A stretch of DNA of 64,000 bases from an uncultured Flavobacteriales bacterium (lineage in GTDB: Bacteria; Bacteroidota; Bacteroidia; Flavobacteriales_C; GCA-002722245). Numbering within the stretch: position 1 is the stretch's first letter; every line of letters begins with the position of its first letter. Below the pieces are notes generated by a model. That model saw only the letters and a program-made list of their open reading frames with translations, was not told the DNA's origin and did not search any database. Of the stretch, positions 1-64,000 are shown one piece after another. The stretch spans positions 3,638 to 67,637 of the forward strand of contig CAWVWF010000001.1 of the NCBI GenBank assembly GCA_963933885.1. The letters are read 5' to 3'. The translations under genes and the position numbers were made by a program.

Positions 1-151
1 CTAAAATTCCATTTATTAAACCTAATTTCACAGCAGCTAAACTTGTATATGTTCCTGATGGTCCAACAGTATATGTCCCTGGATTTAACCCTGCCGCGTG
101 TGTCAATATAGATGTAGACAGGGCAATAAGTAGGAGTGATAATTTTTTCAT
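1..151 (-). CDS. 5' fragment of a secreted protein; the gene continues beyond the window start
   Basis: The reverse strand has an ATG at 149-151 followed by MKKLSLLLIALSTSILTHAAGLNPGTYTVGPSG..., a typical n-h-c signal peptide. The reading frame stays open to position 1. It is not in the ORF track because it is partial. Confidence 0.35.
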   Translation of the reverse strand, partial: MKKLSLLLIALSTSILTHAAGLNPGTYTVGPSGTYTSLAAVKLGLINGIL

Positions 152-277
152 AATAAAGGTCTTGAATTCCTAAAAGTCTACTACGGTTTTTCCCGCAAAA
201 AAGTTATAAGAAATACTGAACTATTTATTAGCTTGAATTATGATTTATTCATAAAGGAAATATTTCTTTAGAAGACC

Positions 278-748
278 TTATTTTTCTATCATATCATAAA
301 TCGTTTCCAAATCAAAAGTTAAACTCAATCGGTTTTTCCAAATCGAATTAAAGTCCTTCACAAAATGGAAATTGTAAGAGTAGCTAAGTTCAGTAAAGTA
401 TAAATTGAAGCCTATTTTTGGTCCTAGCGTAAATAATGATCCTTCATCAGTGTTCCAATATTGAGTGGCAAGTCCAAACATTAAAATATAATAAGCTGAA
501 GATTCAAATCTAACATTGAATTTATTATTACTTGCACCGTTTATATCTGTTGAAAGTTTAAATTCTGCTCCTAATGGCGGACAACCGGGACAATCTGCTA
601 AATATCGATATCGAAGCCCCGTATTGAATTGCCAATTTTGTTGATAGTTTATGCCTACATATGGAGCTAATGTCCATTCATCTAATTCCAAAGAGGCCTC
701 GCTATTGAAGGAAAGAGAAATCAAAAATATGAACAATAGGTTTTTCAA
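278..748 (-). CDS. small secreted or outer-membrane protein, possibly a beta-barrel; function unknown
   Basis: 156 aa with an N-terminal signal peptide (MKNLLFIFLISLSFNSEA). Aromatic-rich alternating stretches end in F/Y-rich strands. There is an unusual CPGCPP motif. No catalytic motif was recognised. Confidence 0.5.
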   Translation of the reverse strand: MKNLLFIFLISLSFNSEASLELDEWTLAPYVGINYQQNWQFNTGLRYRYLADCPGCPPLGAEFKLSTDINGASNNKFNVRFESSAYYILMFGLATQYWNTDEGSLFTLGPKIGFNLYFTELSYSYNFHFVKDFNSIWKNRLSLTFDLETIYDMIEK

Positions 749-813
749 GATCTTGGGATTTATTCTTGAATACTAAAGTAAAGCTTTTCTTCAAAAGTTC
801 GTTTCAAGCTCTT

Positions 814-875
814 CGTACTTCTTGATTTGAGTGAAACGGTAATCTAGAAAGTAAAAGATCCGATTTTCAATCGGT
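814..875. repeat. copy A of a ~60 nt conserved intergenic element
   Basis: cgtacttcttgatttgagtgaaacggtaatctagaaagtaaaagatccgattttcaatcggt. About 83% identical to copy B. It contains a small hairpin ccgatt/aatcgg. Confidence 0.6.
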
Positions 876-994
876 ATTATACATAAAACAAAAAGTACAA
901 TGATAATTAGCCATTTTCTTAAACATCTTGCGATTAGGATTAAAAAGGTTATTTTTGCACTCGGAATATCAAACTATTATAACCTGTTTATTGC

Positions 995-2533
995 ATGAAA
1001 AAAGTACTTAACTTATTTGATTTAACTCAAAAGGTAAATATCAAAACAGAAGTTTTAGCAGGTTTAACGGTTGCTATGACTATGATTCCTGAATCATTAT
1101 CATTTGCAATTCTAGCTGGTTTCCCTCCGTTGATGGGATTATACGCTGCTTTCATTGCAGGTTTAGTTACCGCTGTTTTTGGAGGAAGACCAGGGATGAT
1201 TTCGGGTGGAGCTGGTGCAACAGTAATTGTTTTGATGGCTTTAATGAAATCAAATGGGATTGAATATGTTCTTGCGGCAGTTGCTTTAGCAGGAGTAGTT
1301 CAAATTTTGATAGGAGCATTTAAGCTGGGTAAATTTATTCGTTTGGTTCCGCATCCAGTAATGTTTGGATTTGTAAATGGTTTAGCCATTATTATATTCA
1401 TGTCTCAAATGGATCAATTTCAAATAGATGTTAATGGTAACATGGAATGGCTTACTGGAACACCAATGTTAATTATGGGTGGTTTAGTTGCTTTAACTAT
1501 TGCAATTGTTGTGTTATTACCTAAACTTACTAAGGCGGTCCCATCTTCACTAGTAGCGATAATAGTAGTTTTCTTACTTGTATATTTCTTTAATATAGAT
1601 ACAAAAACAGTAAAAGATATTGCATCAATAAGTGGAGGTTTTCCTCCGTTTCATATTCCTCAAATCGCTTTAACTTGGGAAACTTTTGAGATAATTGCTC
1701 CACCTGCTATGATTATGGCAGCGGTAGGATTAACAGAAGGTTTACTTACTTTAAACTTAGTTGACGAGATTACTGAAACGAAAGGAGATGGAAACAGAGA
1801 GTGTATTGCTCAAGGAAGTTCTAACATACTTAACGGGTTTTTCTTCGGAATGGGAGGTTGTCCTATGATTGCTCAAACACTGGTTAATTTATCAGCTGGA
1901 TCAAGGGCACGTTTATCAGGTATAGTTGCATCATTAACGATTTTATTGATTGTATTGGTTGGTGCTCCAGTAATTGAATTGGTTCCAATGGCAGCATTGG
2001 TTGGGGTTATGGTTATGGTTGCATTCGGAACATTTGAATGGGCTACACTTAGAATATTCAACAAGATGCCTATTAGCGATGTTTTATTAGTAATAATCGT
2101 TGCAGCAATAACAGTTATCCTTCATAATTTAGCCTTTGCTGTATTGATTGGAGTTATAATTTCTGCATTGTTTTTCGCTTGGGAAAGTGCTAAAAGAATT
2201 AGAGCTAAGAAATACATTGATGAGAATGGAGTTAAGCATTATGAGATCTACGGTCCACTGTTTTTCGCTTCTACAACTACGTTTACAGAGAAGTTTGATG
2301 TTTCAAATGATCCTAATGAAATAATTATAGACTTTAAAGAAAGTCGTGTTTCTGATATGTCGGCGATTGAAGCTTTAAACGTTGTAACTAGCCGTTATCA
2401 TAAGGCGGGAAAGAAGGTTCACTTAAGACACTTAAGTAACGATTGTATTGCGTTATTAAAGAACGCTGAAGCGATTATTGATGTTAACATCATGGAAGAT
2501 CCAACTTACAAGTTACCTGTAGATCAGGCTTAA
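995..2533 (+). CDS. SulP-family inorganic anion transporter (sulfate/bicarbonate permease) with a C-terminal STAS domain
   Basis: The N-terminus GLTVAMTMIPESLSFAILAGFPPLMGLYAAF is the SulP signature region. Multiple TM helices follow. The C-terminal ~130 aa soluble domain (YEIYGPLFFASTT...VSDMSAIEALN) is STAS-like. Confidence 0.9.
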   Translation: MKKVLNLFDLTQKVNIKTEVLAGLTVAMTMIPESLSFAILAGFPPLMGLYAAFIAGLVTAVFGGRPGMISGGAGATVIVLMALMKSNGIEYVLAAVALAGVVQILIGAFKLGKFIRLVPHPVMFGFVNGLAIIIFMSQMDQFQIDVNGNMEWLTGTPMLIMGGLVALTIAIVVLLPKLTKAVPSSLVAIIVVFLLVYFFNIDTKTVKDIASISGGFPPFHIPQIALTWETFEIIAPPAMIMAAVGLTEGLLTLNLVDEITETKGDGNRECIAQGSSNILNGFFFGMGGCPMIAQTLVNLSAGSRARLSGIVASLTILLIVLVGAPVIELVPMAALVGVMVMVAFGTFEWATLRIFNKMPISDVLLVIIVAAITVILHNLAFAVLIGVIISALFFAWESAKRIRAKKYIDENGVKHYEIYGPLFFASTTTFTEKFDVSNDPNEIIIDFKESRVSDMSAIEALNVVTSRYHKAGKKVHLRHLSNDCIALLKNAEAIIDVNIMEDPTYKLPVDQA

Positions 2534-2542
2534 TTTTAGATC

Positions 2543-3184
2543 ATGAAAAAATTTGCCTTAATAATATTTACATTATTCTTTAGTCTACAATCTTTCGCAG
2601 GTGCTAAAAACCTACGTTTAATACCAAAAATGGCTGTTGCTTTATACTTAGGTATTGAAAACCAAGTACAGCTGATTGGTGATAAAATAGACTTGAAAGA
2701 TGTTGTCTTAGATTGTAACGACCTGGTTATTTCTGAAGCAAAAGGTAATGCTCAATTTATAGTTTTGTGCAAGGACAAAGAAAGAACAGAAGTAAAAATT
2801 ACAATTAGAAGTAAGGCGGGAAAGAAGCTTGGTAAGCTAAAAGTTATATTCATTCCAATACCCAATCCCCAGGCAACTGTATTAGGCTTAAAGAGTGGTG
2901 AAATCACTAAAAAACAATGTGATAAAGCCAAAAAACTAAAGATTGAAATGGTTGATTTCCCTTTCGATATTAAAGTTGAATTGGTGAGGTTCACAATGAA
3001 AATGTTTGTTGGAGGTGACATTATTGAGTTTCGTAACAAAGGCGAAAAGTTTAATGGTGCAATGACTAAATGGTTAGGTAAAGTTAAGCGTGGTGCAACA
3101 ATAACTTTTGATAACATTGAAGTTGAAATGCCAAACGGCGAGAAAAGAACAATCGCTCCATTAGTATTTAATTTAGTCGAATAG
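2543..3184 (+). CDS. secreted two-domain protein of unknown function, internally duplicated
   Basis: Signal peptide MKKFALIIFTLFFSLQSFA. Two roughly 90 aa Lys-rich halves of similar beta-rich pattern (…KITIRSKAGKKLGKLKVIFIP… and …VELVRFTMKMFVGGDIIEF…TITFDNIEVEMPNGEKRTIAPLVF). It sits 10 bp downstream of the SulP gene on the same strand. Confidence 0.55.
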   Translation: MKKFALIIFTLFFSLQSFAGAKNLRLIPKMAVALYLGIENQVQLIGDKIDLKDVVLDCNDLVISEAKGNAQFIVLCKDKERTEVKITIRSKAGKKLGKLKVIFIPIPNPQATVLGLKSGEITKKQCDKAKKLKIEMVDFPFDIKVELVRFTMKMFVGGDIIEFRNKGEKFNGAMTKWLGKVKRGATITFDNIEVEMPNGEKRTIAPLVFNLVE

Positions 3185-3313
3185 TACCAAGAAATTAACT
3201 CCTCAATTAATCACCTTATCAACCTAAACGGGCACTCTACTTTAAGAATAGGGCAGTCTGTCAATTTCATATTTTAAACAGAGTGAATTTAGATACTTTT
3301 ACCAAAAAAAAGC

Positions 3314-5341
3314 ATGTCTAAGATTCTTACAATTTTCTTTTCAGCAATATCTCTTTTCAGTTTCGCTCAATGTCCTTCTGGAAATGTAGTACTTAACAAC
3401 CAAGCCGAATTAGACGCTTTTGCAATTTCACATGCTGGCTGTACTAGTTTTACTGGAAATCTTGAAATAAAAGACACGCAATTAAAAGATATAACAGACC
3501 TATCGGCATTAACTAATTTAGATACGATTTGGGGGGATTTAATCTTTACTTATCTCCGTCAACCTATCGATTTGAATGCATTATCAAATCTGAAATATGT
3601 TTCGGGTGCTTTATCAATTACAGAATGTGATAGTTTACCTTCTCTTGAAGGATTAAACAATTTAACAGAAATTGGTGGAGAGTTTACAATTTACAGATGT
3701 GATTCTCTTGAAAGCTTAGCTGGTTTAGATAATCTGACGACTATTGGATCAACAAGAATATTTGATTCAAAAAAATTAAGTGTTTTAAGTGGAGTTCCTA
3801 ATCTAACAAGATGTTTAGGTGATTTCAAACTAGAGAATTCAAGAGTCACTGATCTAACAGGACTGGAAGCTCTTGAGACAATTGGAGGAGGATTAACTCT
3901 AAATTACAATTACCTATTAACTAGTTTTAATGGTCTTACCAATTTAGATTCAATACTTGGAAGGTTTTACATTACAAAGAATAACAAATTAACAACTACC
4001 CAAGGTGTTGTTGCTCTGCGATCAATTGGATCGTTAGAGATTTTGAGGAATGATAAATTGGCAATGATCGACTTTCCTACTTTATCATATGTAAAAAGTT
4101 CAATTACAGTAGAAGACAGTGATTCAATAAAAAATTTCCTTCCTGGAATGCCAAGCTTAATAGAACTGAATGGATACTTACAAGTATATAATACACCTAT
4201 AGAAAGCTTTTTAGGACTTGAATCTTTAGTTAAAATTAAAAGCGGACTTTACGCCTTGCTATGTCCTGATTTTACAGGATTTTACGGATTAGAAAACTTA
4301 GATACGATTGAAGGAACGATGTCTTTATCTCAATGTCATATGGTTACTGATTTTGAAGGTATTAGTTCATTGAAAACTGTTAATGATCTTAACATTATTA
4401 ATAATTTAAGACTTAAAAATGTTAACTGTTTCTCTCAACTTACAAGCGCAAAAAATATCACTATTAAAGAATGTGATAGCTTAGTAAGTATTGACTCTTT
4501 ACATAATATTACTTCTGTAACTGATGTACTTACTCTTAAAGACAATCCTTTACTAGCCAGTTTAAATGGTTTAGAAAACTTGGCACTGGCAGAAGCTATT
4601 TCTTTATTCAATTTGCCAAAACTAACATCTGTTTCTCCTCTATCTAAAATTAAAGTGCTTCATGAAGGTTTTCTTGTTTACAATACAGGAATAAAAGACT
4701 TTACTGGAATGTCTCAATTAGACTCAATAAATGAGTTGTTTTATGTTCAGTACTGTGATTCTCTTGAATCATTTAATGGGTTATCGAACTTGAAATTTAT
4801 CGGTTCAGACTTTATCGTAAGTAATGATTCAAACTTAGTTGATATGACTGGATTATCTAGCTTAACAACAATAACTGATTTAATTGAAATTTACGAAAAT
4901 CCTAAACTTGTTTCAATAGAAGGATTAGAAAATCTAGCTATATCCGTTGATGCAGATGTTGAAATATATGATAACGATTTACTTACTTTCTGTGCGATAA
5001 CAAGTGTTTGTGATTACTTAGCACTAAATCCTGGAGGTTCTGATATTTATGATAACGCAACTGGTTGTGATAATGAAACTGAAATACAAAATGAATGTTC
5101 TGTTACCTCTGTAGTTGATATTAAAGCAACGTTTACTGTTTACCCTAACCCATTTAATAATTATCTAACTGTAGAAGGGATGAATGAACATTCAAGTTAT
5201 ACTGTAACAGATATATCTGGTAGGACAATAATCACATCAAATTCTGAAAGCATAAATACGGCGGGATGGAACAAAGGAGTTTACTTCTTTAAAGTGATGG
5301 ATAATAATCAATCCTTTACATACCAACTTGTGAAACGTTAA
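3314..5341 (+). CDS. T9SS-secreted repeat protein (receptor-L-domain/LRR-like repeats) with a type-A Por C-terminal sorting domain
   Basis: Signal peptide. At least 20 irregular repeats of ~22-25 aa with the L-x-x-L-x-x-I-x-G/N-L pattern (…LTNLDTIWGDLIF…, …LNNLTEIGGEFTI…). The last ~75 aa (TFTVYPNPFNNYLTVEG…GVYFFKV…) match the T9SS type-A CTD. Confidence 0.8.
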   Translation: MSKILTIFFSAISLFSFAQCPSGNVVLNNQAELDAFAISHAGCTSFTGNLEIKDTQLKDITDLSALTNLDTIWGDLIFTYLRQPIDLNALSNLKYVSGALSITECDSLPSLEGLNNLTEIGGEFTIYRCDSLESLAGLDNLTTIGSTRIFDSKKLSVLSGVPNLTRCLGDFKLENSRVTDLTGLEALETIGGGLTLNYNYLLTSFNGLTNLDSILGRFYITKNNKLTTTQGVVALRSIGSLEILRNDKLAMIDFPTLSYVKSSITVEDSDSIKNFLPGMPSLIELNGYLQVYNTPIESFLGLESLVKIKSGLYALLCPDFTGFYGLENLDTIEGTMSLSQCHMVTDFEGISSLKTVNDLNIINNLRLKNVNCFSQLTSAKNITIKECDSLVSIDSLHNITSVTDVLTLKDNPLLASLNGLENLALAEAISLFNLPKLTSVSPLSKIKVLHEGFLVYNTGIKDFTGMSQLDSINELFYVQYCDSLESFNGLSNLKFIGSDFIVSNDSNLVDMTGLSSLTTITDLIEIYENPKLVSIEGLENLAISVDADVEIYDNDLLTFCAITSVCDYLALNPGGSDIYDNATGCDNETEIQNECSVTSVVDIKATFTVYPNPFNNYLTVEGMNEHSSYTVTDISGRTIITSNSESINTAGWNKGVYFFKVMDNNQSFTYQLVKR

Positions 5342-5541
5342 ATAAAGGTCTTACAAGTTATTTTTGGTATTCGCACGACACCTTATACTTGATATCTTAA
5401 TATTCCTGTACTTTCGAATGTTTAATTTCTTTTGTTTATTTACATTAACCAACTTTACAAGCCGTATACTACAAAATAAATCCCTGTCTTGGTTATCAAT
5501 AAAGTAGAAGTATAGTAATCCTATTTCTATTTGGCCTTATT

Positions 5542-8067
5542 TTACCTTTTCACTTTAAGCACTTTAAACCATTGGTTATCATTTGAATTTACTGCTTTCA
5601 CAAAATAAACGCCCTCTGATAATGTATTAGGAAATAGAATTGAATACGCATCTGATGCTTGTAAAACCAGTTTTCCGAAGTTATCATAAACCTCAATCTG
5701 ATCGATGGCTCTATTGAAGTTTAACCTATCAAAAACAGGGTTTGGAAATGCAGTGATTTCTGACTTTTTCACAGCCTTTGAAGATGTTAAGACACTAACA
5801 CAAAAATTCTCTGAAGACGTTGATGAATACTCGGCTACTGTTAAAGTTGAGATTACTGAGTTCTGAGATTTGTTTTCTAATTTAAAGTAATCCGTTTGAG
5901 TTGGTTCCGGACAAGCTCCTAAGTCGTTATAATAATGAGGGTAAGCGTTTGGTGGAGCCGACCAGATTTGATTTTTTGCTTCATAAACTTTTCCTTGGAA
6001 AACGAATTTTTCTCCAGTTTCATAAATCGTTGAAGTATTGTATTCTGAAAACATACTACATAAATCCTCTAAAAATGCGTCGTTAATTTCGAAATCATAA
6101 CACACGTTTTCTTCCAAACAGAATTCCTGAGATTGTAAATTATTAGCTGTTGTGCTGCTTACGCTATTGTATGACTTAACTGACGTGTTGTTATCTGAAA
6201 TATCCCATGAAAGACTAGTAGACATTGATCCTGTAGAAATGTCGAATTGAAATAACTGACCAGCTTGCATGTTGAAATTTTGCTCAAATACATTATTTGA
6301 AGGAATCTCATCAATTACACCATTAGGTAAACTTAATACTACTGTGATATCCTGATCACCAAAGTTGGAAATAGGAAAAGTATTTAACGTTAATACTGAA
6401 CTTGTTCCACTTCCAATGGAAACTTGATGATTTTGATTGTAAACCTCAACAGTGTTTAATGAAACAGAAACGTTAACACTCGACAAGATCTTAGAACCTC
6501 CATTCAAAATTTCAATTTCAGGTGCCAATGAATTCCCACACGTTTTAGTGGATATATTATTAATTCCAACAATTGCAGCATCGTTCTCTTTTTGTTGAAT
6601 TCCTTCAATCGTACCCGAAATTTCAAACTGTCCGAGCGAAGAATAATCAGTCCATTTTGTAGCTGCACTTCCTGCTCCAACCCCATCCATACTTAGGTAG
6701 TAATCACCACTAACTAGAACTTTACTAATGTTAACTGCCTGTGTGAAATCAGCATCGTTGTTTGTATACTTTTGAATCAAATTCCCTGAAGCGTCCAATA
6801 ATTCAATCTCAAAATCTAAGTTAGGTTTAGGTAAACCTGTAGCTGCTACATCAAGGTTAATTGAACCTCCAGCAACATAGAAGTGGAATACATCTTTATC
6901 TGTTCTTCTTTCAATAATCCCTTTATTCTTGTTTAATACCGCTACACCTTGTCCGTTTAAACTGTAATCTATTTCGGAAGCAGAGCCAATTGTATTTCCA
7001 TGATCATCTGCTCTATATCCTCCAACTGCATCTTGAATTATCCAAGTATCATCATCGGTAGTGTTTGTTGCATTCGCGTAATCTCCGATACTCCATTGTG
7101 TTAATGGAAGATAATATGAAACACCCATGATAGGTGCCCAAACACCATGTCCTTTATAGTATGCACCATCACCAGAGCTACCATCGTGCGACAACCCTAA
7201 AGTATGTCCAGCTTCGTGAGATCCTGCTTCTGCAGCTCTAACTGAGTTTCCAAATCCATCAGTAAATACCCAGCAAACTTCGGTAGCATTCCAATTAAAA
7301 CTTCCTCTTAAAGCAACTCCTCCTCCTGGAGACCAATAGGATGTTGGTGTAAAAACTACTCTCGTTTTCCATCCGTTTGGTGCGGCATTATAAACCGCTT
7401 CATTAGTTGTTACATTAACATCAAAAGGAGCGTAATCTTCAACTAAAACATACCAAGCAGTTAACATATCAATATCACTCCATCCAGTTCCAGCAGCGTT
7501 TAATGAAGCCCCACTATTCCATGGCGTTCCGGATGGAAGATTGTATCCATCCATATCACAGTAAATTACCGCTGTAGCTCCTGGATTACTATTTAAATCA
7601 TATGGATCCCAAGCGTATTCTTTTAGTGAATCTAATTGCGCTGTTGTAAGGGCTGATTCTTCATCATCTAACGCTCCTTGATGTCCTTTAAACCCTCTAC
7701 AGATCAATTTATCAACGTTGATGACTTTGGATATAACTTCTCCTGATTTTGATGTTTTTAATGAATAAGCTTCATGCTCAGAAACAATTACAAAACCTTC
7801 TAGTTCTTGGTCTCTGTTGTATCCTAAAACAAATAAGGAAGCTTTACCTTTTAACTTTCCTAATACTTGCTGTTCTCCTCTTTTATATAAATCGATTTCG
7901 ATTTTCTTCGTTGTAGATACTTGAAGTTTCGTTGTACTGGATCTACCATGTAAACTCGTAAACAATGTTTCAGCATCGCCTAGCGAAAATGAACTGGTAT
8001 CTTGTGATCTTCCTACAAAATTCGCGAAAATAATCCCTCCTAATAAAAGTACTTTAAGTCTTAGCAT
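5542..8067 (-). CDS. zinc metalloprotease (metzincin, reprolysin-like HExxHxxGxxHD) with pre-peptidase beta-sandwich domains and a T9SS type-A CTD
   Basis: HEAGHTLGLSHDG is the zinc-binding motif. The C-terminus AFPNPVFDRLNF…GVYFVKAV…KVLKVKR is a Por sorting domain. The track ORF extends to 8157 via a TTG start. I moved the start to the ATG at 8065-8067 because the signal peptide MLRLKVLLLGGIIFANFVG follows it. Confidence 0.8.
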   Translation of the reverse strand: MLRLKVLLLGGIIFANFVGRSQDTSSFSLGDAETLFTSLHGRSSTTKLQVSTTKKIEIDLYKRGEQQVLGKLKGKASLFVLGYNRDQELEGFVIVSEHEAYSLKTSKSGEVISKVINVDKLICRGFKGHQGALDDEESALTTAQLDSLKEYAWDPYDLNSNPGATAVIYCDMDGYNLPSGTPWNSGASLNAAGTGWSDIDMLTAWYVLVEDYAPFDVNVTTNEAVYNAAPNGWKTRVVFTPTSYWSPGGGVALRGSFNWNATEVCWVFTDGFGNSVRAAEAGSHEAGHTLGLSHDGSSGDGAYYKGHGVWAPIMGVSYYLPLTQWSIGDYANATNTTDDDTWIIQDAVGGYRADDHGNTIGSASEIDYSLNGQGVAVLNKNKGIIERRTDKDVFHFYVAGGSINLDVAATGLPKPNLDFEIELLDASGNLIQKYTNNDADFTQAVNISKVLVSGDYYLSMDGVGAGSAATKWTDYSSLGQFEISGTIEGIQQKENDAAIVGINNISTKTCGNSLAPEIEILNGGSKILSSVNVSVSLNTVEVYNQNHQVSIGSGTSSVLTLNTFPISNFGDQDITVVLSLPNGVIDEIPSNNVFEQNFNMQAGQLFQFDISTGSMSTSLSWDISDNNTSVKSYNSVSSTTANNLQSQEFCLEENVCYDFEINDAFLEDLCSMFSEYNTSTIYETGEKFVFQGKVYEAKNQIWSAPPNAYPHYYNDLGACPEPTQTDYFKLENKSQNSVISTLTVAEYSSTSSENFCVSVLTSSKAVKKSEITAFPNPVFDRLNFNRAIDQIEVYDNFGKLVLQASDAYSILFPNTLSEGVYFVKAVNSNDNQWFKVLKVKR

Positions 8068-8296
8068 AGTTCTGTTTTTTAAGAATCGTTTTACTTTGGT
8101 AAGTAAAAGTGAAGTTTCCAAAATCATCAAATAGAAAAACATATCGATCCACACCAAATTTATTGATAGTGAAGATGTTAAACAGAACGAAAAATATTAA
8201 AAATGATATTTCAAGGAAGGGTGATTTATAGATTGAGTTCGTGTATTGTTGCGATATAAAACAGTATATTTTTAAGAGGAAAATCATCCTTAAGGC

Positions 8297-8324
8297 TGTT
8301 CTGAAAACAGGTGTTTTCAGAACA
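8297..8324. promoter_or_regulatory. 28 bp perfect palindrome (13+2+13), a candidate operator or structured RNA hairpin
   Basis: TGTTCTGAAAACA GG TGTTTTCAGAACA. The arms are exact reverse complements. It lies in a 490 bp gene-free gap upstream of the metalloprotease gene. Confidence 0.4.
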
Positions 8325-8373
8325 ACTTTACCACGCCTATATATAATAAATGCAGGTACTTAGAGCATGTTTC

Positions 8374-8400
8374 ACTTTGGTGACAGTCACCAAAGTTTTT
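8374..8400 (+). terminator. intrinsic terminator-like hairpin (11 bp stem, 1-nt centre, T5 tail) with no upstream + strand CDS
   Basis: actttggtgac a gtcaccaaagt followed by ttttt. Confidence 0.4.
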
Positions 8401-8451
8401 ATGGGGTTAATTGAAGCTCTCTCCAAAACTAATTATAGATCCACCGTATAC

Positions 8452-8511
8452 CGTACTTTTTGATTTAGCGAAGCGTAATCTAAAAGGTAAAAGTTCCGAT
8501 TTGTAATCGGT
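8452..8511. repeat. copy B of the ~60 nt conserved intergenic element
   Basis: cgtactttttgatttagcgaagcgtaatctaaaaggtaaaagttccgatttgtaatcggt. Same orientation as copy A, 7.6 kb away. Confidence 0.6.
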
Positions 8512-8647
8512 GTTTAATCAGTTTAAATTTATTTAATTAGAAATATCAGAAGATAGGGATTGCTTAAAACTAGAGCTTCGAGCTAATATGATTATTTATT
8601 TGTCGTATTACTTACTAGGGGCCTGACCCTATAGCACTCTATAGCAC

Positions 8648-9079
8648 TCATGGATTTTGAGCTCTGTACAAAGTAAAAGTTATCGTTTTTGTTACAGTTT
8701 GATTATTTGAATTCGTGTATACTGAAGATCCCTCAAAAACAAACTTGTCTGCAGAAATTGATACAATTTTATATTCATCAAAAAATTCAGTTAATCCTAT
8801 AATATTAACGGTATTAGCTGTGCAAGACCAAGTACAGTTTAATCCTGGGGAAAAACAAACTTTAGCATAAAGATCTTTTGCTGTTTCAAAATCAAATTGT
8901 GTTATAGAAGTCGTTTTTGAAGATGACCCGTTTCCAGTCTCTTCGAAATCTCTTTTCGTTCCTGATTCCCAAACGCCAACTATTTGGTCACTTACTAATT
9001 CAGCTTCATTAACTTCTTCTTCCTTCTTACAGGAAAATAATGCGAGTGTAATTAAACAAAATGCGAATAAATTTTTCAT
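8648..9079 (-). CDS. small lipoprotein, function unknown
   Basis: MKNLFAFCLITLALFSC has a lipobox (LFSC). It is ~143 aa mature. The start was trimmed from 9106 to the ATG at 9077-9079 in front of the signal peptide. Confidence 0.55.
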   Translation of the reverse strand: MKNLFAFCLITLALFSCKKEEEVNEAELVSDQIVGVWESGTKRDFEETGNGSSSKTTSITQFDFETAKDLYAKVCFSPGLNCTWSCTANTVNIIGLTEFFDEYKIVSISADKFVFEGSSVYTNSNNQTVTKTITFTLYRAQNP

Positions 9080-9334
9080 AATTTTTAGGTTGCGGTTTAA
9101 AGACATAATTCAGCATCTAAAAAAAGATACATGAAATATTATACTTTATAATACAAAACGCTTCGAAGCACCCTTAACAACTAACTGGCATATGTCTAAA
9201 AAAATAATATGTGATAGTGTAATTTGTATTTGAAATACAATTAAGTAATTCCATTACTTACTCCAGTATAATTTCGAGAAGGTGATTTCTCCCGATTCCT
9301 TATTATTAAACTTAATAGAAATTGGTTTTGTATT

Positions 9335-9355
9335 GCTCATCATAATATGATGAGC
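9335..9355. promoter_or_regulatory. 21 bp perfect palindrome, a candidate operator
   Basis: GCTCATCATA A TATGATGAGC, about 225 bp upstream of the lipoprotein gene 8648..9079 (-). Confidence 0.3.
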
Positions 9356-9460
9356 ATTCAGATTGAGTCTATGTAAATCTTATAGCACAACGAATTTAAT
9401 AGTTATGACTGAATTGATGCCTTTTAAAAAGTAGTTATTGACGCTTGTAGTTATTGGAAT

Positions 9461-9496
9461 AAAAAAAGGCTGTAATCCTAAGATTACAGCCTTTTG
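9461..9496 (-). terminator. bidirectional rho-independent terminator, strongest for the minus-strand BNR gene
   Basis: aaaaaaa ggctgtaatc ctaa gattacagcc ttttg. On the minus strand the stem is followed by T7. It lies 19 bp after the stop of 9515..12850. Confidence 0.55.
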
Positions 9497-9514
9497 AAAT
9501 TATTTTATTGATAC

Positions 9515-12500
9515 TTATCTTTTTTGAATTTCTGCTGTATAGCTTTTTTCTGGCGTTGTTAACCTTAGCACATACAATCCAGTTTGGAACTTAGAAACAT
9601 CGATTGTTGCTGTTCCAGTTAATTGCCCTGTAGCAACAACTTTTCCTTGCACGTCAAACATTTCCCAACTTGCTGTTTCCAAACGACCATCTGTTTTTAA
9701 TGTTAAAACATCTTGCATTGGATTCGGAAACAATTGAACACCTGCTAATTCTAAATCAGAAACACCTACACATAAATCAAGTGTTGCTGTTATTTCTACC
9801 CTGTCACTCGGACAGTCAACTTGATCTTCTTCAACCAACCAGTTATAGAAATAATAATAATATTCCAATTCTACTCCACTTGCTGTTCCATTCGTTATTG
9901 AAAGGATATTACTGATTGGAAAAGGAAAGTCTGTAAAAGCACTGTTCCTAAATAATTCTACACTTGCTCCACCAATTTTCTCACAAGTAACAACATAATC
10001 AGAACCTTGTGGAATTTTCCAATCTAAAGTTACTGTGCTCTTTCCATCAGGTACGCTGACTGTTACATTTTCTAATACATTTCCATTACCATCTGTAAGT
10101 ACAAAATTTCTATTTCCAGCACCAGAAGCATAAACTTCAAACGTTCTTAAAACCATGTCTTTGAAAACATCGAATACTAAACCATAACCACCGGCATGAG
10201 AAACACCTGCTGATAAAGTATTATCTAAAGCTCCACCATTCGTAAGGGTATTTAAACCTGATGATTGCTGAACAAAGAAAGAAGTTGTTTGATTTAAATT
10301 AGTTGTATAATCTATTCCTTCGAAGATTGAAGTTGGAGAAGTATTCGTAGCATACCATTTAATGGCACCTACTGAATTATCTACTGATAATTTCACACTT
10401 GCTCCTGCTGAACAAAAGATCTCATTAGAAACGTTTGGATTACTTGCTTTTACTTGTACAGTTACTTCGATAATATCAGAAACTACTGTTTCTCCGGCAC
10501 TAGTAACTTCAACTGAATAGTCTGCTGTTTCATCAACCACTAAAGTAGAACTTGTTTTACCAACAATATCTCCACCGTTTTTAAGCCATTGATATGTATA
10601 ATCATTGTCTTGAACAGCCTCCAATGTAATTGTATTCCCTTCACAAAATGTTGTTTCAGAATTACTTGTTACTGAAGCATCAATTTGATTACTCGTTGCA
10701 TAAGTTGGAGCAGACCACATACCTCTACCGTATGTACCTGCGTAGATTCTATTATCAATATAATTGATTTCAATTTCGTTTACTTGAACGTTTGGTAAAT
10801 TGTCTTGATAATCAATGTAATTAGACATAGCATCGTTGATATAATAAACTCCACTATACATCCCTACATACAACCCATGTTCAGGTCCTTTTTCGAAAGC
10901 GACACATAAAGAAGATAAACCTGGAAGGTTTAATTTTTGAGAATTCCATGAAGTACCTCCATCTGTAGAAATATAAACTTTTTCACCCCCTGTAGTTGCA
11001 ACTGCAATATAATTAGGATCGTCTGGATGAATGCTTATAAAATTTATACTTCCTAGATTTGACGTAACTAATGTCCATGAAGTTCCTGCATCTATTGATT
11101 TAGAAAGAGAAGATTCTTTCGATGCAAACATAATTGATGGATTTGTCTCAGAAATCGTTAATTGATCACATTTCCCTGATCCACTTGGTGTACCTAAAGC
11201 CGTACCTGATCCAGTAGTAAAGGAATACCTAGACACACTAGTATAACCTACATAAAAGATATCTGCACTGGTTGGATGTTGTACAATTGGTGTAACCCAA
11301 TTTCCTGCATCACTACTTAATCCATTTTGTGATTGACCACCATTAGTTGTCTTATATAAATTACCATTTTGAGATGTTCCTATTTGATTATCTGGATTAT
11401 CCCAACTTACAAATGCGTCCATTCCATCTGCTCCTAACCATTCTCTCCAAATATAATTACTACCATATGTTGATGCTGTACCGTTATCTTGTGCTCCTCC
11501 AACAACAACATTTGGATTGTTTTTCCCAACTCCAATTTTATAAAACTGACGAACATTTAAGCCGTTACTTAAGTTTTTAAAAGTAGCTTCACTGTTCTCA
11601 CTAACTGAGATTCCTCCATCAGTTCCAGTATATAAATTACTTCCTATCCATTCCAAAGTATGGATATCTGCATGAATATATTTTGCCCCAGCTGAAGAAT
11701 ACAGCCAAGGAACATAAAGAGAGAAATTAGTACCACCATTCGTTGAACGATATAATTCCATTCCTCCTAAATAAATTTTTGTAGGGTCTTGAGCTGAAAC
11801 TGCTAAATCAATTCCATACCAAGCATAAGCCTCAAGATAATCAGTTGAACTTTGATTTATGATTGTAAATGATTGTCCGTTGTTTGTTGATTTAGACAAA
11901 GTACCGAATTCATATCCATCTGCCTGCATATACCAAACACTATTTGGTTCTGCCGGACAAATTGCGATTCTTCCATAACCTGTATTAGCTCCTGCAGCAA
12001 TTTGAGACCATGTTTGTCCTCCATTTGTTGATCTGTAAAAGTTATACCTTCCTGCAGCATAAACATAACTTTGATCAGTTGGATGATACTCTAAATCAAG
12101 GAAATTTCCTGATTCCATTGAATTCCATGTATCCCCATTATCGGTAGATTTAAAAATCCCATAAGCTCCACAAGCTAATAATACATTTGGATCACTAGCG
12201 TCCGCTTTAATTTTTGTTGTACTTGATGAAAATACTTTTGTCCATGAACTACCTGCATCTGTAGATTTAAAAATTCCTTGATCGGTTCCTATAAAATAAG
12301 TATCGGCATCGTTAGGAGAAATTAAACAACCTAACATGTTTAAAGTTGAAAGTTTATCTGTAAGTGGTGTCCAATTCGCTCCTTGATCTAATGTAGACCA
12401 TACTCCTCCAGAAGGAGCTCCTGCTAAAATATGATTGGCATTTGAAGGATTAACACTAATACATTCTACCCTTCCTACTCCTGGATTCCAACTTGAAGTT

Positions 12501-12850
12501 GGGTTTCTAGTTGTTGGTCCAAGTTCAGTCCATAAAGACTGTCCTCTTTGCGTTAAGCTAGATCCAGATCTATTCGTACTTTTCTTAAATTTATCGATTT
12601 CGTTGAAAGCATTTTTCCTCCAATTAATCTTTCCATTTACATCAGCATCTCGCTTAGCAAAGTATAGCCATCGCTGAAATTGCTTGTACCCAGATCCTTT
12701 TCCTTGGTAACGGTTCTCAAAATAATCGTTTGCTTCTGTGCTAATTTGCTCTATAGTATACATTTCACTTTCAATCATCTCCCAATGTTTTTGAGCGAAT
12801 GATGAAAATGACAATACTAGGGCGGTAGCAATTGTTAACGTAATTTTCAT
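9515..12850 (-). CDS. BNR/Asp-box repeat beta-propeller protein (sortilin/VPS10- or GH74-like fold) with Ig-like domains and a T9SS type-A CTD
   Basis: At least 8 Asp-box motifs S/T-x-D/N-x-G-x-S/T-W/F (STDAGSSW, STDNGDTW, STNGGQTW, STNGGQSF, STNGGTNF, TTNGGQSQ, SIDAGTSW, STDGGTSW). Signal peptide. C-terminal LFPNPMQDVLTL…GLYVLRLTT…AEIQKR sorting domain. Confidence 0.85.
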   Translation of the reverse strand: MKITLTIATALVLSFSSFAQKHWEMIESEMYTIEQISTEANDYFENRYQGKGSGYKQFQRWLYFAKRDADVNGKINWRKNAFNEIDKFKKSTNRSGSSLTQRGQSLWTELGPTTRNPTSSWNPGVGRVECISVNPSNANHILAGAPSGGVWSTLDQGANWTPLTDKLSTLNMLGCLISPNDADTYFIGTDQGIFKSTDAGSSWTKVFSSSTTKIKADASDPNVLLACGAYGIFKSTDNGDTWNSMESGNFLDLEYHPTDQSYVYAAGRYNFYRSTNGGQTWSQIAAGANTGYGRIAICPAEPNSVWYMQADGYEFGTLSKSTNNGQSFTIINQSSTDYLEAYAWYGIDLAVSAQDPTKIYLGGMELYRSTNGGTNFSLYVPWLYSSAGAKYIHADIHTLEWIGSNLYTGTDGGISVSENSEATFKNLSNGLNVRQFYKIGVGKNNPNVVVGGAQDNGTASTYGSNYIWREWLGADGMDAFVSWDNPDNQIGTSQNGNLYKTTNGGQSQNGLSSDAGNWVTPIVQHPTSADIFYVGYTSVSRYSFTTGSGTALGTPSGSGKCDQLTISETNPSIMFASKESSLSKSIDAGTSWTLVTSNLGSINFISIHPDDPNYIAVATTGGEKVYISTDGGTSWNSQKLNLPGLSSLCVAFEKGPEHGLYVGMYSGVYYINDAMSNYIDYQDNLPNVQVNEIEINYIDNRIYAGTYGRGMWSAPTYATSNQIDASVTSNSETTFCEGNTITLEAVQDNDYTYQWLKNGGDIVGKTSSTLVVDETADYSVEVTSAGETVVSDIIEVTVQVKASNPNVSNEIFCSAGASVKLSVDNSVGAIKWYATNTSPTSIFEGIDYTTNLNQTTSFFVQQSSGLNTLTNGGALDNTLSAGVSHAGGYGLVFDVFKDMVLRTFEVYASGAGNRNFVLTDGNGNVLENVTVSVPDGKSTVTLDWKIPQGSDYVVTCEKIGGASVELFRNSAFTDFPFPISNILSITNGTASGVELEYYYYFYNWLVEEDQVDCPSDRVEITATLDLCVGVSDLELAGVQLFPNPMQDVLTLKTDGRLETASWEMFDVQGKVVATGQLTGTATIDVSKFQTGLYVLRLTTPEKSYTAEIQKR

Positions 12851-13030
12851 AATGATTAGATTCTAAATAATAAGGGACTGCAATATAGTTAAAAAGTAGA
12901 TATTTATGTTTTAAACTAAATCAAAATCTTTCATTTCAAAAACACTACTAAATTGATATAAGCTAGATATATCAAGGTATTAAAAAAATATTTATTACTT
13001 GTTAACGGAGATTTTTTATCAGTTTTAGAA

Positions 13031-13471
13031 CTAATTATTTTGTAAATAACCAATTACTAATGCTACACAACCTCTACCAGTTACATCATTATATCCTTCA
13101 TCTCCAATTGGGAATCTTACTTCAATTGTGAAATTTTGTGTAGCTGTGTTTTCGAAATCCCAAACTTGAGCCATCGCATGATCAGCGTTATCGTATACTA
13201 AAACTTTTTTACGATCATAAATTTTTATAGCTAAATCACCAATACCTTTACCTCCTTTAGAAAGTATTCTATATTTTTTCCCTCCTGAAAACACGATATT
13301 TAATTCAGCGCTTTCGCCTTCAGATAAAACTACGCTGCTTAACTGTCCATTAAATCGGAATGGTGTTAAATCTTTTACAGCACGTTTTGCCATCCGTTTA
13401 CATTGTGCATTGCTATCAAACGGGATTGACATTGCGAAAATAATTAGGCAAAACGATAGTAGGTTCTTCAT
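13031..13471 (-). CDS. small secreted protein, function unknown
   Basis: 146 aa with a signal peptide (MKNLLSFCLIIFAMSIPFDSNA). It follows the upstream lipoprotein gene by 4 bp on the same strand. Confidence 0.55.
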   Translation of the reverse strand: MKNLLSFCLIIFAMSIPFDSNAQCKRMAKRAVKDLTPFRFNGQLSSVVLSEGESAELNIVFSGGKKYRILSKGGKGIGDLAIKIYDRKKVLVYDNADHAMAQVWDFENTATQNFTIEVRFPIGDEGYNDVTGRGCVALVIGYLQNN

Positions 13472-13474
13472 TGG

Positions 13475-14377
13475 TTAGTCTGTTATTTCGTTTCTAATTG
13501 TTGAGATTTTTAACTTGATAGCTTCAAAAGCTTCTTTTGTAATCACCACTTCCAACTTCCCTCCTAATGTTGTTATTTTATTAACCGTATCCGTTTTAAC
13601 TTTTGTTTCATCATCATAATTTAATGCAACATTATTAAACAATACTTCAAGCTCTTCTAATTTTTTAATTCGTTCATCAAAGTCAGTTCCTTCAACAGCC
13701 TTTAACATGTTAATCAAATTTGTTAGTGCTGGTTTCTGTTCTGCGATTTTTTTCCAAATTGGCATCTCTTTACCTTCATCTAACTTTAAATTAACTGCGA
13801 TATAAAGTCCTTCAATCCAAGCACCAGTTAGAATTGCTTTAGAAACAATTGGTCGGTCATTTTCCTGTAAGTACAAATCTGTTTCCATATAGGTAGCAGC
13901 AATAATATCCATTAAGGAATCTTTATTACTCATGTTCCCTTCTAATTTCATTCTGATTTCTTCAGTGAAGACACCTTCGATATTTAATTCACTTGATAAA
14001 GCTTGAGCAGATCCCATAAACTTCATAGCATCTAAAGGATAATCAAACATGGATGTGAAACTTAAATCCGCGAAATAAACTCCTAAGTTTAAGGAACGTG
14101 TCATGTCAGTTACGTAGTCGTCAATCCCATCAGGATCATTCAAAATTTCTACGTCATAAATCGCATTCGTTTGAAAAAGAAGATCGGCCATTTCAACTGG
14201 AGATGGCAAAGTATAAACAACTTTTGCAGCTGTTTTTAATTCCTTAATCTGTTTAACAGTATAGGTGATATCTTCTTCTTCGAAAATATCATCATCTTGA
14301 TTTTGTGGGGTTGGTACTTTGTCGTCTCCACATGACATTAATGCTAAACCAGCAACGAAATATAAAACTTTACGCAT
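13475..14377 (-). CDS. lipoprotein with an acidic N-terminal linker, function unknown
   Basis: MRKVLYFVAGLALMSCGDD has a lipobox (LMSC). A D/E-rich segment follows the lipidated Cys. 300 aa. It is co-directional with the deacetylase upstream and the small secreted protein downstream. Confidence 0.6.
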   Translation of the reverse strand: MRKVLYFVAGLALMSCGDDKVPTPQNQDDDIFEEEDITYTVKQIKELKTAAKVVYTLPSPVEMADLLFQTNAIYDVEILNDPDGIDDYVTDMTRSLNLGVYFADLSFTSMFDYPLDAMKFMGSAQALSSELNIEGVFTEEIRMKLEGNMSNKDSLMDIIAATYMETDLYLQENDRPIVSKAILTGAWIEGLYIAVNLKLDEGKEMPIWKKIAEQKPALTNLINMLKAVEGTDFDERIKKLEELEVLFNNVALNYDDETKVKTDTVNKITTLGGKLEVVITKEAFEAIKLKISTIRNEITD

Positions 14378-14431
14378 GACTTCTTTATTTGTAAGATTAG
14401 CTTACCGTGTATTATTATTAATGTTTCGTTT

Positions 14432-15469
14432 TTAAGGTTTTAATTGGACTTTAATTTTTGTACTGTATGGAAGGCTATTAATTAACAGTACATTTTGTTT
14501 TTCGTCATATACATATTCCAAAATAACGTCTTGTTTTCCAACCAGAACAACGCTCTTTATTTCATCCTTTTTTATTCCAGAAACCACGATTGTAATTGGC
14601 TCGAAAAACTTAGATTCATCCAAAGTACATTTCAAATCAATCGCAATTGAATTGCTATCCTTCTCAAAAGACATTAAAGTGTTTGCTTTTTCTTTATGAT
14701 ATTGAATTGCTTTCTCGAAAGTAGTTATCCAAACATCAGCTCTTAATGATATAATACTTTTAAGATGTGCCTCCAGCATCGTTTCATGGATTGGTCCAAA
14801 CCACTTATCTGCAACAGAATCATTGAATATACTATGGTACATAAAAGTTACCATCCCACCTTGTTTCACAGCTTGAACAGCCATCCTTTTAATAGTTGAA
14901 GGTGTGTGGATATCCCTAGCCATGAATGTTTGAAGTTGAAAATAATCTGTTTTACCATAGGTTAAACTATAAGGCCAAGCCCTTCCATATCTTAAACCTG
15001 CTAATCTTGCAGCGATGTGATCTTTCTTTACAATTTTTAAAACTTCTGAATTGAAAGCACCATAAGGAAATGCAAATGTATTGGCTACTTTTGGGGCTAT
15101 ATTTTTTCTTAGAATTTCTTGAGCTTCGGTTACTTCTTTATATAATTTAACGGAATCAATTTCTGCTAAATTTGGATGTGTTTCTGTATGATTTCCAATT
15201 TCACAACCATGCTCAAATGCTAGCTTCATTTTAGCCCAGCTTCCTCCTAAATCTTTATTTTTAGTAGTAACGTAAAACGTTGCTGGAACTTTGTACTTGA
15301 TAAACATGGGTACGACAATCTCACCATGTCCTGGTGACCAATCATCGAATGTAAAAACGATAGCCGCTTTCTTTGCATTCTTCCAATTTGATAATTCCAC
15401 ATTGATTGAATCTTGTGAAATTCCGATCGTTGAAATCAACCCTAATAATATTGTAAATAGCTTTCTCAT
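14432..15469 (-). CDS. polysaccharide deacetylase family protein (NodB homology, CE4-like)
   Basis: Signal peptide. FTFDDW…HG (TFDD-type Asp motif) and HTETHP (His-His metal motif) are typical of CE4/NodB deacetylases. Confidence 0.7.
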   Translation of the reverse strand: MRKLFTILLGLISTIGISQDSINVELSNWKNAKKAAIVFTFDDWSPGHGEIVVPMFIKYKVPATFYVTTKNKDLGGSWAKMKLAFEHGCEIGNHTETHPNLAEIDSVKLYKEVTEAQEILRKNIAPKVANTFAFPYGAFNSEVLKIVKKDHIAARLAGLRYGRAWPYSLTYGKTDYFQLQTFMARDIHTPSTIKRMAVQAVKQGGMVTFMYHSIFNDSVADKWFGPIHETMLEAHLKSIISLRADVWITTFEKAIQYHKEKANTLMSFEKDSNSIAIDLKCTLDESKFFEPITIVVSGIKKDEIKSVVLVGKQDVILEYVYDEKQNVLLINSLPYSTKIKVQLKP

Positions 15470-15551
15470 TTGATTTTTTAATGATCTTGCAAAAATAATA
15501 CTTCTTTATAAAGTTTAAATATTATTTTTGTCTTTAAATAAAACAACTCTT

Positions 15552-16883
15552 ATGAAACTTTGGGACAAGGGATTTAACGTAAATAAAGCAATTGAAGACT
15601 TTACTGTTGGAAATGATACTGAGTTAGATATGTATTTAGCACCTTATGATGTGCTAGGAAACATTGCCCACGTTACGATGTTAACTGAGGTTGGTTTATT
15701 AGAAGAAGATGAACTTCCTGCCTTAAAAAAGGAACTGTCTGCTATTTACAAGACTACTCAAGATGGTAGTTTTAAAATTGAAGCTGGGATGGAAGATGTA
15801 CATTCTCAGGTTGAAAGCTTACTAACTGAAAAGTTAGGTGATGTTGGAAAGAAGGTGCACAGTGCAAGATCAAGAAATGACCAAGTTTTGGTTGATTTGA
15901 AATTATATGGTAGAAATGAGTTGTTAGAAATTTCTGACTTAACAAATAAGTTATTTGAAGCTTTTCAAACTCAGAGTGAAACTCACAAAAATGTTTTACT
16001 TCCTGGATACACACATTTACAGGTAGCAATGCCTTCTTCTTTTGGATTATGGTTTGGTGCTTTTGCTGAATCTTTAGCAGATGATATGGATTTGTTAGCA
16101 ACTGCTTTCAGGTTTACAAATCAAAACCCTTTAGGTTCTGCTGCTGGTTACGGATCGTCTTTCCCAATTAACAGAACAAGAACTACAGAATTACTTGGTT
16201 TCGAGGATATGCATTACAATGTTGTATATGCTCAAATGACACGTGGGAAAACGGAGCGTACTGTTGCTTATGCAATTAGTGCTTTGGCTACTACATTGAT
16301 GAAGTTCTCTGCTGATTCATGTATGTTTATGAGTCAGAACTTTGGATTCATTAAAGTACCTCAAGAGTTCACTACTGGATCTAGTATAATGCCTCACAAG
16401 AAGAATCCTGATGTATTTGAATTGATGCGTGGGAAGTGTAACAAGCTTCAGGCAATCCCTGGAGAATTGGCTGCAATCATGGGGAACTTAACATCTGGAT
16501 ACTTCAGAGATCTTCAATTATTAAAAGAGAAATACATTTACGCTTTTAAAGAAATTAAGGCCTGTTTGGAAATCGCTTTGTTAATGGTTCCGAATATTGA
16601 GGTGAATAAAAACATAATAGACAATGATCTTTACGATTACTTATTTAGTGTTGAGGAGGTAAACAGAAGAGTACTCGAAGGTGTTCCTTTTAGAGAATCT
16701 TACAAGCAAGTTGGATTAGAAATCGAAGCTGGTAATTTTAAGCCTAATAAGAATGTTAAACATACGCATGAAGGATCTTTAGGAAACTTATGTACGGAGA
16801 ATATCAAAGCTAAGATGGATGTTAATTTCGCTAAAATAGACCGTAAGGTTATTGATGAAGCGGTTAAGAACCTACTTGCTTAA
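15552..16883 (+). CDS. argH: argininosuccinate lyase
   Basis: MKLWDKGF N-terminus. The fumarate-lyase signature GSSIMPHKKNPDVFELMRG is present. The track start 15528 is a TTG. I moved the start to the ATG at 15552. Confidence 0.88.
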   Translation: MKLWDKGFNVNKAIEDFTVGNDTELDMYLAPYDVLGNIAHVTMLTEVGLLEEDELPALKKELSAIYKTTQDGSFKIEAGMEDVHSQVESLLTEKLGDVGKKVHSARSRNDQVLVDLKLYGRNELLEISDLTNKLFEAFQTQSETHKNVLLPGYTHLQVAMPSSFGLWFGAFAESLADDMDLLATAFRFTNQNPLGSAAGYGSSFPINRTRTTELLGFEDMHYNVVYAQMTRGKTERTVAYAISALATTLMKFSADSCMFMSQNFGFIKVPQEFTTGSSIMPHKKNPDVFELMRGKCNKLQAIPGELAAIMGNLTSGYFRDLQLLKEKYIYAFKEIKACLEIALLMVPNIEVNKNIIDNDLYDYLFSVEEVNRRVLEGVPFRESYKQVGLEIEAGNFKPNKNVKHTHEGSLGNLCTENIKAKMDVNFAKIDRKVIDEAVKNLLA

Positions 16884-16919
16884 ATAACCTTACAATCTTA
16901 AATTTTAGGGAGGTTAAAA

Positions 16920-19900
16920 CTACCTCAATACATTAACGTGACCCACCTTTTGTTTTCGTCTTGGTTTTCCATCTGGATGATTCATTGAGTAGTATATTTT
17001 ATATACATATGTATCTATCTGAACTTCTCTTCCCATGTACGTTCCATCCCAATCTACAAACATAGATTCAGACTCATAGATTTGTTGTCCCCATCTGTTA
17101 AAAATATACATGTGATAATCCGTTATGTTATGTCCTTTAGCATTAAACGAATCGTTAATTCCATCACCATTCGGGCTGAAAGTATTTGGTATATATAACG
17201 CGCTTGGACAAAATTCATTAAATGTAATACGATCAGTAATAAAACAATTTCCAACACTAATTTGAACTACATAAGTTCCTGCTGATTGAATCGTAATATC
17301 AGATGTTGAATCAGTTGTTCCCCACAAATAATCATAACTCTGATCTGTACCAGCACTAATATTAAAACCTCTATCTGTAAGCTCTTCAAAACAGAAGTAC
17401 TTATTATCTAACGAATGATCTATACCACTTGTAGGCAATGGAACTACATTAACATTAATGGTATCTGTTGAAGAACATAGCTCGTTGCTTACACTTATAA
17501 TATGCGTATTTGTTTGGTTTACATCAAATACTGTTTCAGTTTGACTATCATTCCATGTATAATTTAAGCCTGAAATTCCAGCATCGATAGTTCCTGTTTC
17601 ACCCTCACAAAGATTGATATCTGGTCCTAAATCCACAACTGGAATTGGAACAAAAATTACGTTAACAGTATCTTTTCCGACACAACCTTCTGGTGTTTCA
17701 ACATTGAGAATATAATCGTTAGATCCAGTCGCAGTTATTTGTGAAACCGTATCTGTAGTTGACCATAAGTACGATAGGTTTTGATCTCCCCCTATATCAC
17801 TTACATTAACTAATGTTCCATCACAAACTTTGATATCGGGACCCAAATCAGGATTAGGATTATCGTTTAAAATCACCTCAACAAAAGTTGAGTTTTTACA
17901 ACCTGTAGCAACATTTGTTACTTCCTGATCGAAGATACCTCCAGTAAATACTGTTATTTGAGCAGTTTGCTCAGCGGTACTCCAAACATAATCGAATTGG
18001 TTTCCTTTATCATTTCCTATGACAACAGAATCTCCATTACAAATCGCAGCCTTTGAAGGAGTTACTATTGGTAAAGGATGAACTTCTACTTCTACAATAG
18101 CATCTCCTTCACAACCTTTTCCATCGTCAACATGAACAATATACAATCCACTTGTATCAACGTTAATTACATCTGTTGTTTCATTTGTAGACCATGTGAA
18201 ATTGTAATTATCCACACTTTTATAATTTGGAATTAAATCTACATTCTCACCAATACACAAATCTATTTTCGGTGCGTTGGCAATTGTAACACTCAAGTTT
18301 TGTTCAATCGTAATTTCTGCAGAATCTCTTCCTACACATCCATAAGCATCTGTAATATCCACCCAAGTCCATTCTTTATATGCAGCAATATATGTACTGT
18401 ACTTACTCCTATCATGCCATTCATAAGTATATGGCCCATTTCCATTGTCGAATCCTGAAGCATCTAGCGTTGCCTTCATCCCTGGACACATTGCAACATC
18501 GAATATCACATCAGGTTTTGGAAGTGGAATTACAATTAATTCAACTGTATCTTGAGCAACACAACCATTTGAATCAGTTACTTCAACATCATAAATCCCA
18601 GGTCTTGTTGTATTATATGAATCCTTATCTGAATAATTAAACCATTCATATTTCGCATAAGTTCCTGGTGTAAAAGCTACGCTAGAAGCATTCTCACAAA
18701 TTGTTATATCCAGGCCTAAATCCGGAGTTGGTAGAGGGTTTACAACAAGTACAACAGTATCGCTTCCGGGACACCCCTGAGCATCGATAAAATCAACTGT
18801 GTATTCTCCTGCTTGATTTGTTTGAAAACTACTGATGGTATCTCCAGTATTCCAAATGTATGTTTCGAAACCTAATCCAGCATCAAAAATAACTTCTGAA
18901 TCACCTGCACATATTACTTGATCCTGCATGTTAACTAAAGGCATCTGATTTACTTTTAAGTACATTGTATCGTATCCTAAACAACCATTTGAATCTGTTA
19001 AAATCAGACTATAGTCGCCTTCATCATGGATTTGTATAGATGAAGTAGTAGAATCGTTACTCCATAAATAAGTTGCTTTTGTAAATCCGGTAGTCAATTG
19101 AACTGCTGGGTCCATTGAACAAATTTCTTCATCTGGTCCTATACTTACAATTGGATTAGGATTTACCACAAGTTCCACTGTTGTATCATTTACACAACCA
19201 TTAGAATCGGTTACTTCAATATGGTAAGAATTACCTGCGTTTGTAGATAAAAGCTGATCTACACTTAAACCATTTTGCCAGTTGTAAGAAAGGTAAACAC
19301 CAGCATCCAAAGTTACAGGACTATCGCCATCGCAAATTGTATCGTTTGGAACGTAAGGGATAGGTAGTAAATTTACAATCAACTCAAACGATGTATCGGC
19401 TTTACAACCATTACTATCCGTTACTTCGACTGTATAAACACCACCATCCTTACTGCTGAAAACCGAATCATTATTATTACCATTCCAATCGTAAATATCA
19501 TAATCTCCAACACTAAATTCTACTATTGAATCGCCTTCACAAATCGTATCGTTAGCAACATATGGAATTGGCAATACATTTACTATTAGTTCGAAACTTG
19601 TATCTGATATACATCCATTATCATCCATTACTTCAACGGTATAGACTCCAGAAGCATCTAATTGGATAGTTTGCGTTGTATCATTCGTGCTCCATAAGAA
19701 AGAAGTATAACTCCCAGCGTCGAAAACCACAGGTCCTCCTCCTTCACATATTGTATCATTTGATATAAAAGGAATCGGCTTTGGATTAACTACTAACTCA
19801 AAACTCGTATCCGATACACAACCGTTACTATCTGTTACTTCGATTGTATAGCGTCCTGCTGAATCAAGGTTAATAGTTTGTGTTGAATCTTGCGTACTCC

Positions 19901-22760
19901 AATTAAATAAATCATAATTTCCTGCATCAAAAGTCACAGCTAAATCGCCTTCACATATTGTATCATTTTCAACAAAAGGAATTGGATTTGGTCTGTTTAC
20001 TAAAATGAAAGAAGTATCATTCACACACCCATTACTATCTGTTACTTCGATGGAGTAATTACCAGCAGAGCTCGTACTGAACGTACTAGAATTTGATCCT
20101 CCGTTGTTCCAATTATAAACATCATAATTACCAGGATCGAATGTTACACTGCTATCACCATCACAAATTGCTTTACTATCTATAAATGGCTGAGGCAATG
20201 GGTTTACTACTAACTCAACTATTGTATCTCCTTCACAACCATTATCATCTATAACTTCAACTGAATAGATTCCGGCTGAATTTACAGTGATTGTTTGATC
20301 TGGTGAATTGTTAAAACTCCATGTATAAGATGCAAATATTCCAGCATCAAAAATTATTGATGGGTCTCCTTCGCAAATCGTATCGTTTGGTATAAAAGGA
20401 AGTGGTAATGTATCTACAAATAAAACAACAGAATCAGTATCCTTACAACCATACTGATCCGTTATTTCTACAATATATTCACCTGCCGAATCTTTAGTTA
20501 TTTGCTGATTTGTTTCTGATGTATTCCAAACATATAAATCCCATGTTCCTGCATCAAAAGTAACAGGAGCGTCGCCTTTACAAATCGTTTTATCCACTCC
20601 TAAGTCAACTACTGGTTTTGGGTTTACAATCAATGTTACAACTGTATCCTCAACACAACCATTGCTATCCGTTACTTCTACTTTATAATCACCTGCGATA
20701 GTTGTTTTTATTGAAGAACCTGTTCCGTTTTGATAATCCCAACTGTATGCATCGTATATTCCAACATCAAATGTTATTGCTGAATCGCCTTCACAAATCG
20801 TATCATTTTCGATATAAGGAACTGGGAGTTCATTTACTTTTAATAACACGGTATCACTTCCTTTACAACCTTTGATGTCTGTTACTTCTACGAGGTACTC
20901 TCCCTCAATATCAGTTGATATCGTTCGAGTTATTTCATTGTTATAATTCCATAAATAGGTATCCCAATTCCCTGCATCAAAAACTATAGAAGGATCATTT
21001 TTACATATAGATGTATCATTTCCTAAATCTGGTTTTGGTAATGGATTTACAACGATATAAATTGAATCTTTACAAGTACTACCTATCCCCGTTACAGTAT
21101 AAATCAACTTGTACTCTCCTTCTTTTGTAGATAGGTTAAGTGCATTAAAACTCGTGTCAGATTGTTCAACTAAAACAGCATCTACTCCACTCGTTGTTGG
21201 AATTGAATCAATAGACCAAACTCCTGGTCCATTCCCTAATAGTACTATTGGATCCAATGCTATCGAATCCACTCCAATACAAAGTTCAGGTTGAACATCA
21301 TCAAGTTCAACCTCACAGCTAACACACTCTTTTACTTCTATCCAAATCGTATCGTTTACATCACAAAACCTAAATTCTATCATATGAAGTCCTGCACCTG
21401 CATCACTTGGAACAAATAACCCTTTGATTTGCCCTGAGTCTCCTGCCTGTATTCCATTTCCAAAATAACCATGTGTTGCATCCGCTTGTCTGATTCCCGA
21501 TTCCGAATCTACATGACTACAAACCCATTCTGTATATAAATCAATTGGCGTTGTAATCGTATCACAAAAAGGTCCTACCTCTGTTATATCAGGTTCTTCT
21601 GCTGGTGGAATAAACATACTTGAAATTCCATTCGAGGATTTTATATTCATATCCGTTGTTCCTCCAGAAGCAGAATTAATTCGATACATTCCACTTGCTC
21701 CGGCACTATAAACATATCCATCTGCTCCTAATTCTAATCCTAAATGACTTCCATTAGGCATTGAAAAACTTTGTCGAGATCCTAAGATATCACTAGCGCT
21801 TGTATTAAAAGTTGAGACACCTTTAAGTATTTCCGAAATATATAAAGTTTGATTGTCTGCTCCAAATACTAAATCATATGGTATAAATCCAGTTGTAGGT
21901 GCGAAACTTTCACCATCTGTGATTTCCCCTGTTTTGTTATTAAAATTGTAAATCCTTAGGGTATTAGCCGCAACCCCTGTAGGCCATGCTTGGGGGAATG
22001 CTGATGCCATTTTAGTTCCATCCCAATTAAATGCTATTCCACCTCTCTCCCATTGTCCGGTAACACTAAAAGCTTCATTAGAAATTACAGCTGGTGTAAC
22101 AAATCCATCACAAGTTAAAAGAAAAGTGTGGAATTCGGTTGAACCAACCTTTAAGACTGTTACCCAAATATCAACTCCATTTTCATGGAAAGTAGCGGAA
22201 ATACCTTCTGCAACTTTGAAGGTTGTAAGTTGTTTTGAATATATGTGTTGTGCGTTTTCATCAAAAACACCAATGTTAAATCCATTGGCTCCACCAAGTG
22301 CATCATCAGTTGTTAGCGCATAATATTTAAATGGAGCTAATGGGTGTCTTACCATCATCACCCCTTGAGAAGCACTCCCGTATGAAGTAGCCCCTCCTTC
22401 ATTTCCTTCTTTTAATCCAGCATAGGTTTTTGTTCCTGTATTATCATAAACAGATAAACCATTTGTCATCAATATTAAGTTTCCTCCATCATCACTTGCT
22501 GAAGAAATTCCTTCATAACCTCCAATTACATTTGTTGTACTATTACCATAAGAGGTAGCAGTTTGTGTTGTGAAATTGTATACAAACGATTTACCTCCAA
22601 TACTAGGTGCGAGGAAAAAGTTATTATGCCCTGGCCATTCCCAAGGGTTTCTTGTAGTAGTAACACATGTTTGACGCTCTTGAGCGATTACTTCTGAAAA
22701 TGAAAGTAGAATTATAAATAATACTCGAAAATGAGTGCTTATACCCTTGATGAATCTCAT
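16920..22760 (-). CDS. giant surface adhesin-like T9SS cargo with an N-terminal ~450 aa beta-rich domain, ~16 tandem Cys-containing ~78 aa repeats, and a type-B (gliding-motility-associated) C-terminal domain
   Basis: 1946 aa. Signal peptide. The repeated unit is P-x-P-x-x-x-N-D-T-I-C-E-G-D-x-x-x-x-F-D-A-G-x-Y-x-x-Y-x-W…Y-x-V-E-V-T-D-x-N-G-C. The C-terminus FSPNGDGINDSF…IFNRWGQQIYE…WDGTY matches the CHU_C/type-B CTD. Confidence 0.85.
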   Translation of the reverse strand: MRFIKGISTHFRVLFIILLSFSEVIAQERQTCVTTTRNPWEWPGHNNFFLAPSIGGKSFVYNFTTQTATSYGNSTTNVIGGYEGISSASDDGGNLILMTNGLSVYDNTGTKTYAGLKEGNEGGATSYGSASQGVMMVRHPLAPFKYYALTTDDALGGANGFNIGVFDENAQHIYSKQLTTFKVAEGISATFHENGVDIWVTVLKVGSTEFHTFLLTCDGFVTPAVISNEAFSVTGQWERGGIAFNWDGTKMASAFPQAWPTGVAANTLRIYNFNNKTGEITDGESFAPTTGFIPYDLVFGADNQTLYISEILKGVSTFNTSASDILGSRQSFSMPNGSHLGLELGADGYVYSAGASGMYRINSASGGTTDMNIKSSNGISSMFIPPAEEPDITEVGPFCDTITTPIDLYTEWVCSHVDSESGIRQADATHGYFGNGIQAGDSGQIKGLFVPSDAGAGLHMIEFRFCDVNDTIWIEVKECVSCEVELDDVQPELCIGVDSIALDPIVLLGNGPGVWSIDSIPTTSGVDAVLVEQSDTSFNALNLSTKEGEYKLIYTVTGIGSTCKDSIYIVVNPLPKPDLGNDTSICKNDPSIVFDAGNWDTYLWNYNNEITRTISTDIEGEYLVEVTDIKGCKGSDTVLLKVNELPVPYIENDTICEGDSAITFDVGIYDAYSWDYQNGTGSSIKTTIAGDYKVEVTDSNGCVEDTVVTLIVNPKPVVDLGVDKTICKGDAPVTFDAGTWDLYVWNTSETNQQITKDSAGEYIVEITDQYGCKDTDSVVLFVDTLPLPFIPNDTICEGDPSIIFDAGIFASYTWSFNNSPDQTITVNSAGIYSVEVIDDNGCEGDTIVELVVNPLPQPFIDSKAICDGDSSVTFDPGNYDVYNWNNGGSNSSTFSTSSAGNYSIEVTDSNGCVNDTSFILVNRPNPIPFVENDTICEGDLAVTFDAGNYDLFNWSTQDSTQTINLDSAGRYTIEVTDSNGCVSDTSFELVVNPKPIPFISNDTICEGGGPVVFDAGSYTSFLWSTNDTTQTIQLDASGVYTVEVMDDNGCISDTSFELIVNVLPIPYVANDTICEGDSIVEFSVGDYDIYDWNGNNNDSVFSSKDGGVYTVEVTDSNGCKADTSFELIVNLLPIPYVPNDTICDGDSPVTLDAGVYLSYNWQNGLSVDQLLSTNAGNSYHIEVTDSNGCVNDTTVELVVNPNPIVSIGPDEEICSMDPAVQLTTGFTKATYLWSNDSTTSSIQIHDEGDYSLILTDSNGCLGYDTMYLKVNQMPLVNMQDQVICAGDSEVIFDAGLGFETYIWNTGDTISSFQTNQAGEYTVDFIDAQGCPGSDTVVLVVNPLPTPDLGLDITICENASSVAFTPGTYAKYEWFNYSDKDSYNTTRPGIYDVEVTDSNGCVAQDTVELIVIPLPKPDVIFDVAMCPGMKATLDASGFDNGNGPYTYEWHDRSKYSTYIAAYKEWTWVDITDAYGCVGRDSAEITIEQNLSVTIANAPKIDLCIGENVDLIPNYKSVDNYNFTWSTNETTDVINVDTSGLYIVHVDDGKGCEGDAIVEVEVHPLPIVTPSKAAICNGDSVVIGNDKGNQFDYVWSTAEQTAQITVFTGGIFDQEVTNVATGCKNSTFVEVILNDNPNPDLGPDIKVCDGTLVNVSDIGGDQNLSYLWSTTDTVSQITATGSNDYILNVETPEGCVGKDTVNVIFVPIPVVDLGPDINLCEGETGTIDAGISGLNYTWNDSQTETVFDVNQTNTHIISVSNELCSSTDTINVNVVPLPTSGIDHSLDNKYFCFEELTDRGFNISAGTDQSYDYLWGTTDSTSDITIQSAGTYVVQISVGNCFITDRITFNEFCPSALYIPNTFSPNGDGINDSFNAKGHNITDYHMYIFNRWGQQIYESESMFVDWDGTYMGREVQIDTYVYKIYYSMNHPDGKPRRKQKVGHVNVLR

Positions 22761-23208
22761 AACCTATTTTTTGAATGAAAAAGGATTTAGACTTTCTAAA
22801 TCCTATAACCAATCGTGAAGCAAGATTTTGATACTGTTCCCGATTACTAATGTAACAGTTAAGAGAAAGCTAAACATCCGTATTATCCCTAGAATCATTT
22901 ACAAAACAAGCAGTTACCAAATTAATCAAGGTTTTTGCATAAAATGTATACTTTGAAAACAAGTAGTTTTCGAGCGTAAATAGGGCTTTGACGCGTTTAG
23001 GTGAAATTTCCATTTTTTTATTTTTAATGTGTAACTAAACTGTTATTTCAACAAATAGCAATACACCTTCTTTACTATCCAATAGCTTGACATTTCATGT
23101 AAAACAATAGTCATTTGTGTAAAGGATTTTGAACAAGAAAAAGTCTTTCATATGTTTATTAGGAGCCGATTTCATCACACTATTCACGTATTTAAAACCA
23201 AACTACTT

Positions 23209-24663
23209 ATGAGACCAAATAATTTGAAACACCTGTTATTAAAGAGCATTTTATTCCTATTTGTATTAGGCGTAAACGCTGTTAGTTATTTACCAAGTGA
23301 TCCTAATATTCAATATCATGGAAGATGGAACAGTGCAGACCCAAGTGAATACCGAACAGAATGGTCATCCACTTATTTTAAAGTAAGGTTTACTGGAAGT
23401 TCAATCGAGGTAAAAATTACGAGCTCTTCAGTATTATACTATGAATATCAACTTGATGGAGGACCATGGGTAAAAACAACTTCTCCTGGAGTAATTGCAG
23501 CTTCAGGATCTGGAGAGCATTCTTTAAAATTTGTAAGACTTAATGCAGGAAACCATGGCTACACTTTATTTCAAGGACTAGAAGTAACTGGAGGTGTTTT
23601 GTTAGACCCAGGGCAAAGAAGGTGCTTACAAATGGAGTTTGTAGGGAATTCTATTACAACAGGATGGGGTAATGATGGCGGACAAGGTGGTGGCGCTGAT
23701 GTTCAAAATGGAAGATTAGCTTGGGGACCAGTATTGGCTGAAAAGTTTAATGCCGAATGGAGAGTTGAAGCCCATAGTGGACAAGGAATGCATAACAACT
23801 TATATGAATACGGACAACAAGACGCTCCAGGGAAATATACAATGGCTGATGAATGGGAGATGATGTATGAAATGAAACATGGTGGAGATGAATACACTAC
23901 AGTTTGGCCTTTCACAGATGGATACCAACCAGATGTTTTCTTTTGTTCATTAGGAACAAATGATTTTGCTCAAAATTCTGCATATCCAACTTGTACAGAA
24001 TTTAATGGGAGATACAATGAATACTTAGATTTAGTAAGAGGTTATTATCCAGATGCAACGATCATTTTATTTGGAACTAATTTACCAACTTGGGGAGCGG
24101 CATCAGTTGCTTCTTATGATTCTTGTAATAGATGTTTAGCGGAATTAGTTGACTATAGAAACAATGTAAGAAACGATGCAAACATCTACTTTGCAAATCC
24201 AAAACCAGGGAATTTAGATGCCAACTTATGGGTTGATTACAACTTGTATTTACCAGATAACACGCATCCAAATGGTGAAGGTCATCAAATAATCGCTACG
24301 AAAATGAAAGCGTTTATGGATGCTATCCCAGCAATAAAAGATAAACTAGATCAGACTACTAGTGGCTGTATTACAAGCATTAAAGAGATGGGTAATATCA
24401 ATCAACTTAAAGTATATCCAAATCCAATGACAGATGATGGTGTTTTGGAAATGGAGCTTACAAATCCTTCTGATGTGAACTTTGAAATTTACTCGATAGA
24501 AGGTAGATTAATTGACTCCGCTGCACATAATATGTTAGCGCGTGGAAAGCATTCTTTTCAATTAAATATGCTCTTCAAGAAGACTAATTTAACTGGCGGA
24601 AGCTACTTGATCAAAGTAATATCAGGAAGGTCAACATCAACTATTATTTCAATTTTAAAATAA
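23209..24663 (+). CDS. SGNH/GDSL-family hydrolase (carbohydrate esterase-like) with an N-terminal beta-sandwich (CBM-like) domain and a T9SS type-A CTD
   Basis: Block I FVGNSITTGWG (Ser nucleophile). Block III SLGTNDF. Block V DNTHPNGEGH (Asp/His). C-terminus KVYPNPMTDDGVLEM…GSYLIKV sorting domain. The track start 23152 precedes the signal peptide, so I used the ATG at 23209 (MRPNNLKHLLLKSILFLFVLG). Confidence 0.8.
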   Translation: MRPNNLKHLLLKSILFLFVLGVNAVSYLPSDPNIQYHGRWNSADPSEYRTEWSSTYFKVRFTGSSIEVKITSSSVLYYEYQLDGGPWVKTTSPGVIAASGSGEHSLKFVRLNAGNHGYTLFQGLEVTGGVLLDPGQRRCLQMEFVGNSITTGWGNDGGQGGGADVQNGRLAWGPVLAEKFNAEWRVEAHSGQGMHNNLYEYGQQDAPGKYTMADEWEMMYEMKHGGDEYTTVWPFTDGYQPDVFFCSLGTNDFAQNSAYPTCTEFNGRYNEYLDLVRGYYPDATIILFGTNLPTWGAASVASYDSCNRCLAELVDYRNNVRNDANIYFANPKPGNLDANLWVDYNLYLPDNTHPNGEGHQIIATKMKAFMDAIPAIKDKLDQTTSGCITSIKEMGNINQLKVYPNPMTDDGVLEMELTNPSDVNFEIYSIEGRLIDSAAHNMLARGKHSFQLNMLFKKTNLTGGSYLIKVISGRSTSTIISILK

Positions 24664-24731
24664 ATTATTACCCTTTTAAATGGGAATGAAAACCAGAACA
24701 AGGTCTGCCCCCTTGCTCATAAACTACTATT

Positions 24732-27700
24732 ATGTTTAAAAAGGAACTTACATCTTTAATGTTAATTGTATTTTTTACAATTGTATGCCAGCTTAAGAGC
24801 TTGTCGCAGGGTATATCTCCATTTACTTTATCGTTAGATTTTAATGTAGAACCGATCGATAATTCGTTTTATGGAAACTTAATCGTTAATGCTAATGGTG
24901 CTACCATTCCTAATGGTTTTACCTTAACATTAAGATGGCCTTCCTTAAAGGATTTCATAATGAATCAACCTGCCTTTACTGAAAATGGAACTGGGCAGTG
25001 TGATACGAAAACAATTACTTTTGACAGCTGGATGATTAAATCCACGGGCATTAATGTAAGTGCAAGTGGACACTACAACACCCCTTATTTATTGCCGCCT
25101 TATGCAATTGACAATAATGGAGACACCGTTTTGGTTGTGCTATCTGATCCCAAGTATTTACCCCAAGCATATAATCAAAAACCAAAAGAATTCCATTTTA
25201 AAAGTGAGTGCTTTATTCCGTCCCCAGATAAATTGTGCCTAGGTGAAGCACAGTTTAGGGAATGGAATGAAGTATGGGATGTAAGAGTTCCCGAAAATAG
25301 AATTAGTTGGGCAATCGCGTCCGCACATTCCCAACGCTTGTTTAATAACATGATTGGTGCTGAAGTTACTTCCTTAAATTACGTAATGGCTCAAGCCATG
25401 ATTGAAGGAAGAATGGCATGTGATCAAGGTGCAATATTCGATCAAAATGATAATAACCCTGGAGGTTATTGGAGTATTTCTGAACCTGCTGGGTGTATGC
25501 AAATTGTAACAACTGGCTGGGAACAACTAAAACAATTCTACCCATCACTATACGACGCAAATGGATTACAGTATAACGATTTTATTTCAGGAAAAAACTT
25601 TGTAACTGCAGCGCTGTCAAAAGCAATGTTTGACATGACTACCTTTTCTTATTTCGAAAAGAAACTATGTTCTAATCCGATTGATTTCATGTTGGAATCA
25701 GCAGATCCATATTTTACTGAAGAATTTTTAGCTATTGCTTATCATGATGGGAATGAAGGTGCTTGGAGTTCATTAGAACATATTTTCACAACCAACAGAA
25801 CTACTGCTGTTAATGATCCCAACTTAGCATCATTAATTATGTCGTCCGGACTATCTAAGGGTTACGGTCCTGAATATGCTGAGAGAATGCGAAATAATCT
25901 AATCCAACTTGAAAACAACTTTAGTGTTGATGGAGGTGCTGGGTTAATTTCAGGCTCGGCACAAATAAATTGGAAAGGAGGAAAAGTAGGACCTCCAGCA
26001 GATTATGAATATCATGGATGCTACAATGAACCAGTTTCTTGGGCAGATATGGAAGCTTATATCGATGATGCCCACCGATTGTTTTGGACTGGGGATATTG
26101 TAGATATCAAAGCACGTGTAAGAACTGAATTTGATAGAAGAGCTTCAGGTGGAAGTGTAATGTATGAGGATTTAGGATCTGTAATCGACACCATGGTTAT
26201 GGCATTTCCAGCTTATAGTACTGATGAAGGTTTAGGAACCGATTTCACACAACAATTAAAAGCATGTGGTTCTCCTGCTGTTGTGATGAGTAGTTGTGAT
26301 GAAATTTGTCCTGGTGAAACTGGTGAATTATGGATTCATTGTATGGGTGTTCCACCATTTACATATAGCATTTTAGCGCCTGATGGAAACATTATTACTA
26401 GAACAACAGCACTTACAGAGGTAACTGATGTTGTTTTAGTAAAAGAGCCTGGCGTGTATAAAATATTAGATTTTAACGATGCCAATGGAACGGTATTTAT
26501 GAATTGTCATAACTCCTCTGCTGAAATAAAAAATGCAGGAGATGCAAAAGTAGCATGGAATAAAGATCGTGTAGATGGAAATGGTTGTTCGAATGGAAAT
26601 CTTGAATTAGATATTGAAGGGAATGGACCTTGGTTAATCACCTATACAAAAGACGGTGGTAATGAAATCGATTTGGTCATTCCACTAAATGCAACAATGC
26701 CTTTTTCGGTGCCAAATGAAAGTCCTGCAACCGGGACTCAGTACATTTTAACACATATGGTTGCAGGAGGATGTGACTCAGATCTTGATGATACGATCAA
26801 TTTCTGTAGTGATTGTGTTAAACCACAATTGGAATTATTAACCACTGATACTGCAGTTTGTAATGGAGATACTGTAGCTGTTCAATTTAAGTTTATTGGA
26901 AATGCAGATTATAGCTTATTCTATCATTTCGATGGAAATCAATTCAATAATTCTGGAATATCTACTGATGACTTTACAATTCCAATAACCTCTAGTGGGG
27001 TACTAATTATCGACTCTCTAATCGATGCAACTTGTAAGAATGATACTTTAACCAATAAGCTAGAAATTACGGTTAATCCTATTCCTGATTTTAGTTTAGG
27101 AAAAGACACTACAATATGTTCTGGCCCAATCACCTTTAGTACAAACACATCAGGAGCAAACTCTTACGAATGGAATAATGCTTCAACCGATCCAACTTTA
27201 ACTGTTAATTCAAGTGGTGATTATTGGGTTATTGTTACTGAAAATAATTGTTCAGATACAGATTCAATCACTCTAGATATTGGTGGAGAATTACCAATTG
27301 ATTTAGGTTTGGATACTACGCTTTGTTTGATAGATGCACCTTTAATTTTAACTGTTGGAAGTTTTGATGTTGTTGAATGGAATGGAGTTTCGGGTGGTGT
27401 AAATTATGATGTTATAACTACATCAACAATTAATGTTCACGTGGTTGATATTGATGGTTGTGAAGGTTGGGACACTGTTGAGGTTGTTCTTAATTCAATG
27501 CCAATTGTAGCTTTAAGAAGCGATACTTCCTTATGTCCATTTTCAGCTCCGTTAACCTTAAATGCAAAGAATACTGGAGCAACCTATTTATGGAATTTAG
27601 ATGCGCTAACTAGTCAAACTATTGATGTAAATAAAAGTGGAATATATAAAGTTAAAGTAACGGAAAATGGATGTTCTACAGAAGATTCTGTTAGTGTAAC

Positions 27701-30425
27701 AATTTTGGATACGATAGATATAGATCTGGGGCCGGACACAACTTTTTGCTCGGATTTAGGAAATTATGAGATTACTATTGATCCAAGTTTTAAATCTTAC
27801 AGATGGAGTAATAATGACACAACCCAATCGATTTCTATCGGCACTTCTAGCACTATTGAAGTTGAAGTTGAAAATTCATTTGGTTGCGTTGGAAAGGATA
27901 CAGTCGTAGTAACGATAATCCCTACTCCATCTGTTGATTTAGGTAAAGACATTAGTATATGCCCTAACTCTTCTCCTGTTACTTTTGACGCTAAAAATAT
28001 TGGAGCGGACTTTTTATGGAACAGTGGAGAAACATCTCAAACAATATTAAAAGGAAGTTTAGAAGATGGCGAATATTCAGTGATCGTAACTAAGGATGGA
28101 TGCCATGGATATGATACCGTTAACTTACAAGTATCTACAGAATTAGCAGTTGATTTAGGTGATGATATTGAGGTTTGTATAGATACATTACTTGATGCTG
28201 GTTTTGGTATAGGATATAACTTTGAATGGAGCGGAAACCCATCATCGATAAATCAAACTTACTTAGCTACAGCTGGTGAAGTAACTGTGATTGTATCAGA
28301 TACTTCAGGATGTAAAGGAACAGATACAATTAATATTATTGAAGTAAATCCATTATCAATCGATCTAGGAGTTGACAGGTCTATTTGTTTTGGAGATACT
28401 GCTGAAGTGTTTTCTATGATTTCAAACAGGACCGACATTAATATTATCAAATGGAATGACGCATCAACTGGATATTCTCTTACAGCGAACACGAGTGGAG
28501 AATACTGGTTAGAGGTTGATAGTTCAGGATGTATAGCCAAGGACACAGTAAATTTAACTGTTCATGATCTTGAAAAAATTAATTTGGGAGACGACACCAC
28601 TTTCTGTGAAGGGAATATTCCAACATTTACAATGGATGCTGGTAAATTTGTATCCTATCAATGGAAGGAATTAACCAATTTGGATTTATTAGGTACTAAC
28701 CAGACTCAGATTGCTAGTAACGTTGGGGTTTATGAAGTAATGATTATAGATTCTAATGGGTGCGAAGCTTTAGATACATTGGCTGTTTTAGAAGAACTAG
28801 CTACTCAATTTTCACTTGGAGACGACACAACAATTTGTCCTGGAGGAAGTGCTATCATATCAATTCCTTTGAACATAACAGGTGGAAGTTGGCAATGGGT
28901 TAATGATGGATCAAACGGAAGTAAATATACAGTTAGCAATCAAACAGATGGTAGTACTGAAAGTGTAATACTTGAATATAAAAATGCATTTAACTGTATA
29001 ACTTATGATTCTGTAGATGTGAAAATCACGAATACATTAGTGATTTCGGGGTTAAAGGATACTACAATTTGTGAGGGAGAAGATGTTGAGATAGGAAGTG
29101 GTTATCCTCTTTCGGGGTATATTTTTGATTGGCAAGATGGATCTTCTAATAATAACTTTATCGTTACCAATGCCAATAGTTCAAACTCAGGATTGATAAC
29201 AGTTAATATTATAAGTAATGAAGGTTGTTCTGGAAATGCATCATTGAATCTAATTGTAAATAACAATCCAATACCTAACTTGGCAGACAGTACTAGTTGT
29301 GTTGGGGAAACTATAATATTAGATCATGGGATTTTAAATTCAAATTCAATATGGATTCCAACAAATGATACAACTCAAACTATAGAAATAGCTTCTTCTG
29401 GAACTTACTCAGTTACTGTTACAGATCCTAACGGGTGTATGGGGTATGCTAGCTCTAATTTAATGTTTAACGCTTCTCCTATCGTTAATTTAGGTAAAGA
29501 TCAAACTTTGTGTGAAGGAGATTCTTTCTTGTTGAATACAGGCTTTAAAACGAATGATTTTCACCATCAATGGAACCAGTCAAACACATCATCTGATGAA
29601 TTAATAACGATAGTTAACACAGGATCTTATGGTGTAATTGTAACAGATAATTTAAGTGGTTGTTCAGCTGGTGACACTATCAATTTCAATTTTGATGTTA
29701 CACCAAATTTAGAATTAGGAAATGACACCAATATCTGCGAAGGGGATATTTTCACTTTATATGCAACCGAAATAAATCCAAACTATATTTATGATTGGAC
29801 ACCAAGTGGCTATAATTCGGAAATTGATATTTCATCAAGCGGAATATATTCATTAACAGTTTCAAATGGTAATTGTTCTATCACGGATGATAAATTAGTA
29901 ACAGTTATACCTAAACCAATTAGTAGTTTGATAAACGATACTGTGCTTTGTTTTGAAGATTTACCAAATGGATTAATGCTAGACCCAGGAAGAATCGGAA
30001 GTAGTTATTTATGGAGTACTAGTGAGAATACACAAGTAATAATTGTTAATGATCCTGGAGTTTACTTAGTTGAAATCACTAACTCAACTGGCTGTACAAT
30101 TCAAGATCATGTTGATATTAAAGAATATTGCATAAGTTCAATTTGGGTTCCCAATGCTTTCACTCCTCAAGGTGATGGAACGAATGACACTTGGGAGATT
30201 AAAGGGAGTGGAATAGTTAATTATTCAGTAATAGTTTTTAATAGATGGGGATCTCTTATTTGGGAATCAAATGATATGAATGATTCATGGGATGGGACAC
30301 ACATGGATACTGGTAATGATGTTCAAATTGAGGTATATGCTTATAAAATTTCTTACAGCTACTTTGATATTAATGGAAAAATGAAATCACAAGAAAAACT
30401 GGGGACCGTAACCATAATAAGGTAA
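24732..30425 (+). CDS. second giant adhesin-like T9SS cargo with an N-terminal ~540 aa domain of unknown function, tandem ~75-80 aa Cys-containing repeats, and a type-B C-terminal domain
   Basis: 1897 aa. Signal peptide. The repeats share the D-T-x-I-C-x-G-…-W-N/S-…-Y-x-V-x-V-T-D-x-N-G-C pattern. The C-terminus FTPQGDGTNDTWEI…VFNRWGSLIWES…WDGTH matches the type-B CTD. Confidence 0.85.
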   Translation: MFKKELTSLMLIVFFTIVCQLKSLSQGISPFTLSLDFNVEPIDNSFYGNLIVNANGATIPNGFTLTLRWPSLKDFIMNQPAFTENGTGQCDTKTITFDSWMIKSTGINVSASGHYNTPYLLPPYAIDNNGDTVLVVLSDPKYLPQAYNQKPKEFHFKSECFIPSPDKLCLGEAQFREWNEVWDVRVPENRISWAIASAHSQRLFNNMIGAEVTSLNYVMAQAMIEGRMACDQGAIFDQNDNNPGGYWSISEPAGCMQIVTTGWEQLKQFYPSLYDANGLQYNDFISGKNFVTAALSKAMFDMTTFSYFEKKLCSNPIDFMLESADPYFTEEFLAIAYHDGNEGAWSSLEHIFTTNRTTAVNDPNLASLIMSSGLSKGYGPEYAERMRNNLIQLENNFSVDGGAGLISGSAQINWKGGKVGPPADYEYHGCYNEPVSWADMEAYIDDAHRLFWTGDIVDIKARVRTEFDRRASGGSVMYEDLGSVIDTMVMAFPAYSTDEGLGTDFTQQLKACGSPAVVMSSCDEICPGETGELWIHCMGVPPFTYSILAPDGNIITRTTALTEVTDVVLVKEPGVYKILDFNDANGTVFMNCHNSSAEIKNAGDAKVAWNKDRVDGNGCSNGNLELDIEGNGPWLITYTKDGGNEIDLVIPLNATMPFSVPNESPATGTQYILTHMVAGGCDSDLDDTINFCSDCVKPQLELLTTDTAVCNGDTVAVQFKFIGNADYSLFYHFDGNQFNNSGISTDDFTIPITSSGVLIIDSLIDATCKNDTLTNKLEITVNPIPDFSLGKDTTICSGPITFSTNTSGANSYEWNNASTDPTLTVNSSGDYWVIVTENNCSDTDSITLDIGGELPIDLGLDTTLCLIDAPLILTVGSFDVVEWNGVSGGVNYDVITTSTINVHVVDIDGCEGWDTVEVVLNSMPIVALRSDTSLCPFSAPLTLNAKNTGATYLWNLDALTSQTIDVNKSGIYKVKVTENGCSTEDSVSVTILDTIDIDLGPDTTFCSDLGNYEITIDPSFKSYRWSNNDTTQSISIGTSSTIEVEVENSFGCVGKDTVVVTIIPTPSVDLGKDISICPNSSPVTFDAKNIGADFLWNSGETSQTILKGSLEDGEYSVIVTKDGCHGYDTVNLQVSTELAVDLGDDIEVCIDTLLDAGFGIGYNFEWSGNPSSINQTYLATAGEVTVIVSDTSGCKGTDTINIIEVNPLSIDLGVDRSICFGDTAEVFSMISNRTDINIIKWNDASTGYSLTANTSGEYWLEVDSSGCIAKDTVNLTVHDLEKINLGDDTTFCEGNIPTFTMDAGKFVSYQWKELTNLDLLGTNQTQIASNVGVYEVMIIDSNGCEALDTLAVLEELATQFSLGDDTTICPGGSAIISIPLNITGGSWQWVNDGSNGSKYTVSNQTDGSTESVILEYKNAFNCITYDSVDVKITNTLVISGLKDTTICEGEDVEIGSGYPLSGYIFDWQDGSSNNNFIVTNANSSNSGLITVNIISNEGCSGNASLNLIVNNNPIPNLADSTSCVGETIILDHGILNSNSIWIPTNDTTQTIEIASSGTYSVTVTDPNGCMGYASSNLMFNASPIVNLGKDQTLCEGDSFLLNTGFKTNDFHHQWNQSNTSSDELITIVNTGSYGVIVTDNLSGCSAGDTINFNFDVTPNLELGNDTNICEGDIFTLYATEINPNYIYDWTPSGYNSEIDISSSGIYSLTVSNGNCSITDDKLVTVIPKPISSLINDTVLCFEDLPNGLMLDPGRIGSSYLWSTSENTQVIIVNDPGVYLVEITNSTGCTIQDHVDIKEYCISSIWVPNAFTPQGDGTNDTWEIKGSGIVNYSVIVFNRWGSLIWESNDMNDSWDGTHMDTGNDVQIEVYAYKISYSYFDINGKMKSQEKLGTVTIIR

Positions 30426-30483
30426 TAGAACTTCCTTTTAACATCTACATTACAAACTATAAGCTTGCTCAAAAAAAAGACAT

Positions 30484-30509
30484 AAAAAAAGGGGGCATAA
30501 AGCCCCCTT
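30484..30509 (-). terminator. bidirectional terminator between the convergent giant adhesin and expansin-like genes
   Basis: aaaaaaa gggggc ataaa gccccc ttc. A GC-rich 6 bp stem in an AT-rich context. An A-run sits on one side and a T-containing tail on the other. Confidence 0.5.
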
Positions 30510-30529
30510 CTAATATTATAAAGTATTGA

Positions 30530-32245
30530 TTACTTCTTTACAAAAGTAACAGCACCTGTAGTAGTAGCGTTTGTAAATTTAGCAACATAAATTCCTGAAG
30601 CTAAGTTAGAAACATCAAAAGTAATTTGAGCACTAGCTCCAGATAAGTTTTTACTTCCAACAACTTGACCGTTAATATTAACGATTTGGATAGTGTTTAC
30701 ATCCTTAAGTCCAGAAAAAGTAATATTTGTATTAGCTGGGTTAGGATATGTAGTAACGAAATCTAAAGAGTTAATTAAATCTCCTGTAGAAGTAATTGTA
30801 CATCCAGGGAAATTAGCACCTCCATCGATTTTAGCATCTCCATTGTTATCCATGTCATTTACAGTAAGAACAACTTCGTTACCATAGATATCAGTGATTT
30901 TGAATGTTTTGTCGTCTCCTCCGAAACTACCTTTAACCCATCCATTATCAACTCCTAATGCCATAGCTTCATAAGAAGATCCACCGTCATTAGAAATTTC
31001 TACTGAAGCAATTCTGTTTGTATGGTTACCAATTACAACTTTAGCATACCAAGCATGAGAACCTTGAGTAATTACATGTAAATTGTTTTGCCAAGGACAA
31101 GTAACTTCTTGCCAGTCAAAATCACCAATTCCAGCAGCAACGTGATCAATATCAACAACAGCTTGGAAAGCAGCGATACTTAAATCGATATCTCCAAACT
31201 TTGTGTTTGTTCCAACGATAATTGAACCATCACCAGCTCTATCCCAACAATCAGGACATTCATCAACGATTTGAATAATTGCAGTTCCTTCTAATCCTGT
31301 TGCTTCAACACACATACCACAGTAAGGTGTTCCACCATTTTGAATTAATAAACCTTTATCCAATGCACCATATTTAGTACCTAAGATATCATCTCTTTCG
31401 AAAGAACATTTAACAACACCATTTGGTTGAACATCTAAGTTATTATACCAAGTACCATGACCATGATCATCAACAGAACCAGTACAAGCAGTTCCAGTAC
31501 CACCCCCGTTACCACATGGTGAACATGATGCTCCACCACAATCAATTCCAGTCTCATCTTGGTTTTGTATTCCATCAGAACACGTTGCACCACCAGTACC
31601 AGCACCAGTAGATTCAGCTCCAATTTCAACTCTCTTTATACCGAAAGTTACTCCATCCGATGCTGATCTCCAACCAAATGCTCTAATGTCATTCTTCCCA
31701 GTAAAATCAATCCATTCTTGCTCATTTCCTGCAACAGCAGCAAGATCAATAACGAATCTTTCATCTGCATTTGCAGTTGTAAATGTTAATGTTGGAATTA
31801 CTCCACCAATATGTGTAGAACTACCTAATCCCCACGCTGTACCTCCTGCACCTACAAAAAATTCAAGCTTTGCTCCAATTTCGCTTGATCTTGCAATAAT
31901 TGTAACTTCTGTATGATTAGTAAGGTCTATTCTATCAGCATCAAATGCAGTAGTACAACCTGATCCATTTATGTAAGGAATAGGATACCATGCAGCTCCA
32001 GCCCATTGAGGAATACTAGCTACAGAAGTCATTGTACAATAACCATCTCCAAGTAAGTGATCTCCTGCTTCGAATGAAGTTCCGTTATCCATGATAGCAT
32101 GAGTTCCTGGGAAACCATAAGATAAATAACAATTTGAAAGTGGATCTGTGTTATCGTAGATCAAACCTGTACCAGCACTATTTAACTGCGCACTTGCAGT
32201 TAATGTAGCTGTTCCAAGTATAAAAATTAGTAATTTTTTAATCAT
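30530..32245 (-). CDS. expansin-like protein (EXLX: DPBB D1 + CBM63-like D2) with an N-terminal extra domain, a Gly/Thr/Cys-rich linker and a T9SS type-A CTD
   Basis: The D1 motifs ALDKG…NGG…CGMCVE…IIQIVDECPDC…GDIDLSIAAFQAV parallel plant expansin and GH45 motifs (GACGYG…CGACFE…HFDLSQPAF). The D2 motifs GSHAWYAKVVIGNHT…NGWV…KTFKITDIYGNEVV parallel Bacillus EXLX1 D2. The C-terminus TYPNPANTNITF…GIYVAKF sorting domain is present. Confidence 0.7.
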   Translation of the reverse strand: MIKKLLIFILGTATLTASAQLNSAGTGLIYDNTDPLSNCYLSYGFPGTHAIMDNGTSFEAGDHLLGDGYCTMTSVASIPQWAGAAWYPIPYINGSGCTTAFDADRIDLTNHTEVTIIARSSEIGAKLEFFVGAGGTAWGLGSSTHIGGVIPTLTFTTANADERFVIDLAAVAGNEQEWIDFTGKNDIRAFGWRSASDGVTFGIKRVEIGAESTGAGTGGATCSDGIQNQDETGIDCGGASCSPCGNGGGTGTACTGSVDDHGHGTWYNNLDVQPNGVVKCSFERDDILGTKYGALDKGLLIQNGGTPYCGMCVEATGLEGTAIIQIVDECPDCWDRAGDGSIIVGTNTKFGDIDLSIAAFQAVVDIDHVAAGIGDFDWQEVTCPWQNNLHVITQGSHAWYAKVVIGNHTNRIASVEISNDGGSSYEAMALGVDNGWVKGSFGGDDKTFKITDIYGNEVVLTVNDMDNNGDAKIDGGANFPGCTITSTGDLINSLDFVTTYPNPANTNITFSGLKDVNTIQIVNINGQVVGSKNLSGASAQITFDVSNLASGIYVAKFTNATTTGAVTFVKK

Positions 32246-32543
32246 TTTTTAGAGTTTAATTATTAAGTGTTACTAATTTAAATAACATCGTCGTTTAAAG
32301 CTTTTAAATTAATTTCAATAAACTTATTTAAAAGCTTAACAACAAACCCTAACACATTCATATATAAATAGATATGAAAACAAAACCAGTCAACCTTGAT
32401 TTTATTAAAAAAATATGATTATCCCGATATAATCAACGTATACATCTATGAAATACATTAACATATCTACGAAATCGAAATCGGATAATAACAAGAAAAA
32501 TATAAACTGTATTTACAACAGTATTTTGAAAGGTGACTTTTTA

Positions 32544-32747
32544 TTAATGAAGCACTTTTTTCACTCTACCAACAATGCCATCATCAAGCATAACTTTAAT
32601 ACCATGTGTATGCTTAGTGTTCTTTGTAAGAATTCTTTTTACTACACCAGTTGTAAGCTCACCACTTCGTTGGTGAGGTTTTTGAACAACTTCTACCTTA
32701 CTGCCAAGTTTAATGTTTATGAGGAAAGAACCGTCTGACTTATCCAT
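32544..32747 (-). CDS. YwbE-family small conserved protein
   Basis: 67 aa. …VQKPHQRSGELTTGVVKRILTKNTKHTHGIKVMLDDGIVGRVKKVL closely parallels B. subtilis YwbE. It overlaps the argD stop by 1 nt. Confidence 0.7.
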   Translation of the reverse strand: MDKSDGSFLINIKLGSKVEVVQKPHQRSGELTTGVVKRILTKNTKHTHGIKVMLDDGIVGRVKKVLH

Positions 32748-33874
32748 TATTTCAATTCTTCTTTTATAGCTTCAACTAAAAGATCACACTCCTTTTTACC
32801 AATAGTCATTGGCGGTAACAATCTCAAAATATTTGGGTTACCACATCCACCAGTAAAAATCTTATGTTTACTTAATAATGAAGAACGTAATGCTTTTCCA
32901 TCACCGTTAACCACTAATCCAAGCATTAAACCTCTTCCTGTAATCTTAGAAATTTTATTAACCTTAGAAAGGTTTTCTATTAGATAATCACCCCACTTCT
33001 TAGCGTTGGATAATAATGATTCGTTTTCTATAATTTCAAGAACAGCCAATGAAGCAGCACATGCTAAATGATTCCCTCCGTATGTTGTCCCTAATAAACC
33101 AAAACTAGCTTTAAAGGCTGGAGATAAAACAACTCCTCCAATTGGAAAACCGTTACCCATTCCTTTAGCCATAGTAATAATATCTGCTTTTATCTCAGCA
33201 TGCTGATGGGCAAAGAAATCACCAGTTCTACCGAAACCACTCTGTACTTCATCTAATATTAAAACAGCTTCGTACTTATTTGCTAAAACTCTTAAACCTT
33301 GTAAAAAATCATTTGTTGGTTCAATTATCCCAGCAATTCCTTGAATTCCTTCAATGATAATTCCTGCAACATCTCCTTCTGCTAAAGCGTCAGAAACTGC
33401 ATCTAAATCATTTAAAGGTAAATATGTAGTATTGATATCTCCATTAAATTCTGATTTCATTTTTGGTCCATCAGTAACTTTTAATGCACCACCTGTTCTT
33501 CCATGAAATCCTTTTTCGAAAGCTAAAACTCTTGAGTTTCCTGTATGGAAACTTGCCATCTTTAAAGCATTCTCAACTGCTTCTGCTCCACTGTTACATA
33601 GGAACAAATTATAGTCGTTATATCCTGAAATCTCTCCTAATTTATTTGCTAGATCTACTTGAGTATTATTGATGACAGAATTTGAATAAAATCCAATTTT
33701 ACTCAATTGATCAGTAATCTTAGAAACGTAATGTGGATGAGAATGCCCTACCGAAATAACAGCATGTCCTCCATAAAAATCAAGATATTCTGTTCCTTCT
33801 TTATCGTAAACATATGACCCACTCGCCTTAACTGGTTCGATAGGGAATAATGGATATACTTCAAATAAATTCAT
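32747..33874 (-). CDS. argD: acetylornithine (or succinylornithine) aminotransferase, class III PLP aminotransferase
   Basis: Class III aminotransferase signature LILDEVQSGFGRTGDFFAHQH…ITMAKGMGNG with the PLP lysine. The arg-cluster context supports the call. Confidence 0.85.
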   Translation of the reverse strand: MNLFEVYPLFPIEPVKASGSYVYDKEGTEYLDFYGGHAVISVGHSHPHYVSKITDQLSKIGFYSNSVINNTQVDLANKLGEISGYNDYNLFLCNSGAEAVENALKMASFHTGNSRVLAFEKGFHGRTGGALKVTDGPKMKSEFNGDINTTYLPLNDLDAVSDALAEGDVAGIIIEGIQGIAGIIEPTNDFLQGLRVLANKYEAVLILDEVQSGFGRTGDFFAHQHAEIKADIITMAKGMGNGFPIGGVVLSPAFKASFGLLGTTYGGNHLACAASLAVLEIIENESLLSNAKKWGDYLIENLSKVNKISKITGRGLMLGLVVNGDGKALRSSLLSKHKIFTGGCGNPNILRLLPPMTIGKKECDLLVEAIKEELK

Positions 33875-33884
33875 GGTCTATAAT

Positions 33885-34865
33885 TTAAAATGCAACAGTT
33901 TTCAATTTCAATCCAGTCTTTTCTTCTAATCCAAATAACAAGTTCATATTCTGAACAGCTTGTCCAGACGCCCCTTTTAACAAGTTATCGATTGCACTTT
34001 GAACATAGATATTTCCATCATGTAATTCAACTTGAAGAATACATTTGTTTGTATTAACAACTTGCTTTAAATCTAGTGCTCCATCTATCACGTGGATAAA
34101 AGGGTGATCGCTATAATATGATTTATAAAGCGCAATTGCATCTGCCTCAGAACCAGAAAACTTAGTATAAACACTTGCTAAGATTCCACGTGTGAAGTTT
34201 CCTCTGTAAGGGATAAAGTTTACAGCCTGACTAAAGTTAGGTTGTAAATGTTTTAAAGTTGCTTTGATCTCTTTTAAGTGCTGGTGTGTAAACTGTTTGT
34301 AAACACTTATGTTTCCATTTCTCCAAGAGAAATGTGATGTGTCACTTGGTACTCGTCCTGCTCCTGTTGAACCTGTTACCGCACTTACATGAATATCATC
34401 AGAAATTTTTCCTTCGCTTGCTAAAGGCAGCAAAGCAAATTGAATTGCAGTTGCAAAACAACCTGGGTTAGCTATTTTAGTAGCCGTTTTAATTTTTTCT
34501 TTTTGAAATTCTGGTAATCCATAAATGAATCCAGATGTATCACTTTCAAAGTCGTCTATAGAGTGACGGAAATCTGTACTTAAATCAATTATTTTTGTTT
34601 GCTCAGAAATATTATTGTCTTCCAAGAACACTTTTGATTTACCATGAGGTAAACACAAAAACAAAACATCAACTTCAGTTAACTCATTAGAAAAAACCAA
34701 TTCAGTTTCTCCCAATAAATCTCTATGTGTTTTATGTACGGCATTCCCAGCTTGAGAAGTACTGTAAACATACTTTATATCAACGTTTGGATGATTAATT
34801 ATAATTCGTAGCAATTCACCTCCTGTGTATCCTGCTCCTCCTGCAATTCCAACTTTAATATTCAT
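33885..34865 (-). CDS. argC: N-acetyl-gamma-glutamyl-phosphate reductase
   Basis: N-terminal Rossmann motif GIAGGAGYTGGELLR. The active-site Cys lies in the ANPGCFATA motif. Confidence 0.9.
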   Translation of the reverse strand: MNIKVGIAGGAGYTGGELLRIIINHPNVDIKYVYSTSQAGNAVHKTHRDLLGETELVFSNELTEVDVLFLCLPHGKSKVFLEDNNISEQTKIIDLSTDFRHSIDDFESDTSGFIYGLPEFQKEKIKTATKIANPGCFATAIQFALLPLASEGKISDDIHVSAVTGSTGAGRVPSDTSHFSWRNGNISVYKQFTHQHLKEIKATLKHLQPNFSQAVNFIPYRGNFTRGILASVYTKFSGSEADAIALYKSYYSDHPFIHVIDGALDLKQVVNTNKCILQVELHDGNIYVQSAIDNLLKGASGQAVQNMNLLFGLEEKTGLKLKTVAF

Positions 34866-34891
34866 AATGTTATGCTTTATTAATCGTATGA

Positions 34892-36082
34892 TTAGTCCTC
34901 GAACAAACCATTTACTTTATTAAAAATAATGTTTGGTACTGCTGCAATTTTAGAGAATCCTCTTACATCGTTTCCATCCCAAAGTGTATTCATTTCACCA
35001 TATTGAGCAGCTGTACTATTCATTAAATCGTGCTTACTTTCAATTCCTAAAACTTGGAAATGATTTGGCGACAATTTAACTTTTACTGTTCCTGTTACAT
35101 ACTTCTGTGTGTCTTCAAGGAATGTTTCTATGTTTCTCATTACAGGATCTAAAAACTGACCTTCATGTAGTAAGTTCCCATACCAGTTCGCCAATTGTTC
35201 TTTCCAATATAATTGCCATTTAGTAAGCGTGTGCTTTTCTAAAGTATGGTGTGCTTTTATAATAATTAATGGTGCAGCAGCTTCAAAACCAACTCTTCCT
35301 TTAATTCCTACAATTGTATCTCCTACATGAACATCTCTTCCAATTCCAAACTGACAAGCGATTTCATTCAATTTATTGATTGCATCAATAGGTGCTAAAT
35401 CTTCACCATTTAATCCAACAATTTCTCCTTGTTTTATTGTTAATTCAACCTCTTCAGTATCTGTTCTTTCAACTTGAGAAGGGAAAGCCTCATCAGCTAA
35501 AAATTGATCAGAAGTTAAAGTTTCCTTTCCTCCTACAGATGTACCCCAGATTCCTTTATTGATAGAATATGCAGCTTTACTCCAATCTCCTTCAACACCA
35601 TGTTTCGTTAAAAACTCGATTTCATCCTCTCTTGATAATTTATTATCTCTAATTGGTGTTATTATTTCTGCTTCTGGATAAACAATATGGAATGCCATAT
35701 CGAAACGAACTTGATCATTTCCAGCACCTGTACTTCCATGTGCAATAGCGTCTGCACCTAATTCCTTAGCATACTGTGCAATTGCAACTGCTTGGAAAAT
35801 TCTTTCGGCACTAACACTTAATGGGTAAGTATTATTCTTTAATATATTTCCGAAAATTAAATACTTAATACAACGATCGTAAAAATCTTGAGTAACTGTA
35901 ATTGCCTTATAAGAAGTCACTCCAATTGTATTAGCTCTTTTCTCTACGAACTCTAACTCCTCTTTAGAAAATCCTCCAGTATCAATTAATACTGCATGAA
36001 CCTCATATCCTTTATCTCCTAAATACTTTACACAATAAGTAGTATCTAAACCACCACTATATGCTAAAACAACCTTTTTCAT
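34892..36082 (-). CDS. argG: argininosuccinate synthase
   Basis: N-terminal AYSGGLDTT PP-loop motif. Confidence 0.9.
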   Translation of the reverse strand: MKKVVLAYSGGLDTTYCVKYLGDKGYEVHAVLIDTGGFSKEELEFVEKRANTIGVTSYKAITVTQDFYDRCIKYLIFGNILKNNTYPLSVSAERIFQAVAIAQYAKELGADAIAHGSTGAGNDQVRFDMAFHIVYPEAEIITPIRDNKLSREDEIEFLTKHGVEGDWSKAAYSINKGIWGTSVGGKETLTSDQFLADEAFPSQVERTDTEEVELTIKQGEIVGLNGEDLAPIDAINKLNEIACQFGIGRDVHVGDTIVGIKGRVGFEAAAPLIIIKAHHTLEKHTLTKWQLYWKEQLANWYGNLLHEGQFLDPVMRNIETFLEDTQKYVTGTVKVKLSPNHFQVLGIESKHDLMNSTAAQYGEMNTLWDGNDVRGFSKIAAVPNIIFNKVNGLFED

Positions 36083-36106
36083 AATTTATTTATTAAAGTA
36101 TGCGTT

Positions 36107-36652
36107 CTATTTTTTCTTCTTTTCTGCCTTTGGGTCCATGAGCATTCCTGTACACAAACAATGTTTTTTATCCGTTCTAGTTAAGATGTCGTAATTAACA
36201 CAACTCATACACCCTTTCCAAAACTGTTCATCATCTGTCAATTCACTAAATGTAACTGGGACATAACCCAAATCTGAATTAATTTTCATTACAGGTAATG
36301 ATGTTGTCAAACCAAATATTTTAGCGTCTGGAAATTTTTTTCTTGACAACTTAAATGCGAATTCTTTAATTTGCTTAGCTAAGCCAAAACCTCTATATTC
36401 TTCACTTACTATTAATCCTGAGTTTGCAACATATTTATTGTGTCCCCATGATTCGATATAACAAAAGCCTGCAACAACATCTCCATCAACGGCAATGATC
36501 GCTTTTCCTTCTTCTATTTTTTGAATGATATACTCAGGTTTACGTTTTGCAATCCCAGTTCCTCGCTTTTCTGCAGCATCACTAATTAAATCCACGATTA
36601 AACTCGCGTACTTTATGTGATTTTTGTTAGCTACTTCTATTTCGATTTTCAT
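36107..36652 (-). CDS. GNAT-family N-acetyltransferase leading the arg cluster
   Basis: GNAT motifs (VAGFCYIE…, RGFGLAKQI). It is the first gene of the co-directional run GNAT-argG-argC-argD, as is typical for the Bacteroidota arg operon. Confidence 0.75.
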   Translation of the reverse strand: MKIEIEVANKNHIKYASLIVDLISDAAEKRGTGIAKRKPEYIIQKIEEGKAIIAVDGDVVAGFCYIESWGHNKYVANSGLIVSEEYRGFGLAKQIKEFAFKLSRKKFPDAKIFGLTTSLPVMKINSDLGYVPVTFSELTDDEQFWKGCMSCVNYDILTRTDKKHCLCTGMLMDPKAEKKKK

Positions 36653-36894
36653 CTTTCTAAATATTAATTTGAATTTTTAATGAACTCTTTTAACTAGGAT
36701 TTAAATATCCTGTTTAACTAAACCCTTGCAGGCCTGCGAATTCTAATCCTATTTAGAACAACTAATTTGATGATATGTTGAGATGCACCTTTCATAAGTG
36801 GAGTGCAAAGATAATAAAAATCTGTTGAGGATGCATGTAAAGTCTACACTAACTTATAGATGAGTAATCTGAAATAGTTTTTGAATGAAAACCT

Positions 36895-37710
36895 TTACTT
36901 CCATAAATCCATTTTCTCTAGCTTTAATTCATTCCCAAAGAAAAATTTCGTGCTCTTTTCAAAAGACTTAGTATAGTCTGAAACGTAAAAATGATGACTG
37001 TTGTTAGCCTTATTAGACAGTAAGTCCTTTTCTTCTAATGCCTTTTTAACTGAAGCTGCAACCACTTTAGCACTATTGATAATTTTTACTTTTCTATTAT
37101 TATCCGCATAAAATTCTTCAACTTCACTTTCAATTAACGGGTAATGGGTGCAACCTAAAATTAAAGCTTCAACATCCTTAATGTTTTTCTTGTTTAAATA
37201 TTCTGCAATTACAGTTCTAGAAATAGTATTGTTAAAGAAGCCTTCTTCAATCATTGGCGCTAACAGAGGAGTCGCTAGCGAAGCTACTTCTATATTTTCG
37301 TTGATGTTCTTAATCGACTTAGGGTAAATTCTTGAACCAATCGTTCCTTTTGTTGCTATTACTCCAACCTTGTCATTTGAATTGTTGATTGCAATATGCT
37401 GAGCAACAGGATCGATAACATTAAGTAAAGGAAAGTCTATTGGTAAGATTTTCTTTAATGGTTTTGAGGCCACTGACGAAGCTGTGTTACAAGCAATAAC
37501 AATAGCCTTGCAATTCTTTTCCAGTAAAAACTTACTGATCAAAGCTGAGTAATGCTTAATAGAATATGCTGCTTTATCACCATATGGAAAGTGAGCTGTG
37601 TCTCCGAAATAAATAATTTGCTCGTTTGGAAGAATCTTTGCAATTTCTTTAGCAACAGTTAATCCTCCAATTCCACTATCAAATATTCCTATTGGTGCGT
37701 CTTTATTCAT
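36895..37710 (-). CDS. murI: glutamate racemase
   Basis: IGIFDSGIGGLTV N-terminal motif. The second Cys-containing motif ILGCTHYP is present. Confidence 0.9.
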   Translation of the reverse strand: MNKDAPIGIFDSGIGGLTVAKEIAKILPNEQIIYFGDTAHFPYGDKAAYSIKHYSALISKFLLEKNCKAIVIACNTASSVASKPLKKILPIDFPLLNVIDPVAQHIAINNSNDKVGVIATKGTIGSRIYPKSIKNINENIEVASLATPLLAPMIEEGFFNNTISRTVIAEYLNKKNIKDVEALILGCTHYPLIESEVEEFYADNNRKVKIINSAKVVAASVKKALEEKDLLSNKANNSHHFYVSDYTKSFEKSTKFFFGNELKLEKMDLWK

Positions 37711-37775
37711 TTAGCTAAAATAAAAAAAGCTGTCCCAAATTATGGAACAGCTTTATTATCCGTTAATATTTTATA

Positions 37776-38315
37776 CTATCTCCCAACTGGTAAATTAGGA
37801 TTTTGAGGTAAAGCTTCAGCAGTTAAACCTAATGAAAGTCTTACTTGTTTTGTAATGTTTGTTCCTCCTGAATATAATGTAGCCGCTTCTTCTAATACAT
37901 AAGTATATCCATCTTTCTTAGCGATTGTTTCAATTGCTTCAGCAAGTTTTTCTTGTAATGGAAGTGCCAATTCTTGTTCTTTTTGTTGAGCCATTTGTTG
38001 AAACTGAGGAACAGTTTCTCTTTCTAATTTTTGTTTTCTAGCTCCTAAAGATGATTCTTTCATTTTAGCAAGTTGAGGAGATAATGTTGCCTGCTCAGCA
38101 ATAAATTTTTGAATATCTGTATCTAATTGATTTTGCTGACGCATGTATTCTGCTTCTAATTCTTTCGCAAATTGTTGAAGTTTTTGAGGAATTGAATCTT
38201 TTGCTGCTAAATCTCTAATAATTTCCTGAGAGTTAATATGAGCTAATTTTTGTTTTTGTGCGAATGTTGAAAATGATAATCCAACTGCTAAAAGTATAAG
38301 TGCAAATTTTTTCAT
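37776..38315 (-). CDS. OmpH/Skp-family periplasmic chaperone
   Basis: Signal peptide. Coiled-coil, Q/E/K-rich ~160 aa. The position between bamA and murI is conserved. Confidence 0.8.
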   Translation of the reverse strand: MKKFALILLAVGLSFSTFAQKQKLAHINSQEIIRDLAAKDSIPQKLQQFAKELEAEYMRQQNQLDTDIQKFIAEQATLSPQLAKMKESSLGARKQKLERETVPQFQQMAQQKEQELALPLQEKLAEAIETIAKKDGYTYVLEEAATLYSGGTNITKQVRLSLGLTAEALPQNPNLPVGR

Positions 38316-38358
38316 TGTTATCGTGTTTTATTAGTTTTTATTTAAGAGCGTAATATTA

Positions 38359-38871
38359 CTACAAATATCCTAATTTTTTTAGAACTAGATCTGTTTTATC
38401 GTATTTAGAATTATAGTACAATACAGCAACATCTGAAGCAGAATCTAAAACGAAAGCATAACTTCCTTTTTGAGCAACTTCCTGTATAGCAGTGTAAACC
38501 TTATCCTGAATTGGTTTTATTAATTTCTGACGCTCCTTATAAAGGTCTCCATCAGAACCAAAATGTTTCTTTTTTAAATCAGATAAATTAAATTTCGCTT
38601 TATTTATTTCCTCTTCACGCTGATTTCTCATGCTTTCAGAGAGCAAAATTTTATCTGCTTGGTACGTAGAATACAATTGATCAATTTGCTTGGAAGCTTT
38701 TTCAATATTCTCTTGATATTGTTTAGCTAAACCATCTATTTTTTCTTGTGCTTCTGCGTACTCAGGTATCTGGTTTAAAATTTCTTGCGTATTTACAAAT
38801 GCTATTTTCTGCGCCTGCATTGAGAAGGCAACTAGCATACCAAACGAAAATAAAAATGCGATTTTTTTCAT
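38359..38871 (-). CDS. OmpH/Skp-family periplasmic chaperone (second copy)
   Basis: QKIAFVNTQEIL… start of the mature protein is typical of OmpH. The start was trimmed to the ATG at 38869-38871 (MKKIAFLFSFGMLVAFSMQA). Confidence 0.8.
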   Translation of the reverse strand: MKKIAFLFSFGMLVAFSMQAQKIAFVNTQEILNQIPEYAEAQEKIDGLAKQYQENIEKASKQIDQLYSTYQADKILLSESMRNQREEEINKAKFNLSDLKKKHFGSDGDLYKERQKLIKPIQDKVYTAIQEVAQKGSYAFVLDSASDVAVLYYNSKYDKTDLVLKKLGYL

Positions 38872-38882
38872 AATACTATTTT

Positions 38883-41459
38883 TTACCATCCACTTAAGTT
38901 CCCTCCGAATGTAAATGTGAATTGCCCTGGGAAAGATGAGAATGTAGGTGCAACAACATCATTAGCTGGATTGAATGGGAAACCATAATCAAACCCTAAC
39001 ATTCCTAACATTGGTAAGAATAATCTAACTCCCATTCCTGCAGTTCTTTTAACATCAAAAGGATTGAATTGACTTAATGATGCGTAAGTGTTTCCTGCTT
39101 CCGCAAACGCTAAAGCGTATATTGTTGCTTGAGGCTGTAAACTAATTGGATATCTTAATTCGAAAGTATATTTAATTGCTGCAACTCCTCCATTATTTGC
39201 TTCACCTTTATAAACGATGTTTGATGAATTTGCTTCAGTAAATCCTCTAAGTGGAATAATTTCTCTTCCATCAATATTATATCCAGTTAAACCTGAACCT
39301 CCCATATAGAATCTTTCAAATGGTGAAGTTCCGATGTTTTTATTATAACTAGCTAAAACTCCAAAATTCACTTTAGAATACAATACCAAGTTTTGAACGA
39401 TCTTGCTATACCAACCTGCGTGGAACTTATACTTGTGATATTCTATCCATTTAAATTTATCTACATCATTCGTCATTGCTGCAATTGCAGCATCTGAATT
39501 TGCCCATGAAACAGCAGGTAATGAGAATTGACCGATTAAACTAAACTCTCCTCCTGATCTTGGATAAATCGGTTGATCAATACTACTTCTAGATAATGTT
39601 AATTTTAAATTTAGGTTATTAAATTTCCCTAATTCCTCTTGTGCAATATTTAATCCGCTATAGTTAAATACATCATAATGTTGGTATCCAACACTAGCTT
39701 GGAATCTGAAAAAGTTATCTGGAACTTTTAATCTTGTTCCCCAACCTAAACTAGCCCCTGTAATATACTGATGACCATCAGTACTTGTACTCTTTAGTCT
39801 TGTATGATAAATAGAAGTACTTAATGAATTAGGTCGTTTACCACCTAACCATGGTTCCATAAAACTAAAGTTATATGATTGGTACCATGCTCCAGAAGAC
39901 TGAGCTCTGATACTTAAAGTCTGACCATCTCCTGATGGAATTGGACTCCAAGATTCCTTTTTCCAAAACTTATTTAGGGAGAAGTTATTAAAACTTAATC
40001 CCAAAGTACCAACAACTCTACCTGCTCCATAACCTCCTTGTAATTCAAACTGATCAGAAGGTTGTTCTTCAACAATAAATTCAATATCTACAGTTCCATT
40101 TGCTGGATTTGGTTTTGGATTAACTTGTAGTTTTTCTGGATTGAAATATTTCAAGTTAGCAAGTTCTCTTTGAGATCTAATAATATCGGACCTCTTAAAC
40201 AACTCTCCTGGTTTTGTATATATTTCTCTCAAGATTACATGATCACTAGTTTTAGTGTTTCCTACTATTGTAATTCTACCAACAATTGCTTGCTTTCCTT
40301 CGTAAATCTTAACTAATAAATCGATAGAATCATTTTCAACCTTAACCTCAGCAGGCTCTAAGTTGAAGAACAAATAACCATCATCTAAATACAAAGAACT
40401 GACATCAGTTCCTGCTGGATCCATTGACAATCTTTGTTGTAATTTTTGCTCATTGTAAACATCACCTTTGTGAATATTTAAATATCTCTTTAAAAACTCA
40501 TTTGTGTATTTAGAATTTCCTGAAAAGTTGATATTTCTAAAGTAATAGCGAGTTCCTTCATTAACAGTAATTTCCAATTTAATTCTGTTATCAGCAGTTC
40601 TAATTAAAGTATCTTTTACAATCTTCATATCTCTGAATCCAAACTGCATATATGCTGCTTTCACAGCCTCTAAATCCGCTTGATATTCTTCATCAACTAA
40701 TTTTGAAGATTTAAATACATTCCATAATCTGAACCTTTTTGTTTCAGCCATGGCTTTTCTAAGCTTATTATCTGGTAAAGCTCTGTTCCCTTTGAATACA
40801 ATGTCCTCAATCCTAACTCTTGGACCTTCATCAACATCAAAATTCAATATTACTTTATTATTTTTCGTCGTATCATTTACTGTATGATGTGTAATCTTCG
40901 GGTATAACCTACCTTCTTCTTCGTAAAATAATTTGATTTTACTTTCAGCAACCAATACAATGTTTTTAGAATAAGAACTGTAAGTTAATGGGTTCAAAAT
41001 TTCTTCCAAATCCTCTCTATCACTTTTACTCGCTGATTTCCCCTCTTCTGTTTTTAAGACTTTAATTGATGAAACCTGTGGTGCTTCTTTAAATCTAAAT
41101 AGTAAATCAACATTTTCACCTTCAATTTTAGAAACAAAAAGCTGAATATGTGTGAAAATTTTATGCTCCCATAGTTTATGAATCGCTTTAGCAGTTTCAT
41201 CTCCTGGTATATGTAATTTCTGACCTTCAGACAATCCACTTCTGATTAAAATCGCACTTTTATTTAAAGTTGTTCCCTCAATAGAAATGGAACGGATAGT
41301 ATAATTTTTACCGATCTCTAAAGCTGGTTCTATATATTTTGGAATTACAATACTATCTTTTGCTGAAGAATCTAAAGTTGTAGATGCTACTTCTACCTCT
41401 TGAGCTAAAGTGATTAAAGCCGAAAAGGCAAATATAATTGAGCTAACTATTTTTTTCAT
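38883..41459 (-). CDS. bamA: outer membrane protein assembly factor BamA (Omp85 family: POTRA repeats + C-terminal beta-barrel)
   Basis: 858 aa. Signal peptide. Repeated POTRA-like segments (IRSISIEGTTLNKSAIL…). The C-terminus is a Gly/aromatic-rich barrel ending in an aromatic residue. It lies immediately downstream of uppS. Confidence 0.9.
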   Translation of the reverse strand: MKKIVSSIIFAFSALITLAQEVEVASTTLDSSAKDSIVIPKYIEPALEIGKNYTIRSISIEGTTLNKSAILIRSGLSEGQKLHIPGDETAKAIHKLWEHKIFTHIQLFVSKIEGENVDLLFRFKEAPQVSSIKVLKTEEGKSASKSDREDLEEILNPLTYSSYSKNIVLVAESKIKLFYEEEGRLYPKITHHTVNDTTKNNKVILNFDVDEGPRVRIEDIVFKGNRALPDNKLRKAMAETKRFRLWNVFKSSKLVDEEYQADLEAVKAAYMQFGFRDMKIVKDTLIRTADNRIKLEITVNEGTRYYFRNINFSGNSKYTNEFLKRYLNIHKGDVYNEQKLQQRLSMDPAGTDVSSLYLDDGYLFFNLEPAEVKVENDSIDLLVKIYEGKQAIVGRITIVGNTKTSDHVILREIYTKPGELFKRSDIIRSQRELANLKYFNPEKLQVNPKPNPANGTVDIEFIVEEQPSDQFELQGGYGAGRVVGTLGLSFNNFSLNKFWKKESWSPIPSGDGQTLSIRAQSSGAWYQSYNFSFMEPWLGGKRPNSLSTSIYHTRLKSTSTDGHQYITGASLGWGTRLKVPDNFFRFQASVGYQHYDVFNYSGLNIAQEELGKFNNLNLKLTLSRSSIDQPIYPRSGGEFSLIGQFSLPAVSWANSDAAIAAMTNDVDKFKWIEYHKYKFHAGWYSKIVQNLVLYSKVNFGVLASYNKNIGTSPFERFYMGGSGLTGYNIDGREIIPLRGFTEANSSNIVYKGEANNGGVAAIKYTFELRYPISLQPQATIYALAFAEAGNTYASLSQFNPFDVKRTAGMGVRLFLPMLGMLGFDYGFPFNPANDVVAPTFSSFPGQFTFTFGGNLSGW

Positions 41460-42211
41460 TAATTCTTTTTTTCCGTTAATTGTTCACTAGTTTTTCCAAA
41501 ACGTCGTTCTCTTCCTTGATAACAAATTAACGCATCGTATAAATCTTCCTCACGGAAGTCTGGCCATAATTTTGGCGTAAAATATAATTCTGAATAAGCC
41601 AATTGCCACAATAAAAAATTACTTATTCTATGTTCTCCTGATGTCCTAATCATTAATTCTGGATCAGGAATATTTTTAGTATAGAGGGCGTTATCTATAG
41701 TTGATTCATTTATTGATTCCACATCAAGAGTACCATTCTTAACTTGTTCAACGATATTCTTAACTGCTTCAGTCATTTCTGATTTTGCAGAATAACTTAA
41801 AGCTAAAACTAAAGTCATATGAGTATTATGGGCTGTATCATTTATGGCTGTCTGCAATTTCTCTTGAGCATTTTTAGGAAGACTACTTAAATCTCCAATT
41901 GCCATCAAACGAATTTTATTTTTGTTTAGTGTTTTAACTTCTTTTTTAATCGTATCAATTAAAAGATTCATTAAAGCATTAACCTCCAATTTAGGTCTGT
42001 TCCAATTTTCTGTAGAGAATGCATAAAGTGTAATAAACTTAATCCCAATCTTCGCACTTGCTTCTATAGTTGCTTGTACAGCCTTAACACCACTCTTGTG
42101 CCCGAAAATCCTAAGCTTACCTTTTTGTTTAGCCCAACGACCATTCCCATCCATGATGATTGCAACATGATTTGGAATATTATCCTTATTTACTTCTTCG
42201 AAAGACGCCAT
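41459..42211 (-). CDS. uppS: isoprenyl transferase (undecaprenyl-diphosphate synthase)
   Basis: HVAIIMDGNGRWA and LYAFSTENWNRP motifs. Confidence 0.92.
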   Translation of the reverse strand: MASFEEVNKDNIPNHVAIIMDGNGRWAKQKGKLRIFGHKSGVKAVQATIEASAKIGIKFITLYAFSTENWNRPKLEVNALMNLLIDTIKKEVKTLNKNKIRLMAIGDLSSLPKNAQEKLQTAINDTAHNTHMTLVLALSYSAKSEMTEAVKNIVEQVKNGTLDVESINESTIDNALYTKNIPDPELMIRTSGEHRISNFLLWQLAYSELYFTPKLWPDFREEDLYDALICYQGRERRFGKTSEQLTEKKN

Positions 42212-42251
42212 TAACTGAAAAATTCAACTTTTAAATGCACAAAAATAAACT

Positions 42252-43049
42252 TTAATTAAATGATCGACAAATGTCTTTCTTTGATAGATTCACAAAAAGT
42301 GTTATTCCTGTAAAAATATACCAATCTTTTGAGTATTTATCGCCTCTTTTCATATCCCCAATATCATCATATTCTGTAGAATTAGCAATGTTTTGTTGAG
42401 CTGTACTTCCTGAAGCAGATGTAGGGAGGTAAAAAGTACTTACATCATCCAAATAATCTGTAAATGTTTTTCTAATTCCCCAATCCAAGGATAATCCAAA
42501 ACGATTCATTCTAAATTTAACTCCTACTCCCATAGGTATGGTTAATAAATGTTTAGAATAAGAACTTCCTTCGGTTTCCAAATTTGAAGTAGCTATACTT
42601 ATTCCATTGTAATTTGCCTGCGGGTTATGATGCGCATAAGCAAATCCAAGATAACCATATGGTGAAACGATATGTGCTTGTCCATCTTTAGCTGAGAAGG
42701 GGAAAAAATTCAATTCTACAACACTACTAATTTCCATTATGTCTGATGTAAATGAAAAATTACGACCTGTATTGAATGAACTATTACTATTTTGATCATT
42801 CCCTTCAATAGTCCCGAAAGTAAGTGCAAACTTAAAATTTAAACGTTGGTCATAATTATACCTAAGCATCGGCCCGTAAGCTAAATTTATAGGATAAAAA
42901 TGATTCTTATTTATTTCTCCCAGATAATAAGACCCACCGCCAAATATACCAAGTTCCCAAGAAGAAAAGGTTGTTCCCAATTTACCATTGGCCTTACATG
43001 AGAAGCTAAGTAAAAAAATGAAAATGATATAGAAGAATTTATTTCTCAT
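42252..43049 (-). CDS. outer-membrane beta-barrel protein, paralog A (DUF6089-like family from memory, not verified)
   Basis: Signal peptide. It shares the GIRKTFTDYLDDVSTFY motif with the next gene. It has an alternating hydrophobic pattern. Confidence 0.55.
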   Translation of the reverse strand: MRNKFFYIIFIFLLSFSCKANGKLGTTFSSWELGIFGGGSYYLGEINKNHFYPINLAYGPMLRYNYDQRLNFKFALTFGTIEGNDQNSNSSFNTGRNFSFTSDIMEISSVVELNFFPFSAKDGQAHIVSPYGYLGFAYAHHNPQANYNGISIATSNLETEGSSYSKHLLTIPMGVGVKFRMNRFGLSLDWGIRKTFTDYLDDVSTFYLPTSASGSTAQQNIANSTEYDDIGDMKRGDKYSKDWYIFTGITLFVNLSKKDICRSFN

Positions 43050-43107
43050 GCATAAAAAAACCCAAACGTAGAAGTTTGGGTTTTTAGTATTTTTAGTTCG
43101 TTTGTGA

Positions 43108-44001
43108 TTAACGGAATTTCGGCATACCAGTTCTTGAAGTCTTCAGCTTGTAATTCGCATTGATCAACAAAAACATATATGAATCATTATCCGTAGGATC
43201 TCCTCTTTGCTGATAAGCTGCAGATCCAAGCCAAGTACCTCCAGTAGGATCAGCTGCTAAAGCTGCTGTTGATCCATATGCTGCTTGCAATTGATCATTT
43301 GGAAAATACGTAGTACTAACATCATCAATATAATCAGTAAATGTTTTTCTTAGTCCATATTCAATTCCAACTAACCATCTTCTATCAACAGCCCATTTAA
43401 GACCTCCACCAACTGGAATTGCTAATTGAAATCTACTATATGGACTTCTAGTTGGAGATAAGTTTTGACCTTCTGTTCCTAAATCATATAAATTCTCCCA
43501 ATTTCCAGCTACTTTTCCTTGTGGATTAAAGAAGAAACCTGCAATTCCGAAGAACCCATACGGGTATATTCCCATTTTCTTGATTCCCTTAACTCCTCTT
43601 AATTTAAACCTATGTCCTCTTTTTTCTTTTCTTAAGTAGAATTCAAAATTATATCCAACCTCTGCAATATGTGCTCTAAAGTTTAAATTTCTAGCTTGTC
43701 TTAATGGTTCGTCTGTTAATGCATCATCACCTGCAACCATTCCCCATGTTAATGTGAATTTTGAAGCTAACTGTGGTGTATGCTTAAACCTAAGTCCTAC
43801 CATTAAAGAAGGACGAGTAGTTCTCATTTCCAAATCCTTCATATAATCAGTACCAACTTGATCAGCACCTCCTAATTCACCAAGGAAGTTAGAAACTCCT
43901 ATTCCGTAAATAGCTTCCCATCTAAAACGCTTCCATCTCTGGGCGTCAGCTCCTAAAGAAGCTCCGATAAGTATAACGAGTAATAGTACTTTTACCTTCA
44001 T
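43108..44001 (-). CDS. outer-membrane beta-barrel protein, paralog B
   Basis: GLRKTFTDYIDDVSTTYFP motif paralogous to 42252..43049. Signal peptide MKVKVLLLVILIGASLGADAQ. An alternative ATG lies at 44034. Confidence 0.55.
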   Translation of the reverse strand: MKVKVLLLVILIGASLGADAQRWKRFRWEAIYGIGVSNFLGELGGADQVGTDYMKDLEMRTTRPSLMVGLRFKHTPQLASKFTLTWGMVAGDDALTDEPLRQARNLNFRAHIAEVGYNFEFYLRKEKRGHRFKLRGVKGIKKMGIYPYGFFGIAGFFFNPQGKVAGNWENLYDLGTEGQNLSPTRSPYSRFQLAIPVGGGLKWAVDRRWLVGIEYGLRKTFTDYIDDVSTTYFPNDQLQAAYGSTAALAADPTGGTWLGSAAYQQRGDPTDNDSYMFLLINANYKLKTSRTGMPKFR

Positions 44002-44083
44002 TTTCAGTTGTTTTAACACACTTAGAACAAACAAATATATAGTATGTTATCATCTAAGCCAAATTGTAAGAACATTTATCTAC

Positions 44084-44965
44084 TTAGTTCCTAGTATCCA
44101 AGCCCCAGCTTAACTTATTTCTTATGGTTGTAAAAAATGAATGTTCAGGTGTTCTAACAACATTCATGTAAAATTCTCCATTCTCAATAACTAGTTCTTC
44201 ATCAATTTTAATTGGCTCACTACGTGCATCTAACGCTACTAAAAACTCATCATCCCTTCCTTCTAACTTTAAAGTTATTTTCTTGTTATCAGGAATAATT
44301 AATGGTCGTACATTTAAATTATGTGGTGCAATTGGAGTAATAATAAACACTTCACTCCCTGGCATTACAATCGGCCCAGAACAACTAAGATTATACCCTG
44401 TAGAACCAGTTGGAGTTGAAATTATTAAACCATCTGCCCAATAAGAGTTTAAATAATCGTCATTTACATATGCGTGTATAATCATCATAGAGGAAGAATC
44501 TTTTTTATGCACCGTAACTTCGTTCAATGCATAATTAATATCTCCAAAATGATTAGCCTTAGTTGTTAATTTTAAAACACTCCGCTTATCGTATTTAATG
44601 TTTCCTTTTAATATTTCAGATAGAGGGGCTTTTACCTCTTCAGTTGAAATACTCGATAAAAAACCTAATCGTCCAGTGTTAATTCCAAATACTGGCACTC
44701 CTGAATTCCTCACAATAGATAAAGAATCCAATATTGATCCATCTCCTCCCAAACAAATTAAAAGATCAAAGTTTGTAATTTCATCCGAATAAGAAAATTT
44801 ACCAAAACCTTCTACTCCTACTACATTCCCTTTCATTTGCTTGTACAAACCTGAGTATATACAAACCTCTTTTAAATTAGTATGTGATTTTAAATAATCA
44901 AATAAATTTTGAAAGGTAGTTAGTTTATCAGGATTGAATTTTATACCGTAAATCGCAATTTTCAT
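44084..44965 (-). CDS. nadK: NAD kinase
   Basis: GGDGSILD and NTGRLGFL motifs. Confidence 0.9.
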   Translation of the reverse strand: MKIAIYGIKFNPDKLTTFQNLFDYLKSHTNLKEVCIYSGLYKQMKGNVVGVEGFGKFSYSDEITNFDLLICLGGDGSILDSLSIVRNSGVPVFGINTGRLGFLSSISTEEVKAPLSEILKGNIKYDKRSVLKLTTKANHFGDINYALNEVTVHKKDSSSMMIIHAYVNDDYLNSYWADGLIISTPTGSTGYNLSCSGPIVMPGSEVFIITPIAPHNLNVRPLIIPDNKKITLKLEGRDDEFLVALDARSEPIKIDEELVIENGEFYMNVVRTPEHSFFTTIRNKLSWGLDTRN

Positions 44966-45004
44966 AGAAATCTATTTGGATGGTTTTACAACAATAAGCA
45001 AAAA

Positions 45005-46378
45005 TTAAATAGGCGCAACAAAATTTAAATAAAATCCTGCCAACCCATCTTTGTTAATCGACACTTCCGTTCGAATTACCATATCATAATAAGAAACCCA
45101 ATCAAAACCTGTCCCGACTCCCCAAAGTAATTTATTATTTAAAGAATTTCCACTATTTTTTTGATGCACATATCCAAAATCTGAATAAATATTCCAATAC
45201 ATAGCAAAGTGGGCTTTACTAAACTTCTTCCATTTCCGTATTAACGGTAATGTGAATTCCTTTGGTGCCACAAGTTGAAACTTATAATTTGTTTTTGCCA
45301 AAAATGAAGCTTGTCCAAAAACTACATATGGCTCGTAACCTCTTACATATTCATGGAATCCGAGTCCTGATTGAAAACGAAAAGGAATATCTTTTTGAGT
45401 AAAAACATTCATGTAAGCTCCTCCGGCTACAAAATGCCGCTTTTTAAGATGCTTATATAATCTGAAATTAGATGTAACCCGTGTTACAAACAAATCTGAT
45501 TTATCAATACTCCCTAATCCAAACTGACGTACGCGAAAATCGAAAAAATGTCCTGTTAGAGGGTAGTTTTTACTAAACCTTTTATCAATTTTACACCAAT
45601 ACATTAAGGCTATATATTTTAAAGATCCATCAGTATTTCCAAAATATGCTACGCTATTATCATTTAATTCATGCGCACTAGATAGATCCTTAAATTCGAT
45701 TGCAAAAGTTTGTAAATTATAAAACCCAGACCTTAATGTGAATTCAACCAATGCACTAAATTCATTAAAAATAATATCTGAATCATTTTTAATGTAATTC
45801 ATTTCATTATTTTCCACCCCAGAAAAAATTTCATTTTGAGTTCCATAACTTGCCCCAATCTTCAATCCTCCACGTTGATTTTTTGTTAAATACGGTATTT
45901 GATATTTAAATCCTATTTTTTTTGTAAACCCATAATAGAATTGACCTTGAAGGGTTTGATTTAAACCTAAAAAGTTATTCCTGTTTACAATTAATCCATA
46001 TTCAATCCGAGAAAAGTTTTTGGTTTTCCACCACTCCGAAAAGTTTCTGTCTTGAAATTTTATAACAACCTGAGGCCACAAGTACCACCGTTCTTGTAAT
46101 TTAATTCTTGCAACCCACATTCCAAGAGTATCAACAAATACTACTTTTGTAAAGTTAAATAGAGATGTGTTTAGCAAGTTGTTTTCCGCATCAGATACAT
46201 ATTTAGCAGTATCAGAAAACAGTATTGTATCTTGAACTGAAAAGGATACTTCCCTTAGAATAATTCGTTTCTTGGTTGTTTTATTTCCTGAGATTTCAAT
46301 CTTTGATAAAACAAAAGAATCTTGCCCGATTACATTAAAGGATAAAAAAACAACTATTAAAACGAGTATACCTCGCAC
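45005..46378 (-). CDS. outer-membrane protein with an N-terminal POTRA-like domain (Omp85/TamA-like family)
   Basis: Signal peptide. SKIEISGNKTTKKRIILREV is a POTRA-type beginning. A long beta-rich C-terminal region follows. Confidence 0.55.
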   Translation of the reverse strand: MRGILVLIVVFLSFNVIGQDSFVLSKIEISGNKTTKKRIILREVSFSVQDTILFSDTAKYVSDAENNLLNTSLFNFTKVVFVDTLGMWVARIKLQERWYLWPQVVIKFQDRNFSEWWKTKNFSRIEYGLIVNRNNFLGLNQTLQGQFYYGFTKKIGFKYQIPYLTKNQRGGLKIGASYGTQNEIFSGVENNEMNYIKNDSDIIFNEFSALVEFTLRSGFYNLQTFAIEFKDLSSAHELNDNSVAYFGNTDGSLKYIALMYWCKIDKRFSKNYPLTGHFFDFRVRQFGLGSIDKSDLFVTRVTSNFRLYKHLKKRHFVAGGAYMNVFTQKDIPFRFQSGLGFHEYVRGYEPYVVFGQASFLAKTNYKFQLVAPKEFTLPLIRKWKKFSKAHFAMYWNIYSDFGYVHQKNSGNSLNNKLLWGVGTGFDWVSYYDMVIRTEVSINKDGLAGFYLNFVAPI

Positions 46379-46380
46379 AA

Positions 46381-47088
46381 CTAGATATTTAAATACTTCA
46401 TAAATTGATCATAGCGACGTTCTAAATCTTCATCGTGTATACTTTGATGAAACGATGCCTTCACTTCGTAATCATATCTATTAAAAGCTGCAATTATAGA
46501 AGTTAAATCAGACTTATTTGTTTTAACAATTAGTTCAATTTTTAATGAATCTTCTTGAGCTGAAATATATGATGATAAAATTTTCGCATTATCATCTTCA
46601 ATAATATGTGCAACTTGAGCCAAAGAATAATCTCTAGCATTTAGTGCTAAAATAATAATACCTCCTGCGACATTTGCATTTGTGATTTTTGTAAATTCAC
46701 TTGCCAAATCTTGAATTGAAATTACGCCTAGATATTGTTCTTTAACATCCAATACAGGAACAACACTTAAATTGAATTCACTAATTAATGCAATGATTTC
46801 ATAAGAATGACTAAATCCATTAACATATGGTCTAGTTAAATTTGGCTTTGTTTCGTTTAAAGGAAGAGAATCATCATCCAAATCATAAATCTCATTATCA
46901 GAAATCAAACCGCGATATTCTCCAGCCTCAACGACTGCAAGATGTGAAACACGATTTTCATCCATAATTTCCAATGCTTTCGAACCAGAATCGGTACAAG
47001 AGATTGATGGAATATGAAGTGATATTATTTCTTTCGCTATCAATTTAAATTTCGTTAAATGATTTTTATAAAACTTTACGCTATTCAA
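46381..47088 (-). CDS. CBS-pair domain protein
   Basis: Two CBS-like segments (…[21 protein letters not shown]… and …[20 protein letters not shown]…). Confidence 0.7.
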
Positions 47089-47134
47089 AAGTAGTATTTT
47101 TTTAGCTTTGCATCATTATTTTAATAGATTATCA

Positions 47135-47857
47135 ATGACTGTACTTAGCGTTAATATTAATAAAATTGCAACTCTTAGAAATTCTAGAGGAGGAGATACA
47201 CCTAATTTAATTGAGGTTGCATTAGATTGTGAGCGCTTTGGTGCTCAAGGGATCACTGTTCACCCTCGCCCAGATGAACGTCACATTAAATATCAAGATG
47301 TTAAGGAATTAAAACCTCTTTTAACAACTGAATTTAATATTGAAGGCTATCCAAACAAAGGTTTTAATGAGTTGGTTATTGCAAATAAACCTGCTCAAGT
47401 AACACTCGTTCCTGACCCGCCAAATGCAATTACAAGTAATGCAGGTTGGGATGTCCAATCGAATTTTGAATTTTTATCAAATACAGTGAAGGCTTTTCAA
47501 GCAGAAGGCATTAGAGTTTCGTTGTTTGTTGAAACTGATAAGACTCAAATTGAATGGGCAAAGAAAACGGGAGCTGAGCGTATTGAATTATATACAGAAG
47601 ATTACGCTAAGAATTTCACAATCGACAAGTTCAGTGCAATTGCTCCATATAAGGAAGCAGCTGAATATGCACATGAAATTGGATTAGAAATAAATGCTGG
47701 ACATGATTTGAATCTTGAAAACTTAAACTTTTTCGCAAAAGAAATTCCATTTTTGAAAGAAGTATCCATTGGTCATGCACTTATTGCAGATGCTTTATAC
47801 TTAGGATTGGAAAATACAGTTCAATTATATCGTCGTGCTTTAAATACTGAAGAATGA
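47135..47857 (+). CDS. pdxJ: pyridoxine 5'-phosphate synthase
   Basis: [17 protein letters not shown] and [10 protein letters not shown] motifs. The track start 47108 is a TTG. I moved the start to the ATG at 47135. Confidence 0.9.
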
Positions 47858-48618
47858 GTTTGAATTATAAAAAATACGGAGAAGGAAGTACAACTTTAAT
47901 CATATTACATGGTTTGTTTGGTTCGTTAGATAACTGGCAAACCCTAGGGAAAAGGTTTGGAGAACACTTTACAACTTATATCATTGATCAAAGAAACCAT
48001 GGAAAGTCACCTCATCTTGACACACACAATTATCAAGAAATGGCTAATGATTTAAATGAATTGATGGATGAGCTTAATGTTGAGGACGCGTATATCATTG
48101 GTCATTCTATGGGCGGAAAAACTGCGATGCAATTCTCAATTGAGCAACCTCATCGCGTACGAAAAATGATAATTGTTGACATTGCTCCTAAATATTATGC
48201 TCCACATCACCAGGATATAATTGGCGCATTAGAATCTATTGATTTTAATATAGATAACGACAGGAAATTAGTTCAGGAAAAAATTGCTCAGAAAATAAAC
48301 AACCCAGGTGTAATCCAATTCTTAATGAAGGGATTAACATGGGTAACAAAAGAACAACTTGGATGGAAATTCAATTTGAAAGTTTTAAGTGAGCAAATTG
48401 AAAACATAGGTGAAGAACTTACAGGCCATGCTTATTTCACTAATCCTACTTTATTTATAAGAGGAGAAAAATCAGATTATATAACAGATGATGATCTTGA
48501 CATCATTGAAGAAGCCTTCCCTATGGCTCAGCATGTAACAATTGAAAACGCTGGGCATTGGTTACACGCTGAAAATCCAAATCAATTTTTTGATGAAGTA
48601 ATAACATTTTTAAAATAG
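47854..48618 (+). CDS. alpha/beta-fold hydrolase (esterase, YbfF-like)
   Basis: Nucleophile elbow [11 protein letters not shown] at the N-terminus forms the oxyanion hole. It overlaps the pdxJ stop by 4 nt. Confidence 0.8.
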
Positions 48619-48649
48619 CATGGGATAATTGCGGAAGTTCCTTAACTTC

Positions 48650-49387
48650 ATGCTTCGAAATATGTCTGACACTTTAATCATCATACCAACTTATAATGAA
48701 ATCGAGAATATCGAGGATATTCTTCGTATCGTATTTTCATTAGATAAAGAATATCATGTTCTTATTGTTGATGATGGTTCACCTGATGGGACTGCCGATG
48801 CTGTTAAAAAGTTGCAAACTGAGTTTACTGGAAAACTTCATATAGAAGAAAGAAAAGGAAAACTTGGATTAGGGACTGCTTATATTCATGGTTTTAAATG
48901 GGCATTAGCTCGAGAATATGATTTTATTATTGAAATGGATGCAGATTTTTCTCATCCTCCAACTTCATTAATTGATTTATATAATGCTTGTAAAATTGAA
49001 GGTGGTGATCTTGCCGTTGGATCAAGATATGTTAGTGGAGTAAACGTTGTGAATTGGCCAATGAGTCGTGTTTTAATGAGTTATTTCGCCTCTATGTATG
49101 TTCGATGGGTAACACGGATGAATGTTAGAGACACAACTGCTGGGTTTGTATGTTACCACAGAAGAGTTTTAGAAAGAATAAACTTAGACAATATTAATTT
49201 TGTTGGTTATGCATTTCAAATTGAGATGAAGTTCACGTCATGGAAATTAGGTTTTGAGATTAAAGAAGTTCCAATCATTTTTACAGATCGTAAAAAAGGA
49301 CAATCAAAAATGAGTTCCTCTATTTTTAAAGAAGCCATTTTCGGTGTTCTATTCATGAAAATAAAATCATGGTTTAGAAAGTATTAA
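48650..49387 (+). CDS. family-2 glycosyltransferase, polyprenol-phosphate mannosyl/glucosyl-transferase-like (DPM1-like)
   Basis: IIIPTYNE…VDDGSPDGT…EMDADFSHPP motifs. The track start 48629 is a TTG. The first ATG is at 48650. Confidence 0.8.
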   Translation: MLRNMSDTLIIIPTYNEIENIEDILRIVFSLDKEYHVLIVDDGSPDGTADAVKKLQTEFTGKLHIEERKGKLGLGTAYIHGFKWALAREYDFIIEMDADFSHPPTSLIDLYNACKIEGGDLAVGSRYVSGVNVVNWPMSRVLMSYFASMYVRWVTRMNVRDTTAGFVCYHRRVLERINLDNINFVGYAFQIEMKFTSWKLGFEIKEVPIIFTDRKKGQSKMSSSIFKEAIFGVLFMKIKSWFRKY

Positions 49388-49462
49388 GAAACTTTCGATT
49401 AGACTTATTACAAATTTCACGGTACGCAAATAAATGTACAAGCTATTCCATAGCTTTATAAG

Positions 49463-50224
49463 ATGAAAAAAATATTACTGGGATTTAGTTTAATGTTAAC
49501 AAGTGCTGTTTTTGCAGATAGCAATGATAATTTTAATATTGTAAAAACAAATCAAACTGTAACGATCGATGGTAATTTAAATGAATGGGGAGCAATTCCT
49601 AAAACTTCTAGTTTTTCGAACCACTCAACGGGAGCGAAAGGTACCGCAGGAGTATTCGCTCAAATGATGTGGGATGATAATAATTTATACATTGCTTTCA
49701 CTGTTACAGATTCAGACATTACTGCTAATCACGTTAACCAAGATGATAATCTATTCGATAATGATGATCTAGTTGAAATGTTTTTTGATTTTGATGGGAC
49801 TGGAAAAAATTATTTAGAATTAGGTGTTTCTGCAACAGGTGTAAACTACGATTTTAATATAACCTGTCCCGGAACAGGTGGTTGTGGTTCATGGAATTCA
49901 GATGGTATTTGGGATATTACTGGTTTAGATTCTAAAACTATCTTCAATGGAACTATTAATAATAATTCGGATGTAGACACCGGTTATACAGTAGAGATAA
50001 AAATACCTTTAAGTAGTTTATCTAATATGATCGGAGGAAATTATACTACAGTACAAGAAGGGACTACTTGGAGAGGAAACCTTTTCACAATTAATTATGA
50101 TACAGGAGCTGGGAAACTTGCTGGAACTGATTTTCTTTCATGGAGTAATGTAGGGTCTCATGGGTTTCATCAACCTCCTCAATTTGCAACTTTTACATTC
50201 GGTGCATTATCAGTTGGGAATTAA
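49463..50224 (+). CDS. secreted protein with a CBM9-like (DOMON-like) carbohydrate-binding domain
   Basis: Signal peptide. The pattern IDGNLNEWGAIP…AQMMWDDNNLYIAFTVTDSDI…EMFFDFDG…YLEL is typical of family-9 carbohydrate-binding modules. Confidence 0.55.
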   Translation: MKKILLGFSLMLTSAVFADSNDNFNIVKTNQTVTIDGNLNEWGAIPKTSSFSNHSTGAKGTAGVFAQMMWDDNNLYIAFTVTDSDITANHVNQDDNLFDNDDLVEMFFDFDGTGKNYLELGVSATGVNYDFNITCPGTGGCGSWNSDGIWDITGLDSKTIFNGTINNNSDVDTGYTVEIKIPLSSLSNMIGGNYTTVQEGTTWRGNLFTINYDTGAGKLAGTDFLSWSNVGSHGFHQPPQFATFTFGALSVGN

Positions 50225-50388
50225 TAGGTTACCAACCCTAACATAGCAGTTCAAAAGTTAAGTGAGTACAATTATCAAATCACTTCAAATGAAGCTTTTT
50301 CAACAAGAGTGTTTAACACTTTAGGAAACGTGATTTTCTTGAAACAATTCAGAAGTATGTCAAAACTGTTGAGAAGATAATTAACAAT

Positions 50389-50420
50389 ACACGTATCACA
50401 ATTAAATAAGTGATACGTGT
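50389..50420. terminator. hairpin between the convergent CBM9-like and response-regulator genes (possible bidirectional terminator)
   Basis: acacgtatcac aattaaataa gtgatacgtgt. A perfect 11 bp stem with a 10 nt loop. There is no strong T-run. Confidence 0.3.
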
Positions 50421-50428
50421 AATATTTC

Positions 50429-51124
50429 TTAAGCAGTTAAAAGCTTAAAACCTCTACCGTGCATATTCACGATTTCTAATTTAGGATCTGCTTTCAAATA
50501 TTTTCTGAGTTTTGTAATATAAACATCCATAGATCTAGCATTAAAATAGCTATCATCTTTCCAGATCTTATTTAATGCTACAGAACGTTCAAGTACATTA
50601 TTAGAGTTCTCACAAAGTAACTTTAACAAATCAGCTTCTTTACTAGTTAACTTTTGATCAGCTCCTACGCCAGATAATACACGGCGATCATAATCAAATT
50701 TCAAATCTCCAACTTCAAAATTCCTTACATCAACTTGAACACTTGGTGTTCCTTGAGTTCTTCTTAAAATTGCCTTAATTCTTAAAAGCAATTCTTCCAT
50801 TGAAAAAGGTTTTGCAAGATAGTCATCTGCTCCACTTTGAAATCCTTCTATTTTATCTTCTTTTAATGATCTAGCTGACAAGAAGATTATTGGTATATTT
50901 TTATCTGTATTTCTAATCTCTTTAGCCAATGTAAAACCATCTTTAATAGGCATCATTACATCTAGAGCGCAAATATCAAAAGTACCGGCAATAAAAGCTT
51001 TAAACCCCTTATCTCCATCTCTTTCCAACTGACAGTCGTATCCTTTAGCATTAAGGTATTCTTGTAATATCGATCCTAAATTTGGATCATCTTCAACTAA
51101 TAATACTCTTACTTTGTCGCTCAT
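50429..51124 (-). CDS. OmpR/PhoB-type response regulator (receiver + winged-helix DNA-binding domain)
   Basis: VLLVEDDPNL…DICALDVMMPIKDGF receiver motifs. The C-terminal winged helix ends …HGRGFKLL. Confidence 0.9.
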   Translation of the reverse strand: MSDKVRVLLVEDDPNLGSILQEYLNAKGYDCQLERDGDKGFKAFIAGTFDICALDVMMPIKDGFTLAKEIRNTDKNIPIIFLSARSLKEDKIEGFQSGADDYLAKPFSMEELLLRIKAILRRTQGTPSVQVDVRNFEVGDLKFDYDRRVLSGVGADQKLTSKEADLLKLLCENSNNVLERSVALNKIWKDDSYFNARSMDVYITKLRKYLKADPKLEIVNMHGRGFKLLTA

Positions 51125-52680
51125 GATTTTAACTGATTAAATGGTATATAAAAACTAAATGTGGAACCTTTCCCAATACTACTGTTTACTTTCACCGAAC
51201 CTTCGTGTTTTTCAACAACAGCTTTAACGTAACTCAGTCCCAATCCAAATCCTTTCACATCGTGAACGTTTCCAGTTGGAACTCGGTATAATTTATCAAA
51301 TACTTTTACTAAATTTTCTTTTATAATTCCAATTCCCTCATCCTTAACATTAACCATGATTCCATTTCCTACATTATCAGAAGTTATTTCAAGTTTTGGT
51401 TGATTAGAAGAGTATTTAATTGCGTTGTCTATTAGGTTGCTGATAACATTGGTAATATGAATTTTATCAGCACTTACCATTACATTATGCGCTGTTAAAT
51501 TTAAATTAATTGACCCTTCCCTGTTATCTAATCTTACTTTAGCTCTATCTACAACATTATAAATTACATCATGCAGATCAAGTTCAACTAGCTTCAATTT
51601 AAAATCTCCTTTATCAAGAACTGCACTTTGTAAAACATTTTCTACCAATGTCCCAAGTCGTTTATTCTCATCGTTAATAACATTTACATAATGGGAAATT
51701 CGTTCTCCAGTTTTAGGTATGTCTTTATCATTTAAAACTTCACACGCTAAGGATATTGTTGATATTGGTGTTTTCAACTCATGCGTCATATTGTTAATGA
51801 AATCATTTTTAATTACAGCTACTTTCTTTTGTCTTACTACTGCTGCAAACGTTATCCAAAAGGTAATTACGATCGTAAGAATAAAAATCGATGAGAGTGA
51901 AATAACACCACTAATAGACTTTAATAAAAACCCTTTTTCTTTTGGGAAAATTAAACTGAATCTATCTTGATTGTAAAAGAAATCATTAGGGAACAGTCTG
52001 AAAACATAGGGTGAATTGAAGAAAAGTTCTTCGTTGATACCTTTTTCTTTTAACACCAAGTTGTTACCCCTGAAAATCCCCAAGTTAAAACGCGTTGTAA
52101 TCCCGTTGTGTTGAAGCTCTTCTTTTAAAATATTATTAAGTCTATGCGGATCAACCCTATCTACAACGGATTGAGGCTTTATATTTGTTAGATCTGCGAT
52201 TAAATTATTAATGATTGCTGCCTTTGATCTAGAATTAAAAAATTCTTTTACTGTACCGCTAGTCTGTTTATTAAAAGATTCTTTTACGATGTTTCCATGC
52301 TCATCTTTTAATGTCTGAGTCGTTTTCTTTATAATTCTTCCGTCTGAAGTTTCAAATACACTCTCTTGTCTCATTTCTAAGGCAAAATTCTTAGAATTAA
52401 CATTTGTATCAATCCTAGTTTGAGTACTTATTGTGAAAGGACTATGAGATGGATTATAGTTATTTCTAATAGCAGAGCTTTGCTGAGAATTTAATTTAGA
52501 AAGTTTTTCTATATGCTCCAATTTATAAACTGATGTACGCATAGAAGACAAAACATCAGCTCTGAACTGCTGCTCTTTAAGCGTTATCGCGCTTTTAAGC
52601 CAGTAACCTTGTACAACGATAATCCCCAGGAGAGCCCCTGTCATTACCATTACTAATATTTTTAAATGCTTTTCTTTCAC
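51121..52680 (-). CDS. sensor histidine kinase (two TM segments, periplasmic sensor, HisKA + HATPase)
   Basis: H-box MTHELKTPIST. N-box NLIDNAIKYS. G-boxes DEGIGI…GFGLGLSYV. It overlaps the response-regulator gene by 4 nt, so the two form an operon. Confidence 0.85.
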   Translation of the reverse strand: MKEKHLKILVMVMTGALLGIIVVQGYWLKSAITLKEQQFRADVLSSMRTSVYKLEHIEKLSKLNSQQSSAIRNNYNPSHSPFTISTQTRIDTNVNSKNFALEMRQESVFETSDGRIIKKTTQTLKDEHGNIVKESFNKQTSGTVKEFFNSRSKAAIINNLIADLTNIKPQSVVDRVDPHRLNNILKEELQHNGITTRFNLGIFRGNNLVLKEKGINEELFFNSPYVFRLFPNDFFYNQDRFSLIFPKEKGFLLKSISGVISLSSIFILTIVITFWITFAAVVRQKKVAVIKNDFINNMTHELKTPISTISLACEVLNDKDIPKTGERISHYVNVINDENKRLGTLVENVLQSAVLDKGDFKLKLVELDLHDVIYNVVDRAKVRLDNREGSINLNLTAHNVMVSADKIHITNVISNLIDNAIKYSSNQPKLEITSDNVGNGIMVNVKDEGIGIIKENLVKVFDKLYRVPTGNVHDVKGFGLGLSYVKAVVEKHEGSVKVNSSIGKGSTFSFYIPFNQLKS

Positions 52681-52794
52681 GAGCTACAAAGATAGAAGTT
52701 AATTTATTTGTTCAAATAGGGTTAACCTTTTTTAACAACGACGCAACAATTTTACGAAATCTAAGTAGAAACCCTCGTATTTAATACCATTCAA

Positions 52795-54378
52795 ATGACT
52801 TTAAAAAAACGATTTATAATAGGTTTTGCATTAATTATAGGATTACTTCTAGGTTCTTCTTTATACAGCGCGTTTAAAATTAACGCAATGCATGAAACCA
52901 CAGAAAAGCTCTATAATCATCCATATACCGTTAACAATGCTATAGCAGAGATAAGATTTACACTTGGTGATTGTGATAAAATAGTTAGTGATCTTGCTTA
53001 CGGGCAAATCACTGATTTGGAACTTGCAAAAAAAGAAGTGGAAAAGCATAGTGTAGTCATTGGTGAAAACCTTAAAATAATTAAAACACAGTTTTTAGGC
53101 GACCAATCATATTACAATGATTTTCTCGACAAAAGTAAAGAATTAGAAAAGTCATATTTAGCGATTTTTGCCTTTGCATCAGAATCTAATCTTGATGCTG
53201 GTATTCAAGAGTATAAAGAAAACACCAAAATACATTATTTAGAGAACCAGAGAATACTTGATAAATTCTTATCCTTTGCAAAAGAAAAAGGTAATGAGTT
53301 CCTTTTAAATTCAACAGAAGACAAAGAATCTACCTTAAATTCTTTCATTATCATTTCAATTATTATAATCCTCTTAGCATCCGCTTTTGCATACAAGACA
53401 TTACTTTCTTTTACTAAACCTATTAATTACGCTAAAGCAACTGCTGAAGAAATTGCAACTGGAAACCTATCTGTAAATTTCGAATTTTCTAAAAAGGATG
53501 AGATTGGGTCTTTATTAGAGAGCATTCAAATTATTGTAAATAACATAAAAAGGGCATCTGACTTCACTGAAAAAATTGGTGCTGGTGAAATTAATGCAGA
53601 GTTTGAGCCTGTTGGAGAACAGGATACATTAGGTCAATCTTTATTGGAAATGCGTTCAAAACTTCAAACGGTTGCAGAGGAAGATGAGAAACGAAATTGG
53701 TCTACACGCGGATTAGCCATTTTTGGGGAGATATTAAGAAGCGACTCAAATGATCTTAACCTATTTGGACAACAAATAATAACAAAATTAATTGAATACC
53801 TAAATGCTAATCAAGGAGGTGTATTCATAATTAATGATGTTGATCCAGAAGACCCAAAAATGGAGATGATAGCTGCATACGCTTATGATCGTGAAAAATA
53901 CTTATCGAAAGAAATAAGAAAAGGTCAAGGATTAATTGGTCAATCTTGGGAAGAGAACAATAAGATATATCTTAAACAAATACCCCAAAATTACATTTCT
54001 ATCAAGTCAGGGCTAGGAGATGCAAATCCAAGCTCTCTTTTAATAATCCCACTTAAAGAAAATGATGACATTTTCGGTATGATTGAATTGGCATCATTTA
54101 AAGAATTTGAAGAGTATGAGATTGAATTCTTAGAAAGGTTAGCTCAAAGTATTGGGGCAACTTTTAAGAACTTAAAAACAAATATTCAAACAACAAAGCT
54201 GTTAGCAGAATCTCAGAACATGCAAGAAACAATGCAAGAACAAGAAGAAACAATGCGTCAAAACATTGAAGAAATGCAAGCAACACAAGACATGATGGAT
54301 CAAAAAGAAACTGAGTATCAAGATGAAATAAAAGATTTGAAAAAAGAAGTAAGAGGCTTAAAGGAAAATAATGAGTAG
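52795..54378 (+). CDS. membrane signalling protein: N-terminal helical sensor (CHASE3-like), HAMP, GAF, and a C-terminal coiled coil with no enzymatic output domain
   Basis: TM1 at residues ~8-30. A second TM precedes the HAMP segment (…ATAEEIATGNLSVNFEF…GSLLESI…). The GAF-like segment runs …GLIGQSWEENNKIY…LIIPLKENDDIFGMIELASF…. The final ~70 aa are heptad-rich (QEQEETMRQNIEEMQ…). Confidence 0.7.
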   Translation: MTLKKRFIIGFALIIGLLLGSSLYSAFKINAMHETTEKLYNHPYTVNNAIAEIRFTLGDCDKIVSDLAYGQITDLELAKKEVEKHSVVIGENLKIIKTQFLGDQSYYNDFLDKSKELEKSYLAIFAFASESNLDAGIQEYKENTKIHYLENQRILDKFLSFAKEKGNEFLLNSTEDKESTLNSFIIISIIIILLASAFAYKTLLSFTKPINYAKATAEEIATGNLSVNFEFSKKDEIGSLLESIQIIVNNIKRASDFTEKIGAGEINAEFEPVGEQDTLGQSLLEMRSKLQTVAEEDEKRNWSTRGLAIFGEILRSDSNDLNLFGQQIITKLIEYLNANQGGVFIINDVDPEDPKMEMIAAYAYDREKYLSKEIRKGQGLIGQSWEENNKIYLKQIPQNYISIKSGLGDANPSSLLIIPLKENDDIFGMIELASFKEFEEYEIEFLERLAQSIGATFKNLKTNIQTTKLLAESQNMQETMQEQEETMRQNIEEMQATQDMMDQKETEYQDEIKDLKKEVRGLKENNE

Positions 54379-54391
54379 GTTATAAAAAAAG

Positions 54392-54417
54392 AAAGGTTTC
54401 ACAAATGTGAAACCTTT
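54392..54417 (+). terminator. terminator-like hairpin after the HAMP-GAF gene
   Basis: aaggtttcaca aa tgtgaaacctt followed by tacaaaa. 11 bp stem. Confidence 0.3.
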
Positions 54418-54553
54418 ACAAAACCCTTAACTATAAGAAACTACCTCTTATTACCTGACACAAATCTATGAAGTTAATTGTTCTTTTCATGGAACTAATC
54501 GTCAAAACGAAGAAAACAGATACTGAATTGACAATTTTAATACTTCAATCGAA

Positions 54554-56977
54554 TTACAATACTTCACGGTTAATATAAAAAGTTATTTTTTTGTTGATTT
54601 TCCTTTCTGATTCAGGGTGAATCATCTGAATAAACAAAACATAAATTCCTGCTGTGATGGTTGATTTTGTTATTAAACTACAATCCCATATTAGTCTGTC
54701 TGATGCACCAAACAACATATTAGGAGCAAGTGTATGAATTACAATTCCTAATGAATTTATTACTTGAATCGATCCGATCCAACCTATTTCTTTCATATTA
54801 ATATGAATTCTTAAGAAATCATTTACCCCATCGTTATTTGGAGTTATTACATTATGCTCTATAAACACATTTTCATGCTCTTCAATAACCTTACCCATCG
54901 TACTATTTGGTAAACCTGGTGTTCCGTAACCGGAGCTTGATGATGCGGAAAACCAATTTGTAGAATTATTACTTAAATTCGGAGATATCCGCTCTAACGA
55001 AATGTTTTCTGTTGAATTTAACTCCGAATAATGCCATGTATCTGAATATGACAAAGAATCTATAATTATCCCTTGCGTAGATATTAACAACACAACATCA
55101 TCAGAATTGTTACATGAAGGTAAATTAGCATAATTTATTCTTCCACTTTCATTAAACTGTTGTTTTACCCAATCCAAGTCTTCTGTAAATGCAACTGTTT
55201 CTGATGGTGATATCAATTTGTCTTCTTTAGACAAGAAATGAACATCTGTAATCTTTCCATTCTCATCCAATGATCCGAATTGGAGCTTGCTTAGATTATA
55301 ATAGTTACTTGAATTATTCAATATTTCTATAAAATCAGAACCTGAAACATCTGGATCAAACAATATTTCATTAATAATTAAATCATTTTTTTTTGATATC
55401 GTCGGGAGTGAAAATTTAAAGGAAGCTCCATCAAAAATCCCATCATCCCAACATGAATTTATGGTTTGATTAATTCTTAAATTGTAAATAGAATCAACTT
55501 TCATATGATCTGTAGAAACAGTTATTTCGTTACTTTCATAAAGTAATTGATATACAGAAAGATTATCTATTATAATAGAATCTAATACTGTCTCATTTTG
55601 AATTTCATAATTAAAAGTGATCTGTAAAGTCGTATCATTTATTGGAAAAACATGATCCAATTCAAAAACTATATCTTTTTCTAAAATTCCATTTACAGAA
55701 TTAATAACTCCAGGAGTTCCACCATCAAAATTCCCAGATGCTTCCCAATTGTTAATTTTCAAACAAGGCTTTGTGACATCTATCATTTCTAATGACCAAC
55801 CTCCACTCTGTTTATAAGCATCTTTATACCAATCTAAATTATAATCAACTTGATGAATACTTTGATTATTCGAAATAATTTTAATTTCAGAACCACTATT
55901 TAGAAGTGCTTTCTTTGGATAAATCACCAAGTACTCGTTTTGAGTCAAGACTGTATCAGGTAATATTTCACTCACCCCATCAACCCAAAGCACAATACTT
56001 CTCATTGGAAGTATTTGGCCTGATCTATTATACAATTCTACATATTCATCCGATAGTAAATTGATACTTGCATCGGGTGCAGCCATTACCTCAGTTATTA
56101 TTAAGTCATATTGATTGAGATAATTAATAAATATAAATGTGTCAATCATCAAAGTATTTCCATCAACATCATGAATTGAATCAATGATATTTAATGTGAA
56201 ATCACGTGAATCACTATAGTTTAAAACAATACTACTATCTAGTAAAACAACACTAGAAGGAGTTGGATTAAAATCAAGACGATTGTTTTTAATTCTTTCA
56301 TTGAAGCACAATACTATTTCATTTTTAGAATTAACCTCCAGAGAAGTGATAAAGGGTGGAATTGAATCCACAGGTTCTACTCCAAAATACAAATCGTTAA
56401 AATTAAACTTAGTCGCATTAGATTTAGTGTACTTACAATTTAAACCTATATAGTTTAATGAAATTGGCGAATACAAAGCGCCTAATCGTCTTATTGTATC
56501 CTGACTGAATTTCTCAAAAAAAACTAAACTGTCATTTTTGTAACTGATAGAAATTGTTCCGCTTCCACCATTTCCCCAATTCCTATCGTAATTATAGAGT
56601 TTAAGTACATTATCTTTGAAGATATCAAAGCCGTCAGATGTTCCAGACTCTCCTACTTTGAAGGAAATTAAATGAGGGGTTGCAAATAAAGAATCAGTTG
56701 AAATTAATAATTCAAAACTATTATTATTACTTGGTGAAAACGGTAATGAAACATTACAATTAAACACAGCATCTTCTTTCCAATTGGCTTCAAAATAAAT
56801 CAAACTTGATCCGCTAGAATTCTGATTTAACGAAATTTCATTTTGCTTCCAATCAAAATCTAAAACATCACCTTTCCAATGTTGTAATGAATCAAAATCA
56901 ACATTTTGTCCATTTGATATTAGCGTAAAAAAACAGGCTGAAATTATTAGTAATGTTGATTTCATGAGCATATCCAT
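54554..56977 (-). CDS. large secreted protein with two lamin-tail-like (LTD) domains and a type-B (gliding-motility-associated) C-terminal domain
   Basis: Signal peptide. LTD-like segments LIITEVMAAPD…DEYVELYNRSG and LIINEILFDPD…DFIEILNNSS. The C-terminus ITPNNDGVNDFLRI… matches the type-B CTD motif. Confidence 0.65.
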   Translation of the reverse strand: MDMLMKSTLLIISACFFTLISNGQNVDFDSLQHWKGDVLDFDWKQNEISLNQNSSGSSLIYFEANWKEDAVFNCNVSLPFSPSNNNSFELLISTDSLFATPHLISFKVGESGTSDGFDIFKDNVLKLYNYDRNWGNGGSGTISISYKNDSLVFFEKFSQDTIRRLGALYSPISLNYIGLNCKYTKSNATKFNFNDLYFGVEPVDSIPPFITSLEVNSKNEIVLCFNERIKNNRLDFNPTPSSVVLLDSSIVLNYSDSRDFTLNIIDSIHDVDGNTLMIDTFIFINYLNQYDLIITEVMAAPDASINLLSDEYVELYNRSGQILPMRSIVLWVDGVSEILPDTVLTQNEYLVIYPKKALLNSGSEIKIISNNQSIHQVDYNLDWYKDAYKQSGGWSLEMIDVTKPCLKINNWEASGNFDGGTPGVINSVNGILEKDIVFELDHVFPINDTTLQITFNYEIQNETVLDSIIIDNLSVYQLLYESNEITVSTDHMKVDSIYNLRINQTINSCWDDGIFDGASFKFSLPTISKKNDLIINEILFDPDVSGSDFIEILNNSSNYYNLSKLQFGSLDENGKITDVHFLSKEDKLISPSETVAFTEDLDWVKQQFNESGRINYANLPSCNNSDDVVLLISTQGIIIDSLSYSDTWHYSELNSTENISLERISPNLSNNSTNWFSASSSSGYGTPGLPNSTMGKVIEEHENVFIEHNVITPNNDGVNDFLRIHINMKEIGWIGSIQVINSLGIVIHTLAPNMLFGASDRLIWDCSLITKSTITAGIYVLFIQMIHPESERKINKKITFYINREVL

Positions 56978-57138
56978 TAAAAAGAAGTCGGGAAATTAGC
57001 AGATAAATCATGAAACTAACGTCTCAATCCTATTAGTTATAGGCAGAATGCAAATAATTATCGAATAAATCTTTAAAACTGTGTTAATCAGAATAAAAAG
57101 AATTAATTTTGACGTCCAATTTTATAAACTTTATAAGT

Positions 57139-58152
57139 ATGAAAGTAGCGGTTGTTGGAGCCAGCGGAGCTGTTGGTCAGGAGTTTTTAAGCATTTTAGC
57201 AGAAAGATCATTAGGAATGGATGAGTTAGTCCTTTTCGGATCTGCAAGAAGTGCTGGAAAAGAGTATGATTTTAAAGGAGAAAAACTAGTTGTAAAAGAA
57301 CTTAAACATAACGATGATTTTAAAGACATCGATATCGCTTTAGTTTCTGCAGGTGGTGGAATCTCTAAAGAATACGCTGACACAATCACAAAGCATGGCG
57401 CAGTGATGATTGACAACTCAAGTGCTTTCCGTATGGACAAAGATGTTCCATTGGTAGTTCCTGAAGTAAATGCAAAAGACGCAGAAAATCGTCCTCGTAA
57501 TATTATTGCAAATCCAAACTGTACAACTATTCAAATGGTTGTTGCTTTAAAGGCTTTGGAAGGACTTTCTCATATTAAGCAGGTTCATGTATCTACTTAT
57601 CAATCTGCTTCTGGAGCAGGTGCAAGTGGTATGGCTGAATTAGAAGAGCAAGTAAAAGAATTTGTAAACGGTAAAGAATTAAATATTGAAGCGTTTGCGC
57701 ATCAATTACTATTTAATGTTATACCTCATGTTGATGTTTTCACTGAAAACGGATACACTAAAGAGGAAATGAAAATGTATCATGAGACTAAAAAGATCAT
57801 GAATTCAGATATTAATGTAAGTGCAACTTGTGTTCGTGTTCCTGTAATGCGTGCTCATTCAGAATCTATCTGGTGTGAAACTGAAAGTCCAGTTTCTCCT
57901 GCTGAATTTACTAAAGCGCTTGAAGCTGCAGAAGGAATTACTGTAGTAGATGATTTACCTAAATTAGGTTATCCTATGCCGTTAGATTTAGCTGGTAAAG
58001 ATGACGTTTATGTTGGTAGAATTCGTGCTGATTTAGCAAATCCAAATGGAATTACATTTTGGTGTGTTAGTGATCAAATTAGAAAAGGTGCTGCATTAAA
58101 CGCAGTCCAAATCGCTGAATATTTAGTGAAAAACAATCTTGTAAAAAACTAA
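57139..58152 (+). CDS. asd: aspartate-semialdehyde dehydrogenase
   Basis: [16 protein letters not shown] Rossmann start. The active-site IANPNCTTI is present. The track start 57109 is a TTG. I moved the start to the ATG at 57139. Confidence 0.9.
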
Positions 58153-58177
58153 ATTTTACAAAGGTTTTAAAATACAA

Positions 58178-58210
58178 AAGGCAGTTTCTTAATTGAAACT
58201 GCCTTTTTTT
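58178..58210 (+). terminator. rho-independent terminator after asd (also serves the convergent protease gene)
   Basis: aaggcagtttc ttaatt gaaactgcctt tttttt. An 11 bp perfect stem followed by T6-T7. Confidence 0.6.
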
Positions 58211-58231
58211 GTCTATTTATTTAGAATATGT

Positions 58232-60313
58232 CTATCTCTTAATAACTTGTAATGCTGTTGTTCCATTTTGATTTCCTATCGATAAGATGTATACTCCACT
58301 ATTTAAAGTTTCTATATTAAACCCTTTCGATACGATACTAGCACCTGCTATAGTTCCTCTTTCGATTACTTTACCTTGAATATCCGTAAGTTGATATGTA
58401 ACTGACTCGTACGACTCAGATACATAATTCAATACAAAACTATTGCTCACTGGATTTGGTGAAATACTTAAATTACTAACTCCTTCAATTCTAGTAATAC
58501 TATTCTGATTACAAACGTTAATTGAAGCTGATTCATGAATATATTCTTCGTTTGCAACATCTGCGTTTACTGTAATTTCTGGTGCTGTAATATTATCATA
58601 GCTAGAACTGTCAATATGTAAATCATACGCTCCTGCAGCTACCCCTGTAAAAGAATAATTCCCTAGTGCATCTGTAGAGGTTGTGTAATGTGTTTGTCCG
58701 TCTTTAACTAAGCTAACACCTAACAAAGCACTTCCTGTTGTTCCGCATGCACTAGAAGTCTTACTCGAAGAGTTCTCATAAAGCTTTCCTGCAACAGTAT
58801 AAACTTTATGAATATACACCGCGTAATCTTCCGCTTGTCCATACTCTGGATTCATACAAGCACTAGAGATCGTATTTAAGTCTAATAACAACCTCATTCG
58901 TAAGAACTGTCCTTCAGTTGCAGTGTTAGGAATTGTTACTGATTGTGAAACTGTAGATTTTGCAGTTAAGGTTTGATCATATATTTCTTCATCGTTGGCG
59001 AAAACTCCATCATTATTGTAATCAATCCAACCCTTTACATAACTTAAATTTGCCCAAGAAGTAACTGATAAATCATAAGAAGAATCTGGGTGTACATAAA
59101 CTGCTTTTAAACACTCATCCGCATTGTTGACATAACCTCCATCATTCGAAGCATAAGAAGAACTTGCTGATAAAGTATGGAAATCAACATTCATTATTCC
59201 AGCGTATCCTCCACTTAAACCTAATGCTTCTGTAGTTGGTTCACATGAAGGTGTTTTTGGCTCTGTAAAGGCTGTTAATGCAACTGATAATCCTTTAGAG
59301 GAAAGTAAGCTTGATCTTGATCCTTCTAAAGTTGCACGCATTCTATCGATCTGATCTTGAGAAAACATATACTGACAATCTTGATCCGAATAATCCATGT
59401 AATTATGTACAACATCCCCGAAAATATTTCCTGTACATTCATTGATTTGACTGTCTGTACAAGTAAAACTTGCACTTACTTTATGTGGATCTGTATCACA
59501 ACACAAATCTCCTTCTGTAGCACAATTAGTATTTGAAGGACAACCATTAGCTGTTGTATCAGCAGCAGTTTGTACCTTAAAAGTATGGTGTAAATTTAAA
59601 CCGTGACCCAATTCATGAATTCCTGTTTTCCCTTGATTGTTCCAAGAATTAGCTGTTCCGGTATTTCCCCAAGCTGAATTCAATATAATAGTTCCATCTC
59701 TCAAGCTAGAGGTTCCAGGGAAATAAGCATAACCTTGTGTTCCAAAACCTCCATCGTTACCTTCAATTTCAGAAACAATCCAGATATTATAATAATCATT
59801 ATTTGGCCATTTACTCGCAGCTTTTAAAGTTACCTCATCAGCTCCCAATGATTGAATAGCTATTCCATCTGTTGTATACCCCGCAATTACAGAAGCATCA
59901 AATCGAACAATTCCTGTTGAAATATTACAACTAGGATCCTGCTTCGCTAAAACAAATTCAATTTTTGTATCAATACCTTGACCATCTACATCTCTAAATG
60001 CATTGTTCAGTTGAGTAATTCCACTTATAATTTGAGCATCCGAAATATTATTCCCAACCCCTATATCTTCACCAGTATGCATTACGTGAATTACCACAGG
60101 GATTTGGTATACTTCACTAGTAGATCTTGTTGTATATCCTTTTTGAATAATTTTTTGAAGTTGATTTTCTATACTTTCAAAACTAGCCTTTGCAGCAGGA
60201 TTTTGTTTTAAATATTCTGAGTGTTTATAGCTATTCGCACACCTTTCAGTGTGTTGCGCAAAAGATACTTGTAAAGCTAAAAATCCAAAAACTGTAAGTA
60301 GAATATTTTTCAT
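58232..60313 (-). CDS. zinc metalloprotease, M43 (pappalysin/cytophagalysin)-like HExxHxxxxxH, with a T9SS type-A CTD
   Basis: HELGHGLNLHHTF motif. Signal peptide. C-terminus LSISPNPVSNSFVLNY…GVYILSI…QVIKR sorting domain. Confidence 0.8.
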   Translation of the reverse strand: MKNILLTVFGFLALQVSFAQHTERCANSYKHSEYLKQNPAAKASFESIENQLQKIIQKGYTTRSTSEVYQIPVVIHVMHTGEDIGVGNNISDAQIISGITQLNNAFRDVDGQGIDTKIEFVLAKQDPSCNISTGIVRFDASVIAGYTTDGIAIQSLGADEVTLKAASKWPNNDYYNIWIVSEIEGNDGGFGTQGYAYFPGTSSLRDGTIILNSAWGNTGTANSWNNQGKTGIHELGHGLNLHHTFKVQTAADTTANGCPSNTNCATEGDLCCDTDPHKVSASFTCTDSQINECTGNIFGDVVHNYMDYSDQDCQYMFSQDQIDRMRATLEGSRSSLLSSKGLSVALTAFTEPKTPSCEPTTEALGLSGGYAGIMNVDFHTLSASSSYASNDGGYVNNADECLKAVYVHPDSSYDLSVTSWANLSYVKGWIDYNNDGVFANDEEIYDQTLTAKSTVSQSVTIPNTATEGQFLRMRLLLDLNTISSACMNPEYGQAEDYAVYIHKVYTVAGKLYENSSSKTSSACGTTGSALLGVSLVKDGQTHYTTSTDALGNYSFTGVAAGAYDLHIDSSSYDNITAPEITVNADVANEEYIHESASINVCNQNSITRIEGVSNLSISPNPVSNSFVLNYVSESYESVTYQLTDIQGKVIERGTIAGASIVSKGFNIETLNSGVYILSIGNQNGTTALQVIKR

Positions 60314-60714
60314 ATTGGTTTAGTTTGTAAGCAAGCAGGCTATTAATGTACCCTCAAATCAGCTAAAATGTTACAGGCACACAATACGGTATTCACCCTA
60401 ATATATAGAAGCGGTATAAAACGTACTAAATTTCTTAAAACATAAACACAAAATTCCTTTTGAAAGTTATCATTTTAAATAAAAATAAAAAGATGCTAAT
60501 AATTTTAGCAAACAAAAAAAGCAACACATCCTTCCGATCCCGTAATACTTTATGAAAAGCATGAAAATTGAATTGTGCAACTACAAAAATAGTTTTTGCA
60601 TTATTGCCAACTTTATTTGCAATTACGCTTTTTTGTTAGTATTATTGATAAAGCAATAGTTTTATAAATTATTGACCAAGACCAATCAACTTTTCAAAAA
60701 ATAAAAAATATATT

Positions 60715-61407
60715 ATGAGCATTTTAAGTAGATTATTTAAAATAGGACAGGCAGAGGCACATTCAATTGCTGACAAATTAGAAGACCCCATTAAATTAAC
60801 AGAACAAGGAATTCGTGATTTGAAGGCAGATCTTGATCAAAGTTTAAAGGCATTAGCAGAAGTTAAAGCGATGCTAATCAGATCAAAAAGTGATTTCAAA
60901 AAATCCGAAGAAGCATCAACTAGCTATGAGCAAAAAGCAATGGCAATTCTAAAAAAGGTTCAAACTGGAGAAATCTCTTCTGAAGAGGCTGATAGATTAG
61001 CTGGAGAGGCATTAAGGAAAAAAGACGAAAACGATGCTTCTGCTAAAAGAACAAAAGCGGAACTTCATACATTTGAGACTTCAAGTACTAAATTAGATTT
61101 GAATGTTAAAAAAATAAGATCTAATATTAGTCAGTGGGAAAACGAATTGAAAACGTTAAAGGCGAGAATTAAAGTAAGTGAAACGACTTTAAAACTAAAC
61201 AAACAATTATCTGAAACAGATTCTTCTGGAACGATTTCTATGTTGGAAAAGATGAAAGAAAAGGTTGATCAAGATGAAGCTTTATCAGAAGCTTACGAAG
61301 ACATCTCGAACGAAAACCAATCGTTAGATGACGAAATTAATGAAGTACTCAAGGAAGATACTTCAAGTACTTCTCTTGATGAACTCAAGAAAAAAATGGG
61401 AATTTAA
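60715..61407 (+). CDS. PspA/IM30 (phage-shock protein A / Vipp1) family protein
   Basis: MSILSRLFKIGQAEAHSIADKLEDPIKLTEQGIRDLKADL… is the canonical PspA N-terminus. All-helical and heptad-rich. 230 aa. Confidence 0.8.
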   Translation: MSILSRLFKIGQAEAHSIADKLEDPIKLTEQGIRDLKADLDQSLKALAEVKAMLIRSKSDFKKSEEASTSYEQKAMAILKKVQTGEISSEEADRLAGEALRKKDENDASAKRTKAELHTFETSSTKLDLNVKKIRSNISQWENELKTLKARIKVSETTLKLNKQLSETDSSGTISMLEKMKEKVDQDEALSEAYEDISNENQSLDDEINEVLKEDTSSTSLDELKKKMGI

Positions 61408-61422
61408 GATAAAAGATACATT

Positions 61423-61965
61423 ATGGGAATTTTTGATTTTTTTAAAAAGAAAGAAGAAGAGATTAAGGAATTAAACATCACCAATCTAGATATTGGTGGA
61501 ATCCTCGATTACGATTTACAATCTTGGATTATAGAAGATAAAACAGAATACGACTGGGGTAACAACCAGTTTACGTTTGAATATACTATCAATGCTGGTG
61601 ACGAATCGATATACTTACACGTAACAGAAGGCGCTAATATTAAAATTGATATTAGTTCAGAAATAAAGGTCTCTCAATTAGGTTGGGATTTTAAAGACAC
61701 GATCGTTAAAAATGATGCCCCTTTAAAGAAAATCGCCTTCGAAAATGAGCATTACACTTTGTCTGATGAGTTCATGGGCCACTGTAAAAGCATCAAAGAG
61801 GACGATGATGAATGGAGTGAATTTGTAAATTGGGTTTTCGTTAACGAAGATGAATCTAAGTTTATTTCGGTAAGCAGATGGGGTGAAACAGATATTGATG
61901 CTGTGAAAGGTTTCTATATTAAAGAGTTTGAAGTATCAAATTTCTTATCTTCACCGAATAATTAA
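61423..61965 (+). CDS. soluble ~180 aa protein, DUF4178-like (PspA-associated family); assignment tentative
   Basis: It sits 15 bp after the pspA-like gene. Trp/Glu/Asp-rich with no TM segment. Size and context match the DUF4178 proteins that accompany PspA in Firmicutes, but this is from recollection, not a search. Confidence 0.5.
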   Translation: MGIFDFFKKKEEEIKELNITNLDIGGILDYDLQSWIIEDKTEYDWGNNQFTFEYTINAGDESIYLHVTEGANIKIDISSEIKVSQLGWDFKDTIVKNDAPLKKIAFENEHYTLSDEFMGHCKSIKEDDDEWSEFVNWVFVNEDESKFISVSRWGETDIDAVKGFYIKEFEVSNFLSSPNN

Positions 61966-61969
61966 TTTC

Positions 61970-62662
61970 ATGAAATATCTTTTATCAATTTTTTCAATCA
62001 TTTTTCTACTAGGATGTGGTGGTAATAGCTACCATTATGTTCCTAATCCTGTTGATCAAATGATCAAGACAATGAAAAAGGAGAAAGCATTTACGATCAT
62101 TCTAGATGATATGGATGTTAAAGATGATGAATTCTTTCACAAATATTCGGTTATTAAAGAAGATGCAGCAGGAGCAATAACAACTTCTGAAACTGGGATG
62201 ATTATCGTTGATTTTGAGTTTTTTAAAAAGAATGAAAACAACCTAGGAATGCAAATCGCTGCTAAAGACAGTACTGGAAAAGTAACTAAAGCTGCTATTC
62301 CTGCAGGATTCGATCGATATATTGGTAATTCAAGATATGGTCATTGGAATCAATCAGGAGGACAAAGTTTTTGGGTTTTTTATGGTCAATACTCAATGTT
62401 AAGATCTGTTTTTGGGCTAGGGTATCACCCAGCATACTATGGCATGCATAACAGCTACTACCGTGGAGGATACTATGGAAGTTCTCGTTCATATTATGGA
62501 ACAGGTGCAAATAGCTACGGAACAAAAAGCGCAGCTGTAAAGAAAGGGAAACCTAACTTTTTTAGTAGAAAAGCAAGAAATACAAATTGGAAAAGAAGTA
62601 CTTCAAGATCATCCTCTTCACGAAGAAGTGGAAGAGGTGGAGGATTTGGATTCGGAAAATAG
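61970..62662 (+). CDS. lipoprotein with a C-terminal Tyr/Gly/Ser/Arg-rich low-complexity tail
   Basis: MKYLLSIFSIIFLLGCGG has a lipobox. The tail reads …YYGMHNSYYRGGYYGSSRSYYGTGANSYG…RSSSSRRSGRGGGFGFGK. The start was trimmed from the TTG at 61928 to the ATG at 61970. Confidence 0.55.
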   Translation: MKYLLSIFSIIFLLGCGGNSYHYVPNPVDQMIKTMKKEKAFTIILDDMDVKDDEFFHKYSVIKEDAAGAITTSETGMIIVDFEFFKKNENNLGMQIAAKDSTGKVTKAAIPAGFDRYIGNSRYGHWNQSGGQSFWVFYGQYSMLRSVFGLGYHPAYYGMHNSYYRGGYYGSSRSYYGTGANSYGTKSAAVKKGKPNFFSRKARNTNWKRSTSRSSSSRRSGRGGGFGFGK

Positions 62663-62668
62663 AAAAAA

Positions 62669-63529
62669 ATGACAGAATTTATCTCAGAACATATCACAGA
62701 ATTAGGAATTTCTGCATTGTATTTCCTTGCATCACTTGTCCTATTTTTAATAGGTAAGATTGCATTTCAACAATTCAATAGAAAAATCAATGTAACCAAC
62801 GAGCTTTTAGAAAAAGACAATCTTGCTTTTTCCTTTTCATTAGTTGGGTATTATATTGGACTTACACTGGCAATTGGAAGTGCATTATTAGGAGAAGGGG
62901 AATCTCTTCAAGCTAATATGATATCAATTGGAATTTATGGATTAGGAGCTATCCTTCTTCTTAATATCTCCTCAATAATAAACGACAAGTTAATTTTCCG
63001 AAAGTTTAAAATGCAAAAGGAAATTACTGAAGATGAAAATGTTGGTTCTGGAGTTATTGAAGCAGCCAATTACGTTGCAACAGGTTTAATCATTTTTGGA
63101 GCAAGTAAAGGAGCTGTTAGTTTTGATATTATCATTCTTTATTGGGCCATTGCTCAAGTTGCTTTAATTCTATCCTCTGTACTTTACAACATTATCACAC
63201 CTTACGATATTCACGATGAAATCGAAAAAGACAATGTTGCTGTAGGAGTTGGTTTTGCAGGAACAATTATCGGTATGGCAATTATCTTATCGTATGCAGT
63301 ATCTAATCATTACGATTCAATCCCTGAAGCAAGTATTTCTATCGGAACACTGATAATAATTGGATTAATCACATTACCACTTACTCGTATTGTTACAGAT
63401 AAGGTATTACTTTCAGGATATAGTCTAACGGATGAATTAGTTAATCAGCAAAAACCAAATATAGGTTGTGGATTAATTGAAGCAACGGCATATATTGGAG
63501 CTTCTATTTTGTTGACATGGTGTTTTTAA
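62669..63529 (+). CDS. integral membrane protein made of four tandem DUF350-like units
   Basis: Four ~65 aa repeats each carry E/D-x-D-N-x-A/G-x-G-x-x-x-A/G-x-x-I (ELLEKDNLAFSFSLVGYYIG, EDENVGSGVIEAANYVATG, EIEKDNVAVGVGFAGTIIG, DELVNQQKPNIGCGLIEATAYIG). Each is followed by hydrophobic helices. Confidence 0.6.
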   Translation: MTEFISEHITELGISALYFLASLVLFLIGKIAFQQFNRKINVTNELLEKDNLAFSFSLVGYYIGLTLAIGSALLGEGESLQANMISIGIYGLGAILLLNISSIINDKLIFRKFKMQKEITEDENVGSGVIEAANYVATGLIIFGASKGAVSFDIIILYWAIAQVALILSSVLYNIITPYDIHDEIEKDNVAVGVGFAGTIIGMAIILSYAVSNHYDSIPEASISIGTLIIIGLITLPLTRIVTDKVLLSGYSLTDELVNQQKPNIGCGLIEATAYIGASILLTWCF

Positions 63530-63539
63530 TACATTAAAA

Positions 63540-63911
63540 ATGGCACTAGGATTACATATAATTGCAGAGTTTAACGACTGCTCTAATAAGATTATCGACG
63601 ATATACAGGTCACTGAATCATATTTAAATGAAGCTGCAATTATTGCGGGAGCAACAATTGTAAAATCAGTATTTCACAAATTCGCTCCACAAGGAATCTC
63701 GGGTGTTGTAGTTATTGAAGAAAGTCATTTCGCGATTCATACATGGCCTGAGAACAATTACGCTGCAGTTGATTTATTCACTTGTTCTGATAAGATGGAT
63801 TACAATAAGGCACTTGAATTTTTAAAAGAAAAATTTGAATGTAAAAATCTTGAATTTCAAGTTATCGAAAGAGGTGTGAAAGCAGTAAAAGTCGAAAGTG
63901 AATGTCGATAA
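63540..63911 (+). CDS. speH: S-adenosylmethionine decarboxylase proenzyme (class I, SpeH/SpeD-type)
   Basis: The processing/active-site region VVVIEESHFAIHTWPE (ES cleavage site giving pyruvoyl; HTWPE) is diagnostic. 123 aa. Confidence 0.8.
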   Translation: MALGLHIIAEFNDCSNKIIDDIQVTESYLNEAAIIAGATIVKSVFHKFAPQGISGVVVIEESHFAIHTWPENNYAAVDLFTCSDKMDYNKALEFLKEKFECKNLEFQVIERGVKAVKVESECR

Positions 63912-64000
63912 GAGAAGATCGTATCGAAATGCGGAGGATTATCCAGCAACGAAGGAGAGAACAAACACTGCATTGGATTCAGGAAACTAAGGATATGCGA

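Follow-up and report, generated by a model that had tools for sequence, protein, structure and literature searches.

The two copies of a conserved intergenic element in the 64-kb window, i.e. the whole stretch of flavobacterial DNA that was analysed, are ordinary members of a dispersed family of hairpin-forming REP (repetitive extragenic palindromic) repeats and do not delimit a gene cassette. Very probably, both copies (A and B in Table 1) are solitary REP units of a lineage-specific REP/REPIN family that is owned by a RAYT (REP-associated tyrosine transposase) of TnpA(REP) subclass 2.6, a domesticated transposase that would spread the units through the genome of this marine flavobacterium. 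As already noticed in the first-pass annotation, A and B lie at the positions given there and have the same orientation; they are identical at 52 of 62 aligned positions (84%). The absence of a third copy from the window was likewise confirmed, by a scan with a degenerate core and by nhmmer searches with HMMs built from 2 and from 14 copies. This 28-base degenerate core, GTAATCTARAARGTAAAAGWTCCGATTT, matches only A and B in the 64 kb when up to 3 mismatches are allowed, and it gave 0 matches in 100 dinucleotide shuffles. Both copies are intergenic, and the genes between them are those that had been named before, coding for SulP, a protein with a GldM_4th domain and two proteins bearing T9SS sorting tails. 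Paralogous neighbour genes were considered as well, but the 156-aa and 152-aa proteins encoded beside A and B show no relationship to each other (E=5).

Table 1. Positions and make-up of REP units A and B and of their hairpins in the window
Feature	Position	Strand	Description
REP unit A	814..875	+	Solitary, "long-loop" subtype; CGTAC foot, hairpin 1, AAAAGAT spacer, hairpin 2; nhmmer E=4e-17
Hairpin 1, unit A	816..853	+	TACTTCTTGATT/AATCTAGAAAGTA pairing with one bulge and one T.T mismatch; DNA and RNA folds
Apex mini-hairpin, unit A hairpin 1	831-837		GTGAAAC
Hairpin 2, unit A	860..874	+	CCGATT-TTC-AATCGG; folds and pair counts
REP unit B	8452..8511	+	Solitary, "AGCGAAGCG-loop" subtype; nhmmer E=6e-18
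Hairpin 1, unit B	8454..8489	+	TACTTTTTGATT/AATCTAAAAGGTA pairing; DNA fold z=-3.35 for B
Apex mini-hairpin, unit B hairpin 1	8468-8474		GCGAAGC
Hairpin 2, unit B	8496..8510	+	CCGATT-TGT-AATCGG; folds and pair counts

A unit of this family is about 52-65 nt long and consists of a (C)GTAC foot, an imperfect hairpin 1, a short A-rich spacer and hairpin 2, for which the consensus is CCGATT-N3-4-AATCGG. The latter hairpin had been recognized before and is indeed present in both copies as CCGATT-N3-AATCGG, but the larger hairpin 1 had been missed. The T-rich tract that was described next to hairpin 2 on the minus strand does exist (CTTTTAC), but it is really the 3' arm of hairpin 1 as read on the opposite strand. 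This hairpin is often capped by a GNA-triloop mini-hairpin, and its apex varies from GTGAAAC to GCGAAGC between units. The hairpin structure is maintained across units: for the 17 proposed pairs in 28 distinct units, 97.3% of the cells are paired, versus 29-53% when the partners are slid, and in the helix of hairpin 1 this value is 97.7%, with two covarying pairs. The compensatory changes found in two pairs (T-A in 16 and C-G in 10 units; T-A in 24 and C-G in 4 units) are drawn from few subfamilies and thus reflect few independent events. Folded as DNA, A reaches z=-1.9, as compared to the -3.35 of B. The foot (C)GTAC is found in nearly all units and reads GTAA on contig L030, and the canonical GT[AG]G is absent. 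By eye, an excess of AC is seen 5' of the foot.

Many additional copies exist beyond the window, which bears out the earlier proposal of a conserved, hairpin-bearing intergenic element family and, because of their number, also settles the concern raised with it that there might be two copies only. The contig L009 is a twin of the window from the same organism, being 99.99% identical over 11.5 kb, and it carries three further units within 1.3 kb immediately upstream of window position 1, so that 5 units are found in 13 kb of the contig to which the window belongs. An exact-pattern scan of metagenomes matched 16 contigs, of which a single TARA sample contributed 13, and L023 from this same sample is identical to the copy-B region. 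With nhmmer, about 42 distinct sites were found on short contigs that had been chosen via the repeat itself and stem mostly from one TARA sample; many of these sites are situated at contig ends. All of them lie between long open frames, except for two minor overlaps with short, probably spurious frames. A search of genome contigs with the pattern CTANAANGTAAAAGNTCCGATT, which demanded the minority spacer GTAAAAG, gave a chance match in a Lachnospiraceae MAG only.

Some of these units enclose a gene for a RAYT. On L014, L028 and L029, and also on L025, the order is a unit on the plus strand, an ORF of 184 aa, and a unit on the minus strand, which is a REPtron-like arrangement, and on the first three of these contigs the bracketing units are of the AGCGAAGCG-loop subtype of unit B. 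The 184-aa protein passes the NCBIfam model NF047646, "REP-associated tyrosine transposase", with 92.9 bits (cut-off 80), and it matches Pfam Y1_Tnp with 28.9 and 32.6 bits (cut-off 23). According to the passages of Quentin et al. 2018 (PMC6006769) that deal with TnpA(REP) subclass 2.6, an enzyme of this subclass has about 179 aa, an NH[LIV]H HuH motif and a YIH[QN]NP Y motif, and the length of the 184-aa protein (P0121) as well as its motifs NHIH and YIHQNP fit this description. A PDB search with the single RAYT sequence gave nothing, the enzyme being too diverged, and the E. coli TnpA-REP structure 4ER8 was reached only by a profile of 20 homologues, for which it is the best match (E=5.7e-7); ISDra2 TnpA structures are also matched by this profile, weakly. 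A RAYT that is 58% identical is encoded on L030, where the inverted flanking units follow the same two-hairpin plan with re-written stems, namely ATTTCAGATT/AATCTGAAAT and GCGATT/AATCGC or GGCATT/AATGCC.

As the enzyme belongs to the Y1_Tnp superfamily, it could be asked whether the units are ends of an autonomous IS200/IS605-type element, with A and B as solo ends or PATE-like derivatives. In one metagenome, two RAYT variants that are 79% identical occur, each with its own flanking units, which may indicate some autonomous, IS-like behaviour, and like IS608 and ISDra2 the system has subterminal hairpins and lacks target duplications; by analogy, it would also share the HuH/Y1 chemistry on single-stranded DNA. 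We give this origin a slim chance, as the protein reaches only 25.7 bits with the IS200 equivalog model NF033573 (cut-off 55), whereas the RAYT model is passed, and as its Y motif has the class 2 form YIHQNP and not Y[IV]ENQ. Moreover, both flanks consist of the same sequence in inverted orientation instead of distinct, directly oriented left and right ends, and in the loci examined the short units are far more numerous than the genes.

Neither the window nor L009 contains the RAYT gene. We infer that this gene belongs to the genome of the window from co-occurrence in two assemblies, from composition and from the common repeat family, rather than from a single contig or bin. L029 with its RAYT gene and the window twin L009 come from the common assembly ERZ27292849 (ENA), and L014, which likewise carries the gene, shares a TARA assembly with L023. 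The composition agrees as well, with a GC content of 0.330 against 0.335 and a tetranucleotide correlation of r=0.98. A cluster look-up gave no accession that joins RAYT and window in one bin, and exact-protein look-ups gave no record for the window SulP, for P0001 (its 100% match) or for P0122.

While A and B are singlets, the family elsewhere has doublets, and both forms are equally common. The doublets are inverted tail-to-tail with the feet outward, like REPINs and BIMEs, and convergent unit pairs of this kind with 23-55 nt between the units were found on L015, L016, L019, L009 and L028. The doublet on L016 folds into a long hairpin with -32.8 kcal/mol (z=-8.5). Since the doublets span 140-190 bp and their inverted ends CGTACTTYTTGATTT...AAATCAARAAGTACG look perfect, they resemble a MITE, i.e. 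an element that carries terminal inverted repeats but is not autonomous and depends on a DDE transposase acting in trans, and indeed a DDE_Tnp_IS1595 gene adjoins SulP on the relative's contig L010. This contig, however, is devoid of any unit, and the gene that is actually found between inverted units codes for a Y1/HuH RAYT and not for a DDE enzyme. As furthermore no target-site duplication was seen by eye beside the doublets and singlets (about 38 units), and as single units are as frequent as doublets, we think that a MITE is highly improbable.

Recombination target sites had also been considered for A and B; being att-like or attC-like, they would enclose a mobile 7.6 kb block with genes for secreted proteins. 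Two direct repeats around DNA that is partly missing from relatives would suit this idea, and the comparison of L028 with L029 demonstrates that units can bound indels, as two direct doublets there bracket a 314-nt segment that is missing from the other contig. Related genomes nevertheless speak against it, and we regard a cassette as extremely unlikely. SulP lies inside the supposed block and yet is the conserved anchor that stays put in L010 and L011, and the DNA that is specific to the window relative to these contigs falls into two separate indels (~201-911 and ~2536-8658), the edges of which are not at the units. The three additional units on L009 are situated immediately outside of the block. 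A and B are of different subtypes, and each of them resembles copies elsewhere more closely than it resembles its counterpart, A being 95% identical to a copy on L015 and B 94% and 92.5% identical to two RAYT-flanking units, which argues against a cassette; they arrived at their present sites independently. A strain that lacks exactly 876-8451 and retains one hybrid unit was not found among the related genomes compared. In the eight large ORFs of 278-12850, Pfam detected neither a recombinase nor an integrase domain; an integron attC was rejected on this ground, together with the lack of visible R'/R'' core sites and the varying orientation of the units. The window has no tRNA or tmRNA gene, and an att site as tRNA/tmRNA remnant was therefore also rejected.

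Maintained hairpins could also serve the transcript, and the first-pass annotation had suggested a small RNA or 3'-UTR family. A cis-acting RNA family of this kind, comprising small RNAs or 3' UTR terminators or stabilizers, could explain why the two hairpins are kept with compensatory changes. It would also agree with units D and E on L009, which follow stop codons at a distance of 12 and 55 nt on the strand of the gene, and with the flagging of hairpin 2 in a terminator scan; classical REPs, too, stabilize upstream mRNA. We nonetheless consider it very unlikely that the units are maintained for such a function. No Rfam family was matched in the whole window at the gathering score, and with permissive E-values the best scores for both regions were 11-19 bits against thresholds of 29-101. 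As RNA, the units show no unusual fold stability (z -0.4 to -1.4), and the orientation relative to genes is inconsistent, as A is located between divergent genes and B is directed against the gene that it follows. In the terminator scan, the strand on which hairpin 2 was flagged differed between the copies (minus for A, plus for B), with a stem of only 3 G-C pairs and inconsistent gene placement, and neither the inverted doublets nor the pair around the transposase gene would be explained. As REPs can have RNA-level effects as a by-product, a small RNA or 3'-UTR role keeps a small residual chance. The binding site for a transcription factor or ECF sigma factor that had been proposed as another option did not hold up: copies occur in both orientations relative to neighbouring genes and on either side of them, form inverted doublets and surround a transposase gene, which does not fit a promoter element, and promoter-like sites are not in excess over the shuffled background. 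Since none of the orthologous SulP loci at 90-95% protein identity (L002-L008, L010, L011) has a unit, the element is not a conserved SulP leader either.

With A and B as solitary units of a RAYT-owned REP family, the closest known systems are the REPs of subclass 2.6. In the passages mentioned, Quentin et al. (PMC6006769) report this subclass mainly from Bacteroidetes, with atypical REPs that lack GTAG and whose structures are described just as "atypical" and "weaker"; it corresponds to RAYT group 5 in the relevant part of Bertels et al. 2017 (PMC5581495). Our system shares the Bacteroidota host, the enzyme of about 180 aa that contains NH[LIV]H and YIH[QN]NP, the gene between inverted atypical hairpin repeats without GT[AG]G, and the copies scattered elsewhere. 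It differs in that this particular repeat sequence does not appear in those passages of PMC6006769, in that the unit is resolved here into two hairpins, with GTAC as foot and a GNA triloop in the cap, in that doublets combine two unit subtypes, and in that the conserved W precedes K and not Q in P0121 and P0122. The REP/BIME elements of E. coli and the REPINs of Pseudomonas, which belong to RAYT subclasses 2.2 and 2.5, are similar as extragenic imperfect palindromes with bulges that occur as singlets and, combining two unit subtypes (Y/Z-like), as inverted doublets, with a RAYT between inverted units (REPtron) and without target duplications. Their foot, however, is GTAG or GTGG instead of GTAC, a unit has one hairpin and 20-40 nt instead of two hairpins and about 60 nt, and the hosts are gammaproteobacteria instead of a flavobacterium.

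By analogy to E. coli TnpA-REP and to IS200/IS605, the RAYT, as a TnpA-REP of the HuH/Y1 type, would recognize the folded hairpins on single-stranded DNA, cut at the foot and then rejoin the ends, and units or doublets would thereby be copied or moved to other intergenic sites without target duplications. Cleavage and rejoining of REPs on single-stranded DNA are described in the parts of PMC6006769 considered here for E. coli TnpA-REP only and for no subclass 2.6 enzyme. Local effects, such as transcript termination or stabilization or the use as recombination substrate, would be secondary.

A further-reaching view is that the family represents a distinct REP architecture, in which a GTAC foot is combined with two hairpins and a GCGAAGC-type DNA mini-hairpin as ultra-stable cap, and a living REPIN population in an uncultured marine flavobacterium. 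Its copies would actively shape the accessory genome by being located at edges of lineage-specific insertions, in this case T9SS cargo genes in a block of 6.1 kb and a small outer-membrane-like gene, and by causing indels through doublet recombination as between L028 and L029. We think that this is rather unlikely, but if true, the REPIN-RAYT "genomic symbiont" picture would reach far past the Gammaproteobacteria. A contribution of the repeats to the turnover of secreted-protein genes is hinted at by the indel that doublets bound and by the location of A and B close to where strain-specific DNA ends; we take this as a lead only. More concretely, the analysis provides a covariation-supported unit model for subclass 2.6, consisting of foot, two hairpins and GNA-triloop cap, together with a candidate cognate enzyme, a RAYT that lacks the GTAG-reading residues.

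Genome annotations should treat these 60-mers as REP repeats to be masked, rather than list them as sRNAs, promoters or att sites, and the REP units explain why metagenome assemblies of this organism break into short contigs there.

The two repeats of about 60 nt that the first-pass annotation had picked out, here called A and B, belong to a family of structured repeats that are scattered through extragenic DNA and have a REPtron-like cognate RAYT (REP-associated tyrosine transposase; REP, repetitive extragenic palindrome; a REPtron is a RAYT gene bracketed by inverted REPs). The feature is real and its purpose had been misread; it represents an undescribed sequence family inside a known kind of system. 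Both copies lie on the same strand, are intergenic and agree at 52 of 62 aligned positions. The absence of a third copy from the window was borne out, as a 28-base degenerate core with up to three mismatches matches A and B only (100 dinucleotide shuffles gave no match), and profile searches agree.

Coordinates of units, neighbouring genes and further features
Feature	Contig	Position	Strand	Remark
156-aa signal-peptide protein	window	278-748	minus	borders A on one side
Unit A	window	814-875
SulP	window	995-2533	plus	borders A on other side
Unit B	window	8452-8511
152-aa lipoprotein-like gene	window	8648-9106	minus	B 137 nt past its stop
Non-REP hairpins	window	8293-8327, 8374-8396, 9464-9495
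Repeat arrays	window	17600-20900		diverged ~207-213 nt repeats
Doublets	L028	8992-9627		two, direct
Doublet	L029	8932-9092		one
Long-variant units	L009	1097-1150, 55-1
Long-variant unit	L017	16-80
GTAG palindromes	L033	9592-9613, 10551-10572		flank RAYT

Upstream of an 871-aa T9SS cargo gene, B lies about 385 nt from where this gene probably starts. This ORF is listed with a TTG start at 8157, and since the signal-peptide-like MLRLKVLLLGGIIFANF begins 30 codons later, the true start is probably an ATG near 8067, which enlarges the intergenic region with B to about 580 nt. These intergenic stretches also hold three strong non-REP hairpins: one with an 11-bp stem, one whose 10-bp stem precedes a plus-strand TTTTTAT at a place where no gene of that strand ends, and one with a 14-bp stem that resembles a bidirectional terminator. 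Elsewhere in the window, long arrays of repeats with 60-74% identity suggest, from their period, tandem domains of about 70 aa in a putative coding region.

Outside the window, many more copies were found. A SulP search led to the window's twin contig L009, which is 99.99% identical to window 1-11489, reaches 4.7 kb further upstream and carries three more units inside its first 1.3 kb, two of them inverted and tail to tail within the same intergenic gap. A pattern spanning the larger hairpin of the unit matched 16 metagenome contigs. A single TARA assembly accounts for 13 of these and also contains L023, a contig that is identical to the region of copy B. With an HMM made from 14 units, about 42 distinct sites were found in the loci examined. 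Many units lie no more than about 150 nt from a contig end, which is what a repeat that breaks assemblies would produce. Among species-representative genomes, a pattern requiring a minority spacer variant gave a single chance match, and the organism is evidently outside this collection. As to the proposed small RNA or 3'-UTR family, Rfam returned nothing at the gathering score and only noise in a permissive search, so A and B represent no known RNA family; no tRNA or tmRNA gene was found in the window.

Each unit consists of a (C)GTAC foot, a larger hairpin 1, a short spacer and hairpin 2, the CCGATT-N3-AATCGG hairpin noticed before. Hairpin 1, on the 5' side of hairpin 2, is formed by TACTTYTTGATT and AATCTARAAGGTA and includes one bulged G and one T.T mismatch; the T-rich tract previously seen on the minus strand is present but is simply the complement of the 3' arm of hairpin 1. 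The tip reads GTGAAAC in A and GCGAAGC in B; d(GCGAAGC) is the classic example of a highly stable DNA mini-hairpin with a GNA triloop. Over 28 distinct units, 97.3% of the cells of the 17 proposed pairs are paired, compared with 29-53% with slid partners, which indicates that the structure is maintained across the family. Two adjacent hairpin 1 pairs swap T-A for C-G (16 versus 10 and 24 versus 4 units), but these swaps mark subfamilies and therefore represent few events. Independent support comes from L030, the locus of a RAYT only 58% identical, which is flanked by 65-nt inverted units of like plan with both stems rewritten (ATTTCAGATT/AATCTGAAAT with a GCGCAGC cap, and GCGATT/AATCGC or GGCATT/AATGCC).

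Some units stand alone and others converge in doublets, 23-55 nt apart and with their CGTAC feet on the outside, usually a long-loop unit with a short-loop one; the doublet on L016 folds as a single long hairpin (-32.8 kcal/mol, z=-8.5). Their orientation relative to neighbouring genes is inconsistent, and no target-site duplications were seen by eye in the unit flanks. At roughly a third of sites on L009 and L012-L029, the two bases before the foot are AC (e.g. ACAC|CGTAC, CTAC|CGTAC), which could mean that certain target sites are preferred or that the conserved foot is slightly longer. In the long variants, about 49-55 nt of conserved sequence (ATTCAATTGTATTAATTACGGGAATCATTT.TTCGTTTCACTCGG.AGT) are inserted in the loop of hairpin 2. 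Within this insert, CGTTTCACTC is the complement of GAGTGAAACG, the tip of long-loop units; the insert could have arisen by nested insertion or be a third family module.

On L014, on L028 and L029 (both longer contigs) and also on L025, an ORF of 184 aa lies between two inverted units, of which the left precedes the start by about 100 nt and the right follows the stop after 2-5 nt. The two ORFs, 79% identical, pass Pfam Y1_Tnp and the NCBIfam equivalog model for REP-associated tyrosine transposases (92.9 bits, cut-off 80) and fail the IS200 model. The best solved relative, found with a profile of 20 homologues, is E. coli TnpA-REP (PDB 4ER8, E=5.7e-7), and database homologues throughout Bacteroidota already carry the names "REP-associated tyrosine transposase" or "RayT". 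No RAYT gene was found in the window itself, and we therefore infer that it belongs to the same genome: L029 and L009 share one ENA assembly, as do L014 and L023 one TARA assembly; GC content (0.330 against 0.335) and tetranucleotide usage (r=0.98) match; and the two RAYT-flanking units share 94% and 92.5% identity with B. By analogy to E. coli TnpA-REP and IS200/IS605, the enzyme would recognise the folded unit on single-stranded DNA, cleave at the foot and rejoin, so that units and doublets would spread.

Quentin et al. 2018 (PMC6006769) define TnpA(Y1) subclass 2.6 (group 5 in the RAYT scheme of Bertels et al. 2017) as mostly Bacteroidetes proteins of 179 aa on average with NH[LIV]H and YIH[QN]NP motifs, whose repeats lack the GT[AG]G consensus and are less strongly structured. 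The present enzyme (NHIH, YIHQNP, 184 aa) and its units (GTAC foot, imperfect hairpins) fit this description. Around group 5 genes, the flanking 16-mers have about the same frequency as those around insertion sequences (Bertels et al. 2017, PMC5581495). Canonical GTAG-footed palindromes of 22 nt (TTTGTAGCTGTAAGCTACAAAC) flank a more distant RAYT, 49% identical, on L033 of Flavobacteriales genome GCA_016861005.1; repeat and enzyme therefore co-vary, and Bacteroidota relatives of the present RAYT can have canonical GTAG REPs as well as atypical flanks. An rve-type integrase gene adjoins the RAYT on L033. The finding is of use mainly for correct annotation and as a case that resolves well what a Bacteroidota REP looks like, a group so far poorly characterised.

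It had also been suggested that A and B bracket a 7.6-kb cassette. A shares 95% identity with a unit on L015, and B 94% with the RAYT-flanking units, whereas A and B share only 84%; each is therefore an independent member of its own subtype, and a local duplication was rejected on the same values. At two relatives' loci, L010 and L011 (SulP 95% and 91% identical), homology begins at window position 911 in the SulP leader, and neither carries a unit. L010 has about 85 nt in place of 201-911 (156-aa gene and A) and about 370 nt in place of the 6.1 kb at 2536-8658 (GldM_4th protein, two T9SS cargo genes encoding an LRR and the 871-aa protein, and B). An IS1595-type transposase gene adjoins SulP there, and on L011 SulP directly abuts a sortilin-type T9SS gene. 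In both relatives this locus lacks the 156-aa gene and the 6.1-kb block. SulP is thus a fixed anchor between two separate variable segments, and A and B each lie within one of these, near its right edge. No indel of the following type was found for A and B. On L028, two REPIN-like doublets (inverted REP pairs; 161 nt, 97.5% identical) surround a 314-nt segment, which is missing from L029 with its one doublet, the rest being about 99.4% identical. This looks like a deletion or insertion through doublet recombination, with a scaffolding artefact possible; units can bound indels.

Follow-up and report, generated by a model that had tools for sequence, protein, structure and literature searches.

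The question raised by this locus is what occupies the long gene-free stretch between a gene for a secreted protease and a gene for a lipoprotein, where the first-pass annotation had pointed to a perfect palindrome, a T-tailed hairpin, a copy of a repeat and a short tandem duplication, and had proposed a small RNA or a regulatory hub. All of these sequence features were found to exist, with small corrections to their coordinates. The idea of a hub found no support: none of the four features is related to another, and the repeat copy belongs to a dispersed family. The gap is best read as a lineage-specific spacer, mostly ordinary, and not as a conserved regulatory module. More specifically, and tentatively, we explain it as a patchwork within a variable islet of type IX secretion system (T9SS) genes, in which the promoter and 5′ UTR of the protease gene, two unique hairpins with a terminator, and one copy of a dispersed repeat lie side by side.

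The spacer, its flanking genes and the variable islet

The window (the whole stretch of DNA analysed, 64 kb) derives from an uncultured marine flavobacterium. It matches a Tara Oceans scaffold (L012, L016) without any difference, its GC content is low (about 33%), many of its proteins carry a T9SS sorting domain, and its SulP transporter shares 84–90% identity with the transporters of Flavobacteriaceae and of “MAG: Flavobacteriales bacterium”. One base in 11.5 kb separates the window from a second ENA assembly (L011). Taken together, the three assemblies showed at most one base of difference over 11–16 kb, with the gap identical in all three, and therefore no covariation could be drawn from them.

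On the left of the gap, the gene for a secreted zinc metalloprotease of 841 aa (5542–8067, − strand) encodes a HExxH motif and a T9SS C-terminal sorting domain (Pfam Por_Secre_tail, together with a weak match to Reprolysin_5). The BLASTP alignment with a 46%-identical homolog (P0005) starts 24 residues past the methionine of the ATG at 8067, which fits a signal peptide, and for this reason that ATG was taken as the protease start. The closest homologs of the protease (46% identity or less) lie 4–26 nt behind another protease gene, without a long upstream gap. On the right, a predicted lipoprotein of 152 aa (8648–9106, − strand), without a Pfam family, had a single non-identical homolog, with 64% identity. 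From the ORF list and the BLASTP-supported start, the gene-free spacer covers 580 nt (8068–8647), bounded by the ATG of the protease at 8067 and the stop of the lipoprotein gene at 8648, both on the − strand. It had been described as a gap of 490 bp at 8158–8647, a description that holds as regards the lack of genes but not as regards the extent.

The statement that this gap contains no ORF is correct for ORFs longer than 40 aa but not for shorter ones, as the ORF list includes four + strand ORFs of 31–40 aa within it, nor for a 77-aa ORF of the − strand that overlaps the protease start. The 40-aa ORF at 8241–8363 gave 0 matches among 1.84 billion representative proteins, and a hidden small gene at this position was ruled out, its product having no homolog. 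The stop of this ORF lies 10 nt before the T-tailed hairpin. A scan for tRNA and tmRNA genes found none. At its right edge, the gap shows a relic-like duplicate of the 3′ end of the lipoprotein gene, plus the tandem duplication of the 10-mer tatagcactc, which is present and perfect as first reported, although its position is 8630–8649, with a 2-nt overlap with the lipoprotein stop codon, instead of 8626–8645.

The spacer and its two flanking genes, for the T9SS protease and the lipoprotein, are part of a variable islet of about 7 kb (2534–9514) that also contains a GldM_4th-like gene and an LRR gene whose product carries a T9SS sorting domain. In the relative L018, whose SulP is 91% identical in amino acids, the islet is replaced by 170 nt between the stop of SulP and the stop of a Sortilin/T9SS gene. 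In the relative L002 (SulP 95% identical in amino acids and 87.6% in nucleotides, lipoprotein 64% identical in amino acids), 35 nt separate the lipoprotein stop from a decayed GldM-like gene, an IS1595 transposase is found nearby, and there is no LRR gene, no protease and no gap. This islet of genes for T9SS-secreted proteins is highly dynamic, and no composition anomaly was found in it.

Searches for the gap outside this population returned nothing related. Through synteny via the lipoprotein, the protease and SulP, no relative was found that carries it, and no match to it was detected in any of the relative loci compared. Its blastn search against phages and plasmids was empty, the scan of viral contigs with the palindrome pattern gave nothing, and the scan of metagenome contigs with the exact palindrome pattern recovered only the identical Tara scaffold. 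According to these searches, which covered collections of genomes, metagenomes, viruses, phages and plasmids, the gap has no homolog except in the identical assemblies of the same population, which leaves the palindrome and the T-tailed hairpin without a diverged counterpart for comparing conservation or covariation. The first-pass annotation had turned to close relatives as a check on the region. The region is indeed absent from them, but the whole islet is missing there too, which makes the comparison uninformative and not negative.

Hairpins and candidate transcripts

The window contained 9 perfect inverted repeats whose arms reach 10 nt or more, against 1.7 in dinucleotide shuffles; all 9 were intergenic, two of them within the gap, and the gap hairpins are beyond chance. 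The first of these two is the palindrome TGTTCTGAAAACA-GG-TGTTTTCAGAACA, of 28 nt (8297–8324), whose perfect 13+2+13 structure was confirmed, as was the alternative fold into a 12-bp stem with a 4-nt loop, which forms as RNA from either strand with a dG of −14.5 kcal/mol. It has no T tail on either strand. The search for the same motif elsewhere, which had been suggested as a check, revealed a single occurrence in the 64 kb and no other copy.

The second is a hairpin with the anatomy of an intrinsic terminator (8374–8396, followed by TTTT at 8397–8400, + strand), an orphan that points away from both flanking genes. Its perfect arms of 11 nt fold as 10 bp, including 4 G-C pairs, with a 3-nt loop, a dG of −11.8 kcal/mol and the tail TTTTA, the U tail being short (5 U when the last stem base is counted). 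A terminator scan of 7900–9300 returned 2 sites, against 0.5 expected. When hairpins followed by a T run were searched in the intergenic regions of the whole window (stems of at least 9 bp), six loci appeared 20–140 nt after the end of a gene on the same strand, at 9464–9495, 30487–30511, 37726–37754, 43056–43085, 54392–54417 and 58176–58207, and only two orphans, the hairpin at 8374 (+ strand) and another one at 22782–22804 (− strand). With six gene 3′ ends bearing hairpins of the same type, structures of this kind serve as terminators in this genome, and the one at 8374 therefore most likely stops a + strand transcript; judged from its sequence, some + strand transcript probably ends there. 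The description of this element as a textbook terminator was right about its anatomy and its orphan placement on the + strand, but less so about its quality: the gene terminators range from −13.3 to −19.6 kcal/mol, all of them stronger than the orphan, which also has the shorter U tail and lacks the A-run/U-run extension seen in them. An attenuator based on the pairing of 8318–8329 with 8392–8403 was ruled out, there being no + strand gene downstream.

Candidate promoters were sought with the −7 consensus of the sigma-A of Bacteroidota, TAnnTTTG (PMC9723704). Two perfect boxes were found on the − strand of the gap and none on the + strand, with about 0.38 expected per strand. The box TAAATTTG (8155–8162, − strand), 87 nt upstream of the protease ATG, is the likely promoter of the protease on sequence grounds. 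The other box, TAGTTTTG (8424–8431, − strand), is a candidate upstream promoter which, if real, could place both hairpins within a protease leader of about 350 nt. On the + strand, only boxes with one mismatch were present, the best being TATATTTT at 8265–8272, with a poorly spaced TTG. Perfect boxes occur by chance at 0.65 per kb and strand and are found upstream of only 5 of 19 genes, and those with one mismatch reach 10.7 per kb and strand; promoter prediction is non-discriminating here because one-mismatch boxes are so frequent and perfect ones precede so few genes.

In our preferred reading of the gap as a patchwork, the stretch from 8068 to about 8200 would correspond to the promoter and 5′ UTR of the protease, with its −7 box at 8155–8162 on the − strand. 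The hairpin at 8374–8400 would act as a working + strand terminator for transcription directed out of the protease upstream region and away from the protease gene, and termination at this point would halt such transcription before it runs antisense into the convergent lipoprotein gene. As a by-product, a non-coding + strand RNA of about 100–240 nt would be produced, with the palindrome as a 5′-proximal stem-loop; both its transcription and any function are presumed. Finally, copy B of the repeat would be one copy of a mobile intergenic element of the REP/MITE type, of about 65–75 nt. Several observations speak against this patchwork model. The presence of perfect −7 boxes only on the − strand favours transcription of that strand through the hairpins; no + strand promoter can be called, and + strand transcription is assumed; the T-tailed hairpin has a short U tail and a weaker stem than every gene-associated terminator; and the palindrome is left without a role beyond that of a stable stem.

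A short + strand transcript ending near 8400 is plausible from the sequence, and it could also be the product of a dedicated gene for a trans-acting sRNA of about 100–125 nt (approximately 8280–8400, + strand), with the palindrome as its first stem-loop, a linker of about 50 nt as its seed and the T-tailed hairpin as its terminator. Such a gene may have arrived with the protease cassette and may control it in the way that the sRNA Rfp18 controls metalloproteases in Flavobacterium psychrophilum, an RNA for which genus-wide conservation, experimental detection and predicted pairing to protease mRNAs have been described (PMC9723704). By analogy, this precedent for sRNA control of secreted metalloproteases within the family keeps the idea reasonable, but it is not evidence for the gap locus. 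The orphan terminator is correctly built, the RNA from 8280 to 8410 folds strongly (z = −3.96), and the near-consensus −7 box at 8265–8272 has a TTG upstream, all of which argue for an sRNA gene, but the spacing between this TTG and the box is 13–16 nt instead of approximately 19–21 nt, and boxes of this quality are as frequent by chance as indicated above. Moreover, no Rfam family matched, neither across the whole window at the gathering threshold nor at 7800–9300 with E ≤ 10, where only noise was returned, and the segment has no homolog in any collection searched and is missing from the nearest relatives. The pairing of the linker with the 44 translation-start regions of the window genes gave no signal above shuffles either, its best duplex (−21.0 kcal/mol) being no better than those of shuffled linkers (mean of −22.7 kcal/mol). 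We consider such a gene unlikely on balance.

There is likewise a small chance that the two hairpins are functionless relics, such as a terminator with other 3′ remains, left behind by a + strand gene or a mobile element that was lost during the turnover of the islet. The highly dynamic nature of the islet, with the decayed GldM-like gene and the IS1595 transposase of L002, would agree with this, as would the relic-like copy of the lipoprotein 3′ end and the tandem 10-mer at the right edge, and the lack of conservation anywhere. Decaying relics gather mismatches, however, whereas both hairpins are perfect (13 of 13 and 11 of 11 positions), and no trace of a pseudogene was seen, given that the 40-aa ORF has no homologs and that the blastn search against phages and plasmids was empty.

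It seems quite unlikely that both hairpins belong to a long structured 5′ leader of the protease mRNA, of about 350 nt and transcribed from the − strand promoter at 8424–8431, in which they would serve as stability or processing elements and the T-tailed hairpin would be no terminator at all. The strand distribution of the perfect −7 boxes supports such a leader, and so does copy B of the repeat, whose − strand reading (hairpin 2, then AACTTTTACCTTTT) could terminate the transcript of the lipoprotein immediately ahead of that promoter. Yet no −33 TTG lies ahead of the box at 8424–8431, the perfect T tail on the + strand would have to be a coincidence, and the arrangement is not conserved in any protease homolog.

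The first-pass annotation had also suggested that the palindrome is an operator, and we find it very unlikely that it binds a dimeric transcription factor controlling the protease gene, perhaps together with GTTCTG half-sites in the −33 region (8179–8188) and by the start codon (8069–8078). A dyad with perfect 13-nt arms does lie upstream of the protease gene, but operator half-sites are typically shorter than such arms, which with their 2-nt centre rather resemble a hairpin of nucleic acid, and the best protease −7 box lies some 150 nt downstream of this centre. The motif GTTCTGWWWW occurs 4 times in 8069–8323 (next to the protease ATG, at the −33 region and in both arms of the palindrome), against 11 times in the whole 64 kb, where 5.0 were expected, but it was picked after the fact, and the 9-mer inverted repeat 8069–8077/8180–8188, from which two of the 4 sites derive, is expected about 0.9 times by chance in the region, as estimated from base composition. 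Another perfect palindrome (9334–9356) lies 228 nt upstream of the lipoprotein ATG, a distance nearly equal to the 230 nt between the protease palindrome and its ATG, which would fit an operator too; against it, there is no second copy of the protease palindrome in the 64 kb and no regulator gene nearby, and the protease homologs have no such region.

A dispersed two-hairpin repeat

The remaining component of the patchwork, copy B, was confirmed as a repeat within the gap, although the local alignment extended it to 8452–8514 instead of 8452–8511. This alignment, with copy A at 814–878, scored 71, against a mean of 23 and a maximum of 35 in shuffles. Within copy B, hairpin 1 is formed by TACTTTTTGATT...AATCTAAAAGGTA with a GCGAAGC apex, and hairpin 2 by CCGATT-TGT-AATCGG. 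A covariance model built from copies A and B found three more copies, C, D and E, just outside the window in the same genome, so that the family comprises five copies in approximately 78 kb of genome, with scores of 47–104 bits.

Copy A (808–884, + strand) occupies the divergent spacer between a 137-aa gene and the SulP transporter gene, and copy B (8446–8520, + strand, with covariance-model matches of 98 and 94 bits) contains the alignment core given above. Copy C (L011, 14937–15003, + strand) starts a few bases past the stop of a 174-aa gene, with copy D (L011, 15054–15132, − strand) placed tail-to-tail to it about 50 nt apart, and a decayed inverted partner comes after copy E (L017, 19537–19603, + strand). 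A longer unit, of about 140 nt, is common to C and E. The five copies are all found between called genes, without a constant orientation to those genes; a fixed orientation with respect to downstream genes was ruled out, as most copies are in divergent spacers where either orientation fits. Copy A is located 34 nt outside the conserved SulP promoter block, and copy B is located inside the islet.

Across the family, hairpin 1 follows the pattern TACTTyyTGATT...AATCTrrAArrTA, with an optional apex of the GCGAAGC type that is deleted in C and E, and hairpin 2 the pattern CCGATT-NNN-AATCGG. In the five-copy alignment, 97.8% of the stem cells were paired, and three stem pairs had changed on both sides, from U-A to C-G twice in hairpin 1 and from C-G to U-A in the apex, whereas slid controls, with the 3′ partners moved by 1–3 columns, showed no two-sided changes. 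These data are suggestive of selection for pairing acting on the stem of hairpin 1, on the understanding that the five copies are related and that shared descent can inflate compensatory counts. Judged by these alignments, copy B is the only component of the gap with evolutionary support.

Beyond this genome, about 116 kb of relatives contained no copy of the repeat, with the exception of a decayed one after a CN_hydrolase gene in L022 and of a match to a flank, the first 30 nt of the contig L002 being 93% identical to the right flank of the E locus. This contig start would look like an assembly break at the repeat. The scan of species-representative genomes, a set without the window's own genome, with the repeat core GTAAAAGNNCCGATTNNNAATCGG gave 8 matches, all of them attributable to chance and without extended similarity. 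No IS200/IS605-type Y1 (RAYT) Pfam family was found among the genes listed for the approximately 78 kb.

A combined proposal, in which 8280–8400 would be a strain-specific sRNA tuning the secreted protease in an islet of T9SS cargo and the flanking two-hairpin repeat a REPIN-like mobile element, new and from marine Flavobacteriales, by which cassette turnover is marked or mediated, appears highly doubtful.

Meaning of the locus and comparison with known systems

The main value of this analysis is a negative one, in that unrelated pieces meet at the supposed hub, within DNA that is not conserved. If real, the + strand RNA would join a small number of sRNA candidates from uncultured marine Flavobacteriales, with a tie to a secreted protease, a kind of enzyme that matters for the breakdown of particulate protein in the sea. 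The repeat family is a modest addition to the poorly described REP/MITE-like repertoire of Bacteroidota, and repeats of this sort cause breaks in metagenome assemblies and are located at the borders of variable gene islets.

With respect to known systems, the T-tailed hairpin resembles intrinsic terminators in its perfect stem containing G+C, its 3-nt loop and its U run, as do the hairpins at the six gene 3′ ends of the window. It differs from the latter, which have a stronger stem, a longer U tract and the A-run/U-run extension, and from intrinsic terminators and orphan-terminator sRNAs in general in having no known + strand transcription unit upstream. The segment with the two hairpins shares with Rfp18 and other independent sRNAs of F. 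psychrophilum a flavobacterial host, a strong predicted structure and a link to secreted metalloprotease genes, but Rfp18 is conserved and has been detected, whereas the gap segment, known from sequence alone, shows neither conservation nor a pairing signal.

The repeat can be compared with two types of elements. It is similar to MITEs, such as the Correia elements of Neisseria, ERIC/IRU and the pneumococcal RUP and BOX, in its size range and in being AT-rich, non-coding and dispersed, and also in the composite of about 200 nt formed by C, the spacer and D, with the copies as inverted termini, and in the apparent break of the L002 contig at the repeat. It differs from them in that no target-site duplication or direct repeat surrounds the C/D composite, copies A and B are single and without an inverted partner, and the parent IS is not known. 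With the REP/REPIN elements of enterobacteria and Pseudomonas, it shares being short, strictly intergenic, hairpin-forming and not fixed in orientation, as well as the tail-to-tail inverted doublet of C and D and the stem pairing kept through compensatory changes. Classic REPs, in contrast, are a single palindrome of 20–40 nt, whereas the present unit consists of two different hairpins, of 65–75 nt or, in C and E, about 140 nt; REP/REPIN copies number tens to hundreds, and the present family, hosted by a marine member of the Flavobacteriales, has five known copies, from approximately 78 kb. On the basis of these likenesses in sequence and arrangement, and with its copy number known from that approximately 78 kb, the repeat behaves like a new small REP/MITE-like family with two hairpins.

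A hypervariable T9SS cargo islet

Comparison with contigs of two relatives showed a hypervariable islet, carrying T9SS cargo genes, from the SulP stop to the stop of the Sortilin-like gene (positions 2534–9514); it spans 7 kb here versus 170 nt in one relative (L018, 9460–9628). The corresponding islet of the other (L002, 1368–2153) contained only two genes, that for the lipoprotein and a decayed GldM_4th-like one; an IS1595 transposase lies close by. Homology upstream of SulP begins, in either relative, at position 911, 34 nt from copy A of the dispersed intergenic two-hairpin repeat.

The first-pass annotation had started the metalloprotease gene of this islet either at 8067 or at a TTG at 8157. 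Homolog alignments, together with the signal peptide (MLRLKVLLLGG...), put the start at the former, an ATG giving 841 aa; by the same evidence, the public gene call (866 aa, from 8142) is too long, as is the longest ORF (871 aa, from the TTG). At the other end of the spacer, the minus-strand sequence immediately past the lipoprotein stop (8600–8650), ctatagggtcaggcccctagtaa, resembled the sequence coding for the C terminus of the L002 homolog, ctatatagggctcaggacccagtataa, and was adjoined by a perfect tandem 10-mer overlapping the stop codon. This segment looks like a remodelled or duplicated 3′ end of the lipoprotein gene.

Copies of the two-hairpin repeat elsewhere

Copies C and D were found just outside the window in the same genome, as a tail-to-tail inverted pair right behind a 174-aa gene (L011, 14,937–15,132), and so was copy E, with a decayed inverted partner after it (L017, 19,537–19,690). 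A long form of about 140 nt, containing GAAACGAACArATGATTCCC, is common to C and E. In addition, a decayed copy with 74% identity to copy C, its stem pairing lost, was located in a relative (GCA_001757065.1, contig L022, 807–857), 7 nt behind a CN_hydrolase gene; the repeat family is therefore older than the species of the window.

Motifs, palindromes and orphan hairpins

The motif GTTCTGWWWW, picked post hoc, has four sites within 8069–8323 (one beside the protease ATG, one in the putative −33 region, one in each arm of the perfect 13+2+13 palindrome) and 11 in the whole window, against 5.0 expected. Two other perfect palindromes, neither with a T tail, were detected: one of 12+10+12 (50,388–50,421), between the convergent genes 49,463–50,224 and 50,429–51,124, and one of 11+1+11 (9334–9356), upstream of the lipoprotein gene and 228 nt from its ATG, a distance nearly equal to the 230 nt separating the 13+2+13 palindrome (8297–8324) from that of the protease.

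A weak plus-strand hairpin (32,658–32,677) falls within an apparent minus-strand ORF of about 70 aa (~32,530–32,746, read by eye) in the 501-nt "gap" between genes 30,530–32,245 and 32,747–33,874; this ORF is absent from the 120-aa gene list.

Besides the orphan T-tailed hairpin at 8374–8400, a second one, AGGATTTAGAAAGTCTAAATCCT followed by TTTTC, was found on the minus strand (22,782–22,804). It ends 22 nt before the start codon (ATG) of a 1946-aa CHU_C-type adhesin gene (16,920–22,760) on the same strand, and might serve as a leader attenuator or mark where a small upstream transcript ends. The adhesin gene itself carries 6–11 tandem repeats of ~207–210 nt (~70 aa) with 60–80% identity (17,648–20,903), as is typical of the Ig-like repeats of adhesins.

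Follow-up and report, generated by a model that had tools for sequence, protein, structure and literature searches.

The window analysed here, a stretch of 64,000 nt from a marine Flavobacteriales population, holds as its two largest genes a divergent pair, A and B, with an esterase gene between them, an arrangement already given in the preliminary description. The genes and features on which the following argument draws are these:

14432-15469, minus strand: CE4 polysaccharide deacetylase gene (PF01522 3e-24), 1.5 kb from gene A, past its 3' end
16920-22760, minus strand: gene A, 1946 aa; signal peptide, beta-propeller head, Ig-like stalk and type-B CTD (from ORF, translation and Pfam/NCBIfam)
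16923-17204, minus strand: type-B CTD of gene A, aa 1853-1946 (PF13585 4.6e-15, TIGR04131 9.2e-15)
17205-21029, minus strand: stalk of gene A, aa 578-1852, 18 tandem two-Cys Ig-like repeats of ~70 aa (Pfam Ig_7-like)
21591-22682, minus strand: head of gene A, aa 27-390, predicted 7-bladed YVTN/lactonase-like beta-propeller
23152-24663, plus strand: CE2-type SGNH carbohydrate esterase with type-A CTD, 503 aa
23314-23607, plus strand: CE2_N domain of the esterase (PF17996 1.3e-12, 48.2 bits, cut-off 27.9)
23638-24300, plus strand: SGNH domain of the esterase (PF13472 1.8e-16, 61.6 bits, cut-off 32.9)
24412-24660, plus strand: type-A CTD of the esterase (PF18962 1.6e-6, TIGR04183 2e-7)
24732-30425, plus strand: gene B, 1897 aa; signal peptide, CBM2-like module, putative ChiD-like catalytic domain, Ig-like stalk and type-B CTD
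24810-25196, plus strand: aa 27-155 of gene B, divergent CBM2-like beta-sandwich module
25197-26273, plus strand: putative catalytic domain of gene B, aa 156-514, homologous to the archaeal chitinase PDB 5xsv
25404-25406, plus strand: E225 of gene B, family-invariant Glu
25704-25706, plus strand: D325 of gene B, family-invariant Asp
26274-27092, plus strand: aa 515-787 of gene B, ~3-4 degenerate Cys-containing Ig-like domains
27093-30128, plus strand: stalk of gene B, aa 788-1799, 14 tandem two-Cys Ig-like repeats of 68-78 aa
30129-30422, plus strand: type-B CTD of gene B, aa 1800-1897 (PF13585 7.8e-17, TIGR04131 1.8e-12)
30530-32245, minus strand: expansin-like protein, 571 aa, convergent neighbour of gene B; EXLX1-like domain at aa ~305-480 and type-A CTD
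54554-56977, minus strand: third type-B CTD gene

The sequence evidence supports the assignment of both giant proteins to T9SS type-B CTD cargo, in which Ig-like stalks carry different heads. Type-B CTDs occupy the extreme C-termini, where they had first been recognized by eye, and score 55.9 (A) and 61.6 bits (B) against CHU_C PF13585 (cut-off 27), and 54.6 and 47.2 bits, respectively, against the 'T9SS type B sorting domain' TIGR04131 (cut-off 35); the two CTDs are 47% identical. Inspection of the translations suggests N-terminal Sec signal peptides in both A (MRFIKGISTHFRVLFIILLSFSEVIAQ) and B (MFKKELTSLMLIVFFTIVCQLKSLSQ). The preliminary description also counted a third type-B CTD gene in the window, which we confirm, and remarked that none of these genes is accompanied by a PorP/SprF partner. 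The latter observation holds for all ORFs in the window that encode 120 aa or more, none of which matches PorP_SprF, and extends to the immediate neighbours of B-type genes at 11 other loci. To treat this as a departure from the norm is nevertheless unwarranted, as orphans are known in F. johnsoniae: of its 12 type-B substrates, nine have a cognate PorP/SprF-like gene directly downstream, and the other three are 'orphans' served by a single unlinked shuttle, Fjoh_1677, their CTDs being directed to the gliding machinery (PMC12618676). Because such orphans are documented, a missing PorP/SprF gene does not exclude A and B from type-B cargo. The CTD of gene B would direct export by the T9SS and handover to an unlinked shuttle or anchor of the PorP/SprF type, as for the orphans of F. 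johnsoniae, which A and B resemble in lacking an adjacent partner gene. Like the type-B substrates of that species they are very large, repeat-rich and end in TIGR04131/CHU_C; unlike its SprB-like cargo they have no SprB-repeat domains, and carry as heads a propeller (A) and a glycoside-hydrolase unit (B).

The Cys-bearing arrays noted earlier in both proteins are real and mutually homologous. An HMM built from gene A units alone recovers 14/14 units of gene B (E 2e-5 to 4e-18), one built from gene B units alone recovers 18/18 units of gene A, and neither finds a match in 40 shuffled sequences. The period, first put at 75-80 aa, is measured at 69-78 aa and mostly at 69-72. Whole-protein scores against Ig_7 PF19081 ('Ig-like domain CHU_C associated', threshold 27.3) reach 32.3 bits for A and a borderline 27.3 for B; as no single stretch passes this threshold, the units constitute a divergent Ig_7 subfamily. 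The preliminary description went on to call these units near-identical within and between the genes, and to propose that the locus is prone to homologous recombination and to changes in repeat number, such that A and B would be an adhesin pair undergoing antigenic variation. That both genes share one repeat family, 2 kb apart and inverted, is favorable to this proposal, as is the adjacency of the most similar units (A04-A08), suggestive of local duplication in the past, and the finding that gene B, the esterase and the expansin-like protein each form singleton clusters at 90% identity, when ArgG from the same contig falls in a cluster of 74 members. Identity at the DNA level is, however, far from what was claimed: units within A average 33% aa / 48% nt, with a maximum of 67% aa / 70% nt for the best pair of all; those within B reach at most 41% aa / 56% nt; and those of A and B compared average 27% aa / 44% nt (maximum 46% aa / 56% nt). 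The longest word that recurs exactly in A has 24 nt; the corresponding length is 13 nt for B and 16 nt for A against B. RecA-type recombination requires ~20-30 nt of perfect identity together with flanks of high similarity, and declines steeply with divergence. Further, no array of ~210-nt units is picked up by Tandem Repeats Finder, a repeat search returns copies that are 60-79% identical, and the sole other recorded copy of the locus, from another assembly, is identical save for 1 mismatch in 25.7 kb; as gene B is moreover the only member of its 90%-identity cluster, there are no length variants on record. With repeats too diverged at the DNA level to recombine, we hold the recombining adhesin pair to be extremely improbable, and favor the view that the repeats serve as structural spacers, duplicated long ago. 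Resemblance among repeats at the protein level alone is no ground for calling repeat-rich giant surface genes recombination hotspots.

The heads of A and B are unrelated, as had been surmised from their N-terminal sequences. Structure prediction, suggested at the outset for both, yielded a confident 7-bladed beta-propeller for A (pLDDT 82.5) and a poor model for B (pLDDT 46, from a 6-sequence alignment). The N-terminal region of A finds no match at E <= 10 in a single-sequence search of the PDB, and neither Pfam nor NCBIfam assigns a domain to its head. The propeller bears no identifiable catalytic signature, and is probably a ligand-binding or accessory head, which gene A would display on the same stalk, and with the same class of CTD, as gene B. 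We count PDB 1l0q among the closest known systems, an archaeal S-layer protein in which YVTN beta-propeller and PKD domains are arranged in tandem.

The head of gene B contains the EGRMACD segment, for which an enzymatic function had been tentatively suggested. Its own sequence is uninformative in direct searches: the N-terminal region finds nothing in the PDB at E <= 10 as a single sequence, six members of the head family match no Pfam model at E <= 10, and NCBIfam likewise has no head domain; Foldseek with the pLDDT 46 model returns nothing at E <= 0.001, its best match, at E = 0.27, being to the CBM region of a chitinase from C. perfringens. As the window's own sequence lacks a direct PDB or Pfam match, assignment of the head rests on family profiles. 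A shallow profile retrieves 5xsv ('Chitinase') with an E of 0.17, the alignment falling exactly where the GCFQI and AYHEG motifs lie, and a profile of 24 sequences (A5) retrieves the same entry at E = 3.1e-23, aligning positions 16-333 of 340 with chain residues 159-478. In gene B the corresponding motifs read IEGRMxCD, GCMQI and AYHDG. Among 114 family members, conservation is 99% at E225 and likewise at D325; both residues are kept in the window's protein, and align with the Glu and Asp of 5xsv, E225 with the Glu of ...AAKENW.... At the level of sequence, the earlier suggestion that this segment could be enzymatic is thus well founded.

The entry 5xsv represents an archaeal chitinase with chitin-binding domains (PMC11713874). 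Homology with the catalytic domain of gene B extends over its full length, with the Glu, the Asp, G-x-F-Q and Y-N/H-x-G all in register, and in gene B, as in 5xsv, the catalytic domain follows a carbohydrate-binding module of beta-sandwich type. We take 5xsv, with 5xsw and 5xsx, to be Tc-ChiD of Thermococcus chitonophagus, a chitinase reportedly described by Horiuchi et al. in 2016 (AEM 82:3554) and by Nishitani et al. in 2018 (Glycobiology); reviews naming Tc-ChiD offer no detail on its catalysis, and one lumps it with GH18. To our knowledge this archaeal enzyme is the only characterized member of the family, of which we found no report in bacteria in the literature searched. On this evidence the catalytic domain of gene B probably belongs to the rare ChiD chitinase family, which appears lysozyme-like in its motifs. 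Against this assignment, motif I reads E-G in gene B but E-N in the ChiD enzyme and E-S in the majority of distant family members. Gene B differs from 5xsv also in that their homology is seen only by family profiles and not by single-sequence search, in that its host is a marine bacterium rather than a hyperthermophilic archaeon, and in the fusion of the enzyme unit to an Ig-like stalk of ~1300 aa with a T9SS type-B CTD.

Preceding the catalytic domain is a module that is CBM2-like as judged at the family level. The family profile (A6) matches CBM2a 1exg (9.3e-9), chitodextrinase 8ose (1.7e-5) and the ChiC chitin-binding domain 2rtt (2e-4), and Pfam CBM_2 (PF00553) matches six of 22 family members, the best at 1.7e-18; the copy in the window has no direct Pfam match, and is 11-37% identical to other family members. 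Downstream of the catalytic domain, the degenerate Ig-like domains are marked by Ig-like_POM152 matches at aa 525-584 and aa 704-771 and by a weak repeat-HMM match at aa 703-786, and are present too in short homologs of ~770 aa (alignment with P0002, P0004 and P0005).

An exhaustive HMMER search of 1.84 billion proteins recovers 166 representatives of the catalytic family. Among 152 examined, a C-terminal type-B CTD is seen in ~40, whose median length is 1749 aa, and a type-A CTD in ~42, with a median of 818 aa. At eight of the 11 loci found (L003, L005-L011), the same head and a type-B CTD are joined in full-length proteins of 1488-1803 aa, and a ninth (L012) has the same architecture in a protein cut at its start. 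Four of these B-type genes (at L005, L008, L009 and L011) directly adjoin a GH18 gene, the products of which are orthologous, carry a type-A CTD and share 58-61% identity from locus to locus; propeller genes of A type lie beside B-type genes at L005 and L010, and the MAG that holds L008 has an A-type gene on another contig (L014). Linkage of A and B is known from only 3 B-type loci (the window, L005 and L010), which counts against the reading preferred below. These sequences show that a family without a Pfam model recurs as T9SS cargo among uncultured Bacteroidota.

Between A and B, the SGNH esterase of the preliminary description is confirmed by CE2_N and GDSL/SGNH domains, with catalytic blocks GNS(165), GTND(268) and DNTH(369); its true start is likely Met20, at 23209. 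Its type-A CTD had gone unmentioned before. At 47.9 bits it stays below the cut-off of 500 for an AxeC2 equivalog, and its best named match is an acetylxylan/glucomannan esterase. The expansin-like protein matches NF041144 at 1e-20 (below that model's cut-off), EXLX1 in the PDB (7wvr, 1.3e-7) and PF18962 (3.1e-13), and is probably an accessory protein that loosens or binds polysaccharide. Both proteins, with their type-A CTDs, would act as co-secreted helpers, and the CE4 deacetylase gene may possibly belong to the same functional neighborhood as A and B. Relatives with an ArgG at least 90% identical lack the block of A, esterase, B and expansin-like genes, and their other flank is different too, so that we do not conclude that the block is an insertion between arg genes. 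A sigma-70 promoter and terminator scan, which does not cover Bacteroidota promoters, found only background in the divergent intergenic region, and an Rfam scan of the window returned 0 families.

Particulate polysaccharide, of which chitin forms one of the largest pools, is degraded to a major extent by marine Flavobacteriales. We consider it likely that the locus encodes a set of T9SS cargo which acts on insoluble polysaccharide at the cell surface, rather than a recombining pair of adhesins, and that its target is probably chitin. The head of gene B would sit at the tip of ~17-18 Ig-like domains, each probably stabilized by one disulfide, and would most likely bind and cleave chitin or a related beta-1,4-GlcNAc polymer away from the outer membrane; the GH18 neighbor at four related loci and the CBM2-like module lend this indirect support. 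A precedent by description is CHU_3220 of Cytophaga hutchinsonii, a gliding member of the Bacteroidota; it is a large CHU_C protein needed for cellulose binding and for degradation of crystalline cellulose, for which no catalytic domain is described (PMC11611037). Gene B would likewise encode a giant surface protein with a type-B CTD tied to insoluble polysaccharide degradation; unlike CHU_3220 as described there, it has an identifiable CBM-like module and a head resembling a glycoside hydrolase. Two observations weigh against chitin as the target, namely that the window's locus has no GH18 gene, and that the CE2 esterase, the expansin-like protein and the CE4 deacetylase would fit plant or algal glycans, or peptidoglycan, equally well.

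The last of these substrates underlies an alternative in which the head of gene B is a lysozyme-like cleaver of peptidoglycan and the locus a contact-dependent bacteriolytic or algicidal weapon, its SGNH esterase removing O-acetyl groups, CE4 deacetylating, and the expansin-like protein binding the wall. The motif order E-S/E-G...G-x-F/M-Q...A-Y-N/H-x-G, which we take to be GH23/SLT-like, would be in keeping with such a role; peptidoglycan de-O- and de-N-acetylases are known from the SGNH and CE4 families, and two expansin-type PDB matches of the neighbor of B (9ms5 and 9ms4) are named 'peptidoglycan-binding'. Yet six members of the head family have no Pfam SLT match, and the family profile no GH23 or SLT chain among its PDB matches, even at E <= 10, so that membership of gene B in GH23/SLT was rejected; the only solved or characterized homolog of the head is named a chitinase; GH18 genes are the recurrent neighbor of B-type genes; and the family profile of the CBM2-like module matches chitin- and cellulose-binding modules rather than LysM, SPOR or peptidoglycan-binding domains. 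The best named match of the esterase, to an acetylxylan/glucomannan esterase, counts against it as well. We judge the bacteriolytic or algicidal interpretation unlikely as a whole. Loss of catalysis would instead leave A and B as non-enzymatic, SprB-like gliding adhesins, gene B retaining a carbohydrate-binding tip only. Type-B CTDs are indeed typical of SprB-like adhesins, a GldM-C-like ORF lies in the window, and both the gliding destination of the F. johnsoniae orphan CTDs (PMC12618676) and the head of gene A, devoid of a recognizable active site, speak for this reading. This seems improbable to us, as gene B keeps the invariant Glu, Asp, G-x-F/M-Q and Y-H/N-x-G intact, neither protein matches a SprB-repeat model in Pfam, and short versions of the head with type-A CTDs (P0002, P0004) look like ordinary secreted enzymes. 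The adhesin label of the preliminary description is too narrow for gene B, with its CBM2-like module and glycoside-hydrolase-like head.

Enzyme and gliding apparatus might also be combined. B-type proteins could be enzyme-tipped filaments of the gliding track, in which a ChiD-like chitinase and its CBM, borne on a SprB-like stalk with an orphan-type type-B CTD, are propelled along the cell surface, such that the gliding cell sweeps a tethered hydrolase over chitin particles, with the propeller-headed A as a co-travelling partner in substrate capture. We regard this as unlikely; if true, it would amount to a mobile mode of surface display for a family of glycoside hydrolases without a model in Pfam. 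Under the preferred reading, in which the cargo set degrades insoluble polysaccharide at the cell surface, an active head would mean that surveys of chitinolytic potential based on GH18 and GH19 miss these genes. Roughly a quarter of the family representatives place the enzyme head at the tip of an Ig-like stalk of ~1300 residues with a type-B CTD and, were the head active, would clearly exemplify how the T9SS can display an enzyme at long reach.

T9SS cargo proteins number at least nine in the window, six with a type-A C-terminal sorting domain (CTD) and three with one of type B, and the ORF map agrees with the preliminary description in placing an esterase gene between two divergent giants:

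3314..5341: type-A CTD cargo
5542..8157: type-A CTD cargo
9515..12850: type-A CTD cargo
16920..22760, minus strand: gene A, 1946 aa, type-B CTD
23152..24663, plus strand: CE2-type SGNH esterase gene between A and B, 503 aa, type-A CTD
24732..30425, plus strand: gene B, 1897 aa, type-B CTD
30530..32245: type-A CTD cargo
54554..56977, minus strand: third type-B CTD gene
58232..60313: type-A CTD cargo

The type-B sorting domains previously assigned to both giants score above curated cut-offs (PF13585, TIGR04131). The middle gene encodes CE2_N and GDSL domains with the blocks GNS, GTND and DNTH all present, and its probable start is the second Met (aa 20, nt 23209; ORF start region 23152..23211, plus strand), since a signal-peptide-like sequence (MRPNNLKHLLLKSILFLFVLGVNAVS) is found only from there on. 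The contig is metagenomic, with a matching ENA contig (1 mismatch in 25.7 kb), and Tara Oceans and 'Flavobacteriales bacterium' MAG proteins share the 90%-identity cluster of its ArgG; judged by this cluster, the source is an uncultured marine Flavobacteriales population.

The N-terminal head of B has no match in Pfam, NCBIfam or a single-sequence PDB search; a word-indexed protein search returned five clusters only, and scanning 185,579 species genomes brought up 11 loci, all in MAGs of uncultured Flavobacteriales, Cytophagaceae or Saprospiraceae. Exhaustive HMMER profile searching recovered 166 representatives of its catalytic family among 1.84 billion proteins. The part of B that matches the conserved family core is aa ~156-514. 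E225 is 99% conserved among 114 members, and so is D325; also conserved are a G-x-F/M-Q motif and, in A-Y-H/N-x-G, the Gly (distant members read KES...GCD, DGCFQIE and AYNRG). Against the PDB, a 6-sequence profile matched 5xsv, a solved 'Chitinase', precisely at the conserved motifs (E = 0.17), and a 24-sequence profile matched the same structure over the whole domain at E = 3.1e-23 (positions 16-333 of the 340 in the profile, residues 159-478 of the chain), aligning the Glu and Asp of the B family with their 5xsv counterparts. We take 5xsv to be Tc-ChiD from Thermococcus chitonophagus, whose structure was described as novel; it is hereafter the reference for 'ChiD-like'. The ~130 residues before the core (aa 27-155) form, at family level, a divergent CBM2-like module, whose profile matched, in the PDB, Cex CBM2a (1exg) at 9.3e-9, a chitodextrinase at 1.7e-5 and the chitin-binding domain of ChiC at 2e-4; 6 of 22 module family members match Pfam CBM_2 directly, the window copy of B not being among them. 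B thus consists, in order, of a signal peptide, a CBM2-like module, a predicted ChiD-like catalytic domain, some 3-4 Ig-like domains of degenerate sequence, the 14 Ig-like repeats and a type-B CTD. The enzyme 5xsv itself is a chitinase of archaeal origin that carries chitin-binding domains (PMC11713874).

Full-length B-type proteins (1488-1803 aa) that share this head and end, after a long stalk of repeats, in a type-B CTD occur in eight of the 11 loci from other genomes (L003, L005-L011). A ninth, in L012, lacks its start; L004 holds a 766-aa form, the gene in L002 is interrupted by a contig end, and two shorter homologues (P0002, P0004; ~770 aa) carry a type-A CTD. Among 152 family representatives, local HMMs trained on Pfam-verified CTDs placed a type-B CTD at the end of ~40 (median 1749 aa) and a type-A CTD at the end of ~42 (median 818 aa). 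A GH18 orthologue with a type-A CTD directly adjoins the B-type gene in L005, L008, L009 and L011, and an A-type propeller gene does so in L005 and L010; in one MAG the two types lie on separate contigs (L008, L014). The CE2 esterase is peculiar to the window among the loci compared. Three loci also encode a type-A CTD protein of 308-341 aa (L005:7200-8138, L008:8651-9673, L009:8691-9614; 31-45% identity between loci), with weak Ig_Rha78A_N and FN3-like matches, which is absent from the window; in L008 and L009 its gene is the immediate upstream neighbour of the B-type gene, and in L005 it lies one gene further upstream, with the GH18 gene between. The GH18 gene beside the B-type gene in L008 is broken into three ORFs (L008:15321-16905) and an A-type gene of the same MAG into 247-aa and 1606-aa ORFs (L014:10001-15589), the cause being frameshifts (pseudogenes) or else misassembly of the MAG. 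In a further Flavobacteriales MAG, a GH20 chitobiase/beta-hexosaminidase gene (L013:1-370; CHB_HEX, Glyco_hydro_20) lies ~10 kb upstream of an A-type gene, with unrelated genes between.

The head of A has homologues in only 11 clusters among 5.8 billion proteins. It had been called beta-propeller-like, correctly so according to a confident AF2 model (pLDDT 82.5, pTM 0.86). Invariant polar residues of this family (R-H-P-L-x-P, D127, E159, T164, H166, N168, D171 and W173 in trimmed-query numbering, to which 26 is added for protein numbering; window ~21900..22400, minus strand) suggest a putative defined ligand-binding or active site. The reported lack of a PorP/SprF gene was borne out among window ORFs of at least 120 aa, none of which matched PorP_SprF, and none was found in genes directly flanking B-type genes in the 11 other loci. 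This is a known situation for type-B substrates: in Flavobacterium johnsoniae 3 of 12 are 'orphans' with a common unlinked shuttle, Fjoh_1677, and orphan-type CTDs go to the gliding machinery (PMC12618676). With 47% identity between the A and B CTDs, a shuttle common to both is plausible; the third type-B CTD of the window shares only 24-25% identity with either.

Repeat units in both giants are ~70 aa long (range 68-78), each with a pair of conserved Cys and a single conserved Trp, and are nearest to Ig_7 ('Ig-like domain CHU_C associated') in Pfam. The A stalk has 18 units (aa 578-1852) and that of B 14 canonical units (aa 788-1799), each preceded by a few degenerate Ig-like domains. HMMs trained on either gene find every unit of the other and nothing in shuffled controls (n=40); the arrays are thus far beyond chance and homologous between genes. 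They had been described as near-identical, and hence as likely substrates for homologous recombination, repeat-number variation and adhesin diversification, a model which we consider very improbable. The units are old: pairs within A average 33% aa and 48% nt identity (best, A06/A07, 67% and 70%), pairs within B reach at most 41% and 56%, and pairs between A and B average 27% and 44% (maximum 46% and 56%). The longest exact DNA word that occurs twice measures 24 nt in A, 13 nt in B and 16 nt across the two genes, TRF detected no ~210-nt tandem array, and a DNA repeat search found copies 60-79% identical. Homologous recombination requires a perfectly matched seed of ~20-30 nt inside highly similar sequence; with such low identity and short exact matches, the repeats are therefore too diverged to be other than a poor substrate. 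No alleles of other length are on record, either in protein clusters or in the single other assembly.

We think it rather likely that the locus encodes a T9SS-displayed polysaccharide-degrading set, in which B, a predicted ChiD-like hydrolase tethered at the surface by its long stalk and probably acting on chitin, would be the centrepiece, A, borne on a stalk of the same kind, would be its partner with a propeller head, type-A-CTD enzymes would be accessories, and the repeats would act as spacers. An expansin EXLX1-like type-A cargo gene is convergent with B, and a CE4 deacetylase gene lies beyond A. The 'peptidoglycan-binding' matches of the expansin neighbour, together with lysozyme-like motifs in the B head, could indicate a lytic, peptidoglycan-directed activity, but the chitinase homologue, GH18 neighbours and CBM2-like module make this unlikely. 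That A and B are purely adhesive, SprB-like proteins is quite doubtful, given the intact catalytic signature of the B head. Already known are repeat-rich giants with a type-B CTD, type-B substrates of the orphan kind, and large type-B proteins on which polysaccharide degradation depends, such as CHU_3220 (PMC11611037). We found no earlier description of the ChiD-type catalytic family among bacterial T9SS cargo; the domain is without a Pfam model, and our literature search found no paper in which T. chitonophagus and type IX secretion appear together.

Other cargo in the window includes an LRR protein, a GEVED-domain M43 peptidase, a lamin-tail-domain protein and a sortilin/BNR protein that resembles 'F510_1955 glycosylhydrolase' and has Ig_7 domains. 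A stand-alone ORF (2543..3184, plus strand, 213 aa) matches only the C-terminal (fourth) domain of GldM/PorM, a T9SS/gliding motor protein (PF12080, 2e-13; TIGR03517 positions 329-517 of 524), and adjoins a SulP sulfate permease gene, outside any gldKLMN operon. Two minus-strand ORFs (13475..14377, 300 aa; 45005..46378, 457 aa) have no Pfam match at E <= 0.001, nor the former an NCBIfam match at E <= 1. A CBM9-like protein (49463..50224, plus strand, 253 aa; PF06452, 1.2e-14), adjoining GT2 glycosyltransferase and alpha/beta hydrolase genes, is carbohydrate-related and unconnected to A and B. At 90% identity, ArgG belongs to a cluster of 74 members, and the cluster of B, like those of the CE2 esterase and the expansin-like protein, is a singleton. 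Relatives with ArgG at least 90% identical (L016-L019) keep argG-argC-argD-DUF2196, followed by an HrpB helicase gene without the cargo block; the block (16920..32245) may be strain-variable, but synteny with these loci is broken on the other flank too.

Follow-up and report, generated by a model that had tools for sequence, protein, structure and literature searches.

At the end of the window, the whole 64,000-nucleotide stretch analysed here, we found a tight run of genes on the + strand. The ORF list of the window gives five co-directional ORFs separated by 15, 4, 6 and 10 bp. They encode a PspA/IM30-family protein (60715..61407; 230 aa, cytoplasmic), a DUF4178 protein (61423..61965; 180 aa, cytoplasmic), a lipoprotein (61970..62662; 230 aa), a tandem-DUF350 membrane protein with eight transmembrane (TM) helices (62669..63529; 286 aa) and SpeH, a class-1b pyruvoyl AdoMet decarboxylase (AdoMetDC) family proenzyme (63540..63911; 123 aa). 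The original prediction had placed the same five genes at these positions and gaps, and Pfam, NCBIfam and the lipobox agree with each of its five protein calls. It had also expected the operon to continue through an open frame at the speH stop, and had suggested looking for a speE-like or ATP-grasp gene just downstream of speH. The continuation and a speE-like gene are both present in a matching metagenome scaffold (L001), which is identical to the window across 10,461 shared bases. The unit is therefore not a module of five genes, as had been proposed, but a run of nine. The sixth gene (63902..64000, +, truncated by the window end) begins with an ATG at 63902 that overlaps speH by 10 nt, and encodes a 265-aa 3-TM membrane protein. 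Genes 6–9 (L001 10363–15289) encode, in order, this protein, a 517-aa SpeE fused to seven TM helices (7TM-SpeE; L001 11163–12716, just past the window), an orphan His-rich membrane protein (360 aa) and a putative Tat-lipoprotein FAD amine oxidase (501 aa).

The spacing of the nine genes on the scaffold is 15, 4, 6, 10, −10, 2, −8 and −8 nt. Since our attempt to assign a promoter and a terminator at the locus yielded neither, co-transcription is inferred from this spacing, which predicts a single tight operon. A conserved block of ~40 nt, AAATAGTTTTTGCATTATTGCCAACTTTATTTGCAATTA (60587..60625, +), lies ~100–120 nt 5' of pspA and is a candidate promoter or operator. The block contains two TTTGCA repeats and aligns with the sequence 5' of the first gene in loci L003 and L004, where the first gene is cesT/tir and not pspA as here. 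Its conservation is restricted to the clade of the window locus, and the canonical TAnnTTTG motif is absent from this region upstream of pspA.

The PspA/IM30 protein matches PF04012 over residues 2–226 (4.8e-35; 121.6 bits against a cutoff of 33.9) and has an amphipathic start, MSILSRLFKIG. It shares the PspA/IM30 effector with the classical E. coli pspF-pspABCDE system, but with 52.9 bits it falls far under the equivalog cutoff of 242.95 for E. coli-type PspA orthologues (TIGR02977), and none of the neighbouring genes for which Pfam hits had been precomputed encodes a PspB, PspC or PspF partner. Against the PADLOC anti-phage models, PspA gave weak coiled-coil noise only and the other four window proteins gave no match.

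The DUF4178 protein (PF13785, residues 24–167; 1.9e-12, 47.9 bits against a cutoff of 25) consists of two tandem small β-barrels behind an invariant N-terminal motif, MGxFDFFKK, and the same Pfam domain is carried by 25/25 of its homologues. The lipoprotein has an LLGC lipobox whose Cys16 is invariant in 37 homologues. Its signal peptide is followed by a structured α/β domain (~27–110), a conserved aromatic/Gly region and a disordered tail rich in Tyr, Gly, Ser and Arg, which ends with Gly-Lys in 76/76 orthologues. The protein belongs to no Pfam family, although its family comprises 972 representatives at 50% identity, and it occupies the position expected for the 'Ctha_1186 domain' lipoprotein of Ravi et al. 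It had been considered a possible DUF1190/YjfM protein, but homology was not detectable: no DUF1190 match was found in Pfam at E≤1, and an 18-sequence profile aligned to YjfM by hhalign with a probability of 1.5%. The Ser/Arg/Gly tails of the lipoprotein and DUF1190 proteins (YjfM/YgiB) are alike in composition only. An EAGR box was likewise rejected as an aromatic/Gly compositional match (21.3 bits against 27 in Pfam, 16.8 against 34.1 in NCBIfam). In seven of the ten long family representatives scanned, DUF4178 is fused to the lipoprotein domain through one TM helix that is flanked by basic residues at its DUF4178 end. These natural fusions suggest that DUF4178 is cytoplasmic and the lipoprotein domain is outside, a predicted placement that is new here.

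The tandem-DUF350 protein matches PF03994 (4.1e-52; 176.2 bits against a cutoff of 26) in two stretches of the 133-position model. Its eight TM helices form four 2-TM repeats, each after an acidic E-x-D-N-x-A-type motif. Topology prediction from 79 orthologues gives N-out/C-out and places the four conserved acidic motifs on cytoplasmic loops. SpeH matches PF02675 (AdoMet_dc; 1.2e-39) and scores 136.8 bits with TIGR03330 (equivalog cutoff 75.65). Its self-cleavage site Glu61|Ser62 (IEE|SHFAIHTWPE), His67 and Cys82 are readable in the sequence, and it is presumably cytoplasmic because it has no signal peptide. While its sequence assigns it to the class-1b AdoMetDC family, its specificity for AdoMet is putative, the alternatives in this family being Orn or Arg (PMC10407285).

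The 7TM-SpeE matches NF002956 (PRK03612 type) over residues 5–509 with 533 bits (cutoff 472). The motifs YHE, GGGDG, DLD, D348, DxPDP and Q400/S403 are invariant in 76 orthologues, and the catalytic site is predicted to be intact. The nearest solved structures are thermospermine synthase and the long-chain aminopropyltransferase of T. thermophilus (6bq2, 1uir, 3anx), not putrescine-specific enzymes. In the TM domain, the number of K+R per sequence is 1.7 at the N-terminus, 2.9, 2.8 and 3.0 in loops 2-3, 4-5 and 6-7, and 0.0 in loops 1-2 and 3-4. This charge bias in the 76 orthologues points to an N-in/C-out protein with a periplasmic SpeE domain, an orientation predicted from hydropathy and the positive-inside count only; the 15 residues behind TM7 are themselves basic (3.2 K+R), which counts against it. 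The periplasm-facing SpeE domain is a new prediction. Also new is an apparent twin-arginine lipoprotein signal on the flavin amine oxidase, in which RRxF[LV]K and a lipobox Cys occur in 11/12 orthologues. The 3-TM protein has a predicted periplasmic β-rich domain.

We found this gene order again in 80 loci of Bacteroidota, Rhodothermota, Desulfobacterota and Nitrospinota, far beyond chance, and this synteny bears out the predicted link of the pspA side with the polyamine side across phyla. These loci were drawn from species-representative genomes, and presence was counted over assessable loci only. We found the 7TM-SpeE in 77/77, the lipoprotein in 76/77, DUF4178 in 68/77, PspA in 52/71, CesT_Tir_1 in 48/70 and SpeH in 43/73 of them; 33 loci have RCK-gated K+ channels linked to them. 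In >560 species-representative genomes we detected the 8-TM DUF350 protein, which keeps 50–65% identity across Bacteroidota and beyond. The constant core appears to be the lipoprotein, the 8-TM DUF350 protein and the 7TM-SpeE, which are almost invariant, and not PspA, while DUF4178, PspA, the CesT/Tir chaperone and SpeH look like frequent additions. The CesT/Tir-PspA dyad is found in 48/70 related loci, CesT_Tir_1 is absent from a six-frame translation of the entire window, and the closest nine-gene relative (L002) has neither PspA nor CesT/Tir. Since both are dispensable in close relatives, coupling to PspA is probably facultative.

This locus belongs to a class of PspA-associated polyamine operons that is already in the literature. 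The 'second major group' of CesT/Tir-PspA operons in Ravi et al. 2024 (PMC11237479, mSystems 9:e00847-23) comprises six to seven genes in one operon, including PspA, DUF4178, a novel lipoprotein, a YjfL-family 8-TM DUF350 protein and a 7TM-spermidine-synthase-like protein, for example in Shewanella oneidensis (AAN56744–AAN56747). Most of our 80 loci match this composition and order, and here too the 7TM-SpeE, the 8-TM DUF350 protein and a DUF350-adjacent DUF4178 protein share one operon. The polyamine-linked envelope-stress system of the original prediction thus stands as an association and falls as a novelty; coupling to aminopropylation was likewise proposed by Ravi et al. (PMC11237479). The association is known from comparative genomics of 2019 and 2024: Ravi et al. 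take the AdoMetDC link from Li et al. 2019 (PMC11237479). The latter study, by Li, Kurihara, Kim, Liang and Michael (Biochem J 476:2579), reportedly links a membrane-fused aminopropyltransferase with class-1b AdoMetDC and DUF350, as our locus does. Group 2 operons have the CesT/Tir-PspA dyad at the 5' end, whereas the window locus lacks CesT/Tir and keeps PspA. The window locus also adds the clade-specific 3-TM protein, the orphan His-rich membrane protein and the Tat-exported amine oxidase, and it has speH between the DUF350 and SpeE genes, a clade-specific order, as speH elsewhere usually follows the SpeE gene. The AdoMetDC studied by Li and colleagues is reportedly functional, organisms with the membrane-fused SpdSyn-like protein are said to be without spermidine, and the fusion reportedly failed to complement an E. 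coli speE mutant. They are said to have proposed aminopropylation of a non-putrescine substrate, reportedly leaving topology, the lipoprotein and the DUF4178-lipoprotein fusions unaddressed. We found in the literature no experiment on any member of the PspA-linked 7TM-SpeE operon class.

The parallel previously drawn with E. coli yjfIJKLMC is correct. These co-directional genes encode a CesT/Tir-like protein (YjfI), a PspA paralogue (YjfJ, 27% identical to PspA here over 152 aa), a small β-rich protein (YjfK), a DUF350 protein (YjfL), a lipoprotein (YjfM) and a polyamine-conjugating enzyme (YjfC). However, YjfL has a single DUF350 with 4 TM helices, whereas its counterpart here (27% identity) is a tandem with 8 TM helices, and homology is not detectable between the lipoprotein and YjfM or between DUF4178 and YjfK. 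YjfC is an ATP-grasp peptide-spermidine ligase, as is YgiC, and their genes adjoin the lipoprotein genes yjfM and ygiB. A glutathionylspermidine-synthetase-like ATP-grasp ligase, the trait of group 3 in Ravi et al., was not found on our scaffold, which encodes an aminopropyltransferase instead. The M. tuberculosis locus Rv2597-Rv2601, which we liken by description, shares a long membrane-fused SpeE (PRK03612 type) and a DUF350 neighbour, but it has DUF4247 and DUF2617 proteins instead of PspA; this type is a variant without the CesT/Tir-PspA dyad in Ravi et al. (PMC11237479). The claim of a DUF4178 protein in B. subtilis ydjFGHI has no backing in the domain description of that study (PMC11237479).

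The fungal enzyme NHMT (AN4663; Nat Commun 2023;14:4202) also has an N-terminal 7-TM domain (1–215) followed by a spermidine-synthase-like Rossmann domain, and modifies the N-termini of secreted proteins, its substrates passing the secretory pathway. The likeness is one of domain architecture; the BLAST search of its authors found the 7-TM domain in fungi only. In addition, NHMT uses SAM, having Ile for the Asp of GxG(D/E)G; GGGDG is retained in the bacterial 7TM-SpeE. As a 7-TM, SpdS-like modifier of secreted proteins, NHMT can be counted as a precedent for aminopropylation on the envelope side.

The best overall explanation for the locus is envelope-side aminopropylation coupled to PspA, within the known operon class, to which we give a probability of roughly 0.6. 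Cytoplasmic SpeH would produce decarboxylated SAM, and the membrane-embedded aminopropyltransferase, with its domain predicted to be periplasmic, would take this donor via its own conserved polar 7-TM domain. The acceptor would lie on the envelope side and would not be cytoplasmic putrescine; it could be a small amine, the head group of a lipid or the partner lipoprotein, and the reaction would make the membrane surface more positively charged. DUF4178 inside the cell, the 8-TM DUF350 protein within the membrane and the lipoprotein on the outer side may form a trans-membrane partner or sensor of the enzyme, PspA, where encoded, may protect or remodel the inner membrane at the aminopropylation site, and the periplasmic flavin amine oxidase may turn over the product. 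Counting against the envelope-side step, the donor, decarboxylated SAM, arises in the cytoplasm, we know of no exporter for it, and all characterised aminopropyltransferases are, to our knowledge, cytoplasmic.

Alternatively, the 7TM-SpeE might convert a cellular di- or triamine into free thermospermine, norspermine or a longer polyamine that is passed outside as a shield. DUF350 would then be the channel, the lipoprotein tail a binder and the amine oxidase a means of removing excess, with PspA guarding against leakage. The resemblance of the catalytic domain to enzymes acting on free polyamines (6bq2, 1uir, 3anx), the encoded amine oxidase, the K+ channels in 33 loci, which suggest cation homeostasis, and the acidic DUF350 loop motifs all fit this possibility. 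The absence of spermidine and the failed speE complementation, reportedly found by Li and colleagues, do not, and a nearly invariant lipoprotein and DUF4178-lipoprotein fusions would be superfluous for a simple exporter. We consider it possible, though unlikely. A fully specified version of envelope-side aminopropylation, with periplasmic SpeE, a 7-TM domain conducting decarboxylated SAM, modification of the lipoprotein tail or lipid head groups, the oxidase as eraser and a lipoprotein-DUF350-DUF4178 bridge signalling the envelope state to PspA, is more doubtful still.

A protein amine could also be the acceptor, the most attractive target being the Gly-Lys tail end of the co-encoded lipoprotein. 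This end is present in all 76 orthologues, the lipoprotein is the enzyme's most constant neighbour, and both NHMT, acting on secreted-protein N-termini, and the YgiC/YjfC ligases beside lipoprotein genes, with no physiological substrate known, offer parallels. The case is purely circumstantial, DUF1190 homology was not detected, and we know of no aminopropyl-lysine on a bacterial envelope protein, so that this reading seems distinctly improbable. An ordinary speH-speE spermidine operon merely beside a psp-like operon would explain the SpeH score above its equivalog cutoff and the complete SpeE motifs, but is hardly credible given the shared order in 80 loci of several phyla, a SpeE that is in every case a fusion with a conserved 7-TM domain, the lipoprotein and DUF350 in essentially every locus against adjacent SpeH in 43/73, and gaps of ≤15 nt within the run.

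If true, extracytoplasmic aminopropylation would represent a type of envelope modification not seen before, and the first case in which a SAM-derived group is transferred beyond the bacterial cytoplasm. Membrane repair in bacteria, archaea and chloroplasts is a task of PspA/IM30/ESCRT-III proteins, and this widespread operon class, with relatives in E. coli, Shewanella and M. tuberculosis, bears on how PspA/IM30 membrane repair connects to envelope chemistry. In E. coli, yjfIJKL has been described as one regulon, and in strains evolved under heat a promoter mutation raised its expression.

The locus contains five co-directional genes separated by 15, 4, 6 and 10 nt, just as in the original prediction, and profile searches upheld all of the domain calls made there. 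The first gene encodes PspA/IM30 (60715-61407, + strand; PspA_IM30 profile, 4.8e-35). It is followed on the same strand by genes for a DUF4178 protein (61423-61965; 1.9e-12, exceeding the Pfam cutoff), a lipoprotein with an LLGC lipobox and a Tyr/Gly/Ser/Arg tail (61970-62662), a 286-aa protein with two DUF350 domains (DUF350x2; 62669-63529; 4.1e-52) and the AdoMet decarboxylase SpeH (63540-63911; AdoMet_dc profile, 1.2e-39). SpeH scores above the NCBIfam equivalog cutoff for the Bacillus-type class-1b AdoMet decarboxylases (136.8 vs 75.65 bits), and the Glu61/Ser62 cleavage site, His67 and Cys82 can be read directly from its sequence. No family was found for the lipoprotein in Pfam or NCBIfam. 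An EAGR-box match was weak and under threshold, and a PADLOC search of the proteins gave no match with a known defence system.

The window belongs to a 72.8-kb Tara Oceans scaffold, and the sequences are identical across the 10.5 kb in common. On this scaffold the operon runs on past speH, as had been guessed, and has four more genes. The sixth gene starts at 63902, overlapping speH by 10 nt, and its 265-aa product combines a beta-rich periplasmic domain with three TM helices. At spacings of 2, -8 and -8 nt, it is followed by genes for a 517-aa membrane-fused long polyamine aminopropyltransferase (7TM-SpeE; NF002956 equivalog, 533 vs the cutoff of 472 bits), a 360-aa His-rich polytopic membrane protein without a family (scaffold 12709-13791, just past the window end) and a 501-aa flavin amine-oxidase-like protein. 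Since these further co-directional genes follow at such spacings, the unit comprises nine genes. Two more co-directional genes past the oxidase (a DUF5686 gene and one for a 162-aa membrane protein) are not kept in relatives. The 162-aa protein, encoded two genes past the oxidase (scaffold 17798-18286), gave a sub-threshold DUF350 match (E 0.022).

We then investigated the conservation of the operon. The 8-TM DUF350 profile, searched at one genome per species, found more than 560 encoding genomes, of which the best 80 loci were examined; these are mostly from Bacteroidota, together with Rhodothermaceae, Desulfobacterales and Nitrospina. The nine proteins were searched against the ORFs of these loci and all ORFs were clustered, with the assessable loci as denominators. 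The operon genes are linked across these loci, most commonly in the order CesT/Tir, PspA, DUF4178, lipoprotein, DUF350x2, 7TM-SpeE and SpeH. 7TM-SpeE is present in 77/77 assessable loci, the lipoprotein in 76/77 and DUF4178 in 68/77. PspA (52/71), the CesT_Tir_1 chaperone (PF22550) encoded directly upstream of it (48/70) and SpeH (43/73) are found less often. On these counts, PspA is not part of the constant core, which is the membrane trio of lipoprotein, DUF350x2 and 7TM-SpeE. Both PspA and CesT/Tir are missing from L002, the nearest nine-gene relative, and no CesT/Tir gene exists within the 64 kb of the window. Seven loci, including some from Cytophagales (L011, L029, L034, L045, L055 and L058), lack PspA and DUF4178 upstream of the trio and encode a Cupin_8/JmjC-like protein there instead. 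Downstream of the core, a rhomboid gene is found in 13 loci and an RCK-gated K+ channel gene in 33. These channels (Ion_trans_2 with TrkA_N/RCK; for example, L014 12954-14006) recur downstream of speE and speH, and nine loci have a voltage-sensor-type K+ channel (L002 16189-16998 is a linked channel). No K+ channel gene exists at the corresponding position on the window's scaffold.

This locus belongs to a known operon class with a variant layout. Ravi et al. [quoted passage not shown] They credited the AdoMet decarboxylase linkage to Li et al. 2019, and proposed a PspA-based system for monitoring either polyamines or aminopropylation reactions on other substrates. Thus, the association of PspA with polyamine enzymes in the original prediction is biologically real and conserved across loci, but it is not new. 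Later papers report an absence of experimental data on these operons.

The combination of a mid-operon speH, the 265-aa protein and the terminal His-rich membrane protein and oxidase genes is confined to the window and three other loci (L002, L003 and L004), all four from uncultured marine Flavobacteriales. In Cyclobacteriaceae, the genes for the His-rich protein and the oxidase, a Tat-lipoprotein FAD enzyme, are part of a separate four-gene module on the opposite strand, a few kilobases downstream of the PspA-side operon, together with genes for the module's own SpeH and a divergent membrane SpeE (L013 13088-17178, L032 14391-18439, L051 15065-20171 and L076 14007-19127; - strand). The divergent SpeE has GGENG or GGDNG where the PspA-side enzyme has GGGDG. 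It is ruled out as the orthologue of the window's SpeE, sharing 25-39% identity with it, whereas the PspA-side enzyme shares 52-55%. Because the window's SpeE is orthologous to the PspA-side enzyme while the genes of the other module are also present, the nine-gene operon appears to have arisen when two modules were fused and one SpeE was lost.

At 50% identity, the lipoprotein family has 972 representatives. Ten long ones were scanned, and in seven of these (P0213, P0273, P0282, P0302, P0310, P0317 and P0327, all matches of the lipoprotein profile), DUF4178 is fused to the lipoprotein domain by a single TM helix, with basic residues on the DUF4178 side. These fusions fix the orientation, with DUF4178 on the inner and the lipoprotein domain on the outer side, and argue that the two work jointly across the membrane. 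Two other matches differ in architecture: P0208 has a tandem duplication of the lipoprotein domain, and in P0345 this domain is preceded by a long coiled coil and, at the N-terminus, a TM helix. Both SpeH and DUF4178 are cytoplasmic. The window's DUF4178 starts with MGIFDFFKKK (61423-61452, residues 1-10), in which F4, F7, K8 and K9 are invariant and which is disordered in the predicted model. The motif MGxFDFFKK is invariant in free DUF4178 proteins and absent from the two fusions read from their start (P0213 and P0302), so it may be a membrane or partner anchor. A similar start is seen in both PspA helix alpha-0 and E. coli YjfK (MSGFFQRLFGK). No homology was detected between YjfK (DUF2491) and DUF4178 (probability 3.4%), which have only a G-F-F-x-x-F-x-K-like start in common, or between E. 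coli YjfM (DUF1190) and the lipoprotein (hhalign probability 1.5%). The DUF4178 model is confident (pLDDT 84) and contains two small beta-barrels with generic structural neighbours only; for the lipoprotein, the model shows a disordered tail and a small structured domain, for which no structural neighbour was found. Single-sequence and profile searches of solved structures gave no match for either protein. The low-complexity tail is highly variable, although all 76 of 76 orthologues end in [GS]G[FYS]GK with an invariant Gly-Lys (window 62648-62662).

The catalytic motifs of SpeE are intact, and all 76 orthologues share its complete active site, which is of the YHE type, as in thermospermine synthases and long-chain aminopropyltransferases. 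According to the family profile, the TM domain has seven helices, within which there are conserved polar residues. The basic residues lie at the N-terminus and in loops 2-3, 4-5 and 6-7 (10.4 K+R per sequence), with none in loops 1-2 and 3-4, so the positive-inside rule predicts that the catalytic domain faces outside; the method is crude and the segment right after TM7 is itself basic. Li et al. are said to have found in 2019 that the AdoMet decarboxylases of such clusters are active, that spermidine is absent and that an E. coli speE mutant is not rescued by the fusion. The amine oxidase, like the lipoprotein, carries an export signal: a twin-arginine motif and a lipobox exist in 11 of 12 orthologues, the window's operon copy having Arg-Lys. 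Part of the chemistry is therefore periplasmic. The eight orthologues of the 360-aa protein always adjoin a Tat-exported amine oxidase and have invariant His54, 72, 109, 151, 243 and 336, Glu289, Glu290, Asp294 and Asp340. No relative in Pfam and no match in solved structures (single-sequence and profile searches) was found for this protein, which looks like an undescribed membrane metallo-enzyme.

We propose that SpeH would provide decarboxylated SAM for a reaction of 7TM-SpeE at the membrane, whose probable site is the periplasmic face and whose acceptor would not be cytoplasmic putrescine. The trans-membrane partner of 7TM-SpeE would be formed by the lipoprotein together with the DUF350 and DUF4178 proteins, PspA would steady the membrane at this site, and the amine oxidase would turn over the product. 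Alternatively, free polyamine might be exported as a surface shield, which we consider rather unlikely; aminopropylation of the lipoprotein itself seems more doubtful still. A plain spermidine operon is very unlikely, since the synteny across loci speaks against it. A similar architecture to that of 7TM-SpeE, with a 7-TM domain and a spermidine-synthase-like domain, is found in the fungal N-terminal histidine methyltransferase, which modifies secreted proteins. However, the fungal enzyme lacks the acidic residue selecting decarboxylated SAM, whereas the bacterial 7TM-SpeE retains it. The parallel drawn earlier with E. coli yjfIJKLMC, where YjfL (DUF350) sits with PspA-like YjfJ and YjfC, is also correct. 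YjfC and its paralogue YgiC are peptide-spermidine ligases; yjfIJKL acts as a single regulon and was turned on by a promoter mutation in heat-evolved E. coli. This operon class is a good experimental target, for which sharper testable hypotheses come from the predicted topology and from the fusions of DUF4178 with the lipoprotein domain.

A scan for sigma-70 promoters and terminators gave a signal no higher than the shuffled expectation, and the Bacteroidetes TAnnTTTG motif was not found within 400 nt upstream. A motif search upstream of 53 loci found no element kept outside the immediate clade, and an Rfam search of the whole cluster gave a single, unrelated sub-threshold match. A conserved block with two TTTGCA repeats (window 60587-60625) also exists upstream of the first gene in L003 and L004. 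This first gene is cesT/tir in both and pspA in the window, suggesting that the promoter region was kept while the chaperone gene was lost or gained. The divergent upstream neighbour (58232-60313, - strand) encodes a secreted metalloprotease of the M43 family that carries a T9SS sorting domain. The genomic surroundings are typical of marine Bacteroidota, with T9SS cargo proteins, BamA, Skp, arginine biosynthesis genes and ~33.5% G+C; the window abounds in T9SS/CHU_C cargo proteins of very large size (1,111 to 1,946 aa).
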